The translations under genes were made by a program, and so were the position numbers. This document shows, piece after piece, positions 1 to 43,175 of a stretch of 43,175 bases of DNA (positions are counted from its first letter, which is position 1; each line of letters begins with the position of its first letter). The notes beneath the pieces are model-generated. The model did not search any database. It saw nothing but the letters and a program-made list of their open reading frames with translations, and was not told the DNA's origin. The stretch is taken from the NCBI GenBank assembly GCA_035495345.1, contig DATJGC010000068.1:1-43175 (forward strand), written 5' to 3'. Origin of the DNA: Chitinophagaceae bacterium (lineage in GTDB: Bacteria; Bacteroidota; Bacteroidia; Chitinophagales; Chitinophagaceae).

Positions 1-597
1 CAATGCAAGCAGCCCAAAGGCAGCCATTACAAAAAATACATTTTCATAACGCGTGGCCGTCATCAGCGCAGCCCAGGCAGCGGCCCGCCAGTAATGCTGC
101 CGGTCTTTTGCCTGCAGCAAGCAGGCGATACTATGCACAAAGAAAAGTGTAAACGCTATTTGCAGTGTATGTTCCATGCCCAGCAATGTAAGCGCGGGTA
201 TGGCACCGGTAAGCAAGGTGGCCAGCATGCAAAGCACCTGGTTATTGGTGCTTAAACGGCTGTGCGTGGCCAATTCTTTTTGAATGGCAATGATGATAAG
301 AACCGTTCCGATACTACTGATCAGCAGCGGCATCAACAGCTTTACAGAAAATAGTTTAAAGAAGAGGGCAAGCACAATGGTAAACAAAGGCGAAGAAGAG
401 GTAGAAACAAAGCCGGAGGGGGTGATACCCCAGTTGCCGTGCAGGGCCAGGTTTTTAGAAACAGCCATATGAATGAAGGTATCATCCAGCGGGTAGCAGA
501 AATGGCCGTTTGTTTTTTTCAGAGCAAGGTATTCTACGGCTGCTACCGTAAGCGCCACAAATAATAAACCGGATAAAAGCGGAAGGTATTTTTTCAT
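1..597 (-). CDS. Polytopic membrane protein, N-terminal part only (the gene runs off the left edge). Possibly a lipid-linked-sugar (GT-C-like) transferase.
   Basis: It is absent from the ORF track because it has no in-window stop. I hand-translated the reverse strand from the ATG at 597-595 down to about position 380 and found no stop; a quicker read of the rest down to position 1 also showed none. The translation reads MKKYLPLLSGLLFVALTVAAVEYLALKKTNGHFCYPLDDTFIHMAVSKNLALHGNWGITPSGF... It has alternating hydrophobic segments. It lies on the same strand, 55 nt downstream of the TolC-like gene. Confidence 0.6.
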   Translation of the reverse strand, partial: MKKYLPLLSGLLFVALTVAAVEYLALKKTNGHFCYPLDDTFIHMAVSKNLALHGNWGITPSGFVSTSSSPLFTIVLALFFKLFSVKLLMPLLISSIGTVLIIIAIQKELATHSRLSTNNQVLCMLATLLTGAIPALTLLGMEHTLQIAFTLFFVHSIACLLQAKDRQHYWRAAAWAALMTATRYENVFFVMAAFGLLAL

Positions 598-652
598 GCC
601 AGCAAATGGGAAAGGGGGTAAATAGCATTGTAAGGCAGCGTCAGCCGCCTTT

Positions 653-1381
653 TTATTTTTTTAGCAGGTCGTCCATGGATATACCAATCATTGATTCCAG
701 CTCAAGCTTTATCACATTGTAATTGCGGAGGTATTCTGCCTGTTTAATTTTTTCGTCTGTGTATCCCCGGTAGCTCTTATTATAATCTTCCTGTTTAATA
801 GCACCTTCCTGGAAATCTTTCTCCGCAGCAAGATAGGCGGTGCGTGCATCCTGGGTAACCTGGCTTTGCCCGTCTAATTTTTGCTGGCACAAAAGATAGT
901 CTTCATATTTGGTAAGTACCTGTGCTTTTATTTCACGGAAGCGTTGGTTCTTCTCTGCCTGTGCAATGGAAAGATTTTCTTTGGCAATTTTTACGTCATT
1001 TTTCTTTGCGCTGAACATATCAAAGGGAATGTTGGCACCAATATTATACCTGGGGTAAAATGAGCCCGGGCTGGTAACCCTTCCTGTAATCGGGTCAGTG
1101 GTGCTTCCTTTTAAAGAAAGTTCATTGAGGTTTCCCTGCACGCCAATGGCATTCAGCCAGCTGCCCTTGGCTTTTTTTACCTGGTAGGCAGCAATCATCA
1201 CCTTTCGGTCTGCTATTTCATAGTTGGGGTTTTGCAGTGCCAGCTGAACTAATTTCTCGCGGATGTCCATCATTTTATCTGTCGTTAATGGTCGTACAGA
1301 ACTGATGGGTTCCGGCTTTTTATTCTGAATAGCCTGGGCCATTGCGGGTGCTGCCGTCACTACCATCAGCATTGCCATTAT
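653..1381 (-). CDS. Half-size TolC/OEP-family outer-membrane protein (single OEP repeat)
   Basis: This is ORF 653..1435. I prefer the internal start at 1381 (MAMLMVVTAAPAMAQ, signal-peptide-like), which removes the 44-nt overlap with the upstream gene. REKLVQLALQNPNYEIADRKVMIAAYQVKKAKGSWLNAIGVQGNL and the later coiled-coil stretch look like one outer-membrane-efflux-protein repeat. At about 240 aa it is roughly half a canonical TolC. Confidence 0.6.
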   Translation of the reverse strand: MMAMLMVVTAAPAMAQAIQNKKPEPISSVRPLTTDKMMDIREKLVQLALQNPNYEIADRKVMIAAYQVKKAKGSWLNAIGVQGNLNELSLKGSTTDPITGRVTSPGSFYPRYNIGANIPFDMFSAKKNDVKIAKENLSIAQAEKNQRFREIKAQVLTKYEDYLLCQQKLDGQSQVTQDARTAYLAAEKDFQEGAIKQEDYNKSYRGYTDEKIKQAEYLRNYNVIKLELESMIGISMDDLLKK

Positions 1382-1391
1382 ACCGTGTCTG

Positions 1392-2897
1392 TTAAACAAT
1401 CCCTGCCTCAGGGTTATCCAGCTTTTTTGTATCATATTCTTTTAATTTATAGAAAATAACTAAGGTAGCGAGGTAAAAAAGATATTGTGGGTATTGTGAA
1501 ATGCCCAGCTGAGAGTATTGTCCTACGGTGAGTGAAAAGAAACAAACCGTAAAGGCAATGTACAGTGTTTTAATTTCCTGTTTCCTGGAATCATAAAACC
1601 CACTGATACCCCGCTGCAAAATGATGAAGTAGAAAATGATATTGATGGCAAGGCCTATCCAACCCTGTTCAAGCATGATCTTCATGTAGCCGCTGTCTGG
1701 CGGATAGCCGGCCAGCCGGTGGGTAGGGTAAAACTTCAATCCTTCCTCGCCGCAACTTTGCAGGCCGCCGCCAAGCGGTCGCTCGTAAATATAGGGTTGA
1801 ATATTTTTCCGGTTTACATCGCGCACCATATTGGAAGGCTCTTTGCTGCCCTCAAAGGTGGTTTTGATGCGAAAGATGACGGGTGAATTGCGCAGCGGTC
1901 CAAACAACAGGAACAATGCCATGGCAATAGAGCTGAACAATACAATGACGGTTCTGCGTTCGTTAATGGTAAAAATTATATAGGCCAGCAACCCTGCTAT
2001 CAGCATTACATTGCAGGTACGCGTACCTGAATAACTGGAGGCTATAATCTGCAGGAATGTAACAATGTACATTCTTGTTCTGATCTTTTTGATTGGCGTG
2101 CGGATGGCCAGCACCAACGTAAACAAGGCACTGGAAGTACACATTACCCCAAACGCGGCAGGGTCTGGCAGCAGCGAGAATTTGCGAAACATACCACCCT
2201 GGAACAACAGATTGGTGGTATTAGGATCGCTGTGTATCCATGCATCTTCAAAAGCGGTAAAACCAAAGTATTGTTGTTTAATGCCCCAGAGTGCTACACC
2301 GGTTGCGAGTATCACCCACAGGGTAACAAAACGCCTGATCTTTTCCATAGAATCAAGCATGATAAAACTGGCATAATAAAACAGGAGGTATAGAATTTGT
2401 TTCTGAAAAAAGTTCCACCAGCCGCCAATATTTTCTATTTCCGGATTGAACGCTTCCATTGCCAGGTAAAAAAACAGCAAGAGCATCATGATGGAAATGG
2501 GCGTTCGCCAGAATTGCGTGCTGTTGGTACGCTTACGGTACTGCGATGCCATTACTGAGAGTATGCAGAGATAACCGGTACCCGGTATGAGCACACCCAA
2601 TGGAAGGGCAACGCCAAACAGGCGCGCCGGCAGCGTAAAAATGATGATAGAGTAGAGGTACGCGTAATAAGAAAACTCCGGGTAATACAAACAGGCCAGT
2701 ATAAAGATGATACCAATGCCCGCGCCGGCCACCATTAACGGAATCTTCTCATCGAAAGTGGCGCCCACATAGGAGAGGGCAATGCCTACCAATGCCATCA
2801 CAATCCAGCCTGGCACAGAGTTCATACGCCGGGTAAAGAATACTTCTTTTGCCCAGCCCAGCATTGAAACACGTATATTTTTTATTGCACCCGCCAC
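1392..2897 (-). CDS. O-antigen ligase / Wzy-like polysaccharide polymerase family membrane protein
   Basis: 501 aa with at least 10 hydrophobic helices. It has a SSYSGTRTCNVMLIAGLL-type segment typical of Wzy_C/O-antigen ligase domains, followed by a large loop. It sits in a polysaccharide locus. Confidence 0.7.
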   Translation of the reverse strand: MAGAIKNIRVSMLGWAKEVFFTRRMNSVPGWIVMALVGIALSYVGATFDEKIPLMVAGAGIGIIFILACLYYPEFSYYAYLYSIIIFTLPARLFGVALPLGVLIPGTGYLCILSVMASQYRKRTNSTQFWRTPISIMMLLLFFYLAMEAFNPEIENIGGWWNFFQKQILYLLFYYASFIMLDSMEKIRRFVTLWVILATGVALWGIKQQYFGFTAFEDAWIHSDPNTTNLLFQGGMFRKFSLLPDPAAFGVMCTSSALFTLVLAIRTPIKKIRTRMYIVTFLQIIASSYSGTRTCNVMLIAGLLAYIIFTINERRTVIVLFSSIAMALFLLFGPLRNSPVIFRIKTTFEGSKEPSNMVRDVNRKNIQPYIYERPLGGGLQSCGEEGLKFYPTHRLAGYPPDSGYMKIMLEQGWIGLAINIIFYFIILQRGISGFYDSRKQEIKTLYIAFTVCFFSLTVGQYSQLGISQYPQYLFYLATLVIFYKLKEYDTKKLDNPEAGIV

Positions 2898-2946
2898 TAT
2901 AATTAATTATTTTATCACGGCTATTTGCCTTGCGGCAGTAAGTCCG

Positions 2947-4152
2947 CTATACCTTGTCTGCCACTTTTGTCTTAGCCCCAGTTTCTTCTAAAGATAAGCC
3001 CCACCCGGTTTTACTCTTTATAAAATTTTTGAGCTGTGTGGGCCAGCTATGGTCCATACAGGGTTTCTCTACCAGCAAATAAAATACCGGTACAATCAGC
3101 AGGAGGCAAAGCATAAAAAAGCCAATGTACACAAAGAACCAGGCCAGGCTATTGGGTGCGCCGGGTACCAGTCTTAACAGCAATTCAATGCTTGCCTGTG
3201 CAATGGCCAGGTGCAGCAGGTAAATACTGTAGCACATACCGCCAATGGCCATTATCCAGGGGCGTTTCATAAACCTGTTAAAGGCACCGGAGCGAAAGGC
3301 ACCTACAAACAGGGTTACCAATGCTATTACAAATAAAACAGTTTTACCAAAGCCTGTTACCCACCTGAAACCAATCATGCTGAAGATGGCAATGGTTGCT
3401 GCCACATCCCACACCCAGGTATAGCTGCCCGGCTTTAGCTTTTCTTCCAGGTAAAGATTCACCATTAAAATACCTACCATAAAATATTGCAGCTGGCCGA
3501 GTATGGTATACCGGAGTACGTTGAACCCGTTGGATATACCGGTTTGCTCCTGCATAAAAATCATGAACAATATAATGGCCACAATGACAATATTGCGGTG
3601 CGCAAATTTTTTAATACCAAAGATGAAGTAGGTAATAAAGGGGGCAACAATGTAAAATTGTATTTCTACTTCCAGGCTCCAGATAACCGGGTTAAGGGTG
3701 TTAAAGTGTTTGTATACCAGTGTTGAACTGTAGGTAATGCCAGTAAAGAAATACCCAAGGGATTCTGCGGTACTTAATTTATGCAGAACAATGGCCGAGA
3801 TGGCCAGCAACAGCATTACCAGAATGTAGGGCGGCTCCAGGCGGGTAAGGCGCCGCATAAAATAAGTTTTGAGGCTTCCCATGGGTTTGTCTGACAGCCT
3901 TTTTATGGCAAAGGGCAGCGGCAGTATAAACCCGCTGATGGCGTAGAAAAGATATACGCCCACGCCGCCGCCAAGGGCGTAGTTGATGAGGCTATCGCCG
4001 AGGGCAGAAGACCCGGGCGTATACGCATTACGGTACCATCTTTCTACGCAATGCTGAATTACCACGGGCACAATGGCCAGGAAACGGAGACCCTCCAGTT
4101 CCTGCACTATTTTGCCTTTGGCTTTGCGTTCAAAATATTGTATCAGATTCAT
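2947..4152 (-). CDS. Acyltransferase family 3 (AT3, OafA/WecH-like membrane O-acyltransferase)
   Basis: 401 aa and polytopic. The N-terminal LEGLRFLAIVPVVIQHC matches the AT3 signature (RxxxA..V...H). Confidence 0.8.
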   Translation of the reverse strand: MNLIQYFERKAKGKIVQELEGLRFLAIVPVVIQHCVERWYRNAYTPGSSALGDSLINYALGGGVGVYLFYAISGFILPLPFAIKRLSDKPMGSLKTYFMRRLTRLEPPYILVMLLLAISAIVLHKLSTAESLGYFFTGITYSSTLVYKHFNTLNPVIWSLEVEIQFYIVAPFITYFIFGIKKFAHRNIVIVAIILFMIFMQEQTGISNGFNVLRYTILGQLQYFMVGILMVNLYLEEKLKPGSYTWVWDVAATIAIFSMIGFRWVTGFGKTVLFVIALVTLFVGAFRSGAFNRFMKRPWIMAIGGMCYSIYLLHLAIAQASIELLLRLVPGAPNSLAWFFVYIGFFMLCLLLIVPVFYLLVEKPCMDHSWPTQLKNFIKSKTGWGLSLEETGAKTKVADKV

Positions 4153-4286
4153 AATAGGGTGTGCTTAAGGGTAACGGATATTGCACGGGTAGTTAATCAA
4201 ATAAAAATTTATAAAACATAAAAGAGCAGAAAGCCAGCAAAAACAATGTGGCAATCACGCGCATAATCTTGTTTTCCAGGTGTTGC

Positions 4287-5513
4287 TCATCCATGGTGCT
4301 TTGTTTTTACTGCGTGGTAGGCATCACCCAGCATCCCGATACTCTCTTCCCAGGTGTGCTTTAATGCAAACTCTTGTCTGCTACGTTTTATTGTATCATT
4401 ATCGGCAATTTGCCGGTTGTTGATGATAAATTCAATCTTTTCAGCGTATTCTGCGGGTGTATTGCATAAATAACAATGATCTGCAAACATCTTCATACCC
4501 TCTGTGGCGGTGGCCACCAGGGGTTTGCCCATGGCCAGGTACTCATCTGCCTTGCGCGGGTAATTGCCGCGGGTAACATCGTTTACAATCTGCGGGTTGA
4601 TGCACACATCAAACTGCCTGATATAATGTACCAGTACTGCGGGTGGTTTGCCACCCAGGAAATGAACGTTTTTCAGGTGCGCAAGCTTGTCTTTTTTAAA
4701 CATCCAGTCCACCGGCCCCACCAGCACAATATTATACGCAGGAAAGCGCTCGGCTATATGCTTTATAATGTCAATATCTATCCGCCAGGCACTTACAAAA
4801 CCGGTGTATCCTATGATGGGGTGGCTTATGGTTGCCAGGTCTTCCGGCACCGTATCGCCCGGTTCAAGAAAAGCGCTGAAATCACATCCCTGCCCTATAT
4901 AAAAACTATTCGGGTTCTGCTGCCTTGCATAGTTGGCCAGGTACTCAGAATTAGCCACCACCATATCTGCTTTTTGCATGACCCCTTTTTCCAGTCTCGG
5001 ACCATGACGTTTAAAGAAATCTACCGCCAGCATATAATCCCTGATGTAAAAGATATAGTCGCTGCATGCAATCATTTCTTTTAAATAGAAGCCCCTGATA
5101 AAGTCATTGTCGTTCATCAGTAAAACATTGCTGAACTGAAGGGTGGCAATGGTCTTGTTTATTTCACGGGTAAGTTTTTTGCTGTTGTGTTTATTGAGCC
5201 AATCGTGCAGCCCTGCAAAAGGAATTCTATTAATGGATTCCATCATTACGCGCGGGTTGTGTACCCAGATATTCGGCGCTACCTGTTCTATTTCATGAAT
5301 GCCTTTTCTTATGCTCAGCAGCCTTGCGGTAGTGGCCGCATCGTTTTTGTTTTTACGAAGGCTGCTTCGGTCAAGCGCACGGTTGATAAACAGTACCCGG
5401 TTTTTCTTTGCCAGTTCCAGGGCCATGTCTTTGAAATTGCTGCCAATCTCGGTGTCCCATGATTGAAAGCTGAACATAACAATATCCCTGTTACTGATAA
5501 AATGATGGTTCAT
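4287..5513 (-). CDS. Glycosyltransferase, GT1/GT4-like (GT-B fold)
   Basis: 408 aa and soluble. The C-terminal half has GGKPPAVLVHY...PRKADEYLAMGKPLVATA, an E-x7-E-like nucleotide-sugar-binding region. Confidence 0.75.
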   Translation of the reverse strand: MNHHFISNRDIVMFSFQSWDTEIGSNFKDMALELAKKNRVLFINRALDRSSLRKNKNDAATTARLLSIRKGIHEIEQVAPNIWVHNPRVMMESINRIPFAGLHDWLNKHNSKKLTREINKTIATLQFSNVLLMNDNDFIRGFYLKEMIACSDYIFYIRDYMLAVDFFKRHGPRLEKGVMQKADMVVANSEYLANYARQQNPNSFYIGQGCDFSAFLEPGDTVPEDLATISHPIIGYTGFVSAWRIDIDIIKHIAERFPAYNIVLVGPVDWMFKKDKLAHLKNVHFLGGKPPAVLVHYIRQFDVCINPQIVNDVTRGNYPRKADEYLAMGKPLVATATEGMKMFADHCYLCNTPAEYAEKIEFIINNRQIADNDTIKRSRQEFALKHTWEESIGMLGDAYHAVKTKHHG

Positions 5514-5531
5514 AAGGTAGCCGGTTACGGG

Positions 5532-6674
5532 TTAAGCAGTTTTCATGGTTTTCATACTAACAAAATGCGCTATTTCAGCATCTGGTTTTTTTAGCGAGAA
5601 CAGCCACCAGGCTCCCAGCCGTATACATACATTGTACACAAAAATGGGTATCACAACGCCCAGTGAAATAGCAATAAACATGATCAAGGGTATGTTCTCT
5701 ATATGAAAGAATTTCACCAGCACAATGCGCACGGCGGCAATCAGCATCAGGTGCATCAGGTAGATATAAAGTGAATGGTAGCCGATCACCCTTAACCATT
5801 TTAGCATGTCTTTTCTCTGCAGCCATTGTCCTATCTGAATCATAAACGCACAGCCGCTGAGCGAGATGGGCAGAAACAGCCAGGGCATATTGATGTGGAT
5901 ATAATTATCATCTCCATTGCGCATGTTGATAATAGTAAAGACTGCCTGCATGGCCACACAAAAAAGTGCAGACAGCAGCAGCCAGGCCGGCGATAATATT
6001 TTGTCAGTGGTTTCTTTTTTAAAGATGAAGGCAGAAATAATATCTCCAATGCAGAAGTAAATATAGAAATGAAAGATATCAGGGAAAATGTAAAAGCTGA
6101 TGCCCTTATTGCCCATGTAACCGGCAATGCTGTAGAGTATCAGTCCTAATACTACCTGCTGCCATAATTTAAACCGAAGGGCTACTTTGAAAAATGCATA
6201 TATGGCGCCTACAAAAAACAAGGCATTTAGATACCAGAATTGCTGGTTGTTGCTGGGGTTGCGCGGATAAATGATGAGGTTGATATAATCAAAAGGAACG
6301 GGCCTTGCATTTACATAATCTTTCAGCGCCAGTTGCAGCGTAATTTGGAGAGAGCCCCAAACCAGCAAGGGGTAAAAGATGATGCTAAAGCGGCCCCAGG
6401 TATACTCACGCAGGCTTTTTTTAAGCAGGCTGCGAGATACAAACAACCCTGAAACAATAAAGAATAGCGGCATACGGAAACTATAAAAACAAACATTCAG
6501 TACCTGCAATACCGGGTAATCGTTTACCGCCAGCCGGGCCTCTTTTAATCCGTCAAAACAATGGCGGTAACAAACAAGAATGATGCAAATACCTCGCACG
6601 TAATCTATCCAGGCAAGCCGGTTGCTTGCCAGTACGTATTTTGAGTTAAACAGATCTTTGAACAATTTTATCAA
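5532..6674 (-). CDS. Acyltransferase family 3 (second AT3 O-acyltransferase)
   Basis: 380 aa and polytopic. It has the AT3 signature RLAWIDYVRGICIILVCYRHC. Confidence 0.8.
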   Translation of the reverse strand: MIKLFKDLFNSKYVLASNRLAWIDYVRGICIILVCYRHCFDGLKEARLAVNDYPVLQVLNVCFYSFRMPLFFIVSGLFVSRSLLKKSLREYTWGRFSIIFYPLLVWGSLQITLQLALKDYVNARPVPFDYINLIIYPRNPSNNQQFWYLNALFFVGAIYAFFKVALRFKLWQQVVLGLILYSIAGYMGNKGISFYIFPDIFHFYIYFCIGDIISAFIFKKETTDKILSPAWLLLSALFCVAMQAVFTIINMRNGDDNYIHINMPWLFLPISLSGCAFMIQIGQWLQRKDMLKWLRVIGYHSLYIYLMHLMLIAAVRIVLVKFFHIENIPLIMFIAISLGVVIPIFVYNVCIRLGAWWLFSLKKPDAEIAHFVSMKTMKTA

Positions 6675-6825
6675 GGTTTAAGGTTTAACGGTATAGTGAT
6701 GTACACAGGGCAGTGTTTACGTTTTGTAAACACAGGATTGTAAGCGCTACACAGGCAACCAATTATTTGATAAAAAAACAACAGCAACACAGGCACGATG
6801 TCAACAGGGATTATACAGATCTGTA

Positions 6826-9018
6826 TTACATATCAACATTGTCTTCTTCTACTTCATTTAACACGGCGCCGATCAACTTTTCTTTTTGGCTTTTCAGGAA
6901 CAGGATAGAATCTTTATCTGTCTGGCGGATAACAGATTTGGCTGAGAAAACAGCAATGACTGCCTCGGCATACTTCATCAGTTCTTTGGTATCTGCATGA
7001 AGGTTGAGTGAGGCACCTTCCATGAGTATATAATCATACTTACCACTCAGTTTTGGCAGGTTTTCCAGCAAATTATTTTTTTGCAGTACTTCATCGGGCG
7101 AATACAAGGTTTCCTTGCAACCAATGATGTCTACATATTTAATCTTGGTAGGGGTGTTTACCGCGGCCAGTTTCTCCATGCTGTTGGGCTCACCGTTAAG
7201 ACTAAACTGGTCAAGCATGGGCTTTGCATCAAATTTCTCTGTGAGGGTGTTGTTAGAAAAATTGGTATCAATCAGCAAAACTCTCTTCTTGGTAAGACTG
7301 AAACTGTTGGCAAGTGATTCAATGATAGTAGACTTTCCTTCGCCCGGTTTGGTGCTGGTAAACAGGATGATTTTTTTACCGCTGGTTTCTATTTCATATC
7401 GCAGCTTGCGCAGGTTTTCTACGTACACAAATTCCTTGTCGGCTACCGCTGAATCGTCAATCGCAAAATAATCTTCCACGGTTTTCGTCTTCAGGTCTAT
7501 GCGGTTTACAATGGCCAGCAGCCGGAGGTTTACCAGCTTGTTAAAAATAGAAGGGGCGCGCACAGACTGGTCTAAGAAATCCATGATAATAATCCAGAGA
7601 GAGGATACCATCAATGCAGCAATGGCGCCTACACCAATGATCACTTTTCTGCCAGAGCGCTCTGGTTTAATGGCGGGCTGACCTACCAGTGTTTGTTTAA
7701 AATTGATTTCCGGTGCCACGGTTACATTTAACGCATTCTGCAGCTGGCCGGTCATCTGGTTGTATTCTGTATTTAAACGGTCAATTTCTTTTTGCATGGC
7801 ATCTGCCATTACATCTGCGCCCGCGCCGCTGGTGGCCAGGTTATTATAGTTGTTTACACTGGCCTGTAGGGAGGCAATGGTTGTATTCTGGGCCTCTATA
7901 TCATTCTGTATTTTGATGCGCTGAGATATCAGCTCTTCCCGTTTCTTTCTTTTGTCTGTTCTGTCTGTGTTGTTGTTGGAGCTGGGTTGCAGCCGGTTGA
8001 TCTTGTTCTGGTTGTCTGCTATCTGTGCTTCAATTACAGGGTCTACACCACCTTTCTTGGTAAGTTCTGCGGCCAGGTCGCGGTTCTTTTGCTGCAGTGC
8101 AATCAGTTCGCTGTTATTGGCCGGGGCAGATTCGGTTACGGAGCCCAGGTTATCCAGGTTCTGGTTTACAGAGCGCAGGTCTGCGTTCAAGCTGTTGAGT
8201 TTGCCACGCGCTTCAGACAGCTTGGATTGCTCTTCTTTCACCATCTCCAGCGCGGCGGTACTGCGGTCGTTGATATTGGGCGAGTTAAAAGATTTCTTAT
8301 AATCTGCCAGTTGTTGTGTTTTTTCTGTAATCTCTTTGCGTTTGCGAGCCGCCAGCGTATCCAATCTGCCGGCAGATTCTTCTGTACGCGTGGAGGTAAT
8401 GCTGGTAAAAAAAGAAATAAATTCTTTACCAATGGTGTTTACCACAAAGGCAGACATTTCCGGGTTCTGAGATTTGTAGATGATATTCAGGTAGTCTGTG
8501 CCGGTAACACGGTCAACCGTTAATTCGTCCAGGATAGATTCGTTATCGTATTGATAGAGCTGTATCAGCTGGTATACCTTGTTTTCTTCCTTATCGTAGG
8601 CTTTCAAGATTTCTTTTTTTGCCTTCTTCTCTTCCAGGATCTGTCTGGCCTTTTCAAGGTTTACTTCGGTGTATTCCTTTTTGCTCTTTTCCTTTTCTGT
8701 AAGGGTGGTGTAGGGCATCTTGCTGGTGAGATCATGCAGCATCAGATCATAAGAAAGCATGCAGATAACCACGGGAGATTTAAACGTTTCTATTACATTC
8801 TTAAAGCGCTGGTCTATCTCAAAAATGTTCAACCCTTCGTCGGTGGTCATTTTTACCTGCTGCTTCATGGTAAACCCGGTAGAATAGGTAGCCGCAGAGA
8901 GGTACATATTCTTCTTGGTAAAGGTAAAAAGCAGGGCTGCCAGCAGACCGGCCACCGTACAGATGATGATCACCCATTTTTTACGGAGGAGGGCATTGAC
9001 AAAAAACATTAAATCCAT
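6826..9018 (-). CDS. Wzc/GumC-like polysaccharide co-polymerase with a divergent BY-kinase-like C-terminal P-loop domain
   Basis: 730 aa. It has an N-terminal TM helix, a long Q/N/E-rich coiled-coil periplasmic region and a second TM helix (VIIGVGAIAALMVSSLWIIIM). Walker A is FTSTKPGEGKST. The Walker A-prime and Walker B positions read LLIDTNFSNN and YILMEGAS, not the canonical DxDxR and DxxP. There is no C-terminal Tyr cluster. Confidence 0.8.
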   Translation of the reverse strand: MDLMFFVNALLRKKWVIIICTVAGLLAALLFTFTKKNMYLSAATYSTGFTMKQQVKMTTDEGLNIFEIDQRFKNVIETFKSPVVICMLSYDLMLHDLTSKMPYTTLTEKEKSKKEYTEVNLEKARQILEEKKAKKEILKAYDKEENKVYQLIQLYQYDNESILDELTVDRVTGTDYLNIIYKSQNPEMSAFVVNTIGKEFISFFTSITSTRTEESAGRLDTLAARKRKEITEKTQQLADYKKSFNSPNINDRSTAALEMVKEEQSKLSEARGKLNSLNADLRSVNQNLDNLGSVTESAPANNSELIALQQKNRDLAAELTKKGGVDPVIEAQIADNQNKINRLQPSSNNNTDRTDKRKKREELISQRIKIQNDIEAQNTTIASLQASVNNYNNLATSGAGADVMADAMQKEIDRLNTEYNQMTGQLQNALNVTVAPEINFKQTLVGQPAIKPERSGRKVIIGVGAIAALMVSSLWIIIMDFLDQSVRAPSIFNKLVNLRLLAIVNRIDLKTKTVEDYFAIDDSAVADKEFVYVENLRKLRYEIETSGKKIILFTSTKPGEGKSTIIESLANSFSLTKKRVLLIDTNFSNNTLTEKFDAKPMLDQFSLNGEPNSMEKLAAVNTPTKIKYVDIIGCKETLYSPDEVLQKNNLLENLPKLSGKYDYILMEGASLNLHADTKELMKYAEAVIAVFSAKSVIRQTDKDSILFLKSQKEKLIGAVLNEVEEDNVDM

Positions 9019-9569
9019 AGAATGCGTTTTTTTGCAGTTTCAGAAAAAGGGTCAACAATGGGTAAACTGCCGGTTGAAGGCGCCAAATTACTTAAAATAA
9101 TAAAATATCTAAGTGCAGGGCGTCTCTGCTGCGCAGTTTCAAAAATCATTGTATTTAATAATAATGGTAGCACTGTCTTCGTGCATTGCTGCACCGGTAA
9201 TAGCGGAAGGTATTTCAACAGGATGGGTTTTCTTGCATGAACGGTATTAAATGATTGGTAAGCGTAAAATTTGCCATGGACCTTCTAAAAAATTACCAGA
9301 CTTTTGAATTTTTCTAGCGGATGTTCATATTGGAGCTATACGAAGAGTTACTAAGGTGCCATAAGTAGTAAGTCCCGGGTACTTTCCATGCGGATAGTGA
9401 AAGATATACGATGAACGCGTCACAAAAGTAATATTATTTTTCAATTATGGAAGTAAACAAACATTCGTTTGGCGCAATTTTGTTCCATAACGCAATGATA
9501 AAATAGGAGATCCGTACTATTATATACGTAATTCCGTTTATTCGCTGAAAATTGTAAAAGTCTGACCGC

Positions 9570-10754
9570 ATGCTGATAAAAATACTTTTCTGGATTTTCC
9601 TGTTCACCGTATTTTATACCTACCTGGGGTATGGCATGCTGATATGGATGCTTAACCGTGTTCAGCGCTTATTGGGTAAAAAGTTGGGGGAAGGGGAGGG
9701 TACCGCCTTTGAACCGCTGGTGGCACTTATTATTGCAGCGTATAATGAGGAGGATTATATCGAAGATAAAATTCAGAATACCCTGGCGCTCGACTATCCT
9801 GCGGAGAAACTAAAGGTCTATTTTGTAACAGACGGGTCTAGTGATAATACCCCGCTGATGGTGCAAAAGTACCCGCGGTTTACACTTTTGCACCTGCCCC
9901 AGCGCAATGGCAAGGCGGCGGCCATGAACCGGGCCATGCAGTTTGTGCAGGAGCCCTACGTTATTTTTTGCGATGCCAATACCGTACTCAACCCTGCCTG
10001 CGTGCGTGAAATGGTAAAGTTTTATGCCAACCCGCAAGTAGGGGCTGTAGCAGGTGAAAAGAAGATATACCAGCCCGCCGCCACCAAGGCCGCTTCTGCC
10101 GGGGAAGGACTCTATTGGAAGTATGAATCTTTTTTGAAGAAACAGGATTCTGACTTTTATACCGTGGTGGGTGCAGCCGGTGAACTGTTTTCTGTACGCA
10201 GCTCCCTGTACCAGCCCATAGAAGAAGGAGTACTTATAGAAGACTTTGTATTGTCACTGCGCATCGCCAAAAACGGCCATGTTGTGAAGTACTCACCCGG
10301 AGCGTACGCTACAGAATCCAGTTCGGCCTCTATAAAAGACGAGCAAAAGAGAAAGATCCGCATAAGTGCCGGTGGTTTCCAGGCCATCTTTATGCTGCGC
10401 GAATTACTGAATATTTTCAGGTATGGCAGGCTTTCTTTCCAATACATTTCTCACCGCGTGCTGCGCTGGGCGGTAACTCCTCTTTGCCTGTTGCTGTTAT
10501 TGCCGCTCAACCTGATATTGGTCATACAAAGAGCTGGGCCTGTGTATGATATTCTGTTGGTAATGCAACTATTTTTCTATTTAGCTGGTCTGTTAGGATG
10601 GTTCTATGCCAATAAAAATATTAAGGTGAGATCCTTGTATGTGCCTTATTATTTTCTGTTCATGAACATCTCAGTCTTTTGGGGTTTTAAGCGCTTTTTG
10701 AAGGGGCAGCAATCGGTACTTTGGGAGAAGGCGGCTAGGGAAAAAGCCCTTTAA
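9570..10754 (+). CDS. Membrane-embedded GT2 glycosyltransferase (synthase-like architecture)
   Basis: 394 aa. It has an N-terminal TM helix, a GT-A core (LIIAAYNEE, VTDGSSDNT, FCDANT) and a block of 3-4 C-terminal TM helices. Confidence 0.8.
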   Translation: MLIKILFWIFLFTVFYTYLGYGMLIWMLNRVQRLLGKKLGEGEGTAFEPLVALIIAAYNEEDYIEDKIQNTLALDYPAEKLKVYFVTDGSSDNTPLMVQKYPRFTLLHLPQRNGKAAAMNRAMQFVQEPYVIFCDANTVLNPACVREMVKFYANPQVGAVAGEKKIYQPAATKAASAGEGLYWKYESFLKKQDSDFYTVVGAAGELFSVRSSLYQPIEEGVLIEDFVLSLRIAKNGHVVKYSPGAYATESSSASIKDEQKRKIRISAGGFQAIFMLRELLNIFRYGRLSFQYISHRVLRWAVTPLCLLLLLPLNLILVIQRAGPVYDILLVMQLFFYLAGLLGWFYANKNIKVRSLYVPYYFLFMNISVFWGFKRFLKGQQSVLWEKAAREKAL

Positions 10755-11105
10755 ATCATGAATGTTGAAAATTACCACATACAGGGTATTGCTTAGTGTT
10801 TAGTTTCAGTCTAGTTTTACACAGTCAATAAAATTTTAATGAGTGGCAGTTTGATTTGTTGATTTTTGTTGTTATTTTTACCCGGAAGTTAAGCCATAGC
10901 TAACTAGAATTCACTTAACTCCCGTATATACTTCTATATCCTTCGAAGGTCCACCAGCCTGTTACGTTTCTAAGGTTAATCCAACCACCTTTATAAGCCT
11001 GCAGATTTTTTTAATCCGTTTTCCATTACCCTATCATTGCCGTACCCGCATCCAATTGCAGCCTACTGAAAAATTGAGTTTCTTAAAACTTAATTATTCA
11101 AAAGA

Positions 11106-11510
11106 ATGAAAAGAAAGATTTTAGCAATTGACGAAAGCAAAGCTATCAGGTTTTTACTGCAGACAGTGCTAGGCCAAAAGCACCAGGTGATCACTGCAGC
11201 TGATGGATGCTCTGCACTTTACTGGCTTTCAAAGAGAAACTTGCCGGACGTAATCATTATAGACCCCCAATTACCTGACATGCAGAATTGGGAACTGCTG
11301 GAGCATTTAAAGTCCAGCGGGTTGTATGGTCATATTCCTATCATTGTGCTTTCTTCACTGGATGCTAAAGAGACACAACAAAGATGTAAAGAGCTGGGCA
11401 TTACAAGGTCATTTCAACAGCCTTTCAACCCGGTTGAACTGGAAGGCGCTATAGAAGAATTGCTGAAATATGAAAATAATAACGCTGGTACTGTCTTAAG
11501 GGCCGTATAA
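11106..11510 (+). CDS. Stand-alone response-regulator receiver domain protein (atypical)
   Basis: 134 aa with a CheY-like pattern: KILAIDES, a phospho-acceptor-like Asp in DVIIIDPQLPDM, and IIVLSS. The conserved Lys of the KPF motif reads QQPF. Confidence 0.8.
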   Translation: MKRKILAIDESKAIRFLLQTVLGQKHQVITAADGCSALYWLSKRNLPDVIIIDPQLPDMQNWELLEHLKSSGLYGHIPIIVLSSLDAKETQQRCKELGITRSFQQPFNPVELEGAIEELLKYENNNAGTVLRAV

Positions 11511-11562
11511 GTAACCCGAACCCCGAAAACAAATAATCCCTTAAATCAAAAATCTTACCTGA

Positions 11563-12723
11563 ATGGAACTTTTTTATTCACCAAAAGCCGGCGCTTCTGA
11601 GAAAAAGTATAGACACTATACTGTTAACTCTTTCACCGAGAAGGAACTTATCACAGAGAAGAAAAGAGAATTCTTCTATATTGGTAAGGATTCTTTTATC
11701 ATAGACAGCCTGGTTCAATCATTTGAAAGCGGCTATGCTGCCGAAAATGTAGACAATGCTATTTCCATTCTTAGCAAAGTCATCGAAAAAAGAAATATTT
11801 ACCCAGACGTAATACTGGCAGATGCTGCCATTGGCGCCCCCGCGCTCCAAAGTTTTTACAAGTTTATCGCCGGCAACCGCAGGCTGGCTGCTGTTCCCTT
11901 TCTGGTAGAATCTACAGATGCTGCCCCCAGAGAGCTGGTGGAACTGCGCAAACTGTCTTTTGTGGATGAAATCATTTCCATGCACCGGCAGTCAGATAAA
12001 CTGCTTTCCAAGATTTATTTTATCAAGAAAATCAAAGACGCCAGCAATATCAAATCGCTGCAGCAGAATATCGGGCAGTCGCCAGACCTCAGCACTGTAA
12101 ACAATGATATTTTTAAAAGGATTTTTGATATTGTGGTAGCGGCTATCATACTGCTGGCCCTGCTACCTGTCTTTGGACTGATTGCCCTGGCCATCCGCCT
12201 GGAATCTAAAGGACCGGTTTTTTACATTTCAAAAAGAGCCGGCCGCGGTTACCGCGTGTTCAACTTCTTTAAATTCCGCACCATGGAAGCCGGTGCAGAT
12301 AAGAAAGTAAACCAGCTTTCTCACCTCAACCAATACAATGCCGCTGCTGGCAACGGACCGGTATTTTTTAAAGTGAATAATGACCCCCGTATCACCAAAG
12401 TAGGGGCATTCCTGAGAAATACCAGCCTGGACGAGCTGCCACAATTTATTAATGTGCTGCTGGGCGATATGTCGCTGGTAGGCAACCGCCCCCTGCCCCT
12501 GTACGAGGCTGAAACCCTTACAACAGACGATTGGGCTGCCCGCTTTATGGCCCCTGCAGGCATCACCGGCCTCTGGCAAATCAAAAAACGCGGACAGGAT
12601 GATATGTCTGTGGAAGAAAGAATTGGCCTGGACATCGCTTATGCCAACCGCAACAACTTTATGTACGACCTGTGGATCATGGCCAATACGCCTACCGCAC
12701 TGATACAGAAGTCGAGCGTATAA
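11563..12723 (+). CDS. Priming polyprenyl-phosphate sugar-phosphate transferase (bacterial sugar transferase, WbaP/EpsL-like) with an N-terminal receiver-like domain
   Basis: The C-terminal half has [23 protein letters not shown] and a single TM helix ([25 protein letters not shown]), typical of small phosphoglycosyl transferases. The N-terminal ~170 aa have a receiver-like beta-alpha pattern (FFYIGKDS ... [11 protein letters not shown] ... VPFLVEST). Confidence 0.85.
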
Positions 12724-12771
12724 GCCGTTCTGCCTCCTTCTTCTTAATATTGCCGCAAAAAGAATCTTACC

Positions 12772-13680
12772 ATGTTGCCGGGTGCAGAACCGTTTGTATC
12801 TATCATCACCTTAAATTATAACCAGGCTGCCGTTACCTGTGAGTTTCTTGCCTCCTGCAGCCAGTTGCAATACAGCAATTATGAGATACTGGTCTGTGAT
12901 ATGGCTTCAGACACAGACCCCACGCCGCTCATAACCGCTGGCAATTACCCCAAAACAAGACTTTTACTCAGCAAAAAGAACCTGGGCTTTGCGGGGGGTA
13001 ATAACTGGGGCATGCGGCAGGCAAAAGGTGATTTTATCTTCATCGTAAACAATGATACGGAAGTAACGCCCGGGCTCATCCAGCGCCTGCTGGCACCTTT
13101 TTACAAGGATGCTTCTATTGGCGTAACCAGCCCCAAGATCAAATTCTTTTTTCAGCCCGGAATCATCCAGTATGCCGGCTTTAACCGCATGAACCACTTT
13201 ACCGGTCGCACTTCCACCGTAGGTGAAATGCAGCAGGATGCGGGGCAGTTTGATACCCCCGGTGAAACATTTGGCGCCCACGGCTGCGCCATGATGGTAA
13301 AACGTGAGGTCATTGAAAAAGTAGGCATGTTTCCGGAAAGGTTTTTTCTTTATTACGAAGAATGGGATTGGTCTGCACGCATACGCCGCGCGGGGTATAA
13401 AATATGGTATACAGCTGACGCCACCATCTATCATAAAGAATCCATGTCTGTAGGCAAGAAGAACCCCATGAAAGTGTTCTATCATACCAGGAACCGCATA
13501 CTGTATATGCGCCGAAACAGCACCTGGTACCAGCAGATTGTGTTTTTCCTGTTTTTTATATTTTTTGTTATCCCGCGTTATGTCATTGACTATTTTCGCA
13601 AGGGCGAATTTGAGCAATTGAAAAACTTTTTCAAAGGCTTTGCCTGGAACCTGTATTCTTCCAAATATTCAAAAGTATAA
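12772..13680 (+). CDS. GT2 glycosyltransferase
   Basis: 302 aa. It has VSIITLNYNQ and a DxD-like IVNNDTEV. The one C-terminal hydrophobic segment is typical of rhamnosyl/galactosyl-type GT2 enzymes. Confidence 0.8.
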   Translation: MLPGAEPFVSIITLNYNQAAVTCEFLASCSQLQYSNYEILVCDMASDTDPTPLITAGNYPKTRLLLSKKNLGFAGGNNWGMRQAKGDFIFIVNNDTEVTPGLIQRLLAPFYKDASIGVTSPKIKFFFQPGIIQYAGFNRMNHFTGRTSTVGEMQQDAGQFDTPGETFGAHGCAMMVKREVIEKVGMFPERFFLYYEEWDWSARIRRAGYKIWYTADATIYHKESMSVGKKNPMKVFYHTRNRILYMRRNSTWYQQIVFFLFFIFFVIPRYVIDYFRKGEFEQLKNFFKGFAWNLYSSKYSKV

Positions 13681-13721
13681 CGGGTAAGGATAGTGTAAAC
13701 TGCCCGTCCTGTTGCTGATAC

Positions 13722-14906
13722 ATGATCATTCTTCACATCATATTCTTTGTCATTTTTTTATACCTGGCGGTAAGCATTGCTTACTTCCTGGTGATTGCCA
13801 TTGCAGGCAGGTTTGGAAAATTGCCGCTGTACACGGCGCATGCGCACAAGAAAAATATTTGCGTTATCATTCCCTCGTATAAAGAAGACGCCATTATTGT
13901 AGATACGGCAAGAAAGGCGGCAGCGCATGATTACCCCGCCGCGCATTTTACTGTAATGGTAGTGGCAGACAGCCTTCAGCAGGAAACCATTGCGCAATTG
14001 CGCGCTATTCCTGTAACTGTGGTAGAGGCCAACGTGAGTATGAAATCACGTTCACTCAATGCTGCATTTCAAATACCGCCCGCTGGTGCTTTTGATATTG
14101 CGGTGATACTGGATGCTGATAATGTAATGGCGCCGGGTTGCCTGGAGAAAATCAATGACGCTTTTCACCAGGGTTGCCGCGCAGTGCAATGCCATAGAAC
14201 GGCCAAAAACCAGCATACTTCTGTAGCGGTGCTGGATGCCATCAGCGAAGAAATCAATATCAACCTGTTTCGCAGGGGGCCGGCGGTACTGGGTATTTCT
14301 GCAGCACCCATTGGCTCAGGGATGGCCTTTGATTTTGAACTTATCAAAGAAATTTTCAGCCTGCCGCATATTCTCAGTAACCCCGGCGAGGACCGTGAGA
14401 TTGATATGCAATTGATGAAGCGCGGTATTTTTATGCATTTCATCAATGACGCGTATGTATATGATGAAAAGGTTTCCAGCTCTGCCGTGTTTGAAAAACA
14501 AAGGGTTCGCTGGCTGGAAGCACAGATCAATCATGTAAAAAGATTTGCTGATGCCGATATGAAGGGTACGCCGTTGGGTATCACCGGGGCAGCAAAACTT
14601 TTCCAGAACCTGCTGCTGCCAAGGCTGCTGATGATAATGGTACTGGGTCTTTTTGCAGTGCTGCTGGTCTTGCAACAGCTTTTTTCGTTTAGTATTTTGC
14701 AGCCCGCACCCATTTACTGGTGGCTGATGATGGCCGCTTACGCCCTGGTGCTGTTCTTATCAGTGCCTGCGATGTTCTATAATAGTAAGACCCTCAGGGC
14801 CGTGGCACAAGTGCCCGTGCTGATGTTCTCCATGGTAAAAGCCCTGCTTAAAATAAAAGCCGGCAGAAAAGAATTCCTCCACACACCGAAAGTCTTCAAA
14901 TCGTAA
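13722..14906 (+). CDS. Membrane-embedded GT2 glycosyltransferase with the processive-synthase motif set
   Basis: 394 aa. It has an N-terminal TM helix, VIIPSYKED, ILDADNV, GEDREID, and the QRVRW (Q-R/Q-x-R-W) motif. C-terminal TM helices follow. Confidence 0.8.
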   Translation: MIILHIIFFVIFLYLAVSIAYFLVIAIAGRFGKLPLYTAHAHKKNICVIIPSYKEDAIIVDTARKAAAHDYPAAHFTVMVVADSLQQETIAQLRAIPVTVVEANVSMKSRSLNAAFQIPPAGAFDIAVILDADNVMAPGCLEKINDAFHQGCRAVQCHRTAKNQHTSVAVLDAISEEININLFRRGPAVLGISAAPIGSGMAFDFELIKEIFSLPHILSNPGEDREIDMQLMKRGIFMHFINDAYVYDEKVSSSAVFEKQRVRWLEAQINHVKRFADADMKGTPLGITGAAKLFQNLLLPRLLMIMVLGLFAVLLVLQQLFSFSILQPAPIYWWLMMAAYALVLFLSVPAMFYNSKTLRAVAQVPVLMFSMVKALLKIKAGRKEFLHTPKVFKS

Positions 14907-15261
14907 GATTTTTTTCACATGGTTATACACATTGAAGCAAATAACGTTTTTTGGCCTTTATTTTGCTCACGTCAGACCTCCCTATAAAAGCCTTAGACAA
15001 CGCAAATTGCCCCTGTAAAATCACTAAAAGTTGCTGCTTTTAGCATCCCTGTAACAAACAGTACCAAGAATTTCTATTGCTGCGCATTTCATTGCCTTTG
15101 CTGGTGATGCTATATGCAACATATTTTGTTTAATGCTATCTGATTATCAATGGTGAAACAACTTTATTTTAACAGGATCTTAATTTTGGTGTGGAATTTG
15201 CTGAGTGAAATCCAGAATTTTTCTGTTAATCCAATTTATCCTAACCCGAAAACCCAGTCTT

Positions 15262-18200
15262 ATGAAGGTTAAACTCTACTTCTTGCGGAGCCGATCTTTC
15301 TTATTGATTACTCTTTTCGCAATTCAATCCATCGTTTCATTTTCCCAGCAGGTGGCCAAATCGATTCCCTATCCTGCATCGCCGGATGGACTTATCGGTT
15401 TTCTACAGTTTACACCGCCTGATTACGGTTCTCAAAGACATCCACTGATTATTTTTCTTCATGGTATTGGAGAACGCGGCAATGGTACTTCACAACTCAA
15501 TATTGTTGCTAATAACGGTATTCCGCTTTATTGCCGTATGGGCGCCAGCATGCGTTTTACGGTTGGCGGTCAGACTTCGTCGTTCGTTGTACTTTCACCC
15601 CAGCTCAGCACGCAATATGGATACTGGCCAACCTTTTACGTAAAGGAAATGATTAACTACGCAAAGGCCAACCTCCAGATAGACCCCAACAGAATTTATA
15701 TTACCGGTCTTAGCCTTGGTGGTGGCGGCATCTGGCGCGTTATTACAGATACCTACAACTTCGATCATACATTTGATGCCAGCGTTGCAGCAGCCGCACC
15801 TGTTTGCGGAACACAGGAAGAAAATGATGCTGATTATTGCAGTACCATAGGTGCCAACAACCTGCCCATCTGGGCCTTTCACAGTATGGATGATGGTACT
15901 GTTGGCGTGGGCGCTACGCAGCACGCTGAAATTCTGTCTAATAATTGTCCTACAACCCCGCGCGCAAAATTTACTTATTACCAAAGCGGTGGCCACGGCG
16001 GCGCCTGGGTAAATGCCTATGACACCGGCCATATAACAAGAACCGTGGTAGTAAACGGGGTTGCCCAAAGTTTTACTGCTACACCTAACTTATATGAGTG
16101 GTTCCTGGGTTTTTCTCGTAATGCCGCCCCGGTTAATACACCGCCCACTGCCAACGCAGGGGCTGCGCAGATCATTACCCTGCCTACCAATACAGTAACG
16201 CTGAATGGAAGCGGCGCAGGTACCAATGGCGCCAGCATTGTATCTTATTCCTGGGCCAAAACCAGTGGTCCGGCGGGGGGCGCTATCAGCGTGCCGCTGG
16301 CCAATAGTACGCTGGTGACCGGCCTTGTGCAGGGCACCTATGTTTTCACGCTTACCGTAACAGATAATCACGGATTGTCTGCTACTTCTACTGTTTCTGT
16401 AACCGTAAACCCCCTGGTAAATCAATTACCGGTGGCCAATGCGGGCAATAATATTACGCTTACTTTACCTGCCAATAACACTACCTTAAACGGAACCGGT
16501 TCAAGGGATCCTGACGGTACCATTGCTACTTATGCATGGACCAAAACCAGCGGCCCTTCATCTTATACCATTGCTAATCCTGCTGCAGCCTCTACGGCAC
16601 TGAGCAATCTTACGCAGGGCGTTTATGTATTTACGTTACAGGTAACAGACAATGCCGGTGGAACGGCTTCTTCTACCGTAACTGTTACTGTAAATGCCCC
16701 GGCCAATCAAAAGCCTGTGGCCAATGCCGGCAGCAATATCAGTATTACCTTACCGGTAAACAACACTACTTTAAACGGTACTGCTTCCGCTGACCCGGAT
16801 GGTACCATTGCGTCTTATGCGTGGACAAAAACCAGCGGTCCGGCCAGCTACAGCATTGCCAATGCGGGTGCAGCCTCTACGGCACTCAGCAACCTTGTGC
16901 AGGGTGTTTACCAATTTAGATTGCAGGTAACAGACAACGCCGGTGCAACCGATACTGCTCTTGTAACCGTTACTGTAAATGCAGCGGCCAATCAGCCGCC
17001 TGTGGCCAATGCCGGTAGTAATATCAGCATTACCTTACCAACCAATAATATTACCCTTAATGGTACGGTCTCTGCTGACCCTGATGGCACAATCAGTACC
17101 TATGCATGGACCAAGACCAGTGGCCCCGCTACTTATACCATTGCCAATGCAGGTGCGGCCTCTACGGCAGTTACCGGGCTTGTACAGGGCGTTTATATAT
17201 TTACGTTACAGGTAACAGACAATGCAGGCGCCTCGTCTTCTTCTTTTGTTACTGTAACGGTTAATGCCGCCCCGGCACCCGCCAACCAATCGCCCATTGC
17301 CAGTGCAGGCAGCAATGTAAATATTACGCTGCCGCTGAACAGCGCCACCCTGAACGGCAGTGCTTCTTTTGACCCGGATGGATCCATTGCTTCCTATGCA
17401 TGGAGCAAGACCAGCGGCCCTTCGTCTTATTCTTTTGCAAACGCAACTGCCTATACTACCACAGTAAATAACCTTGTGGCCGGCGTTTATGTATTTACGT
17501 TACAGGTAACAGACAATGCGGGGGCTACTTCTTCTGCTACCGTTACTGTAACAGTGAACAATCTGCCTGCGCCTCCCAATCAATCGCCCATTGCAGACGC
17601 TGGCAGCAATAGTACTATCACCTTACCGGTAAACAGCGCAACAGTAAACGCAAGTGCTTCTTTTGACCCCGATGGATCTATTGCCAGCTATGCATGGAGT
17701 AAGACCAGCGGACCTGCACAATATGCTATTACTGATGCAAGCGCTTATACCACCACCGTTACCAATCTTGTACAGGGTGTATATGTGTTTACGGTAACCA
17801 TTACAGATAATTCCGGTGCTACCGCTACCGCTAACGTGAATGTAACCGTTAATGCACCAGCGCCGCCACCACCCGTGCCCAACCAGGTGCCGGTAGCACG
17901 TGCAGGCGCAGCTATTTCCATTACACTGCCAACAGACAATGCAGTACTTGATGGTACAGCTTCTTCAGATGCAGATGGAAATATTGTAAGCTATGCCTGG
18001 ACAAAAACCAGCGGTCCTGCCGGACATGCATTTGCGAATGCAGCAGCGGCCAGCACCAATGTTAGCAACCTGGTAGCCGGTACCTATGTTTTCACCTTAC
18101 AGGTAACCGATAATGCCGGTGCAACCGCCAGCGCAGATGTAACCGTTGCAGTAAACCCGGCCGCCGTTGCAACACCACCGGTAACAACCCCGCCGCCGCC

Positions 18201-19347
18201 TCCACCCCCTGTTTCACCCGCAACGCCGGTAAATAAGGCGCCCGTGGCCAATGCAGGCAACAATGTTGATATTACCCTGCCCACCAACAGTACTTCGCTG
18301 AACGGCAGTGGTTCTTATGATACGGATGGAAGTATTGCAGGGTATAAGTGGACAAAAACAAGTGGTCCTGCAGCGTACAGCATTGATAATGCAACAGGTG
18401 CCAGCACCACTATCAATAATCTCACAGAAGGCGTTTATGTATTTACGTTAGAAGTTACGGATAATGCCGGTGCAAGTGCCAGCGCTGCCGTAACGGTAAC
18501 AGTACATCCTGCTCCCAACCAGGCGCCGGTGGCCAACGCGGGTGCTGACATTGTACTCATGCTGCCTGAAAATACAACCGCGCTGGATGGCAGTGCATCT
18601 TATGACGCAGACGGGTCTATTGTTACGTACAGCTGGAACAAAGTAAGCGGACCGGGCGCCATCACCATTGTAAATTCTAACACCGCAAGTCCGTCCGTGA
18701 TTGGCTTGTCTGAAGGTCAATACAGTTTTGAATTAACCGTTACTGACAATAAAGGCTCAATTACCAAAGACCAGGTACTGGTTACCGTACAGCCTGCACC
18801 CAATAAAGCACCTACCGCAAAAGCAGGTGCAGATACCAGCATTGCACTGCCCGCTTCTTCTGCCGTGTTAACCGGTATATCTTCTTCAGATGAAGATGGC
18901 ACCATTGCAGGCTACGCCTGGAAACAGGTGAGCGGACCAGCCACGGCCGTCATCACAAACAATACGGCTGCAGTAACGCCGGTTACAGGTTTAGTAGAAG
19001 GTGAATATGTGTTTGAGCTAAAAGTAACAGACAATAGCGGTGCATCTGCTACAGTGCGTGTGAAGGTGAGTGTAACCAATAATTTCCGTTACAGCCAGTA
19101 TTTCAAATTGTACCCCAATCCTGCCAGCAACAGCATCAATTTTCAGTATATAGATGATAAGACGGGCAAATTACGGGTCATTGCCTATGATGTAAACGGA
19201 AGGCTGGTGGTAGAACAGGAGTTCAGCAAAGAACAATCGCTCATTACAAAGGAACTGAACATCAGTCACCTGAAAGCGGGTATGTACTACCTGGAAATCA
19301 GGCAGGCAGATGGCCAAAAGCTTATCAGGCCCTTTGTTAAGCAATAA
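15262..19347 (+). CDS. T9SS cargo P1: COG4099-type alpha/beta-hydrolase (carboxylesterase-like) head + 10 PKD-like repeats + type A C-terminal sorting domain
   Basis: The track ORF starts at GTG 15205. I prefer ATG 15262 (MKVKLYFLRSRSFLLITLFAIQSIVSFSQQ, a signal peptide). Hydrolase motifs are FLHGIGERGNG, GLSLGGGG (nucleophile elbow), HSMDDGTV and GGHGGAW. Ten repeats follow with the pattern PVANAG..ITLP...L.G..S.DPDG.I..Y.W.K.SGP....V.TL.VTDN.G. The C-terminus (LYPNPASNSINFQY...) is a type A CTD. Confidence 0.9.
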   Translation: MKVKLYFLRSRSFLLITLFAIQSIVSFSQQVAKSIPYPASPDGLIGFLQFTPPDYGSQRHPLIIFLHGIGERGNGTSQLNIVANNGIPLYCRMGASMRFTVGGQTSSFVVLSPQLSTQYGYWPTFYVKEMINYAKANLQIDPNRIYITGLSLGGGGIWRVITDTYNFDHTFDASVAAAAPVCGTQEENDADYCSTIGANNLPIWAFHSMDDGTVGVGATQHAEILSNNCPTTPRAKFTYYQSGGHGGAWVNAYDTGHITRTVVVNGVAQSFTATPNLYEWFLGFSRNAAPVNTPPTANAGAAQIITLPTNTVTLNGSGAGTNGASIVSYSWAKTSGPAGGAISVPLANSTLVTGLVQGTYVFTLTVTDNHGLSATSTVSVTVNPLVNQLPVANAGNNITLTLPANNTTLNGTGSRDPDGTIATYAWTKTSGPSSYTIANPAAASTALSNLTQGVYVFTLQVTDNAGGTASSTVTVTVNAPANQKPVANAGSNISITLPVNNTTLNGTASADPDGTIASYAWTKTSGPASYSIANAGAASTALSNLVQGVYQFRLQVTDNAGATDTALVTVTVNAAANQPPVANAGSNISITLPTNNITLNGTVSADPDGTISTYAWTKTSGPATYTIANAGAASTAVTGLVQGVYIFTLQVTDNAGASSSSFVTVTVNAAPAPANQSPIASAGSNVNITLPLNSATLNGSASFDPDGSIASYAWSKTSGPSSYSFANATAYTTTVNNLVAGVYVFTLQVTDNAGATSSATVTVTVNNLPAPPNQSPIADAGSNSTITLPVNSATVNASASFDPDGSIASYAWSKTSGPAQYAITDASAYTTTVTNLVQGVYVFTVTITDNSGATATANVNVTVNAPAPPPPVPNQVPVARAGAAISITLPTDNAVLDGTASSDADGNIVSYAWTKTSGPAGHAFANAAAASTNVSNLVAGTYVFTLQVTDNAGATASADVTVAVNPAAVATPPVTTPPPPPPPVSPATPVNKAPVANAGNNVDITLPTNSTSLNGSGSYDTDGSIAGYKWTKTSGPAAYSIDNATGASTTINNLTEGVYVFTLEVTDNAGASASAAVTVTVHPAPNQAPVANAGADIVLMLPENTTALDGSASYDADGSIVTYSWNKVSGPGAITIVNSNTASPSVIGLSEGQYSFELTVTDNKGSITKDQVLVTVQPAPNKAPTAKAGADTSIALPASSAVLTGISSSDEDGTIAGYAWKQVSGPATAVITNNTAAVTPVTGLVEGEYVFELKVTDNSGASATVRVKVSVTNNFRYSQYFKLYPNPASNSINFQYIDDKTGKLRVIAYDVNGRLVVEQEFSKEQSLITKELNISHLKAGMYYLEIRQADGQKLIRPFVKQ
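16141..19083 (+). repeat. Array of 10 tandem in-frame PKD-like repeat units (~92-116 codons each) inside P1
   Basis: I read the unit boundaries from the translation. The 28-nt string tatttacgttacaggtaacagacaatgc recurs exactly at 16628, 17198 and 17492. Confidence 0.9.
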
Positions 19348-19369
19348 TTATATTTTCTTATAAGAAGAA

Positions 19370-19399
19370 AGCAGTCCCCTTAGGCGGACTGCTTTTTTT
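19370..19399 (+). terminator. Rho-independent terminator after P1
   Basis: An 8-bp stem pairs agcagtcc (19370-19377) with ggactgct (19386-19393). The loop is 8 nt and the T-run extends to 19399. It lies 23 nt after the stop codon. Confidence 0.75.
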
Positions 19400-19575
19400 A
19401 TGTAGATTCTCTAAAAATAGCCTAATTTTAATTTCTTCGATATCCTCTCAAAGGCCTTTTGGTTCCCCTGGCTTAAATCCATTATTTTATTTTAATGTTG
19501 TTTTCCTCTGTAAAGCGGGCTTGCCTCTTTTACAGCAGGCTGTATTGTTTTGTAAAAACTGAATTAATTGTTGTT

Positions 19576-21600
19576 ATGAAAAGAAATTTTTTACTTGTTT
19601 GCTTACTCTCTTTTGTATTTAATCTTCAGGCACAACTTACAACAGGCTCTATACCGTATGCGGGTGCTCCAGGAGGAAGAATTTACTTTTACCAGTATAA
19701 GCCCCCGCAATACAATACCAGCTCTTCGCTTCCTTTAATTGTATCTCTGCATGGGGGAGGGGAAGAAGGGCCGGCGGATGGGTCAGTACTATCGCGTGTG
19801 ATAACCTACGGCCTGCCGCAGATTGTTGCGCAAGGTGGCGTTTTGCAGGCTACTTACCAGAATGTAACGGAAGGCTTTGTAATGGTGGCTCCACAGGCAG
19901 CTACCGGTTTGTCTGGCAACTGGCCAACCTACTATGTAGATCAGATGATCGACTACGCTATTCAAAACCTGAAGGCAGATCCGAACAGAGTATTCCTTAC
20001 TGGATATAGTAATGGGGGTAATGGTGTGTGGAAATATGCCACCTCATCTGCCGCGGCTGCTTCCAGGCTTGCAGGCCTTATTCCGGCCGCCGCAGTGGCA
20101 GTATCCGGAGGCACTAATTTCTGCAACATTGCGCAAAATAAAGTGGCCACCTGGGTACAGCACGCTTATCATGATGAGTACGGAAATGTGCAGGAGGCAA
20201 TAGATTATACAAATGCTATCAATGCCTGTTCACCGGTAGTGCCGGCCGTAGATACTATCTACGAGTTTGGAAGCCATAACATTTACATGTTTAGGACGTA
20301 TGAACTAACAAACACGTATCAGTATCCAAATCTCTTTCAATGGATGCTAAAGGTGAACCGTAACCTTAACCCTTCAACTAACCAAAACCCGGTGCCTGTC
20401 ATTGCCGGGCCTTCAACGGTTACCCTTACCGCACCGTTGAATAAACGTAACCTTCCCGTACTTGATGGCAGCGGCTCGTATGATCCGGATGATATAATAA
20501 TGAATTATTTGTGGGAACAAACCGGAGGGCCGGTCAATTTATTGCCAGCACCAGCAGATAGAACGCAAATAGACGTGGACCAACGTCGCCAATGGCCTGT
20601 GGTATCAATACCAGTTACACCCACCAACTACGGCGTTCCCGTGGGTACCTACACATTCAGACTACGTGTAAAAGATTATCTCACCTCCAAACCTGGCCAT
20701 ACGCAGTTTGCAACAAAAACGATCAACGTTGTGCTGCCACCAGTGGGTGCCGGTCCGGTAGCCGATGCTGGGGATGATATCATACTCAGTGGCAACGCTA
20801 CCAGCGCCCAACGCTCTGGAAGTTTTGAAAATACTTACGGAACCGGCAGTAATATCCAATACAACTGGACGATTGTTTCTGGCCCTCCAGGTGCCCAGTT
20901 GAGGACTTTTAATGGAAGCGCCCCCTATACGGCGGGTGATAATAATGTAATGTTCAGCAACCTGGTAAATCCGGGCACCTATGTATTTCAGTTTAGCATC
21001 AGCAACACAGCCGGCTCCAGCACAGACCAGGTATCCGTCATAAAACTGGCTACCCTGCCCGTAAGCTACGCCTACATCACCGGCAGTAATATTGGTACCG
21101 CAAATGTCATCAACTGGTCTACCAGCACTGAAGTGAATAGTGATCGGTTTGATATACAGCGCAGCACAGATGGCACAAACTTTACGGTAATCGGCTCCGT
21201 TAGTGCAAGAGGTGGCACCAATGCCACTGATTACAGCTTTGAAGATGTCAATGCACCGCTGGGTATCAGCTATTACAGGTTGCTGCAGGTAGATAAAGAT
21301 GGTAAGAGTAGCCTTTCAAAAGTGGTTTCGGTTAACAACCGCCGCAGCGGGCTTGTAATAGAAAAATATCCTAACCCTGTGCATGATAACCTCACTGTAA
21401 CATTGAAGGGTACCATAACGGGTAAAATGCAGGTATTGATTGCAGATATGCAGGGAAAAACAATGATGCAGCAGCAGTGGCAGAAAGATATGCCGCAGTT
21501 GAAGAAAGTGATAAACGTTGGAGCGTTGCAAAACGGTGTATACCAGATGATCATCATCAGCGGAAGCGATAAGATGATTAGTAGTTTTGTCAAGTATTAA
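19576..21600 (+). CDS. T9SS cargo P2: divergent COG4099-type alpha/beta-hydrolase + 2 PKD-like domains + pre-CTD beta domain + type A CTD
   Basis: The track ORF starts at 19495. The signal peptide begins at MKRNFLLVCLLSFVFNLQAQ (ATG 19576). Hydrolase motifs are SLHGGGEEG, GYSNGGNG, HAYHDEYG and GSHNIY. The CTD reads YPNPVHDNLTVTL... Confidence 0.85.
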   Translation: MKRNFLLVCLLSFVFNLQAQLTTGSIPYAGAPGGRIYFYQYKPPQYNTSSSLPLIVSLHGGGEEGPADGSVLSRVITYGLPQIVAQGGVLQATYQNVTEGFVMVAPQAATGLSGNWPTYYVDQMIDYAIQNLKADPNRVFLTGYSNGGNGVWKYATSSAAAASRLAGLIPAAAVAVSGGTNFCNIAQNKVATWVQHAYHDEYGNVQEAIDYTNAINACSPVVPAVDTIYEFGSHNIYMFRTYELTNTYQYPNLFQWMLKVNRNLNPSTNQNPVPVIAGPSTVTLTAPLNKRNLPVLDGSGSYDPDDIIMNYLWEQTGGPVNLLPAPADRTQIDVDQRRQWPVVSIPVTPTNYGVPVGTYTFRLRVKDYLTSKPGHTQFATKTINVVLPPVGAGPVADAGDDIILSGNATSAQRSGSFENTYGTGSNIQYNWTIVSGPPGAQLRTFNGSAPYTAGDNNVMFSNLVNPGTYVFQFSISNTAGSSTDQVSVIKLATLPVSYAYITGSNIGTANVINWSTSTEVNSDRFDIQRSTDGTNFTVIGSVSARGGTNATDYSFEDVNAPLGISYYRLLQVDKDGKSSLSKVVSVNNRRSGLVIEKYPNPVHDNLTVTLKGTITGKMQVLIADMQGKTMMQQQWQKDMPQLKKVINVGALQNGVYQMIIISGSDKMISSFVKY

Positions 21601-21623
21601 TACCAATGATGATTTTATAAATG

Positions 21624-21666
21624 ATACGAACAATGATGGCAAACAAGCGTCATTGTTCGTATTTAT
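21624..21666 (+). terminator. Terminator-like hairpin after P2
   Basis: A perfect 13-bp stem pairs atacgaacaatga (21624-21636) with tcattgttcgtat (21650-21662). The loop is 13 nt. The trailing T-tract is only short (ttat). Confidence 0.5.
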
Positions 21667-21766
21667 ACCAGCGGTATTTGCAGTAGTTTTACGAGGTGTT
21701 CTTTAAATAACTGTTTAACTGACACTTATGGACATTAAAATATTAAAATATTTTCCACAACGGCTC

Positions 21767-21783
21767 TTTTGGTATAGTTGTTG
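21767..21783 (+). promoter_or_regulatory. Conserved 17-mer TTTTGGTATAGTTGTTG upstream of P3 (candidate promoter or operator)
   Basis: It is identical to 25528-25544 upstream of P4. Both copies are preceded by A/T-rich sequence and lie ~250-265 nt upstream of the start codon. Confidence 0.3.
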
Positions 21784-22016
21784 AACGATTTTCCCCCGGT
21801 AAAATTACGCTTACACCGTCCCGTTTCCACAAGAAGAATTCCAATTATTTATTGCATTTGCTATTGCTTGCCTGCAGTGTTGCTGTAACAGTGTGGTCAT
21901 TGCTGCTATTCCGGCTTATTTATCAAATTAAGGAGAGAGACTAAATTATACATATACCGCCATGGAGAGATGGCGGTACTAAAACGAACATCGTACACTT
22001 TAAACTGCATTGCACT

Positions 22017-25000
22017 ATGAGAACAATTGTACGGGCAAGTATGCTTGCGCTAAGCTTATTGTCTTTTTGCACGCTCACATTTTCACAACAGGTTGCAAAG
22101 ACGATTCCGTATCCTGCCTCGCCAGATCGCGTTATTGGTTTCCTGGAATTTCGTCCGGCCGATTATGGCAGCCAGCAACATCCCCTCATCATTTTTCTGC
22201 ATGGTATTGGTGAACGTGGTAACGGCACGTCTCAAATTAATTCGGTGGCCGCCAACGGTATCCCTTACTATTGCTCACGCGGCGCCAGTATGCGTTTTAC
22301 TGTAGACAGACAAACATCTTCCTTTGTTGTACTCTCGCCTCAATTGAGTACACAATATGGCTACTGGCCAACTTTTTATGTAAAGGAGATGATTAAGTAT
22401 GCAAAGCAGAATCTTTCTATTGACCCCAACAGAATTTACATCACCGGCTTAAGCCTTGGTGGTGGTGGTATCTGGAGAGTGATTACCGATACGGAAAACT
22501 GGGACAATACCTTTGATGCTGGCATTGCCGCCGCAGCGCCGGTATGTGGTACACAGGAAGAAAATGATGCTGAATTCTGCAATACCATTGGCGCCAATCG
22601 TTTGCCCATCTGGGCTTTTCATAGTATGGATGATGGCACTGTAGGCGTGGGGGCCACCCAGCATGCCGAGATTCTTGCCAAGAATTGCAAGGTAAAACCA
22701 GATCCCATCTTCACTTATTACCAGAGTGGCGGCCATGGTGGTGCATGGGTAAATGCCTATGATACCGGTCATATCACCCGCACAGTAAACGAGAACGGCA
22801 AACAGAAAAATTTTACGGCTTCCCCTAATTTATACGAATGGTTTTTGAGCCAGAGCAGGAATAACCAGGGCCAACCTGCCAACACGCCTCCAGTGGCCGA
22901 TGCAGGCGCTGCTCAAATCATTACGCTGCCTGTTAATAGCCTTACCTTATCTGGTAATGGTACAGGTACCAACGGCGCCAGCATCAGTTCTTACAGCTGG
23001 ACCAAGACCAGCGGACCGGCAGCAGGCGTCATCAGCCTTCCACTTTTAAATACAACACTTGTTACCGGTCTTGCACAAGGCAATTATGTGTTTACCCTCA
23101 CCGTAACAGATAACCATGGTTTATCCAGCAGCGCAAGTGTAAATGTAACCGTTAACCCGGCCGCCAATCGTGCACCTACAGCCAACGCAGGCCAGGATAT
23201 AAACATCACTTTGCCTGATAATACTGTTACTCTTAATGGAAGCGGTAATGACCCGGATGGTTCTATCTCGGCCTATAACTGGACAAAAAGCAGCGGTCCC
23301 GGCGGTGCAAGAATTGCCAATCCCAATGCAGCCAGTACCAATGTCAGCAATCTCAGCGCGGGTGTATATGTCTTTACATTGAAGGTAACAGACAATGCAG
23401 GTGCAACTGCCAGCAACGATGTAACCGTAACGGTTAATGCCGCACCCAATAAGGCACCGATTGCCTATGCGGGCCCTAACCAGCAAGTTACATTGCCCGA
23501 TAATAAGGTTACGCTGGATGGTGGCACTTCCTTTGACCCCGATGGCCAGATTGATGCGTTTTACTGGACAAAAGAAAGCGGCCCTGCATCTTACAAAATC
23601 AATAACCAGAATGCAGCCAAGATAAATGTAAGTAACCTGGTGGCCGGTACCTATGTATTTAACCTGCAGGTAAGAGACAATGATGGCGCTACCAGCAATT
23701 CAAGCGTAAGCGTAACGGTTAACCCAGAGGCCGCCGCACAAGCGCCACCTGCTGCCAATGATGAACAACCTATTGGGTATATAAAAATGACTGAAGGCCC
23801 GTCACAGGGATGTGATGACAGTCGCACCGCCGGCAGGTTTGCCATCTACAGCAGCAGCATCGCCAAAGGCAGTCTTGTTTACCTTGACGCGGCCCATACG
23901 CAATTGTTTGATGGCGGATGGAACTGGTACGCCTATTCACCCACCAGGAGCGGATCTGTAACGCAATGTTTTGCTATTTATCCGAACGGCGGCATGGACC
24001 TCATTACTGCCTGCAACGGAAGCACCTCAGAGGCCAGGCCAACGCCGCCACCGCCACCTCCGCCACCACCGGCTGCCAACCAGTTGCCCGTGTCTAATGC
24101 TGGCCCTGATATTGACATTACCCTGCCCGTGAGCAGTGCCCAACTAAGCGGCAATGGTTCTTACGACCCCGATGGCACCATCTCTGGCTATTGGTGGATA
24201 CAGGATCGCGGCCCGTCATCCGTAACTTTCTCAGACCAGGCAGCTTCCAACTGTGTTGTCAGCAACCTGGTAGAAGGATTGTACAATTTTACATTGCAGG
24301 TGAAAGATAATACCGGTACTCCTACTTACTCATCCATGATTGTAAGGGTACATCCTGCACCAGCAGTGAACAACCAGCCAATAGGGTATATAAAAATTGC
24401 TGCCGGACCGGCCCAGGCCTGTGATGATAAATCAAGAGGCGGCAGGTTCCCGATTTACAGCGATAATATAGCCAAGGGCAGCCTTGTATACCTTGATGCC
24501 GCGCATACGCAACTGTTTGACGGTGGCTGGAACTGGTATTCTTACTCACCTGCAGAACATGGTGAAGTAACACAGGCCTTTGCCATCTACCCCAACGGAG
24601 GCATGGATTTACTCACCGGCTGTTCCGTAAACGGACCTTCTGCACCCGCGCCGCCTCCTGCACGGAGCAACCTGCTGGGCTATATAAAAATTACTACCGG
24701 CCCGGGACAGGCTTGTGATGATAATACTACTGATGGAAGAATGGCGCTCTATGGCAAAAGCATTGCCAACGGCAGCTATGTATATACCGATGAAGCCATG
24801 ACGCAGATCTTTGATGGCGGTTGGAACTGGTACTCCTTTACACCCACTTATGGTGGTGCCGTTACACAGGCTTTTGCAGTATTCCCCATTGGTACCATTG
24901 GACTGCTCACCAATTGCAGTAACAGTAGTGCAAGGCTGGCCGCTGACCAATCCGCTGCGCTGCAAGACAGCATCAATGCCGCCAGTGCAAGATCAATTGC

Positions 25001-25283
25001 CAATGCTTCCGCTACGCTGCTGGGTACTGGTAAATTATCACTGTATCCTAACCCTGTGCGTACCTCCAGTACCATTGAGTTAAGCAGTACAGAAAACAGC
25101 AACAAGCTGGTGAAATTGTATACTGCAGGCGGAACCCTGATAGCGAGTTATCGCTGGCAGGTAGTTAAGGGACTTAACAGGTTTACGCTGCAACAGGTAG
25201 CCGGGTTGAGCGCTGGTCTTTACTATATCAGTATCAGCGACAACAAAGGACCGGAGCAAAAACTTAAGTTTATAAAAATGTAG
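22017..25283 (+). CDS. T9SS cargo P3: COG4099-type alpha/beta-hydrolase + 4 PKD-like repeats + 3 copies of an unassigned Cys-bracketed module + type A CTD
   Basis: The signal peptide is MRTIVRASMLALSLLSFCTLTFSQQ. The hydrolase motifs match P1 (FLHGIGERGNG, GLSLGGGG, HSMDDGTV, GGHGGAW). PKD-like repeats lie at about 22887-23745 and 24079-24357. The unassigned modules are at 23766-24020, 24375-24625 and 24669-24920. The CTD reads LYPNPVRTSSTIEL... Confidence 0.9.
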   Translation: MRTIVRASMLALSLLSFCTLTFSQQVAKTIPYPASPDRVIGFLEFRPADYGSQQHPLIIFLHGIGERGNGTSQINSVAANGIPYYCSRGASMRFTVDRQTSSFVVLSPQLSTQYGYWPTFYVKEMIKYAKQNLSIDPNRIYITGLSLGGGGIWRVITDTENWDNTFDAGIAAAAPVCGTQEENDAEFCNTIGANRLPIWAFHSMDDGTVGVGATQHAEILAKNCKVKPDPIFTYYQSGGHGGAWVNAYDTGHITRTVNENGKQKNFTASPNLYEWFLSQSRNNQGQPANTPPVADAGAAQIITLPVNSLTLSGNGTGTNGASISSYSWTKTSGPAAGVISLPLLNTTLVTGLAQGNYVFTLTVTDNHGLSSSASVNVTVNPAANRAPTANAGQDINITLPDNTVTLNGSGNDPDGSISAYNWTKSSGPGGARIANPNAASTNVSNLSAGVYVFTLKVTDNAGATASNDVTVTVNAAPNKAPIAYAGPNQQVTLPDNKVTLDGGTSFDPDGQIDAFYWTKESGPASYKINNQNAAKINVSNLVAGTYVFNLQVRDNDGATSNSSVSVTVNPEAAAQAPPAANDEQPIGYIKMTEGPSQGCDDSRTAGRFAIYSSSIAKGSLVYLDAAHTQLFDGGWNWYAYSPTRSGSVTQCFAIYPNGGMDLITACNGSTSEARPTPPPPPPPPPAANQLPVSNAGPDIDITLPVSSAQLSGNGSYDPDGTISGYWWIQDRGPSSVTFSDQAASNCVVSNLVEGLYNFTLQVKDNTGTPTYSSMIVRVHPAPAVNNQPIGYIKIAAGPAQACDDKSRGGRFPIYSDNIAKGSLVYLDAAHTQLFDGGWNWYSYSPAEHGEVTQAFAIYPNGGMDLLTGCSVNGPSAPAPPPARSNLLGYIKITTGPGQACDDNTTDGRMALYGKSIANGSYVYTDEAMTQIFDGGWNWYSFTPTYGGAVTQAFAVFPIGTIGLLTNCSNSSARLAADQSAALQDSINAASARSIANASATLLGTGKLSLYPNPVRTSSTIELSSTENSNKLVKLYTAGGTLIASYRWQVVKGLNRFTLQQVAGLSAGLYYISISDNKGPEQKLKFIKM
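23766..24920 (+). repeat. Three in-frame copies of a ~84-aa unassigned module (GYIK..GP.Q.CDD....GR...Y...IA.GS.VY.D...TQ.FDGGWNWY...P....VTQ.FA..P.G...L...C). One PKD-like repeat lies between copies 1 and 2.
   Basis: Copies are at 23766-24020, 24375-24625 and 24669-24920, read directly from the P3 translation. Pro-rich linkers lie between them. Confidence 0.85.
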
Positions 25284-25307
25284 ACTGAATATAATTAGTT
25301 CGTCAAT

Positions 25308-25346
25308 GGGGTGCAGTTGTGAAAACAATGGCACCCTATTTTTTTT
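25308..25346 (+). terminator. Rho-independent terminator after P3
   Basis: The stem pairs gggtgc (25309-25314) with gcaccc (25331-25336). A T8 run at 25339-25346 follows. It begins 25 nt after the stop codon. Confidence 0.55.
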
Positions 25347-25527
25347 GCCGTTACACTTTCCCTGCCTCAATATTTGTGTGCACTTGTTTTTTTAAAAGCA
25401 AGCGCTAAGTAAATTTCTTTTTCTGCTCAGCAATACTACTTATTCAGTTGTATGTTTACGTCTTCCTTCCTCGTAGAACCACGCTGGTGCTGTGTTTCAG
25501 CAAAATTTAGTTTAAAAAAAAATAATA

Positions 25528-25544
25528 TTTTGGTATAGTTGTTG
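25528..25544 (+). promoter_or_regulatory. Conserved 17-mer TTTTGGTATAGTTGTTG upstream of P4 (candidate promoter or operator)
   Basis: It is an exact copy of 21767-21783 and lies 264 nt upstream of ATG 25792. Confidence 0.3.
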
Positions 25545-25791
25545 GTTTATACACTACGCCAATATTCTAATGAAAACCTAAGCTGCTACAAGTTATTCTG
25601 CTACAGGTTCTCACTTAGAATTCTCTTATAGATTTTTGTTTTGCCTAAGATTGCTTGACATAGATAGTATTTTTTCTATTTGTTTTTCCATATCCGTCGA
25701 GGAAATGCGCTTAGCAATCTTACTATCATTGTATTATAATTTTATCCGATATCTCTTTTTGATCCGTATTCAATCTTAAACTGCATATTCT

Positions 25792-27750
25792 ATGAGAACT
25801 ACTATGAAAACCCTTGCCATTGCTGCGTGCAGCATACTTTTTAGCATGCAGCTGCTGGCACAGCAAACAGCGAAAACGCTATCCTATTCTTCGGCCCCGG
25901 GGGGGATTATCGGCTTTTTAGAATTTAAGCCTTCAGATTACGGCACACAGAAACATCCATTGATCATTTTTCTGCATGGCATTGGTGAAAGAGGTAATGG
26001 CACCACGCAAATTAATACAGTGGCCAACAATGGCATACCTTATTACTGCGCCAATGGAGCCACCATGCGTTTTACCGTGGCTGGCCAAACTTCTTCTTTT
26101 GTGGTGCTGTCACCGCAGCTGAGTACCACTTATGGTTATTGGCCAACTTTTTATGCCAAGGAAATGATCAAATATGCTAAGGCTAACCTGCAGATAGATA
26201 CCAACCGTATCTATGTTACCGGTTTAAGTCTTGGCGGAGGCGGTATCTGGCGACTGATTACCGATGCACAGGGCTTTGATTATACGTATGATAAAGGCCT
26301 TGCGGCCGCTGCACCAATCTGCGGTACGCAGGAAGAAACCGATGCAGATTTTTACGGTACCATTGGTGCCAACCATCTGCCGGTATGGGCTTTTCACAGT
26401 ATGGATGATGGCGTTGTAGGTGTAGGCGCTACACAGCATGCTGAAATTCTCGGCAATATTGTAGGCGTTAACAGCCCTGCTATTAAATTTACGTATTACC
26501 AGAGCGGTAATCATTCCGGTGCCTGGGTAAATGCCTATGATACCGGTCATATCACACGCACAGTAAACGTAAATGGCAGCCTCCAGAGCTTTACCGCCAA
26601 TCCTAATTTGTATGAATGGTTTTTGAGCAATACAAGGGCAGTTAACACGCCCCCTGTGGCATTGGCCGGCGCAGCACAATCTATTACACTGCCTTCCACT
26701 ACCGCCACATTAAATGGCAGCGGCACGCCTACCAATGGCGCCAGCATTGCTACTTATGCCTGGACAAAAACCAGCGGTCCGGCCGGTGGCACCATTACCA
26801 CTGCTAATGCCGCTACTACAACCGTCACCGGTTTATCACAGGGCGTATATGTTTTTACGCTTACCGTAACAGACAACCATGGTCTTTCTGCCAGTTCTAC
26901 TGTTACTATTACCGTGGTGCCTGCACCAGTGGCCATCGCTGGTCCGCCACAAACCATCAGCACTACTTCTACCGTGCTGGATGCTGCAGCTTCCTATTCT
27001 CCAAATGGCTCCATTACTGCTTATAGCTGGACGCAGGTTGCCGGCCCCGCGGCTGCTACCATTGCAAACCCCAGCTCTGCCACACCCATTGTATCCAACA
27101 TGCTGGCGGGTAGTTCATATTCTTTCCAGCTTACCGTTACCGATGTACTGGGTGCCAGCGGATCTGCCGTTACCGGTGTTACGGTAACCATGGCCGCGCT
27201 GCCGGTAGAGTTTGCCTACTTCAACGCACAGAAAAATACAGCTGGTAACCTTTTACAATGGGGTACTGCCACCGAATTAAACAATGATTATTTTGTGGTA
27301 GAACGCAGTGAAGATGGTAGTCATTTTGCCAGCATTGGTAAGGTAGCGGGCGCTGGCAGCAGTACGATGCCGCACAGCTATAGTTTTACAGACAGTAAAT
27401 CATTGGCTGCTACCAATTACTATCGTTTAAAACAGGTAGATAAGAACGGCAGCTTCACACTGTCAAAAGTAATTACAGTGCGCAACGACAATTATACCGG
27501 TGGCAGCCTGGTATATCCTAACCCGGTATTGGCAAGCATGTCTGTTACCATTGACAACGAAGTGAAAGGAAAAGGCCAGATTGCTGTGTACGATGTTATG
27601 GGCCATACCGTAAAACAGGCATCGCTGAGTAAAAGCGAACGTCTGCTCAGCACATCCATCGCTATGAATGATCTTGTGCCGGGTATTTATATGGTGGAAG
27701 TAAAGATTGGCGATGCTTTCAGGATCACCAAACGCGTAATGAAACAATAA
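25792..27750 (+). CDS. T9SS cargo P4: COG4099-type alpha/beta-hydrolase + 2 PKD-like repeats + pre-CTD beta domain + type A CTD
   Basis: The signal peptide is MRTTMKTLAIAACSILFSMQLLAQQ. Hydrolase motifs are FLHGIGERGNG, GLSLGGGG, HSMDDGVV and GNHSGAW. The CTD reads VYPNPVLASMSVTI... Confidence 0.9.
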   Translation: MRTTMKTLAIAACSILFSMQLLAQQTAKTLSYSSAPGGIIGFLEFKPSDYGTQKHPLIIFLHGIGERGNGTTQINTVANNGIPYYCANGATMRFTVAGQTSSFVVLSPQLSTTYGYWPTFYAKEMIKYAKANLQIDTNRIYVTGLSLGGGGIWRLITDAQGFDYTYDKGLAAAAPICGTQEETDADFYGTIGANHLPVWAFHSMDDGVVGVGATQHAEILGNIVGVNSPAIKFTYYQSGNHSGAWVNAYDTGHITRTVNVNGSLQSFTANPNLYEWFLSNTRAVNTPPVALAGAAQSITLPSTTATLNGSGTPTNGASIATYAWTKTSGPAGGTITTANAATTTVTGLSQGVYVFTLTVTDNHGLSASSTVTITVVPAPVAIAGPPQTISTTSTVLDAAASYSPNGSITAYSWTQVAGPAAATIANPSSATPIVSNMLAGSSYSFQLTVTDVLGASGSAVTGVTVTMAALPVEFAYFNAQKNTAGNLLQWGTATELNNDYFVVERSEDGSHFASIGKVAGAGSSTMPHSYSFTDSKSLAATNYYRLKQVDKNGSFTLSKVITVRNDNYTGGSLVYPNPVLASMSVTIDNEVKGKGQIAVYDVMGHTVKQASLSKSERLLSTSIAMNDLVPGIYMVEVKIGDAFRITKRVMKQ

Positions 27751-27755
27751 TTAAA

Positions 27756-28349
27756 TTACCTGAAAGGTTTATAAAATGAAAAGGTGGCAAGTTCCAGCAT
27801 GGGCTTGTCACCTTTTGTATCTCCATAACCCAGTATTTCATCGTAGGCACTGAGATCATAGGCCTGGCGGATGCGTGCTACTTTCTCCTGTCCATGGCAA
27901 TTACGGTTTTCAATCTTACCGGTGATACGCCCTTCCTTCACTGCTAACTTTGTGCCCAGCAGTTGTACGCCGTTGGTCTGGCACCAGTGCTGTAACCAGT
28001 TTTCTGCAGAGGCGGAAACAATGACCACCTCGGTACCCGCTGCCAATAGTTTTTTTATTTCCAGCAAAGCCTTTGGTCTTACCAGTGATGGCAGCGCTGT
28101 TGCTGAAAACTGGTTGCTCATTTCATTGAAGCGCTCCTGCGTCATCCTCCCAAAAAAATATTGCATCATCCGCTCTTTAGCGGCCTGGTTAGAAATGAGC
28201 CCAGCCTTCCATGCAATGATGAAGGGTGCATTGAGGATAAAACCCATGTAGAACCTTGCAGATCCTTTGCAGTATTTTATTATTTCCAGGAAACTGTCTT
28301 TTGTAGTAATGGTGCCGTCAAAATCAAAAAAGGCGATTCTCTTTTTCAC
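27756..28349 (-). CDS. HAD-IB family phosphatase
   Basis: 197 aa. HAD motif I is FFDFDGTIT and the C-terminal motif is GYGDTKGDKPML. The GTG start overlaps the stop of the upstream SDR gene by 4 nt (GTGA). Confidence 0.8.
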   Translation of the reverse strand: MKKRIAFFDFDGTITTKDSFLEIIKYCKGSARFYMGFILNAPFIIAWKAGLISNQAAKERMMQYFFGRMTQERFNEMSNQFSATALPSLVRPKALLEIKKLLAAGTEVVIVSASAENWLQHWCQTNGVQLLGTKLAVKEGRITGKIENRNCHGQEKVARIRQAYDLSAYDEILGYGDTKGDKPMLELATFSFYKPFR

Positions 28350-29077
28350 AGCTTCATCTTTTTAAACTGGAATTCCGGTATGTTTCTGATGATGAGCATT
28401 ATCCACCGCCACATCCACCGCACATACACGGTATTTGTTTTTTTCTGTACCGCATTGTACACGGCATTGCCTACTTCTTCGGGTGACGCGGTTAGTACGG
28501 CGGGCAACTGCAGTGACTCTGTCATTCTGGTATATACAAAGCCGGGTTTTACTGTTACCACATGTACATTGTCGTTAAATAATTTATTCCTCAAGCCATC
28601 CAGGTAGGCCGTAAACGCCGCTTTGCTGCTGCCATAAATCAATTTGCTTTGCCTACCCCGCTCACCTGCCACTGAGCTGATACCGGCAATGCAACCGCTT
28701 TTTACAGACTGGTAATACTTTGCCGCCACTGTAAGAATAGACACAGCGCCGGTAAAATTGCTGTTGATCATTCTTTCGGCTACGGACCAGTCGTTATACG
28801 CCAGCTCCTCGTCTTCCATCACACCAAATACGCAGATGGTAACCTCCGGTTTTACGGGCAATTGATCAAAGAAGGCAGCGTGGGTGTTGTACTGCAGCGC
28901 GTCAAAGGCATGCAACGTACAGGTTACATTGTGCCGCAATTGCAGGTCTGTCTGAAACGCAGTGAGCCGGCTGGTATCTCTTGCTGCCAGTTGCACGGCG
29001 TATTTGTTTTTAGCAAAAGTTCTTGCAATTGCCAGCGCCATATCAGATGTAGCGCCTAAAATTAAAACAGTAGGCAT
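28346..29077 (-). CDS. Short-chain dehydrogenase/reductase, DprE2-like
   Basis: 243 aa. The N-terminus is VLILGATSDMALAIA and the catalytic region is SSVAGERGRQSKLIYGSSKAA (YxxxK). It also has VVTVKPGFVYTRMT and a C-terminal amphipathic tail, RWIMLIIRNIPEFQFKKMKL. Confidence 0.7.
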   Translation of the reverse strand: MPTVLILGATSDMALAIARTFAKNKYAVQLAARDTSRLTAFQTDLQLRHNVTCTLHAFDALQYNTHAAFFDQLPVKPEVTICVFGVMEDEELAYNDWSVAERMINSNFTGAVSILTVAAKYYQSVKSGCIAGISSVAGERGRQSKLIYGSSKAAFTAYLDGLRNKLFNDNVHVVTVKPGFVYTRMTESLQLPAVLTASPEEVGNAVYNAVQKKTNTVYVRWMWRWIMLIIRNIPEFQFKKMKL

Positions 29078-29140
29078 GTGTAGGTCGGTTGTTTATTTTT
29101 CCTTTTACTGAAAATGATCGTGTTCGGGCAAGCATCGTTC

Positions 29141-30031
29141 TTAAAATACGGTATTGTCTTTCCAGTACAGGAGCGCCACAAACCCAGCCACCCAGAGCAG
29201 GAGGGTGGCCTGTATAAAGCGGTCTTTGTACAATACATCTGTAGGAGAGCCCGCGGCATTCTGCACCAGCGTGATCTGCAGGTAACGCATGAGGCCGGCA
29301 ATAACAAAGATGGCCGTATAATACAGGTGATAGGTACCTGTATGTGCAATGGTTACCGGTGATACGCAATACATGATATAGGCCATGATGATGATGGCAC
29401 TGAACATGGCCAGCATGGTGTTCAGGAAGTCTACATTGTATCCCTTTACGGCTTTGCGCATGTCTGCACCGGTCTCCAGTTTTAAAATAATATCATCTCG
29501 CCTTTTGCCAATGGCCATAAAGAGCGCCAGCAGCAAGACCATCAGGTTTAGCCATACAGAGACATCAATATTGGCAACATACCCGCCAGACTTTACACGC
29601 AGTGAAAAACCAATGGCCACAATCAGTATATCCAGCACCGGAATATTTTTAAGGCCGAAGGAATAACCCAGGTTCATGGCAAAGTAGAAGGCAAGGATGG
29701 AGATAAAACGCAGCTTGGCATCTGCTATATAGGCCAGCGTAAAACCGGCCACCAGTATCACTGCAGCAATAATTAACGCGGTTGCTGGTTTTACTGCACC
29801 GGAAGCCAGCGGCCTGAGTCTTTTTTTAGGATGCTTTTTATCATCTTCAATATCCCTGTAATCATTGATGATGTATACAGTGCTGGCAACAAAACAAAAA
29901 GCAAAAAAAGCCGCCACCAGGTGTTCCAGTCGTGAAAAGTCAAACAGCTTTCCACCAAAGAAAACAGGCAGAAACAGGAAAAGATTCTTAGCCCAATCTT
30001 TTGGTCTAAGTAGTTTGATGATGGGTGGCAT
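29141..30031 (-). CDS. UbiA-superfamily prenyltransferase, polyprenyl-phosphate phosphoribosyltransferase-like
   Basis: The track ORF starts at TTG 30067. I prefer ATG 30031 (MPPIIKLLRPKDWAKN). It has the Asp-rich motif NDYRDIEDD followed by KKHPKKRLRPLASG, and 8-9 TM helices. Confidence 0.75.
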   Translation of the reverse strand: MPPIIKLLRPKDWAKNLFLFLPVFFGGKLFDFSRLEHLVAAFFAFCFVASTVYIINDYRDIEDDKKHPKKRLRPLASGAVKPATALIIAAVILVAGFTLAYIADAKLRFISILAFYFAMNLGYSFGLKNIPVLDILIVAIGFSLRVKSGGYVANIDVSVWLNLMVLLLALFMAIGKRRDDIILKLETGADMRKAVKGYNVDFLNTMLAMFSAIIIMAYIMYCVSPVTIAHTGTYHLYYTAIFVIAGLMRYLQITLVQNAAGSPTDVLYKDRFIQATLLLWVAGFVALLYWKDNTVF

Positions 30032-30139
30032 ATAACGCTTGGTTGTACGGGCGCCAAGATACTCCAATAATGCTGACTGTACAATACCACTTTGCAGGAT
30101 GGGTTGGGTTTGCTACTTTTAGCCGCGAAATTAACCGCT

Positions 30140-31741
30140 ATGAAGAAATTACTCGCTATAGGAGAAGTGTGCCTGATTATACTGCTCGCGTTCTTCCCGC
30201 TCTTTGGCAAGTTTCCCTATAGAATTAATATTTTCTTATCGTACGAAGGCGCCTACCGCATGTCTGAAGGGCAATTGCCCTATAAAGATTTCGGCATACC
30301 GCTGGGCTATATGTATTGGGTGGTGCCTGCGGTTTTCTTCAAACTGTTTGGTCCGTACATGATCAGCCTGGTAAAGGCGCAGGTCTTCCTCAATATTATT
30401 GCAGGTCTCTCTTTCCGCTCCATTCTGAAAAGCCTTTCGGTGAATGCAGGGGTACGTTTCCTCTGTGTATTGTTGTTTATTATCTCTTACTCTTTCTTCA
30501 ATTACTGGCCCTGGTACAACCATACCGTTATTGTGTATGAACTGGTGGCCCTGGCCATGCTCATGAAATTTATCTTCAGTCCGGGTACGCGTTGGCGTTA
30601 TGCCTGGCTGGTGCTGAGTGCAATATTTGTTTTCTTCTCCTTCTTTACCAAGCAGGATGGGGGCGGATTGGCGCTGCTGATCTGCCTGGCCCTGCTTATT
30701 TATAATGCAATCTATGAGCGCGACTGGAAGCAACCGCTGATTTTTGTGGCCAGCCTGCTGCTGACCGGTTTTTTAATGATTGCGCCTTTTTTGAAATACA
30801 ATTTTGGCTACTGGTTTAACCATGGCCAGCCACCCCATACCTCGCGTTTTTCCTTTGGCGATATTGCCGAAGACTTCTTCAACAATTCTCCCTGGATACG
30901 CTTTTATATTTTTGTGATACTCTTATTGTTGCTGGCCCGGGTAAAAGCATTCTGGCCGTTCTTGCGTAACAAACAACTGATGATCTTTACGCTGCTCACC
31001 TTTGGTATACTGGCCGAAGCTGCCATCTTCCAAACCACCAGCTATATTCCGGCAGACAACAATATCTTCTTTCACAGTTTTGCCATTGCTTTTATTTTGG
31101 CGCTGCTGGCAGAATACCTGCCGGTTGATTTTGAATCGTTCAAAACCATTGGCATCGCCGGCATTGGCATGCTGCTATGGTGGAGCAACGTGTATTGGAA
31201 ATATGTTTCCAAATACATTGTACCTGCAGAACCACCCATTGTAAATACAGACGGTATTGTAAATAAGAAGACCTACCTGATACAGAAGCCCGATACCTCT
31301 GATGTGCCGATGGATCAGTGGCGAACACCAAAGCTGGCTTCTTTTAAAAGGATGCTTTTGCCAGGCCCCACCGTAGATGGCATTGAAAGGCTGATGAATA
31401 TGCCACTCGTTAAAAACAACCCGCATTTAAAAGTGCTTAATATGACGGAGCTTACTCCCCTGGCGTATGAAATGAAATTCAGCCTGGAAAGAAGTCCTGC
31501 GTATCCGCTTTGGTTTCATAAGGGCGTGGGCATGTTTCAGCAGCAGACAGATATGTTTTGCGATAGAATCAAAAACAACTATTATGATCTTGTATTGTTT
31601 GAATACATTCCGTTCCTGAATAATTTCTATCCCTTCCAGGTGAGGGACCAGCTATTGCAACACTATAACCGGGTAGATGTTTTTACGGCACCCCGCAAGC
31701 CTTCTATACAGGCTTGGGTGGAGGTGTATGTGAGGAAGTGA
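30140..31741 (+). CDS. Large polytopic membrane protein with a C-terminal soluble domain; candidate GT-C-fold glycosyltransferase
   Basis: The track ORF starts at TTG 30092. I prefer ATG 30140 (MKKLLAIGEVCLIILLAFFPLF). The first loop has GQLPYKDFGIPLGYMYW. About 10-12 hydrophobic helices run to ~aa 370, followed by a ~170-aa hydrophilic tail. It is divergent from the UbiA operon. Confidence 0.55.
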   Translation: MKKLLAIGEVCLIILLAFFPLFGKFPYRINIFLSYEGAYRMSEGQLPYKDFGIPLGYMYWVVPAVFFKLFGPYMISLVKAQVFLNIIAGLSFRSILKSLSVNAGVRFLCVLLFIISYSFFNYWPWYNHTVIVYELVALAMLMKFIFSPGTRWRYAWLVLSAIFVFFSFFTKQDGGGLALLICLALLIYNAIYERDWKQPLIFVASLLLTGFLMIAPFLKYNFGYWFNHGQPPHTSRFSFGDIAEDFFNNSPWIRFYIFVILLLLLARVKAFWPFLRNKQLMIFTLLTFGILAEAAIFQTTSYIPADNNIFFHSFAIAFILALLAEYLPVDFESFKTIGIAGIGMLLWWSNVYWKYVSKYIVPAEPPIVNTDGIVNKKTYLIQKPDTSDVPMDQWRTPKLASFKRMLLPGPTVDGIERLMNMPLVKNNPHLKVLNMTELTPLAYEMKFSLERSPAYPLWFHKGVGMFQQQTDMFCDRIKNNYYDLVLFEYIPFLNNFYPFQVRDQLLQHYNRVDVFTAPRKPSIQAWVEVYVRK

Positions 31742-31763
31742 GAGAGAAATTAAAAAGTCAAAA

Positions 31764-32054
31764 TTAAAAATTAAAAAGTCTTTGGCCTGGTTGGTTTCAC
31801 GCGGCGTGCGCAATGAGGCAGCGAGCGCAAAGATGCACAAGCCTCTTTATCCCTTTCTCTCTTTGTTTCGCTTAGCCCTCTGTTAGCTCTGTTGTCTCTG
31901 TGCGAAAAAATTAAAAATTAAAAAGTCTTTGGCGTTGGTTTCACGCGGCGAGCGCATTGAGGCAGCGAGCGCAAAGATGCACAAGCCTCTTTATCTCTGT
32001 CTCTCTTTGTTTCTCTTAGCCCTCTGTTAGCTCTGCTGTCTCTGTGCGAAAAAA
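31764..32054. repeat. Two tandem direct repeat units (~147 and ~144 bp)
   Basis: Unit 1 runs 31764-31910 and unit 2 runs 31911-32054. Both start with attaaaaattaaaaagtctttggc and end with ctctgtgcgaaaaaa. They differ by a 3-nt indel and a few substitutions. Confidence 0.9.
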
Positions 32055-32066
32055 TTGAAAGGTATA

Positions 32067-32125
32067 AAGTCAAAAGTCCTTTGCTCTGTTAGGTCCAAGA
32101 TTTTTGATTTTTGACTTTTGACTTT
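32067..32125. repeat. 13-bp perfect inverted repeat of GTCAAAA-type tracts (long hairpin or bidirectional terminator candidate)
   Basis: aaagtcaaaagtc (32067-32079) is the exact reverse complement of gacttttgacttt (32113-32125), with a 33-nt spacer. Confidence 0.7.
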
Positions 32126-32463
32126 TGACACACTGTTGTCCGGTTAATCTTTTAATTGATCGGCCTCAAAGCCGGCCGGGCTTCTCACCCGCTGGCGCCG
32201 CTGTGTTTTACTTTTATGCTATAACTCAGCTGTAGTAAGCTTTTCAGCCATTGCATGGTTGAGCTGTAGTACAAAGCTCACGGAAAACCGAAGGTTCATC
32301 AATTCCATAAAGATTAATTGGCGCATTGATAAAACGAAGGCGGCTTTTGCGGGTGTTGGTGTCTGAATCGCCTTGGTAAGCCCCTTGCTCGGCGAACTAG
32401 TACCGGAGACACTTCCATAAAGCATTTAGTAGAAAAGTAACGAATGTTTCCCGGACACGAGTG

Positions 32464-32520
32464 CTTTTGAATTTTGACTTAGTCAAGCGTTTTTGACTTT
32501 TGACTTTTTACTTTTGAATT
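32464..32520. repeat. TTTTGAC/TTTTGA heptamer-like tract abutting the stop codon of the GT2 gene
   Basis: The sequence is cttttgaattttgacttagtcaagcgtttttgacttttgactttttacttttgaatt. It contains the small palindrome ttgacttagtcaa. Confidence 0.7.
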
Positions 32521-32522
32521 AC

Positions 32523-33356
32523 CTACCCCGCTGATTGCCCACCATACTTACTGTTGTTGGTAACAATTCGCTTAACACGTTTTACCAGGCCTTTCCACAG
32601 TCCGCCATCCTGCTGTATCCGGCGGTCGGTCGTCCAAACCAATGCCCTGGTATCAGTAACATAATGCAATTTGCCAAAACCTTTATCGCGCAGTTTAAGC
32701 GCCAGCCATCCATCTTCATTGGCTTCTGGCGGATGGTCGAAGCCGTTAACGGCCAGTCCCTGCGCACGTTTAAAACCAGAATTGAAACCATATACGTTCA
32801 CAGCTTCTTCCCTGAAGGCTTTATTAAACAGCCGCATCCAATCGGCCATGTATTCATAAAAAAAATAGACAGTGCGCGGTGTATTCGCCGTAGGCAAAAA
32901 AGAAAAGCGGCCATACACGGCCGTTATATCATCCTTTTCAAGCGGCTGCACCATTTGTTCTATCCAGTCTGGCGGGTAAATGGTATCGGCATCGGCATTC
33001 AGCACATATTTGCCCAGTGCTGCGGCCAGTCCGGCATTGCGCGCAGGCGTAATGCCCTGCTTTGTTTCATTGATACAGCGGGCACCCGTTTTTAGCACAA
33101 TGGCTTCTGTATTGTCTTTTGAATTATTGTTTACCACGATGATCTCCACAGAGCGGCGGGTCACCGATTTGGAGAGGCAATACAGGGTTTTTAAGATAGA
33201 GGCTTCTTCATTGTACGCGGGCATCACCACGCTTACTTCGGGAGGGCCCTGCAGCAAGCGTGCAAAGTTGTCTTTGATGTTGGCTATTTCCTTCTCCAGC
33301 ACCTCATTGGTTTGGTTATATGCCTGAATATGGGCCGGAATAGTTATCGGTCGCAT
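32523..33356 (-). CDS. GT2 glycosyltransferase (soluble, monocistronic)
   Basis: 277 aa. It has VSVVMPAYNEE and a DxD in LNADADTIY. Confidence 0.8.
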   Translation of the reverse strand: MRPITIPAHIQAYNQTNEVLEKEIANIKDNFARLLQGPPEVSVVMPAYNEEASILKTLYCLSKSVTRRSVEIIVVNNNSKDNTEAIVLKTGARCINETKQGITPARNAGLAAALGKYVLNADADTIYPPDWIEQMVQPLEKDDITAVYGRFSFLPTANTPRTVYFFYEYMADWMRLFNKAFREEAVNVYGFNSGFKRAQGLAVNGFDHPPEANEDGWLALKLRDKGFGKLHYVTDTRALVWTTDRRIQQDGGLWKGLVKRVKRIVTNNSKYGGQSAG

Positions 33357-33422
33357 GGTGTATGATGAAGGGTTTGCGCCAAAACTAAGGGTATAAGTTG
33401 ATAAATTAAAACGCCCCGCGCG

Positions 33423-35585
33423 ATGCCTGCAGATGTCAGCTGTTCAGCCCTTATTTTTGTGGAAATTAGCATTATCAGTCAACCGGTTTCCATACTCGCT
33501 AACCCTATTGAATACCTGAAAGGGGTGGGTCCGCAACGCGGAGACCTCCTCAAAAAGGAATTGGGCATTTATACTTTTGCAGACCTGCTGGAACATTTTC
33601 CGCACCGGCACATTGATAAAACAAAGGTGAGTGCCATTGGCGAGATACGCGCAGACACAGAATTCATCCAGGTAGCCGGCAAACTGGTCAGCAGCGGTAT
33701 CATGGGTGAAAAGCGCGGGCGGCGGCTGGTGGCTACGCTGCGCGATGCTACCGGAGAAATAGAACTGGTCTGGTTCCAGGGCATCAACTGGGTAGAAAAG
33801 ATGCTTCACCTGGGCAATGAATACCTGGTGTACGGAAGGGTAAGTTTCTTCCAGGGGATGCCTCAGATCAGTCATCCTGAAACCGAGCCTTTCCAAAAGG
33901 AGAAAACAGAAGGAAAATCTTTCCTGGAACCGGTGTACCCTGCTACCGAAAAACTGAAGGCACGCGGCCTCGGGGGGCGACAAACCGCCAAGCTCACTTT
34001 TGCGTTGTTCAGCCTGCTGCGCGAAACCGATATACCCGAGAACCTCCCCGCAATTGTTATAGACTCGCTTCAGCTGATGCCCAGGGCCATCGCTTACCGG
34101 CAATTGCATTTTCCTTCGTCTCCGGAGAAATATGAAGAAGCATTAAAAAGATTAAAGTTTGAAGAGTTTTTCCTGGCGCAGGTGCGCATGCACCTGGTAA
34201 AAGCGGCCCGGCATCGTTACTCCAAAGGCAATACGTTTAGCCAGGTAGGTCCCCTGTTCAATAGTTTTTACAAAGACTTTCTGCCTTTTGAACTTACCGG
34301 CGCGCAAAAGCGCGTACTGCGCGAAATCAGGAATGATACCGCCCAGGGCAAACAAATGAACCGTTTGCTACAGGGAGATGTGGGCAGCGGCAAAACCGTG
34401 GTGGCCCTGCTCTGCATGTTGCTGGCAGCCGATAATGGCTTTCAAAGCTGCCTGATGGCGCCCACTGAAATACTGGCTACGCAACACCTGCAGAGTCTGC
34501 AGCAATTGCTGAAAGGTATGCCGGTAGAAATAGCATTGCTCACCGGGTCTACCAAAAAAGCTGCCCGTGCAAAGATGATGGCAGACCTGGCGGAGGGGCG
34601 ACTGCAAATACTGATTGGCACCCATGCAGTGATAGAAGACTATGTGCAGTTTCACAATCTCGGATTGGTAATAGTAGATGAACAACACCGCTTTGGGGTA
34701 GAGCAACGCGCAAGAATGTGGAGGAAGGCGCAGGTGCCCCCGCATATATTGGTGATGACGGCCACGCCCATACCACGTACGCTGGCCATGACCGCTTATG
34801 GTGATCTTGATTACAGCATAATAGACGAGCTGCCGCCCGGCCGCCTACCCATTACTACCGCCCACCGGTTTGAGTACGACCGCACCCGGGTGCTGGAGTT
34901 TATAAAAACAGAGATTGACCAGGGAAGACAGGCTTATATTATTTTTCCGCTCATAGAAGAATCCGAAAAACTGGATTTTGAAAACCTGATGCGCGGGTAT
35001 GAAAACGTAAAAGCATTTTTTCCGGAACCAAAGTATTGGATCAGCATGGTGCATGGCCGGCAGAAACCTGATGTGAAAGAAACCAATATGCAGCGGTTTG
35101 TAAAGGCAGACACGCAGATAATGGTATCTACCACGGTGATTGAAGTTGGGGTGAATGTACCCAATGCTTCCGTGATGGTAATTGAAAGCGCAGAAAAGTT
35201 TGGCCTCTCTCAATTGCACCAGTTGAGGGGCAGGGTAGGTCGGGGTGCCGACAAGAGTTTTTGCATCTTATTAACAGGGCTTCAACCAACCAAAGTGGCC
35301 AGGCAGCGTATAAAGATAATGTGCGCCACCAACGACGGTTTTAAGATTGCAGAGAAAGATTTGGAGTTGCGCGGACCAGGCGATATTGAAGGCATCCGCC
35401 AAAGCGGCGTACTCAACTTCAAGTTAGCAAGCATTGTGCTTGATAAACAGCTTTTGCAGGTTTCAAAGGAGATGGCGGAGCGGGTGCTGGACGAGGATCC
35501 TGAACTGAATTCGGCTGAAAATTTGCAGCTCAAACAATTCCTCCAATTTCAAAAAGGCAAGACCGCCTGGAGCAAAATTTCGTAA
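33423..35585 (+). CDS. recG: ATP-dependent DNA helicase RecG
   Basis: 720 aa. The N-terminal wedge region has IEYLKGVGPQRGDLL. Helicase motifs are GDVGSGKT, VDEQHRFG, MTATPIPRT and QLHQLRGRVGRG. The true start may lie a little downstream of 33423. Confidence 0.93.
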   Translation: MPADVSCSALIFVEISIISQPVSILANPIEYLKGVGPQRGDLLKKELGIYTFADLLEHFPHRHIDKTKVSAIGEIRADTEFIQVAGKLVSSGIMGEKRGRRLVATLRDATGEIELVWFQGINWVEKMLHLGNEYLVYGRVSFFQGMPQISHPETEPFQKEKTEGKSFLEPVYPATEKLKARGLGGRQTAKLTFALFSLLRETDIPENLPAIVIDSLQLMPRAIAYRQLHFPSSPEKYEEALKRLKFEEFFLAQVRMHLVKAARHRYSKGNTFSQVGPLFNSFYKDFLPFELTGAQKRVLREIRNDTAQGKQMNRLLQGDVGSGKTVVALLCMLLAADNGFQSCLMAPTEILATQHLQSLQQLLKGMPVEIALLTGSTKKAARAKMMADLAEGRLQILIGTHAVIEDYVQFHNLGLVIVDEQHRFGVEQRARMWRKAQVPPHILVMTATPIPRTLAMTAYGDLDYSIIDELPPGRLPITTAHRFEYDRTRVLEFIKTEIDQGRQAYIIFPLIEESEKLDFENLMRGYENVKAFFPEPKYWISMVHGRQKPDVKETNMQRFVKADTQIMVSTTVIEVGVNVPNASVMVIESAEKFGLSQLHQLRGRVGRGADKSFCILLTGLQPTKVARQRIKIMCATNDGFKIAEKDLELRGPGDIEGIRQSGVLNFKLASIVLDKQLLQVSKEMAERVLDEDPELNSAENLQLKQFLQFQKGKTAWSKIS

Positions 35586-35715
35586 ATACCACTGTAAGAC
35601 TCAACACATATATTGTAACACTACTATAAAGCGCTTGTATAACTACGATAGTACAGGGCAAGGCCGATAAGATTTACGGATAAATAACGTTTAAAATTGG
35701 TAAATTAGACAAACA

Positions 35716-38700
35716 TTGAAGACAAACAAGCAAATAGTTTTTTTCCTAATCACCCTCCTTACAACGCAGTTATCAGCACAGCAAAGCAACTTTGATTTCG
35801 TAGAAAACAAAGGGCAGTGGAACAGCCAGGTAAAATTTATGGGGGATGTAGGCACCGGCGCGTTCTATCTTGAAAAGACCGGTTTCACCGTATTGCTGAA
35901 CAGCCCTGCAGATTTAAAGAAAATCCATGATCGCGTTCATGGCGGCAGCAACAATACCAGCGACCATAGCGGCCATCCGGGTGGGGGCAATGCCGGTAAC
36001 CCGGAAGCGTTGAATACCCTTAGAACCATCAACCCCAGCACTTCAATACCTACGCTGCCTGCCAGCAGTAACCCTGTGCTTCTTCATTCTCATGCCTACA
36101 AAGTGCAGTTTGAAGGTGCCAATGAGGACGTGCAGATAATACCCGAGAAAGTACAGGAATCTTATAACAACTACCTGCTTGGCAATGACCCGTCTAAATG
36201 GGCTTCTAATTGCAAAATCTATAAAAGCGTTACTTACCGGAACATGTACCCGGGTATTGATGTTCGTTACTATGCAGACAATGGTTCTCTCAAATATGAT
36301 ATTGTTGTAAACCCCGGTGCTAATGCTGCCAGCATTGCCATGCGGTATGAGGGCGCGGATCAGCTGCAAATAAAAAATAGCCTGCTCTACGTAAAAACTT
36401 CTGTGGGCGATGTAAAAGAGCTTGCGCCTTACAGTTACCAGTTTGATAATGTGAATGGCAAGACCGATGTAAACTGCAAGTATGAAATTGTAAACGGCAA
36501 CACTGTTCGTTTCAAAATAAGATCCTATTCGCGCGAGGTTCCGCTGATCATTGATCCAACCATTATATTTTCTTCATTCAGCGGCAGTAAGACGGATAAC
36601 TGGGGTTTTACCGCAACCCCCGGCCCCGACGGAAGCCTTTTTGGTGGTGGTATTGTACAGCAAAACGGTTATCCTGTTACGCCGGGCGCTTTAAAACCAA
36701 CTCCCGGTGGCGGCACCTGGGATATCGGTCTTACCCGTTTTAGCCCCGACGGGTCATCCAGGATGTACAGTACTTTTCTGGGCGGCAAGGGTGATGATTT
36801 TCCGCTGAGCATGATTTCAGATCCGCAGGCCAACCTGGTATTGATGGGCAGAACTTATTCAACTGATTTTCCGGGCAAGGCCATTCTACCACCACCCACA
36901 GGCGGCGGACCGGCACCTTCTACCGGTGCAGACCTGGTAGTCATAAAGCTGAACCCGGGTGGTACCGGTTTTCTTGGCTCCCTACGTATCGGTGGCACCG
37001 GCTTGGATGCTGCTAATATTGAAGATCAACGCGCCAATGGAACGCCAAAAAGAACCCGTACCATTCGTTTTTACGGAGATGATTCACGCGGAGAAGTAAT
37101 ACTGGATGCGGGGGGCAATATCTATGTGGCTACCCAGACCCAGTCAGACGATTTTCCGATGGTAAATCCCTTTCAACCCAATAAAGCGGGCGCACAGGAT
37201 GGTGTAATCCTTAAGCTTGACCCCAGCTGTAACAATATTATTTTCAGTTCATACCTGGGAGGTAAGGGAGACGATGGCGTTTTTGTGATGGACATCAGCC
37301 CTACCTCCGGTAATCTTTATGTGGCTGGGGCTACGGCCAGCACAGATTTTCCGGGTGTTAAGCCAGGCGTAAAACAAACCACCAATCTCGGTGGGGGTAC
37401 AGACGGATTTGTTACCGAGCTGGCCAGCAATGGCAGCGGTATCATTTCCACCACCTATCTTGGCACCAATAGCTATGATGCTATTTATGGAATTAAGTTC
37501 GACAAGCTGGGCTATCCCTATATCATGGGTATCAGCGAGGGCAGCTGGCCAGTGATCAACGCGGCCTACAGCAATGCCAATTCTCACCAGTTCATCGCCA
37601 AGCTGCAAAAAGATTTGTCAGATTTCATTTACTCAACGGTGTTTGGAAGCGGCAGCGCTACTTCGCCCAACCCAAATATTTCGCCGGTGGCCTTCCTGGT
37701 AGACCGTTGCGAGAATGTGTATGTCTCCGGCTGGGGCGGTTCGCCCTTTGTACAGGGAGATGGTGGTTTTGCCCAGCAGGGTACACAGGGTATGCCCATC
37801 AGTCCCGGCGCTTTGAAATCTTTTACAGATAACAAAGACTTTTATTTTATCGTAATACGCAAAGACGCCGTCTCACTATTATACGGAAGCTTTTTTGGGC
37901 AGGGCGGCACGGGTGCCAGTGGCTTTGGAGAGCATGTGGATGGCGGTACCAGCAGATATGATCAACAGGGGGTTATTTACCAGGCCATTTGCGCCAACTG
38001 TGAGGGCAACTCATTTGGCAGCCCCAGCCCGCCATACCCAACTACACCAGGTGTGGTGGGTCCGGTAAACGGCGCCGGCAACAATGGTTGTAACCTAGGC
38101 GTGGTAAAGATTGCCTTTAACTTTTCCGGCGTGGGTGCAGGCGTTCGCGCATTCATCAACGGTGCCTATGATACCAGTGGTTGTGTGCCCTTAACCGTAG
38201 AATTCAGGGATACGGTGCGCACCGCTACCAGTTATGAATGGAATTTTGGTGATGGATCGCCCATACTGACTACAAAGGATTTTATCACGAGCCATGAATA
38301 TACGGCGGTGGGAGATTACAGGGTGATGCTGGTGGGGATTGATTCTACTACCTGCAATATCCGTGACACCGTGTATACCACCATCAGGGTAAGGAATAAC
38401 CAGGCGTTTTTGAATTTCAGGGTGAATAAACTGCAGCCCTGTGAATCCTTATCTTACCAGTTTACCAATACCAGCACCACAGCGGCATCGGCACCACCGT
38501 TTACTAACCAGTCATTCGTCTGGGACTTTGGCGATGGTACACCGCGCGTTGTTGCGGGTGCGGGTGCCATTACGCATAATTTTGCCGCGCCGGGTTCGTA
38601 TAATGTGCGGCTGGTATTGTCTGACACCAATTATTGCAATGCGCCTGATTCTATGCCGCTGCTATTGCGTGTAGCGCCCTTGGTAAAAGCGCAGTTTAGA

Positions 38701-39456
38701 ACGCCCCCGCTGGGCTGTGTGCCTTACACTGCGGTGTTTGAAAACACTTCGCTGGCAGGTTACGACTTCACCTGGGATTTTGGCGATGGTACCACTTCAA
38801 ACGAAGCAGGGGCTACCGTAACGCATTTATATACTACCCCGGGCAATTATACCATTAAGCTGGTGGCTATTGATACCAATACCTGTAACAAAATAGACTC
38901 GGTATCTATGAGCATCACTACTGCGGGTAAGCCAACGGCATCGTTTACCGTATCGCCGCTGACACCGCAGCAGAATTTCCCTTACACTTTTACCAATACA
39001 TCTTCACCAGATGCTATAAGATTTAAATGGCTTTTTGGCGATGGTGATTCTCTGCAAACCAATAGTCGTGCAAACGTAGACCACCAGTACAATGCCAGCG
39101 GTACGTTTGAAGTATTGCTGATAGCCATTAACAGTGCGGGATGCCCGGATACCGCGCGCGCCAGTGTAGTATCTATCATTGTGCCCAAGCTGGATTTGCC
39201 CAATGCGTTTACACCGCTTACCAATGGCGCCAATAGTACCATCTATGTACGCGGATTTGGTATTGGCAGAATGACCTGGCGCATCTACAACCGTTTTGGC
39301 AACCTGGTATTTGAAAGTAATAGCCAGGCCAATGGCTGGGATGGAAAATACAAAGGCGTGCTACAACCCATGGATGTGTATGCGTACACGCTGGAAGTGG
39401 AGTTCACAGACGGCACCAGGGCATCGAAAAAAGGAGATATTACGTTACTAAGGTAG
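35716..39456 (+). CDS. T9SS type B cargo: SBBP beta-propeller repeats + 4 PKD domains + gliding-motility-associated (type B) C-terminal domain
   Basis: A TTG start is followed directly by a signal peptide (MKTNKQIVFFLITLLTTQLSAQQ). It has FVENKGQW, repeated Y.TFLGG.G.D...TDFP blocks, and four W.FGDG PKD cores. The C-terminus reads PNAFTP...IYNRFGNLVFES...WDGKYKG...GDITLLR. Confidence 0.88.
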   Translation: MKTNKQIVFFLITLLTTQLSAQQSNFDFVENKGQWNSQVKFMGDVGTGAFYLEKTGFTVLLNSPADLKKIHDRVHGGSNNTSDHSGHPGGGNAGNPEALNTLRTINPSTSIPTLPASSNPVLLHSHAYKVQFEGANEDVQIIPEKVQESYNNYLLGNDPSKWASNCKIYKSVTYRNMYPGIDVRYYADNGSLKYDIVVNPGANAASIAMRYEGADQLQIKNSLLYVKTSVGDVKELAPYSYQFDNVNGKTDVNCKYEIVNGNTVRFKIRSYSREVPLIIDPTIIFSSFSGSKTDNWGFTATPGPDGSLFGGGIVQQNGYPVTPGALKPTPGGGTWDIGLTRFSPDGSSRMYSTFLGGKGDDFPLSMISDPQANLVLMGRTYSTDFPGKAILPPPTGGGPAPSTGADLVVIKLNPGGTGFLGSLRIGGTGLDAANIEDQRANGTPKRTRTIRFYGDDSRGEVILDAGGNIYVATQTQSDDFPMVNPFQPNKAGAQDGVILKLDPSCNNIIFSSYLGGKGDDGVFVMDISPTSGNLYVAGATASTDFPGVKPGVKQTTNLGGGTDGFVTELASNGSGIISTTYLGTNSYDAIYGIKFDKLGYPYIMGISEGSWPVINAAYSNANSHQFIAKLQKDLSDFIYSTVFGSGSATSPNPNISPVAFLVDRCENVYVSGWGGSPFVQGDGGFAQQGTQGMPISPGALKSFTDNKDFYFIVIRKDAVSLLYGSFFGQGGTGASGFGEHVDGGTSRYDQQGVIYQAICANCEGNSFGSPSPPYPTTPGVVGPVNGAGNNGCNLGVVKIAFNFSGVGAGVRAFINGAYDTSGCVPLTVEFRDTVRTATSYEWNFGDGSPILTTKDFITSHEYTAVGDYRVMLVGIDSTTCNIRDTVYTTIRVRNNQAFLNFRVNKLQPCESLSYQFTNTSTTAASAPPFTNQSFVWDFGDGTPRVVAGAGAITHNFAAPGSYNVRLVLSDTNYCNAPDSMPLLLRVAPLVKAQFRTPPLGCVPYTAVFENTSLAGYDFTWDFGDGTTSNEAGATVTHLYTTPGNYTIKLVAIDTNTCNKIDSVSMSITTAGKPTASFTVSPLTPQQNFPYTFTNTSSPDAIRFKWLFGDGDSLQTNSRANVDHQYNASGTFEVLLIAINSAGCPDTARASVVSIIVPKLDLPNAFTPLTNGANSTIYVRGFGIGRMTWRIYNRFGNLVFESNSQANGWDGKYKGVLQPMDVYAYTLEVEFTDGTRASKKGDITLLR

Positions 39457-39600
39457 CGGGTCAATAAACAAATGGTAAGGCGAAGCGTTTATCAATTTCT
39501 TGACAGCATTAAAGGATCCACAATGAGTGCGCACAGACAACAGGAGAAGATGCAAATTGTTTCTTTCAAAGAAGAGGGCGCCGTGGCGCAGGGTTTTGCT

Positions 39601-40656
39601 ATGGCCACTCACAAGGCTGGCATTACAAAACAGGCCGGCCTGCTGCTTACTGTATTGTTGCTGACCGCCGCATCCTTTGCGCAGGATTTACATTTTTCCC
39701 AGTTTTTTAATTCACCGCTTACTACCAACCCTGCTAATACAGGTTTTATTCCGGATGCTGATTACCGCATTGGTGCTAATTACCGCAGCCAGTGGGTTAG
39801 TGTATTGGGCGCACCTTATAAGACCATGAGTGTTTGGGGCGATGCGCAGGTCTTCCGTGATCGGTTTGAAAATGGGTGGCTGGGTGTGGGCGGTGTAATA
39901 TTGCGTGATGTGGCCGGTAGCGGCAATCTTACCTCTACCAAAGTATACGGATCACTGGCCTACCATCAGCAGATAGGGCTGGGCAGCCTGGTAACAGCAG
40001 GTTTTAACGTAGGCTGGGCCAATAAACGAGTAGACCCCACGCAACTAAAATTTCCGGATCAATTCAATAAGGCTACGGGCTTTTTTGATGCCGGTGTTCC
40101 TACTTCCGTGGTATTTAACAGCACCGCTATTAATTATTTGGATGTACAGGCGGGACTTAACTATGCTTATTTTCCTTCTGATAAAGTATATGTAAATGGT
40201 GGTTTCTCGGTGCATCACCTTAACCGGCCCAAAGAAAGTTTTTTTGATGCCACTACCGGTTATGATAACCGGCTGGCGCCACGTTACATTGGTTTTTTAA
40301 ACGGTAGTTTTAAGGTGAACGACCAGGTAATTGTAAACCCCATGGCCTATTACACCACGCAGGCAAAGGCCAGTGAACTGGTGGCGGGCGTAAATGCCAA
40401 TTACAACCTGAGTGGCGATGGCAACCTGCAATTAACCGGCGGCGCTTATTACCGGTTGGGCGATGCCGTTATACCGATGCTTGGTTTTCAATGGAAGATG
40501 TTGCGGATTACCTTCACCTATGACGTTACTACTTCTACTTTGAGTAATTACAACAACGCCCGCGGTGCTATTGAGTTTGCCATTGTAAACCACGGCAATT
40601 ATGGCCAGTATGATGGCAACAGGCGGCAGAGTTGGTGCCCTACATTTACCAATTAA
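39601..40656 (+). CDS. PorP/SprF-family type IX secretion system membrane protein
   Basis: The track ORF starts at 39472. I prefer M44 (ATG 39601), which gives a signal peptide ending in ASFAQDLHFSQFFNSPLTTNPANTGF, the family N-terminal signature. The start is uncertain. It lies immediately downstream of a type B CTD cargo, the usual pairing. Confidence 0.85.
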   Translation: MATHKAGITKQAGLLLTVLLLTAASFAQDLHFSQFFNSPLTTNPANTGFIPDADYRIGANYRSQWVSVLGAPYKTMSVWGDAQVFRDRFENGWLGVGGVILRDVAGSGNLTSTKVYGSLAYHQQIGLGSLVTAGFNVGWANKRVDPTQLKFPDQFNKATGFFDAGVPTSVVFNSTAINYLDVQAGLNYAYFPSDKVYVNGGFSVHHLNRPKESFFDATTGYDNRLAPRYIGFLNGSFKVNDQVIVNPMAYYTTQAKASELVAGVNANYNLSGDGNLQLTGGAYYRLGDAVIPMLGFQWKMLRITFTYDVTTSTLSNYNNARGAIEFAIVNHGNYGQYDGNRRQSWCPTFTN

Positions 40657-40709
40657 TCATACTAAACAAGCTGGCAAAATTTTCCTTCGGTATTCTTTGC
40701 AGCATCCAA

Positions 40710-42431
40710 TTAATTGGCCTGTTCTGCAGCAGAAAGCCTGAAGTCTATTACGCGCAACTGCAAACTGGTTTGACCGTTCCATTCATTTTCATCAAGCGTG
40801 AAGACAATGTCTAATGGCTGTTTTGTTTGCAGCAGGTGAAATTGATGTGCCATATTAAAACCGATACCGCTAAAGACGGTGTTTTCCTGCAGCAGCGAAA
40901 ACCGGATATGTTCTTCCTTCACAATTCTTGACCAACCATTGTCTGTTACACCGCGTGCAATAAAAACGGGGCGCAAATGTTCCGGCCCAAAGGGTTCCAT
41001 CTGCTGTATGATTTTATAGAGCGATGGCGTCAGCGAGCTGAACGATACTTCCGCATCAATCACAATCTCTGGTATGGCAAGGTGCTCGGGGAGCGTGGCG
41101 GCTATGACGGCCTCAAATTTTTCACTGAATAGTTCTACCTGGTCTGGCAGCAGGGTCATACCCGCGGCGGCAAAATGTCCGCCATAGGCCAGCAGGTGCT
41201 CCCGACAGGCATAGATGGCTTCATACAGGTTAAAGCCTGCTACGCTTCTTGCGCTACCGGCTACCAGGTCGCCGCTCTTGGTAAGCACCACGGTGGGTCG
41301 GTAATATTTTTCAATTAACCTGGAGGCAACAATACCCACCACACCCTTGTGCCAGTGGGGCTGAAACAAGACGGTGGATTTCCTGTTTACCAGTACAAGG
41401 TCCTGTTCAATCAATGCCAGTGCTTCTTCCGTGATATTGCCATCGGCTTCCTTGCGGTCTGTATTATCACTGTGCAGCATAGCCGCAAATTCCATGGCCA
41501 TTTTTTCATCTTCTTCCACAAAAAGCTGAACGGCCTTACGGGCATCATCCATTCTGCCCGCGGCATTTACTCTTGGTGCAATTACAAACACAAGGTTGGC
41601 TATCTGCAATGGGGCGGGTTTCAATCCGCTGAGTTGCAATAATGCCTTGATGCCTTTATTGGGAGATTCATTTACTTTTTTAAGCCCGAAGAAAGCAAGT
41701 ACACGGTTTTCACCCGTGAGCGGTACAATGTCTGCGGCAATAGCGGTGGCTACAAGGTCCAGGTAACAGAGATAATCCGCTGCCGGCCTTTGCAGTTCTT
41801 CTGCCATGGCGGTGATCAGCTTAAAGCCAACGCCGCAGCCACAGAGTTCTTTGTACGGGTAGGGGCAATCCGTTTGTTTGGGATTCAGGATAGCATCTGC
41901 CGGGGGAAGGGTGATGTCTGGCAGGTGATGGTCGCACACAATAAAACCAATACCCATTTCTTTTGCATAACGGATAAGATCAACCGATTTTATGCCACAA
42001 TCCAGCGAAATGATCAGTGTAAAGCCATTGTCACGGGCAAAATCAATACCCATTTTTGAAACGCCATAACCTTCGCGGTAACGGTGTGGTATATAAAAAT
42101 CCACGAGTGAGGGTTCATATATTTTTTGCAGGAACTGGTACATGCAGGCAACGGCAGTGGTGCCGTCTACATCATAATCTCCAAAGACCAGTATTTTCTC
42201 CCGCTGCTGCATGGCTGACAGCAGTCGGTCGCAGGCCTTGCGCATGTCTTTCATGAGCCAGGGGTTATGCAGGTGAGAGAGTTGCGGGCGAAAGAAATCT
42301 TTTGCTTCTTCAAAGCTGCGGATACCTCTTTGGGCGAGAATGCCGCAGGCAACGGGACTTATTTTTAGCACCTCCCGCAGGTGCGCTGCTTCGGCAGCAG
42401 GGGCCGTTAATAAGGTCCATCTTTTTTGCAT
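40710..42431 (-). CDS. recJ: Single-stranded-DNA-specific exonuclease RecJ
   Basis: 573 aa. DHH-family motifs are VFGDYDVDGTTA, ISLDCGI, VCDHH and YGGHFAAAG. Confidence 0.93.
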   Translation of the reverse strand: MQKRWTLLTAPAAEAAHLREVLKISPVACGILAQRGIRSFEEAKDFFRPQLSHLHNPWLMKDMRKACDRLLSAMQQREKILVFGDYDVDGTTAVACMYQFLQKIYEPSLVDFYIPHRYREGYGVSKMGIDFARDNGFTLIISLDCGIKSVDLIRYAKEMGIGFIVCDHHLPDITLPPADAILNPKQTDCPYPYKELCGCGVGFKLITAMAEELQRPAADYLCYLDLVATAIAADIVPLTGENRVLAFFGLKKVNESPNKGIKALLQLSGLKPAPLQIANLVFVIAPRVNAAGRMDDARKAVQLFVEEDEKMAMEFAAMLHSDNTDRKEADGNITEEALALIEQDLVLVNRKSTVLFQPHWHKGVVGIVASRLIEKYYRPTVVLTKSGDLVAGSARSVAGFNLYEAIYACREHLLAYGGHFAAAGMTLLPDQVELFSEKFEAVIAATLPEHLAIPEIVIDAEVSFSSLTPSLYKIIQQMEPFGPEHLRPVFIARGVTDNGWSRIVKEEHIRFSLLQENTVFSGIGFNMAHQFHLLQTKQPLDIVFTLDENEWNGQTSLQLRVIDFRLSAAEQAN

Positions 42432-42452
42432 AAGGATAGGTTTAGGACTGCG

Positions 42453-43175
42453 CTAATATTTGCGGTCGGTGGTATAGCGTACCAGTTCTTCAAGAGTGCG
42501 CCGCACATCGGAATCATCAAACTCATAGAGCAACTGCAGGGCCTTGTCGCGGTATTCTTCCATCTTTTTTCTTGTATAGTCGATGCCCCCGCTTGCCTTC
42601 ACGGCTTCAATTACTTCGTGTACTTTTTCTTTGCGGCGGTTTTCATTTTTAATGATATAGATCAGTTTGTTTTTCTGCCGGCTGTCTGCGTGGTTAAGTG
42701 CATATATTAACGGCAGGGTGAGTTTCTTTTCACGGATATCGTTGCCCGTGGGTTTGCCCACGTTGTCTGAGCCATAGTCAAACAGGTCGTCTTTGATCTG
42801 GAAGGCGATGCCTACCCATTCTCCAAACTGTCGCATTTTGGCAGCCGCCAGCTGGTCCTGGGTAGCAGAATAGGCGCCGGCTGCGCAGGAAGAGGCGAGG
42901 AGGGAGGCGGTCTTATTTTTTATGATTTCAAAGTAAGTGTCTTCCTGGAGGTTGAGGTTACGGGCTTTTTCAATTTGCAGCAGTTCACCCTCGCTCATTT
43001 GTTTAACGGCGTGCGATAAAATCTTCAGCACCTCAAAATCGTCATTATCCAGTGAAAGGAGGAGGCCCTTGGAAAGCAGGTAATCCCCCACCAGTACGGC
43101 CACCTTGTTTTTCCAGAGTGCGTTAATGGAAAAGAAGCCGCGGCGTTCATAAGATTCGTCCACCACATCATCGTG
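42453..43175 (-). CDS. Polyprenyl diphosphate synthase (IspB/octaprenyl-type), C-terminal part; the N-terminus lies outside the window
   Basis: The reverse-strand frame is open to the right edge, where it reads HDDVVDES (first Asp-rich motif). The second motif is FQIKDDLFDY, and the C-terminus is ...LVRYTTDRKY. Confidence 0.85.
   Translation of the reverse strand, partial: HDDVVDESYERRGFFSINALWKNKVAVLVGDYLLSKGLLLSLDNDDFEVLKILSHAVKQMSEGELLQIEKARNLNLQEDTYFEIIKNKTASLLASSCAAGAYSATQDQLAAAKMRQFGEWVGIAFQIKDDLFDYGSDNVGKPTGNDIREKKLTLPLIYALNHADSRQKNKLIYIIKNENRRKEKVHEVIEAVKASGGIDYTRKKMEEYRDKALQLLYEFDDSDVRRTLEELVRYTTDRKY

Follow-up and report, generated by a model that had tools for sequence, protein, structure and literature searches.

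A conserved array of genes for esterase-like predicted T9SS cargo within a glycan locus of Chitinophagaceae

Introduction

What does a row of four genes for esterase-like, apparently secreted proteins do among the polysaccharide genes of a soil Chitinophagaceae bacterium? The row lies in the 43,175-nt stretch of DNA analysed here (the window), and its sequence was found in soil-metagenome DNA runs only. A first-pass annotation had put it forward as a nameless novel system. For the parts this goes too far: hydrolases carried on Ig-like stalks are already familiar as T9SS cargo, and these heads are EstA/COG4099-like. For the conserved arrangement of an array inside a glycan locus it is fair, and we found no published description of this arrangement in the literature. 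Sequence comparison indicates that the array is a genuine conserved, uncharacterised module whose parts are of known kinds.

Results

Four genes with one plan

All four predicted same-strand ORFs are present, their ends as first given (Table 1), and Pfam and NCBIfam domains bear out the plan first proposed for them: a signal peptide, an alpha/beta-hydrolase head of ~260 aa, K319L-type PKD repeats and a type A T9SS C-terminal domain (CTD). Translation from the ATGs at 15262, 19576, 22017 and 25792 yields in each case a typical signal peptide, with a basic n-region, a hydrophobic core and an end in S/A-Q before the cut and Q after it. Longer ORF openings at 15205 and 19495 were judged less plausible starts than the signal-peptide ATGs of P1 and P2. 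The gaps between genes are 355, 228, 416 and 508 nt, and 5 nt separate the end of P4 from a gene of opposite orientation that converges on it.

Table 1. Features of the array and of its flanks
Feature	Position (nt)	Strand	Description and basis
Polyprenyl glycosylphosphotransferase	11563-12723	+	Bac_transf; upstream partner
GT2	12772-13680	+	upstream partner
Membrane GT2	13722-14906	+	upstream partner
Variant motif	15184-15200	+	TTTTGGTGTGGAATTTG; starts 78 nt 5' of P1 ATG; weaker evidence
P1	15262-19347	+	1361 aa; ORF, Pfam/NCBIfam domains, head HMM envelope, PDB sequence match; signal peptide in front
P1 head	15346-16125	+
P1 PKD stretches	~16129-19071	+	ten, K319L-like
P1 CTD	19108-19344	+	type A
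Hairpin 3' of P1	19368-19400	+	intrinsic-terminator-like, T7 run; -21.6 kcal/mol, z -5.8
P2	19576-21600	+	674 aa, divergent paralogue; ORF, domain searches
P2 head	19639-20367	+
P2 pre-CTD domain	21055-21339	+	~95 aa
P2 CTD	21367-21597	+	type A
Hairpin 3' of P2	21623-21663	+	16-bp stem, weak T tail; -21.0 kcal/mol, z -5.5
Promoter-like 17-mer	21767-21783	+	TTTTGGTATAGTTGTTG; starts 250 nt 5' of P3 ATG
P3-type leader hairpin	21956-21977	+	loop GGAGAG, ~40 nt 5' of ATG
P3	22017-25283	+	1088 aa; orthologue L001_5449
P3 head	22086-22865	+
GYIK domain copy 1	23766-24023	+	P3 aa 584-669; 86 aa, Cys-bracketed, DGGWNWY motif
GYIK domain copy 2	24375-24632	+	P3 aa 787-872
GYIK domain copy 3	24669-24926	+	P3 aa 885-970
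P3 CTD	25041-25280	+	type A
Hairpin 3' of P3	25305-25347	+	intrinsic-terminator-like, T8 run; -20.8 kcal/mol, z -3.8
Promoter-like 17-mer, identical copy	25528-25544	+	starts 264 nt 5' of P4 ATG
P4-type leader element	25530-25623	+	motif and ~60-nt predicted stem ATTCTA.TGA.AACC...GGTT.TCA..TAGAAT; alignment, RNAalifold
P4	25792-27750	+	652 aa; orthologue L001_9857
P4 head	25861-26640	+
P4 pre-CTD domain	27199-27486	+	~95 aa
P4 CTD	27511-27747	+	type A
HAD-IB phosphatase	27756-28349	-	downstream partner; domain searches, synteny
DprE2-like SDR	28346-29077	-	downstream partner; domain searches, synteny
UbiA-type polyprenyl-phosphate phosphoribosyltransferase	29141-30067	-	downstream partner; domain searches, synteny
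549-aa polytopic membrane protein	30092-31741	+	downstream partner; transmembrane count, synteny

Apparently separate transcription units

Folding confirms the hairpins claimed at the ends of P1 to P3, that of P2 having the weaker T tail. Together with a conserved promoter-like motif they agree with the earlier reading of four independent units, and P1 to P4 do look like separate transcription units. The motif occurs in identical form ahead of P3 and P4, and a 15-mer of it lies at an equal distance 5' of the P3-type orthologues in four other loci (L001, L004, L152 and L199). The variant 5' of P1 is only suggestive, because the search pattern came from these same sites.

Two of the leaders also contain predicted RNA structure. 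A covariance model (R1) of the P4-type leader element gave six matches, all of them 5' of P4-type orthologues and one in a locus outside its training set (L201); the element has no match in Rfam. In the P3-type hairpin the loop is conserved, and the stem of the window is fully swapped relative to four relatives with six of nine pairs kept via double changes, all of which stem from one sequence.

The head is an esterase-type hydrolase

Alignments of 17 and of 92 sequences, the divergent P2 included, showed HG.GE.G, G(L/Y)S.GG.G.W, the Asp and the His to be invariant. All four heads keep the triad and none seems to be a dead copy, as had been proposed. By sequence, the best PDB relatives of the head are 4Q82 (E 3e-20) and 3DOH (E 4e-17), at only 24-28% identity, and we found no characterised close homologue. 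A confident model of the head (pLDDT 94.3, pTM 0.91) gave carboxylesterases as its best fold matches, namely 4Q82, 3DOH (EstA) and 3WYD (Foldseek E 4e-17, TM 0.68/0.79). In this model Ser122 is flanked by strand 111-121 and helix 123-133, Asp182 comes after strand 174-179 and His216 after strand 207-211. All three residues are where the fold canonically has them, at the nucleophile elbow, after beta7 and after beta8, so that the proposed triad geometry is borne out by the model. The heads of P1, P3 and P4 carry one more beta-hairpin, close to the His (model residues 230-243, and alignment). Pfam Abhydrolase_2 detects the heads weakly, with P3 above the cut-off, P1 and P4 below it, and no match in P2, and they fall short of the curated models for esterases and PHB depolymerases. 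Sequence and model together indicate that the heads belong to the EstA/COG4099-like esterase group. We know of no natural substrate for EstA (3DOH), 4Q82 or LC-Est1 (3WYD).

Stalks, accessory domains and export signals

Pfam and NCBIfam searches found 10, 2, 4 and 2 K319L-like PKD stretches in P1 to P4 respectively, those of P2 being degenerate. Por_Secre_tail/TIGR04183, the type A CTD, exceeded its curated cut-off in all four proteins, and the window itself contains PorP/SprF of the T9SS and a type B cargo gene. Ahead of the CTD, P2 and P4 have an additional domain. P3 has three copies of another, which we call GYIK. This domain had no Pfam match at E<=10 and only 24 cluster representatives among the 1.84e9 proteins searched, nearly all of them head-PKD-CTD proteins. 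Its model is confident (pLDDT 94.7) and found no fold match in the PDB (best E 1.4). Both lines suggest that GYIK is a new, unannotated domain of P3.

The copies are old

Head identity is 77% for P1/P3, 70% for P1/P4 and 71% for P3/P4, and 33-34% between P2 and the rest, in line with the similarity pattern noted at first. Among P1, P3 and P4, amino-acid identity of 75-82% goes with identity of only 43-48% at the third positions of codons, and synonymous sites are nearly saturated, which marks the genes as old copies that selection has maintained. The heads are under strong purifying selection. In the head tree, positional orthologues of the array genes are visible, and P2 falls in an old, separately conserved clade with orthologues in six loci (L001, L004, L005, L012, L014 and L029). 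Gene order in L004 and L152 matches the window (long, ~690-aa P2-type, long, last gene), the last gene being cut by the locus end in both.

The array sits between two conserved glycan modules

The array had been described as lying directly downstream of a polysaccharide locus with two O-acyltransferases. That EPS locus and its two Acyl_transf_3 genes are real, but the array actually lies between two glycan modules, and the two Acyl_transf_3 genes, which had hinted at an acylated EPS, were not seen in the 10-kb flanks of most syntenic relatives. The glycan locus of the window encodes a WbaP-like Bac_transf protein, a Wzy_C/O-antigen-ligase-type protein and Wzz.

The homologues in relatives could have been scattered singletons; they are tandem arrays beside the same glycan genes. 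Throughout Chitinophagaceae, arrays of 2-6 head genes occupy a single syntenic slot, with the conserved order GT2a-BacTr-GT2b-GT2c, heads, HAD-SDR-UbiA-549aa-RecG. Where both flanks of a Bacteroidota locus were available, 14 of 18 loci were linked to these genes on at least one side, as was 1 of 41 distant loci, and since the compared loci are phylogenetically related, the synteny may partly reflect inheritance rather than selection. The linkage appears on whichever flank a lineage retains. Four Cytophagales-like loci (L031, L032, L035 and L036) have BacTr-GT2c-GT2b immediately 5' of a single giant head gene, and the link is shared by loci labelled Marivirga, Ohtaekwangia and uncultured Cytophagales, so it persists across orders. 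Four single-head Chitinophagaceae loci (L022, L023, L025 and L034) have no GT genes within ~10 kb upstream; the downstream module is retained in the last three, and L022 ends 42 nt past its head gene.

Discussion

We read the locus as an old, conserved array of independently transcribed genes for T9SS-exported serine carboxylesterase-type proteins that work with the flanking surface-glycan genes, and put the probability of this reading at roughly 0.55. It rests on computation, namely domains, fold, triad conservation, purifying selection, hairpins, the promoter-like motif and synteny, from which we infer how the proteins are secreted and attached to the surface, their esterase chemistry and their substrate. 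Sec would carry each protein over the inner membrane, and signal-peptide cleavage would make Gln the new N-terminus. The type A CTD would serve as the T9SS recognition signal and be cut off, after which the protein would be attached to the surface or released. The PKD repeats may make up a rigid stalk with a length particular to each array position (about 10, 2, 4 and 2 repeats). On it, the head, with its Ser-Asp-His triad and HG oxyanion motif, would cleave ester-linked groups on a polymer, or perhaps transfer them, and the accessory modules peculiar to certain paralogues (GYIK in P3, the pre-CTD domain in P2 and P4) may set targets of their own. The likeliest substrate would be the cell's own exported polysaccharide, with a backbone from the Bac_transf/GT2 genes and decoration from the UbiA/HAD/SDR/polytopic-membrane module, and the array would remodel this glycan outside the cell.

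It is possible, if doubtful, that the proteins are instead secreted depolymerases with which the cell feeds on ester-rich polymers from its surroundings (polyhydroxyalkanoates, cutin/suberin, or acetylated/feruloylated plant polysaccharides), placed in a glycan locus by an accident of Chitinophagaceae genome history. The heads partially match the catalytic domain of extracellular type 1 scl-PHA depolymerases and PHB-depolymerase-family esterase models (NF050058, TIGR01840; E 1e-8 to 1e-10) over the oxyanion-to-Ser region, but their scores, 35-40 bits where 150 is required and 22-38 where 108 is, stay far under the curated NCBIfam cut-offs. Acetyl xylan esterase, PETases and cutinases are the nearest folds after the EstA group (Foldseek), and the sequence comes from soil. 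Extracellular depolymerases are built of a catalytic domain, a linker and a binding module, and multi-paralogue batteries with differing binding modules typify polymer degraders. However, domain searches of the window found no SusC/SusD or catabolic genes near the array, and the same glycan genes are linked across orders on whichever flank survives, where gene order free of constraint is expected to be scrambled at the distance between Chitinophagaceae and Cytophagales.

The glycan could also be a covalent, A-LPS-like anchor for T9SS type A cargo rather than the substrate of the esterases, which we consider improbable. PMC7468200 describes a glycolipid of the cell surface as the tether of such cargo in P. 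gingivalis and T. forsythia. The Bac_transf, Wzy_C and Wzz genes of the window would suit this, but an anchor glycan would serve every type A cargo, leaving the linkage to one enzyme family unexplained. Moreover, the Marivirga homologue with the same synteny has a type B CTD (CHU_C), and we know of no type B CTD that uses glycolipid anchoring.

Bacteroidota adhesins, too, typically have long PKD stalks and CTDs, but the invariance of the triad residues and of the HG oxyanion motif in 92 homologues, P2 included, and the strong purifying selection on the heads make non-catalytic adhesins or surface-coat proteins with a merely ligand-binding head very unlikely. Just as hard to credit are serine peptidases (S9-like, after the COG4099 label) that process surface proteins: several homologues are named 'predicted peptidase' (JGI), one 'prolyl oligopeptidase family serine peptidase' (NCBI), and the catalytic domains of DPP-IV and DPP8 are among the Foldseek matches (TM about 0.53-0.57), but carboxylesterases match best in both sequence and fold, the proteins lack a beta-propeller or any other N-terminal domain of the S9 type, and Pfam Peptidase_S9 has no match in the window proteins.

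Compared with known systems, the heads share their fold, the GxSxGG nucleophile elbow, the HG oxyanion motif and the Ser-Asp-His order with EstA of Thermotoga maritima, the Haliangium ochraceum phospholipase/carboxylesterase 4Q82 and the C-domain of LC-Est1, and differ in the low identity given above and in the extra beta-hairpin of P1, P3 and P4. EstA, too, reportedly pairs an esterase with an Ig-like domain, but its esterase domain occupies residues 159-367 of 380, which puts any extra domain N-terminal, unlike the C-terminal stalk of the window proteins; solved chains of this type (228-380 residues) have no room for a multi-PKD stalk and CTD. With T9SS type A cargo on Ig-like/PKD spacers, as in the P. 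gingivalis and T. forsythia cargo of PMC7468200, the window proteins share the order of signal peptide, functional domain, spacer and Por_Secre_tail; they differ in the uncharacterised esterase family and in the positionally conserved tandem array within a glycan locus. The scl-PHA depolymerases have a similar modular plan besides the partial profile match, whereas the window proteins lack a PHA substrate-binding domain, score below cut-off and have predicted T9SS export.

The downstream flank resembles, by its gene content, the three-component extracytoplasmic systems for pentofuranose addition and the mycobacterial DPA pathway (PMC11127046). Shared are the UbiA-type phosphoribosyltransferase (236.9 against a curated cut-off of 234), the HAD phosphatase and the DprE2-like SDR, and the 549-aa protein has a polytopic membrane part and a C-terminal soluble domain as GT-C enzymes do. 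This protein matched no GT-C family, no flippase was identified in the flank, and the DprE1-like FAD oxidase found in most relatives is absent at that position in the window. No published system of this type is known to include secreted esterases. The heads have weak sequence matches to mycobacterial antigen 85 at the nucleophile elbow (E 0.003-0.02, ~75 residues), a marginal similarity that makes the likeness to these mycolyltransferases a lead, not a match. Antigen 85 proteins are secreted alpha/beta-hydrolases that acylate an arabinofuranose-containing wall glycan made via the DPA pathway.

A functional parallel may be drawn by analogy with PelA, PgaB and AlgL/AlgX, extracytoplasmic modifying enzymes encoded in polysaccharide loci: in both cases a hydrolase or esterase gene lies within the biosynthetic locus of the polymer that its product would act on, with remodelling after export proposed. 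Those enzymes have other folds and are periplasmic, single-copy and stalkless, whereas the proteins of the window are stalked, arrayed and predicted to be exported by the T9SS. With component kinds that are already known, what seems new here is the conserved row of esterase-like genes within a glycan locus.

The proteins and their export

The four plus-strand open reading frames proposed in the first-pass annotation (P1-P4) proved real, with ATG starts at the positions listed in the table. Their shared plan, a signal peptide followed by an alpha/beta-hydrolase head, PKD repeats and a T9SS C-terminal sorting domain (CTD), was borne out in all four. The Sec signal peptides were called by inspection and hydropathy: the N-termini have a basic n-region and a hydrophobic core (10-aa KD mean 2.3-3.1) and end in ...S/A-Q↓Q. 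Bacteroidota proteins habitually have an N-terminal Gln once signal peptidase I has cut, and these ends fit that habit. The K319L-like PKD model (PF22352) matched every protein above its cut-off, with 10, 2, 4 and 2 PKD stretches assigned by Pfam in P1, P2, P3 and P4. So did the models for the sorting domain, TIGR04183 (NCBIfam, T9SS type A sorting domain, cut-off 23 bits) and PF18962 (Pfam, Por_Secre_tail, cut-off 27 bits). In overall design, P1-P4 are predicted to be standard T9SS type A cargo.

Of the secretion genes, a PorP/SprF homologue and a CHU_C type B cargo gene are present in the 43-kb window, and gldKLMN, sprA, porU and porV lie outside it. The PorP/SprF homologue directly follows the type B cargo gene, the usual pairing of cargo and cognate PorP-like protein, and many relatives keep the two in synteny with the array. 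Marivirga sericea (locus L031) encodes a giant single head protein with a type B CTD replacing the type A CTD, which indicates that the head-plus-stalk design has moved between both T9SS sorting signals.

Positions and properties of the features discussed (bits in the order PF22352, TIGR04183, PF18962)
Feature	Locus	Positions	Strand	Details
501-aa protein, Wzy_C match (O-antigen ligase/polymerase family)	window	1392-2897	-	
Stretch between glycan genes	window	10755-11105		~350 nt, no ORF of >=100 aa
Receiver-only response regulator	window	11106-11510	+	134 aa; Response_reg, E 1e-15; between PgaC-like GT2 and Bac_transf gene
P1	window	15262-19347	+	832.6, 46.4, 58.6 bits
Head, reference for residue numbering	window	15349-16170	+	P1 number = head number + 29
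Hairpin after P1	window			-21.6 kcal/mol, z -5.8; T7 run
P2	window	19576-21600	+	44.7, 28.8, 40.5 bits
P2 domain before CTD	window	21055-21339	+	~95 aa
Hairpin after P2	window			-21.0 kcal/mol, z -5.5; weak T tail
P3	window	22017-25283	+	313.3, 49.1, 47.9 bits
Hairpin after P3	window			-20.8 kcal/mol, z -3.8; T8 run
P4	window	25792-27750	+	137.3, 48.0, 44.3 bits
P4 domain before CTD	window	27199-27486	+	~95 aa
Downstream glycan flank	window	27756-31741		HAD-IB phosphatase, SDR, UbiA protein, 549-aa protein
549-aa membrane protein	window	30092-31741		
Stretch between glycan genes	window	31742-32522		~780 nt, no ORF of >=100 aa
Type B T9SS cargo gene plus following PorP/SprF homologue	window	35716-40656	+	cargo protein 1246 aa; DUF7948, four PKD repeats, CHU_C
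DprE1-like gene (example)	L011	13191-14525		
Giant head protein	L031	9845-15514		16 K319L-like PKD repeats, CHU_C
Distant large protein	L028	4375-9492	+	PA14, FN3; type A CTD
Distant large protein	L032	16835-19744	+	PA14, FN3
Distant large protein	L039	1626-5222	-	PA14, FN3; Pfam esterase match; type A CTD

The hydrolase head

The heads of P1, P3 and P4 are alike (identity 77% for P1/P3, 70% for P1/P4 and 71% for P3/P4) and that of P2 is divergent (33-34% to the others), as the first reading had it. The Pfam family Abhydrolase_2 (PF02230, cut-off 23 bits) was matched above cut-off by P3 (26.8 bits), below it by P4 (20.1) and P1 (18.8), and not by P2; many head homologues carry a precomputed match to it. 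A sequence search of the PDB with the head returned Haliangium 4Q82 (E 3e-20), EstA of Thermotoga maritima (3DOH, 4e-17) and LC-Est1C (3WYD, 2e-5). When the four heads were aligned with 88 homologues, the invariant columns among the 92 sequences included H38-G39 (the oxyanion motif), E42, G44, G120-x-S122-x-G124-G125, D182 and H216. An AlphaFold2 model built on this alignment (pLDDT 94.3, pTM 0.91) has Ser122 between strand 111-121 and helix 123-133, forming the nucleophile elbow, Asp182 after strand 174-179 and His216 after strand 207-211. The Ser, Asp and His that had been proposed as a triad thus occupy, in the model, canonical alpha/beta-hydrolase positions relative to its strands and helices. 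P1, P3, P4 and near relatives have an additional beta-hairpin (model residues 230-243) that directly follows the His; it is missing from P2 and from more distant homologues.

Foldseek placed the model closest to 4Q82 among PDB structures (E 4e-17, TM 0.68/0.79), followed by 3DOH (E 2e-15) and 3WYD. Next came an Aspergillus acetyl xylan esterase, PETases, cutinases, dienelactone hydrolase and the catalytic domains of DPP-IV-type peptidases. Motifs and modelled fold assign the head to the EstA/COG4099-like esterase group (Pfam Abhydrolase_2 clan). Towards CAZy carbohydrate esterase families such as CE1, the only matches are remote ones, to the acetyl xylan/feruloyl esterase 9J07 (sequence E 0.0015; Foldseek E 2e-9). 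Membership of the PHB depolymerase family was considered as well. The best scores, 37.7 bits for TIGR01840 (cut-off 107.85) and 40.5 bits for NF050058 (scl-PHA depolymerase type 1, cut-off 150), fall below the curated cut-offs and the matches span only part of each model, so the heads were not filed in this family.

The head family is large, with 419 matches at E<=1e-5 in a word-indexed protein search and at least 559 relatives among GTDB representative genomes, where the best identity is 76%. The exact P4 sequence has no record in public assemblies. We discarded standalone heads of ~285 aa as a separate architecture: at least the closest such protein, P0001, is a fragment from a frameshifted long-read assembly with the same synteny. 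P0001 (283 aa, 82% identical; locus L201, ENA contig_29807) comes from an assembly full of broken genes with PKD pieces, UbiA, GT2, RecG and DUF7948. Many of the short head-only matches may be similar assembly artefacts.

Domains between stalk and sorting domain

P3 contains three copies of an 86-aa module with the pattern GYIK...C...GR..Y...DGGWNWY...C (the GYIK domain). It had no Pfam match at E<=10 and returned nothing in the word-indexed protein search; HMMER, run exhaustively over 1.84 billion cluster representatives, found 24 proteins at E<=1e-3, 14 of them at E<=1e-10. The 13 best matches and three weaker ones terminate in a CTD-like tail, and four of them also have the head. Most of the others are short and begin inside or just past a PKD repeat, which suggests that they are fragments of the same architecture. 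Among the fetched loci, the domain is limited to P3-type orthologues (three copies in L001, two each in L005 and L009, also L002 and L004). A model from 24 domain sequences (pLDDT 94.7, pTM 0.84) resembled no PDB fold (best E 1.4, TM at most 0.34). Because the domain is small, extracellular, disulfide-bracketed, aromatic-rich and found only in these enzymes, we infer that it is a candidate substrate-binding module.

P2 and P4 share another domain between the PKD repeats and the CTD, with the pattern LPV.(Y/F)AY...W.T..E.N...F.(I/V).RS.DG..F..IG.V...G......Y.F.D......YYRL.QVD.(D/N)G. Nothing in Pfam matches it significantly; a weak match of the P2 copy to a NedA-like galactose-binding domain (E 0.002) was the only one.

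Probable separate transcription units with conserved leaders

Strong hairpins follow P1, P2 and P3; P4 and the convergent HAD gene are separated by 5 nt. P3 and P4 are preceded by an identical 17-mer, TTTTGGTATAGTTGTTG, which starts 250 nt 5' of the P3 ATG and 264 nt 5' of the P4 ATG. The same 15-mer recurs at this distance (247-265 nt) ahead of P3-type and P4-type orthologues in three loci (L001, L004 and L152) and ahead of the P3-type gene in L199, in relatives with ~70% DNA identity to the window. In L160 it precedes a P4-type gene, and the first in-frame ATG, at 169 nt, lies upstream of the real start. The 17-mer is one mismatch away from the Bacteroidota -7 box, TAnnTTTG, and was read as a putative promoter element; this would make the leaders ~240 nt long. 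In a metagenome scan with a 16-mer motif, the matches listed were mostly unrelated contigs, the relevant ones being L152, L160 and L199 only, so the motif alone is not specific at that scale.

The leaders themselves are also conserved. In the P3-type leader, a hairpin keeps its GAGAG loop, and its stem, ACCGCCAT/ATGGCGGT in the window against CTGTTAT/ATAACAG in relatives, is wholly different with pairing kept: 6 of 9 pairs are retained via double changes, all from one sequence. The P4-type leader has a block of ~94 nt with a predicted stem of ~60 nt, and a covariance model of it matched only P4-type orthologues in 717 kb of related loci, including the one in L201, on which it had not been trained. 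The leaders matched no known RNA in Rfam at gathering and E<=1 thresholds, and a tRNA search found none. A sigma-70 promoter scan, which does not cover Bacteroidota promoters, gave 25 sites against 24 expected. The sequencing runs in which the sequence occurs were soil-metagenome contig runs only, with no clear RNA run among them. Together, the hairpins, the conserved 17-mer and the leaders support the earlier proposal of independent units, as four separate, individually regulated genes.

Recurrence and age of the array

Homologues outside Bacteroidota are single proteins of ~250 aa without stalks (Planctomycetota, Verrucomicrobiota, Ignavibacteria, Anaerolineae). Within Chitinophagaceae, head genes are no scattered singletons: they nearly always form same-strand tandem arrays of 2-6 stalked genes. 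In a neighbour-joining tree, P2 falls in an old clade with one member per array (six loci: L001, L004, L005, L012, L014 and L029), P3 and P4 each pair with their positional orthologue in L001, and a second genome group (L011, L016, L018, L019, L020) retains three positional orthologue sets. L004 and the metagenomic L152 match the gene order of the window, namely a long gene, a P2-type gene of ~690 aa, a long gene and a last gene, which in both runs past the end of the locus. A complete short last gene (~640-690 aa, adjoining the HAD gene) is found in L001 and throughout the second genome group. Each array position thus has a conserved stalk length.

The neighbourhood is conserved as well, in the order GT2a, Bac_transf, GT2b, GT2c, head array, HAD, SDR, (FAD oxidase), UbiA, 549-aa protein, RecG and type B T9SS cargo. 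Eighteen Bacteroidota loci extend 3 kb or more to either side; among them, these neighbours were linked on at least one side in 14 and on both in 5; since the compared loci are mutually related, these counts do not represent independent events. The linkage was found in one of 41 distant loci, itself a Bacteroidota MAG with a 1331-aa head gene. In L031 (Marivirga), L032, L035 (Ohtaekwangia) and L036, Bac_transf-GT2c-GT2b lie directly 5' of one giant head gene (1763-2131 aa); in L023, L025 and L034, only the last array member is left and the downstream module is retained. In otherwise diverged lineages, the head genes have thus kept one half or the other of this glycan neighbourhood beside them, which is the main argument for a functional tie. 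The link to two O-acyltransferases suggested at first was not supported by synteny within 10-kb flanks, where an AT3 homologue occurred in L039 only.

Another class of large proteins, distant and weakly matching the head model, was seen in L039, L028 and L032, the three that were scanned for domains, and also in L015, L017, L019 and L037, with none in the window. These genes adjoin the same GT genes or the head gene.

Protein identity among the P1, P3 and P4 heads is 75-82%, against 43-48% at third codon positions. It follows that the copies are old and that purifying selection on them is strong, in keeping with the earlier view that none looks like a dead copy, and recent duplication is ruled out. 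Recent PKD expansion was likewise rejected: at the DNA level, tandem repetition is limited to 2.8 copies of a 285-nt PKD unit (76% identity). In L004 (positions 2603-14660), the three heads that are not P2-type group together and with L002, not with their positional counterparts in the window. Their leaders are nevertheless of plain P3-type and P4-type, a pattern suggestive of gene conversion among the heads of this lineage.

Flanking glycan genes

Upstream on the opposite strand are genes for an outer-membrane efflux-type protein, a Wzy_C/O-antigen-ligase-type protein, two Acyl_transf_3 proteins, a GT1 and a Wzz/tyrosine-kinase protein. A PgaC-like GT2, a receiver-only response regulator, a polyprenyl glycosylphosphotransferase and two more GT2s are encoded upstream on the same strand. 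In the downstream flank, the SDR scored 188 bits on the DprE2 model (cut-off 250), and the UbiA protein exceeded the cut-off for decaprenyl-phosphate phosphoribosyltransferase (NF008977; 236.9 bits against 234). The 549-aa protein has about 10-11 predicted TM helices and a 200-aa soluble C-terminal domain, with no significant match in Pfam, NCBIfam or the PDB. In most relatives, a FAD_binding_4/ALO (DprE1-like) gene separates SDR from UbiA. It is missing from this position in the window, L001 and L005, where the pentose product might differ.

Proposed function

Taken generally, P1-P4 are predicted to be T9SS-exported, catalytically active serine esterases, a statement to which we assign a probability of roughly 0.8. 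They would be exported by Sec and then moved by the T9SS via the type A CTD, which would be removed; the proteins would then be either bound to a surface glycolipid or set free. The PKD stalk would position the head at a position-specific distance from the membrane, and the head would hydrolyse ester substituents on a polymer. Because the array is conservedly embedded in a glycan locus, the cell's own exported polysaccharide is the most likely substrate, a tentative choice that we rate somewhat short of even odds.

The foremost rival is that the heads are feeding depolymerases acting on exogenous polyesters or acetylated plant polymers. PETases, cutinases and acetyl xylan esterase are among their fold matches, and the retained glycan linkage favours a polymer of the cell itself. 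Should the substrate prove to be such an exogenous polymer, the heads would offer new candidate enzymes for hydrolysing biomass or polyesters. Alternatively, the array may be co-located with a glycan that anchors the cargo. PMC7468200 describes T9SS cargo tethered to a surface glycolipid in P. gingivalis and T. forsythia. Should the 501-aa Wzy_C protein act as a ligase, the product of the upstream locus could be a lipid-linked glycan on the cell surface, the kind that anchors type A cargo elsewhere in Bacteroidota. Non-catalytic adhesins might have the same stalks and sorting domains; the invariant Ser, Asp and His columns point to enzymes. Peptidases, too, are unlikely, DPP-IV-type domains ranking behind 4Q82, 3DOH and 3WYD in the fold search.

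Returning to esterases acting on the cell's own polysaccharide, array and both flanks could form one conserved Bacteroidota module. Exported hydrolases at fixed distances from the outer membrane would edit a pentofuranose-decorated surface polysaccharide after export, by deacylation or by acyl transfer as in antigen 85, with the GYIK domain as a new glycan-binding fold for that polymer and the leaders as a dedicated cis-regulatory layer. We consider this full version unlikely as a whole.

Novelty and comparison with known systems

We found no published description of such an arrangement in the literature on COG4099, EstA and T9SS with esterase, PKD or Chitinophagaceae. What appears undescribed there is the positionally conserved array with fixed stalk lengths, its slot between glycan-backbone and pentofuranose-type side-chain genes from Chitinophagaceae into Cytophagales, the GYIK domain and the conserved leaders. 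Soil Chitinophagaceae are abundant and their surface biology is little known; the locus offers a concrete and testable example of genetic coupling between T9SS cargo enzymes and a pathway for a surface glycan. The T9SS could prove to deliver glycan-editing enzymes besides feeding enzymes and adhesins. The analysis also defines an uncharacterised esterase subfamily with hundreds of members, offers an unannotated 86-aa domain of confident predicted fold as a candidate new carbohydrate-binding module, and draws attention to conserved elements in the leaders of cargo genes.

Kelly et al. 2024 (PMC11127046) described extracytoplasmic addition of pentofuranose side chains by a polyprenyl phosphoribose synthase, a phosphatase, optional DprE1/E2 epimerisation, a flippase and a GT-C enzyme. 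Unlike in those systems, no flippase of the MATE, SMR or GtrA type was recognised among the window ORFs scanned, and the 549-aa protein is comparable to their GT-C enzymes in architecture only. Like them, the window flank has a UbiA-type phosphoribosyltransferase, a HAD phosphatase and a DprE2-like SDR, and it looks like a polyprenyl-phosphate pentofuranose donor pathway.

Follow-up and report, generated by a model that had tools for sequence, protein, structure and literature searches.

A predicted polyprenyl-phosphate-pentofuranose operon of Chitinophagaceae retains a DprE2-like reductase without DprE1 in the locus

The mycobacterial DPA pathway comprises Rv3806c, Rv3807c, DprE1, and DprE2, followed by the GT-C enzymes of the Emb and Aft types. 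DprE1 and DprE2 are a major tuberculosis drug-target pair and are regarded as an obligate two-enzyme epimerase, while Rv3807c is a PAP2-type phosphatase. The latter is unrelated to HAD-family phosphatases (Kelly et al., PMC11127046). A three-component class of extracytoplasmic pentofuranose glycosylation was described by Kelly et al. (2024, PNAS; PMC11127046) with Citrobacter youngae O1/O2 as the prototype, and these systems consist of a polyprenyl-phosphate 5-phosphoribosyltransferase (PPPRS), a HAD phosphatase, and a GT-C protein, together with auxiliary epimerases. In Citrobacter ORF15, the HAD "phosphoribose phosphatase" (PRP) domain was experimentally shown to be a 5-phosphatase, and the residues equivalent to NDxxDxxxD were required (PMC11127046). 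As cited in PMC11127046 (see also bioRxiv 10.1101/2020.04.19.049825), the D-arabinofuranosylation of Pseudomonas aeruginosa Pa5196/PA7 pilin employs a PPPRS, homologues of both DprE1 and DprE2, and the GT-C protein TfpW.

The locus analyzed here lies within a 43,175-nucleotide stretch of Chitinophagaceae DNA, referred to as the window. Positions 27756-30031 hold an operon of three co-directional minus-strand genes encoding a UbiA-family protein, a short-chain reductase (SDR), and a HAD phosphatase, and two further genes lie beyond the UbiA gene:

29141..30031, minus strand: UbiA-family polyprenyl-phosphate 5-phosphoribosyltransferase (PPPRS; Rv3806c type), 296 aa, assigned from NCBIfam and solved-structure matches
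29078..29140, minus strand: spacer of 63 nt, the apparent DprE1 deletion site, where relatives have a 443-aa DprE1 gene
28346..29077, minus strand: DprE2-like classical SDR (PRK07102 family), 243 aa, assigned from profile and DprE2 structure matches
27756..28349, minus strand: HAD-IB phosphatase, 197 aa, GTG start, candidate polyprenyl-P-ribose-5-phosphate 5'-phosphatase
30140..31741, plus strand: integral membrane protein of predicted GT-C fold, 533 aa, divergently transcribed, candidate pentofuranosyltransferase
32523..33356, minus strand: GT2 glycosyltransferase, 277 aa (Pfam Glycos_transf_2, 107 bits)

The ORF coordinates confirmed the tight packing reported in a first-pass annotation of this DNA, including the 63-nt gap and the 4-nt overlap (GTGA) of the SDR stop with the HAD start. 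The UbiA frame is open up to a TTG at 30067, and its start was placed at the ATG because the relatives are called at 297 aa, in agreement with that codon. For the 533-aa protein, the open frame reaches back to a TTG at 30092. Every motif quoted in that annotation was found in the translations, among them NDYRDIEDDKKHPKKRLRPLASG in UbiA and, in the SDR, SSVAGERGR...YGSSKAA, KPGFVYTRM, and the tail RNIPEFQFKKMKL; the HAD protein displays FDFDGT (DxDGT type). The Por_Secre_tail, CHU_C, and PorP/SprF domains found in the window agree with its description as part of a T9SS-bearing genome. Neither an Rfam scan of the locus nor a sigma-70/terminator scan, which does not cover Bacteroidota promoters, produced a signal above background.

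The UbiA protein passed the cut-offs of two decaprenyl-phosphate phosphoribosyltransferase equivalogs, NF008977 (236.9 bits, cut-off 234) and NF008978 (220.3 bits, cut-off 207), and was below that of a third NCBIfam model, NF008976 (181 against 474). Its solved-structure matches were exclusively Rv3806c entries, the best being 8j8j (E=1.4e-42, residues 14-296), where NDYRDIEDD aligned with NDVRDVEAD. This N-D-x-x-D-x-x-x-D motif, located in cytoplasmic loop II, is the catalytic NDxxDxxxD shared with the DPA enzyme. The models for heme O synthase, UbiA, EboC, and ChlG scored only 20-36 bits, with cut-offs of 210-313. These results uphold the earlier assignment to the Rv3806c type rather than to the quinone or heme prenyltransferases. 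The grouping of the protein with the decaprenyl/polyprenyl-phosphate phosphoribosyltransferases is supported at the sequence level, and it would be expected to share their activity.

The SDR passed the cut-off of PRK07102 (317.5 bits, cut-off 267) and did not reach that of the DprE2 equivalog NF053786 (188.4 bits, cut-off 250). The DprE1-adjacent SDRs of four other lineages were likewise below the DprE2 cut-off and above the PRK07102 cut-off. The sole PDB match at 1e-10 or better was M. tuberculosis DprE2 (21gq_C, E=4.5e-27 over residues 3-241), with which the Ser/Tyr/Lys triad and the C-terminal amphipathic tail are conserved. The FabG models stayed far under their thresholds, scoring about 60 bits where 220-300 are required. 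Outside Actinobacteria, PRK07102 SDRs were found adjacent to or fused with DprE1, and the two are neighbors in other phyla also. One such fusion has an SDR half that shares 44% identity with the window SDR. In a search of DprE1 representatives, which lacks genome context, the family numbered 1915 clusters at E <=1e-30, and at least 10 representative clusters were DprE1-SDR fusions. The proposal that the SDR is of the DprE2 type is therefore favored both by its only PDB match and by its membership in a DprE1-linked family.

The HAD protein passed TIGR01490 (107.4 bits, cut-off 98.3) and scored 115 bits with the Pfam HAD model. The phosphatase is a separate protein here, and it gave no match to the HAD segment of PRK08238, a fused model. 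Its gene was found with the SDR gene in 65 of 83 loci and with the UbiA gene in 63 of the 66 distinct UbiA-bearing loci, two of the three exceptions being cut by a contig end. The suggestion that it could carry out removal of the 5-phosphate gains from this coupling to the SDR, from its presence alongside UbiA, and from the precedent of the Citrobacter PRP domain. By analogy, it is a candidate 5'-phosphatase of polyprenyl-P-ribose-5-phosphate.

Sequence and profile searches with the 533-aa membrane protein gave no match in Pfam, NCBIfam, or the PDB, and its 1790 homologues are all annotated as "hypothetical". In its loop 1, the residues E36, Y39, R40, and D50 are invariant. An AF2 model (pLDDT 80.4, pTM 0.84) proved more informative. 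The best 21 Foldseek matches in the PDB were all GT-C proteins (ArnT, Pmt, AftA, STT3, EmbA/B/C, and AftB), with probabilities of >=0.92 throughout and 0.99-1.00 for the first 20. A GT-C glycosyltransferase fold is thus predicted from the model, nearest to those of ArnT, AftA, AftB, and Emb. The gene adjoins UbiA in 53 loci, and a conserved divergent neighbor of this predicted fold fits the earlier view that a lipid-linked pentose is used outside the cytoplasm. The GT2 gene occupies the same position in five loci (L001, L004, L164, L166, and L169). Its conservation as a neighbor is confined to the window clade and the closest relatives of that clade, it does not belong to the wider conserved core, and its participation in the pentose system is uncertain.

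Compared with the systems of Kelly et al., the locus is alike in having a UbiA-type polyprenyl-phosphoribose synthase that would use PRPP and a co-encoded GT-C protein predicted to have about 11 TM helices, a helical insert on the periplasmic side behind TM1, and an additional domain at the C terminus. It also encodes a HAD-family protein, the candidate for removal of the 5-phosphate. ArnT is the nearest GT-C fold in both cases, and in both the epimerase genes are optional, with their gain or loss altering, or here expected to alter, the pentose. The first-pass annotation spoke of an uncharacterized lipid-linked pentose, but for Gram-negative bacteria the pathway class has by now been characterized (Kelly et al., PMC11127046). 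Several features nevertheless differ. The window phosphatase is a separate HAD-IB protein, whereas the Citrobacter HAD is the N-terminal domain of the synthase. The GT-C protein is without a Pfam or NCBIfam family match; Citrobacter ORF12 represents CAZy family GT136. The flippase is of the MATE type in the prototype and of the SMR/GtrA type in others, but none is evident in the window: MatE, GtrA, and SMR domains were absent from the 25 ORFs scanned, each >=120 aa, and conservation revealed no further neighbor family around the module. The auxiliary enzyme of the window is a DprE2-like reductase alone, a combination not in PMC11127046, and the host phylum, Bacteroidota, is absent from both the paper and its supplement.

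The likeness to the DPA pathway extends beyond the Rv3806c and DprE2 homologies to the predicted GT-C consumer, for which AftA, AftB, and EmbA/B/C are among the best structural matches, and to the DprE1 homologue (E=1e-84) carried by relatives of the window. The window itself differs in being without DprE1 and in having a HAD-IB phosphatase in place of Rv3807c. Both the SDR (188 vs 250) and the DprE1 of the relatives (420-440 vs 500) are under the actinobacterial equivalog cut-offs, and undecaprenyl phosphate presumably takes the place of decaprenyl phosphate as the lipid carrier. The Pseudomonas system, as far as its description goes, is likewise Gram-negative with a PRPP-derived, lipid-linked Araf consumed by a GT-C protein; it differs from the window in keeping both DprE1 and DprE2 and in targeting type IV pilin.

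The absence of a DprE1-like FAD oxidase from the 43-kb window, reported earlier, proved correct by two methods. No DprE1 or FAD_binding_4 domain was found by Pfam in the 25 gene-like ORFs (among 41 of >=120 aa, the other 16 of which overlap longer ORFs), and tblastn of the window with type-1 and type-2 DprE1 returned nothing better than E=3. The 63-nt spacer contained no DprE1 remnant, with only chance-level local alignment. In relatives, the gene between UbiA and SDR was identified as DprE1 by scores of 420-440 bits on NF053785 and by structure matches at E=1e-84. Over 83 loci (81 distinct), the core families were SDR (83), UbiA (68), HAD (65), DprE1 (54), and GT-C (53). Among 80 species loci, 49 have DprE1 placed between UbiA and SDR, 59 contain some form of DprE1, and 21 contain none. 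The gene order of the locus is kept across dozens of species and hence is not due to chance.

The sister contig L166 was particularly instructive. It keeps DprE1 in the same synteny as the window (T9SS-PKD/HAD/SDR/DprE1/UbiA/GT-C/GT2/RecG), with UbiA 80% and SDR 76% identical, and in 98 of 100 bootstrap replicates it branched apart from the clade of DprE1-less loci that includes the window. The DprE1-less loci formed 7 clades (bootstrap range 7-8), or 8 (range 8-9) when three GT-C-anchored loci were added. From these trees it is concluded that DprE1 was lost at least 7-8 times independently in Chitinophagaceae. The gene order indicates that the ancestral operon was UbiA-DprE1-SDR-HAD, a predicted complete route for ribose-to-arabinose 2'-epimerization, and that the window lineage excised DprE1 after its split from the DprE1-bearing sister lineage. 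The missing DprE1 is accordingly read as a lineage-specific deletion and not as a general feature of Bacteroidota.

Each of the DprE1-less loci still has an intact SDR gene, with the catalytic Ser/Tyr/Lys and the NAD motif invariant, and 6 of 6 GT-C-anchored loci keep it. The SDR/UbiA distance ratio was 1.08 in DprE1-less pairs vs 1.14 in DprE1-containing pairs, and no alignment column separates the two groups. In the DprE1-less clades, the SDR dN/dS was approximately 0.06-0.09, a value obtained with saturated dS. These comparisons indicate that strong purifying selection has maintained the SDR both in the window lineage and in six or more further DprE1-less clades of independent origin.

It is considered likely that UbiA, SDR, HAD, and the GT-C protein constitute one module that makes a polyprenyl-P-pentofuranose and transfers the sugar to an acceptor on the periplasmic side. 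UbiA, judged by its family, would form polyprenyl-P-ribose(-5-P) from PRPP. The HAD-IB protein would then strip the 5-phosphate to give polyprenyl-P-ribofuranose, as suggested by the operon coupling and the Citrobacter PRP precedent, and the DprE2-like SDR may, from its homology, act on C2 of this lipid-linked sugar in an NAD(P)H-dependent reaction. The flipped donor would be used by the GT-C protein, in keeping with its predicted fold. The preferred reading, held tentatively and at slightly under an even chance, is that an oxidase non-orthologous to DprE1 acts in trans from outside the operon, the product being polyprenyl-P-arabinofuranose. Since the SDR is retained under purifying selection without DprE1, it would still be reducing a 2-keto intermediate.

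Searches for such an oxidase bear on this preferred reading in different ways. Every one of the 74 type-1 DprE1 genes whose flanks were usable in a metagenome sample was located between UbiA and SDR. No orphan type-1 gene was present among them, which argues against a simple relocation of the ortholog. The top 120 matches to the DprE1 of locus L007 included none on the complete DprE1-less contigs (6468847, 6517676, and 7568047 bp), a weak negative given that all 120 were at >=75% identity and saturated the list. No gene family specific to the DprE1-less loci was found within 10 kb on either side as a substitute oxidase. The second SDRs in L028, L036, and L065 were considered for this role and rejected as generic FabG-like proteins.

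A less favored possibility, judged unlikely though not negligible, is that the DprE2-like SDR works without any genomic DprE1-type oxidase in several Chitinophagaceae lineages, that of the window among them, either as a self-sufficient 2'-epimerase of lipid-linked ribofuranose or in making a different pentose or keto-pentose. A true loss of DprE1 with a switch of sugar would stop the pathway at polyprenyl-P-ribofuranose, so that the GT-C protein would add Ribf rather than Araf and the SDR would be a structural partner or have another substrate. Its absence from the window and from 21 of 80 species loci and the zero orphans among the 74 metagenome loci speak for this switch, and eight independent clean deletions fit losses more easily than relocations. 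Published precedent exists as well: the GT-C protein is promiscuous, epimerase gain or loss changes the pentose, and the Citrobacter O1/O2 switch was caused by epimerase loss (PMC11127046). A useless reductase should decay, however, yet the SDR is intact in all DprE1-less loci, its catalytic residues and NAD motif are invariant, its relative rate equals that of DprE1-containing lineages, and its dN/dS remains below 0.1 over saturated synonymous divergence. Furthermore, none of the six GT-C-anchored loci is a UbiA-HAD cluster lacking the SDR. The sugar switch was therefore deemed improbable.

The same unchanged constraint on the SDR through repeated loss of DprE1 could instead mean that the enzyme oxidizes and re-reduces C2 with bound NAD(H), a single-enzyme 2'-epimerase for which DprE1 is dispensable. 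Mycobacterial DprE2 needs DprE1, which counts against this idea. In addition, the window protein, at 243 aa, is of the classical SDR type, as DprE2 is, and does not belong with the extended GalE-type epimerases; DprE1 and the PRK07102-family SDR are adjacent or fused in most lineages, implying that the SDR normally depends on an oxidase; and no sequence change marks the DprE1-less SDRs. A precedent for single-SDR epimerization of a lipid-linked pentofuranose is nonetheless provided by the GalE-like Citrobacter ORF13, which alone converts undecaprenyl-P-Ribf to the Xylf form (PMC11127046). On balance, self-sufficiency of the SDR was considered quite improbable. Hardly credible is a role apart from pentoses, in which UbiA would belong to the prenyltransferases of the quinone, heme, or ebo type and would have generic housekeeping genes for an SDR and a HAD protein as chance neighbors. 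The three superfamilies are indeed large and functionally diverse, and the pentose role is read from sequence here, but UbiA passes two phosphoribosyltransferase equivalogs with the outgroup models far below and matches only Rv3806c structures, the nearest solved relative of the SDR is DprE2 with FabG far under its cut-offs, and the operon is conserved with DprE1 and GT-C in many genera.

With at least 7-8 deletions of DprE1 and a reductase under strong selection, the Chitinophagaceae offer a natural experiment in which it becomes testable whether the reductase operates with another oxidase or alone. If the SDR does function without a DprE1-type oxidase, DprE1 and DprE2 would form a separable pair, and a pentofuranose modification not described so far would be placed on an envelope glycan of Bacteroidota by the unclassified GT-C family next to the operon. 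If the oxidase is encoded elsewhere, as in the preferred reading, the locus would represent a split form of a known pathway and be of modest importance. The locus would extend the pentofuranose glycosylation systems to soil Bacteroidota and predicts undescribed Araf or Ribf decorations on Chitinophagaceae envelope glycans, and the large "hypothetical" membrane family of 1790 homologues becomes a set of candidate GT-C pentofuranosyltransferases.

A literature search for DprE1/DprE2 in Bacteroidetes or Chitinophaga found no papers. One match to "decaprenylphospho + Bacteroidetes" was set aside, as it appears to deal with the plastids of eustigmatophyte algae and a gene cluster unrelated to this one. 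JGI automatic annotation already labels SDR and FAD proteins of this kind DprE2 and DprE1, respectively.

The operon and the divergent gene beside it comprise four features, as follows.

27756..28349, minus strand: HAD protein, 197 aa, with a GTG start
28346..29077, minus strand: SDR, 243 aa
29141..30031 from an ATG, minus strand: UbiA-family protein, with the frame open to a TTG at 30067
30140..31741, plus strand, divergent from the UbiA gene: multi-pass membrane protein, 533 aa, with a predicted GT-C fold

The three co-directional genes that the first-pass annotation placed at 27756-30031 were all present as minus-strand open reading frames, with a 63-nt spacer between UbiA and SDR and a GTGA overlap of the SDR stop with the HAD start, and every peptide motif quoted there was found in the translations. 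The ATG start of UbiA agrees with the 297-aa gene calls in close relatives. The locus had its nearest relatives in Chitinophagaceae genomes and MAGs, and Por_Secre_tail, CHU_C, and PorP/SprF domains within the window bore out a T9SS-bearing Bacteroidota host.

The UbiA-family protein was assigned, as first proposed, to the Rv3806c type of polyprenyl-phosphate 5-phosphoribosyltransferase (PPPRS) rather than to the quinone or heme prenyltransferases. It passed two NCBIfam "decaprenyl-phosphate phosphoribosyltransferase" equivalog cut-offs (236.9 versus 234 and 220.3 versus 207), while models for heme O synthase, 4-hydroxybenzoate prenyltransferase, EboC, and chlorophyll synthase gave just 20 to 36 bits, and its solved-structure matches were M. 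tuberculosis Rv3806c entries only (8j8j, E = 1.4e-42). Its NDYRDIEDD motif aligned to NDVRDVEAD of 8j8j; the equivalent motif is essential in a Citrobacter enzyme (PMC11127046). The third gene product was likewise confirmed as a HAD-IB hydrolase (TIGR01490, 107 bits versus a cut-off of 98) with a DxDGT nucleophile motif.

The SDR was deduced to be of the DprE2 type. Its sole solved-structure match at E ≤ 1e-10 was M. tuberculosis DprE2 (21gq_C, E = 4.5e-27), and the match spanned the whole protein, including the C-terminal tail. The SDR did not reach the equivalog cut-off for actinobacterial DprE2 (188 versus 250) but passed PRK07102 (317.5 versus 267), and the identical pattern was obtained for DprE1-adjacent SDRs of Chitinophagaceae, Kiritimatiellales, Caldilineaceae, and Cyclobacteriaceae. 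Since these SDRs score alike, and since the window SDR is 44% identical end to end with the SDR portion of a naturally fused DprE1-SDR protein (P0368), PRK07102 is, judged by sequence, the DprE2 counterpart outside Actinobacteria. No fewer than 10 of the top 150 representative clusters of the DprE1 search contained DprE1 (FAD_binding_4) fused to a PRK07102-type SDR, and one UbiA-DprE1 fusion was seen; the fusion proteins noted are P0368, P0371, P0385, and P0457 (about 630 to 700 aa) and P0501 (725 aa).

The reported lack of a DprE1-like FAD oxidase in the window was upheld, as no FAD_binding_4 protein was found among the open reading frames scanned with Pfam and no DprE1 trace by tblastn. A species-level genome scan with an SDR alignment gave 80 loci, which with three further loci made 83 (81 distinct). 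The conserved core consisted of the SDR (83), UbiA (68), HAD (65), a 443-aa protein (54), and the GT-C protein (53). The 443-aa protein, where present, lies between UbiA and SDR; it scored 420 to 440 bits with NF053785 and matched solved DprE1 structures at E = 1e-84, and by these matches it is DprE1. DprE1 was found in 59 of the 80 species loci and was absent within 10 kb on either side in 21, one of which (L024) is uninformative as a contig edge cuts the locus. UbiA directly abuts the SDR, as in the window, in 19 of the 21, and in locus L068 the SDR stands beside an ArnT-like GT-C alone, with neither UbiA nor DprE1.

A tree of concatenated UbiA, SDR, and HAD placed the DprE1-less loci in seven separate clades nested among DprE1-containing ones (seven to eight across 100 bootstraps), and in eight once L164-L166, three of six loci retrieved via the GT-C, were added. 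L166 (UbiA 80% and SDR 76% identical to the window) was placed as sister to the DprE1-less clade that includes the window in 98 of 100 replicates and has the window's neighborhood with DprE1 kept: T9SS-PKD, HAD, SDR, DprE1, UbiA, GT-C, GT2, RecG, and DUF7948. No DprE1 remnant was found in the 63-nt window spacer. From the nesting and this sister locus, the ancestral operon is reconstructed as UbiA-DprE1-SDR-HAD, with clean excision of DprE1 in the window lineage.

The SDR was intact in all DprE1-less loci, with invariant NAD-binding and Ser/Tyr/Lys residues, and was present in all six GT-C-retrieved loci, four with DprE1 and two without. The SDR/UbiA distance ratio for close pairs was called the same without DprE1 (1.08) as with it (1.14), and no SDR alignment column split the two groups. 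SDR dN/dS was ~0.06-0.09 in three DprE1-less clades, with dS saturated, and similar in DprE1-containing clades. On these measures, the SDR does not decay in the absence of DprE1.

A metagenome scan with an alignment of the Chitinophagaceae (type-1) DprE1 gave 80 loci whose DprE1 was 71-95% identical to the query. DprE1 had UbiA upstream and SDR downstream in 74/74 loci with usable flanks; the remaining six were cut off yet consistent with the operon order, and no orphan was found among the 80. None of the best 120 DprE1 homologs lay on the complete contigs of DprE1-less relatives, a weak negative because that list is saturated at ≥75% identity. The 74 embedded copies and, weakly, this homolog list argue against simple relocation of DprE1. 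Taken together, the eight independent deletions, the unchanged constraint on the SDR, and the lack of an orphan indicate that the operon DprE1 is dispensable in this family, which is the unusual feature of the module.

Divergent (type-2) DprE1 genes were seen in Cytophagales (L057:6509-7870, L067:1639-3000, and L083:10707-12065). They are ~40% identical to type 1 yet score higher on NF053785 (437-480 bits), and their neighbor is an SDR gene on the other strand; neither UbiA nor HAD lies within 10 kb. These loci and the lone SDR of L068 are evidence that module genes can be dispersed. In L071 (Kiritimatiellales), a Gfo/Idh/MocA-type protein (2993-4411) resembling glycoside 3-dehydrogenases follows the DprE1-SDR pair where HAD otherwise stands, which may point to additional redox reactions on the sugar of this donor.

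For the 533-aa membrane protein, sequence searches of Pfam, NCBIfam, and the PDB gave no match, even with a 22-member profile, and all 1790 of its database homologs are annotated "hypothetical." Its AlphaFold2 model (42-sequence alignment; mean pLDDT 80.4, pTM 0.84) was compared to the PDB with Foldseek, and the first 21 matches were GT-C glycosyltransferases using polyprenyl-phosphate sugars (ArnT, Pmt4, AftA, STT3, EmbA/B/C, AftB, AglB, and ALG3) at probability ≥0.92 (0.99-1.00 for the first 20) and TM 0.3-0.5. With ~11 TM helices, a helical insert behind TM1 that bears the invariant residues E36, Y39, R40, and D50, and a soluble domain at the C terminus, the architecture parallels that of Citrobacter ORF12/GT136, compared by its published description (PMC11127046).

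Family assignments and conserved context thus support the original reading of a lipid-linked pentose donor operon without DprE1. By homology and context, UbiA would convert PRPP and polyprenyl-P to polyprenyl-P-ribose-5-P, which HAD would dephosphorylate to polyprenyl-P-ribofuranose (Ribf). The SDR would modify the lipid-linked sugar at C2, and the modified donor would be flipped and its sugar transferred by the GT-C to a periplasmic acceptor; no flippase gene was identified. For the step normally shared with DprE1, a non-orthologous or divergent oxidase acting in trans, with an arabinofuranose (Araf) product, is tentatively proposed, at slightly short of an even chance. That the product is Ribf itself, the expected outcome of the HAD step, is unlikely; the DprE2-type SDR, intact in every DprE1-less locus, would then have another role. 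Less probable again is epimerization by the SDR alone, an enzyme whose alignment has no column peculiar to the DprE1-less group.

The module was likened to the mycobacterial DPA pathway and to the "three-component" pentofuranose glycosylation systems, in which a PPPRS with a HAD phosphatase acts together with a flippase, a GT-C, and, in some cases, epimerases (Kelly et al. 2024, PMC11127046). It differs from these systems in having HAD-IB as a stand-alone protein, a GT-C of an unclassified family, and just the DprE2 member of the epimerase pair, and in having no evident flippase gene. Bacteroidota are not mentioned in PMC11127046 or its supplement, and no papers linking DprE1/DprE2 with Bacteroidetes or Chitinophaga turned up in literature searches. 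Bare gene presence is not new, because JGI auto-annotation already labels Chitinophagaceae SDR and FAD proteins DprE2 and DprE1.

The remaining window carries a Wzy/Wzz-type polysaccharide locus, T9SS cargo proteins, RecG, and RecJ. The Wzy-dependent-type locus (653-14906) encodes an outer-membrane efflux/OEP-like protein, a Wzy_C/O-antigen-ligase-like protein, two Acyl_transf_3, a GT1, a Wzz-tyrosine-kinase-like protein, three GT2, a response regulator, and a Bac_transf initiating transferase; the GT-C may find its acceptor glycan among the products of this locus. Between the GT-C and GT2 genes, a 780-nt non-coding gap (31741-32523) without an Rfam match holds two tandem copies of a ~144-nt unit (31790-31927 and 31934-32071, 93% identical), flanked by short A/T-rich AAAAGTCAAAA-type direct and inverted repeats. 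Two paralogous T9SS-secreted proteins (22017-25283 and 25792-27750, plus strand) share a near-identical N-terminal esterase-like Abhydrolase_2 domain followed by K319L-like PKD domains and Por_Secre_tail; the 1088-aa paralog has three repeats of an unassigned ~130-140-aa module (…PIGYIK…CDD…FDGGWNWY…) and a poly-proline linker. In 27 related loci, members of this family border the pentose operon, a conserved linkage. A polyprenyl synthetase gene lies at 42453-43166 on the minus strand, cut by the window end.
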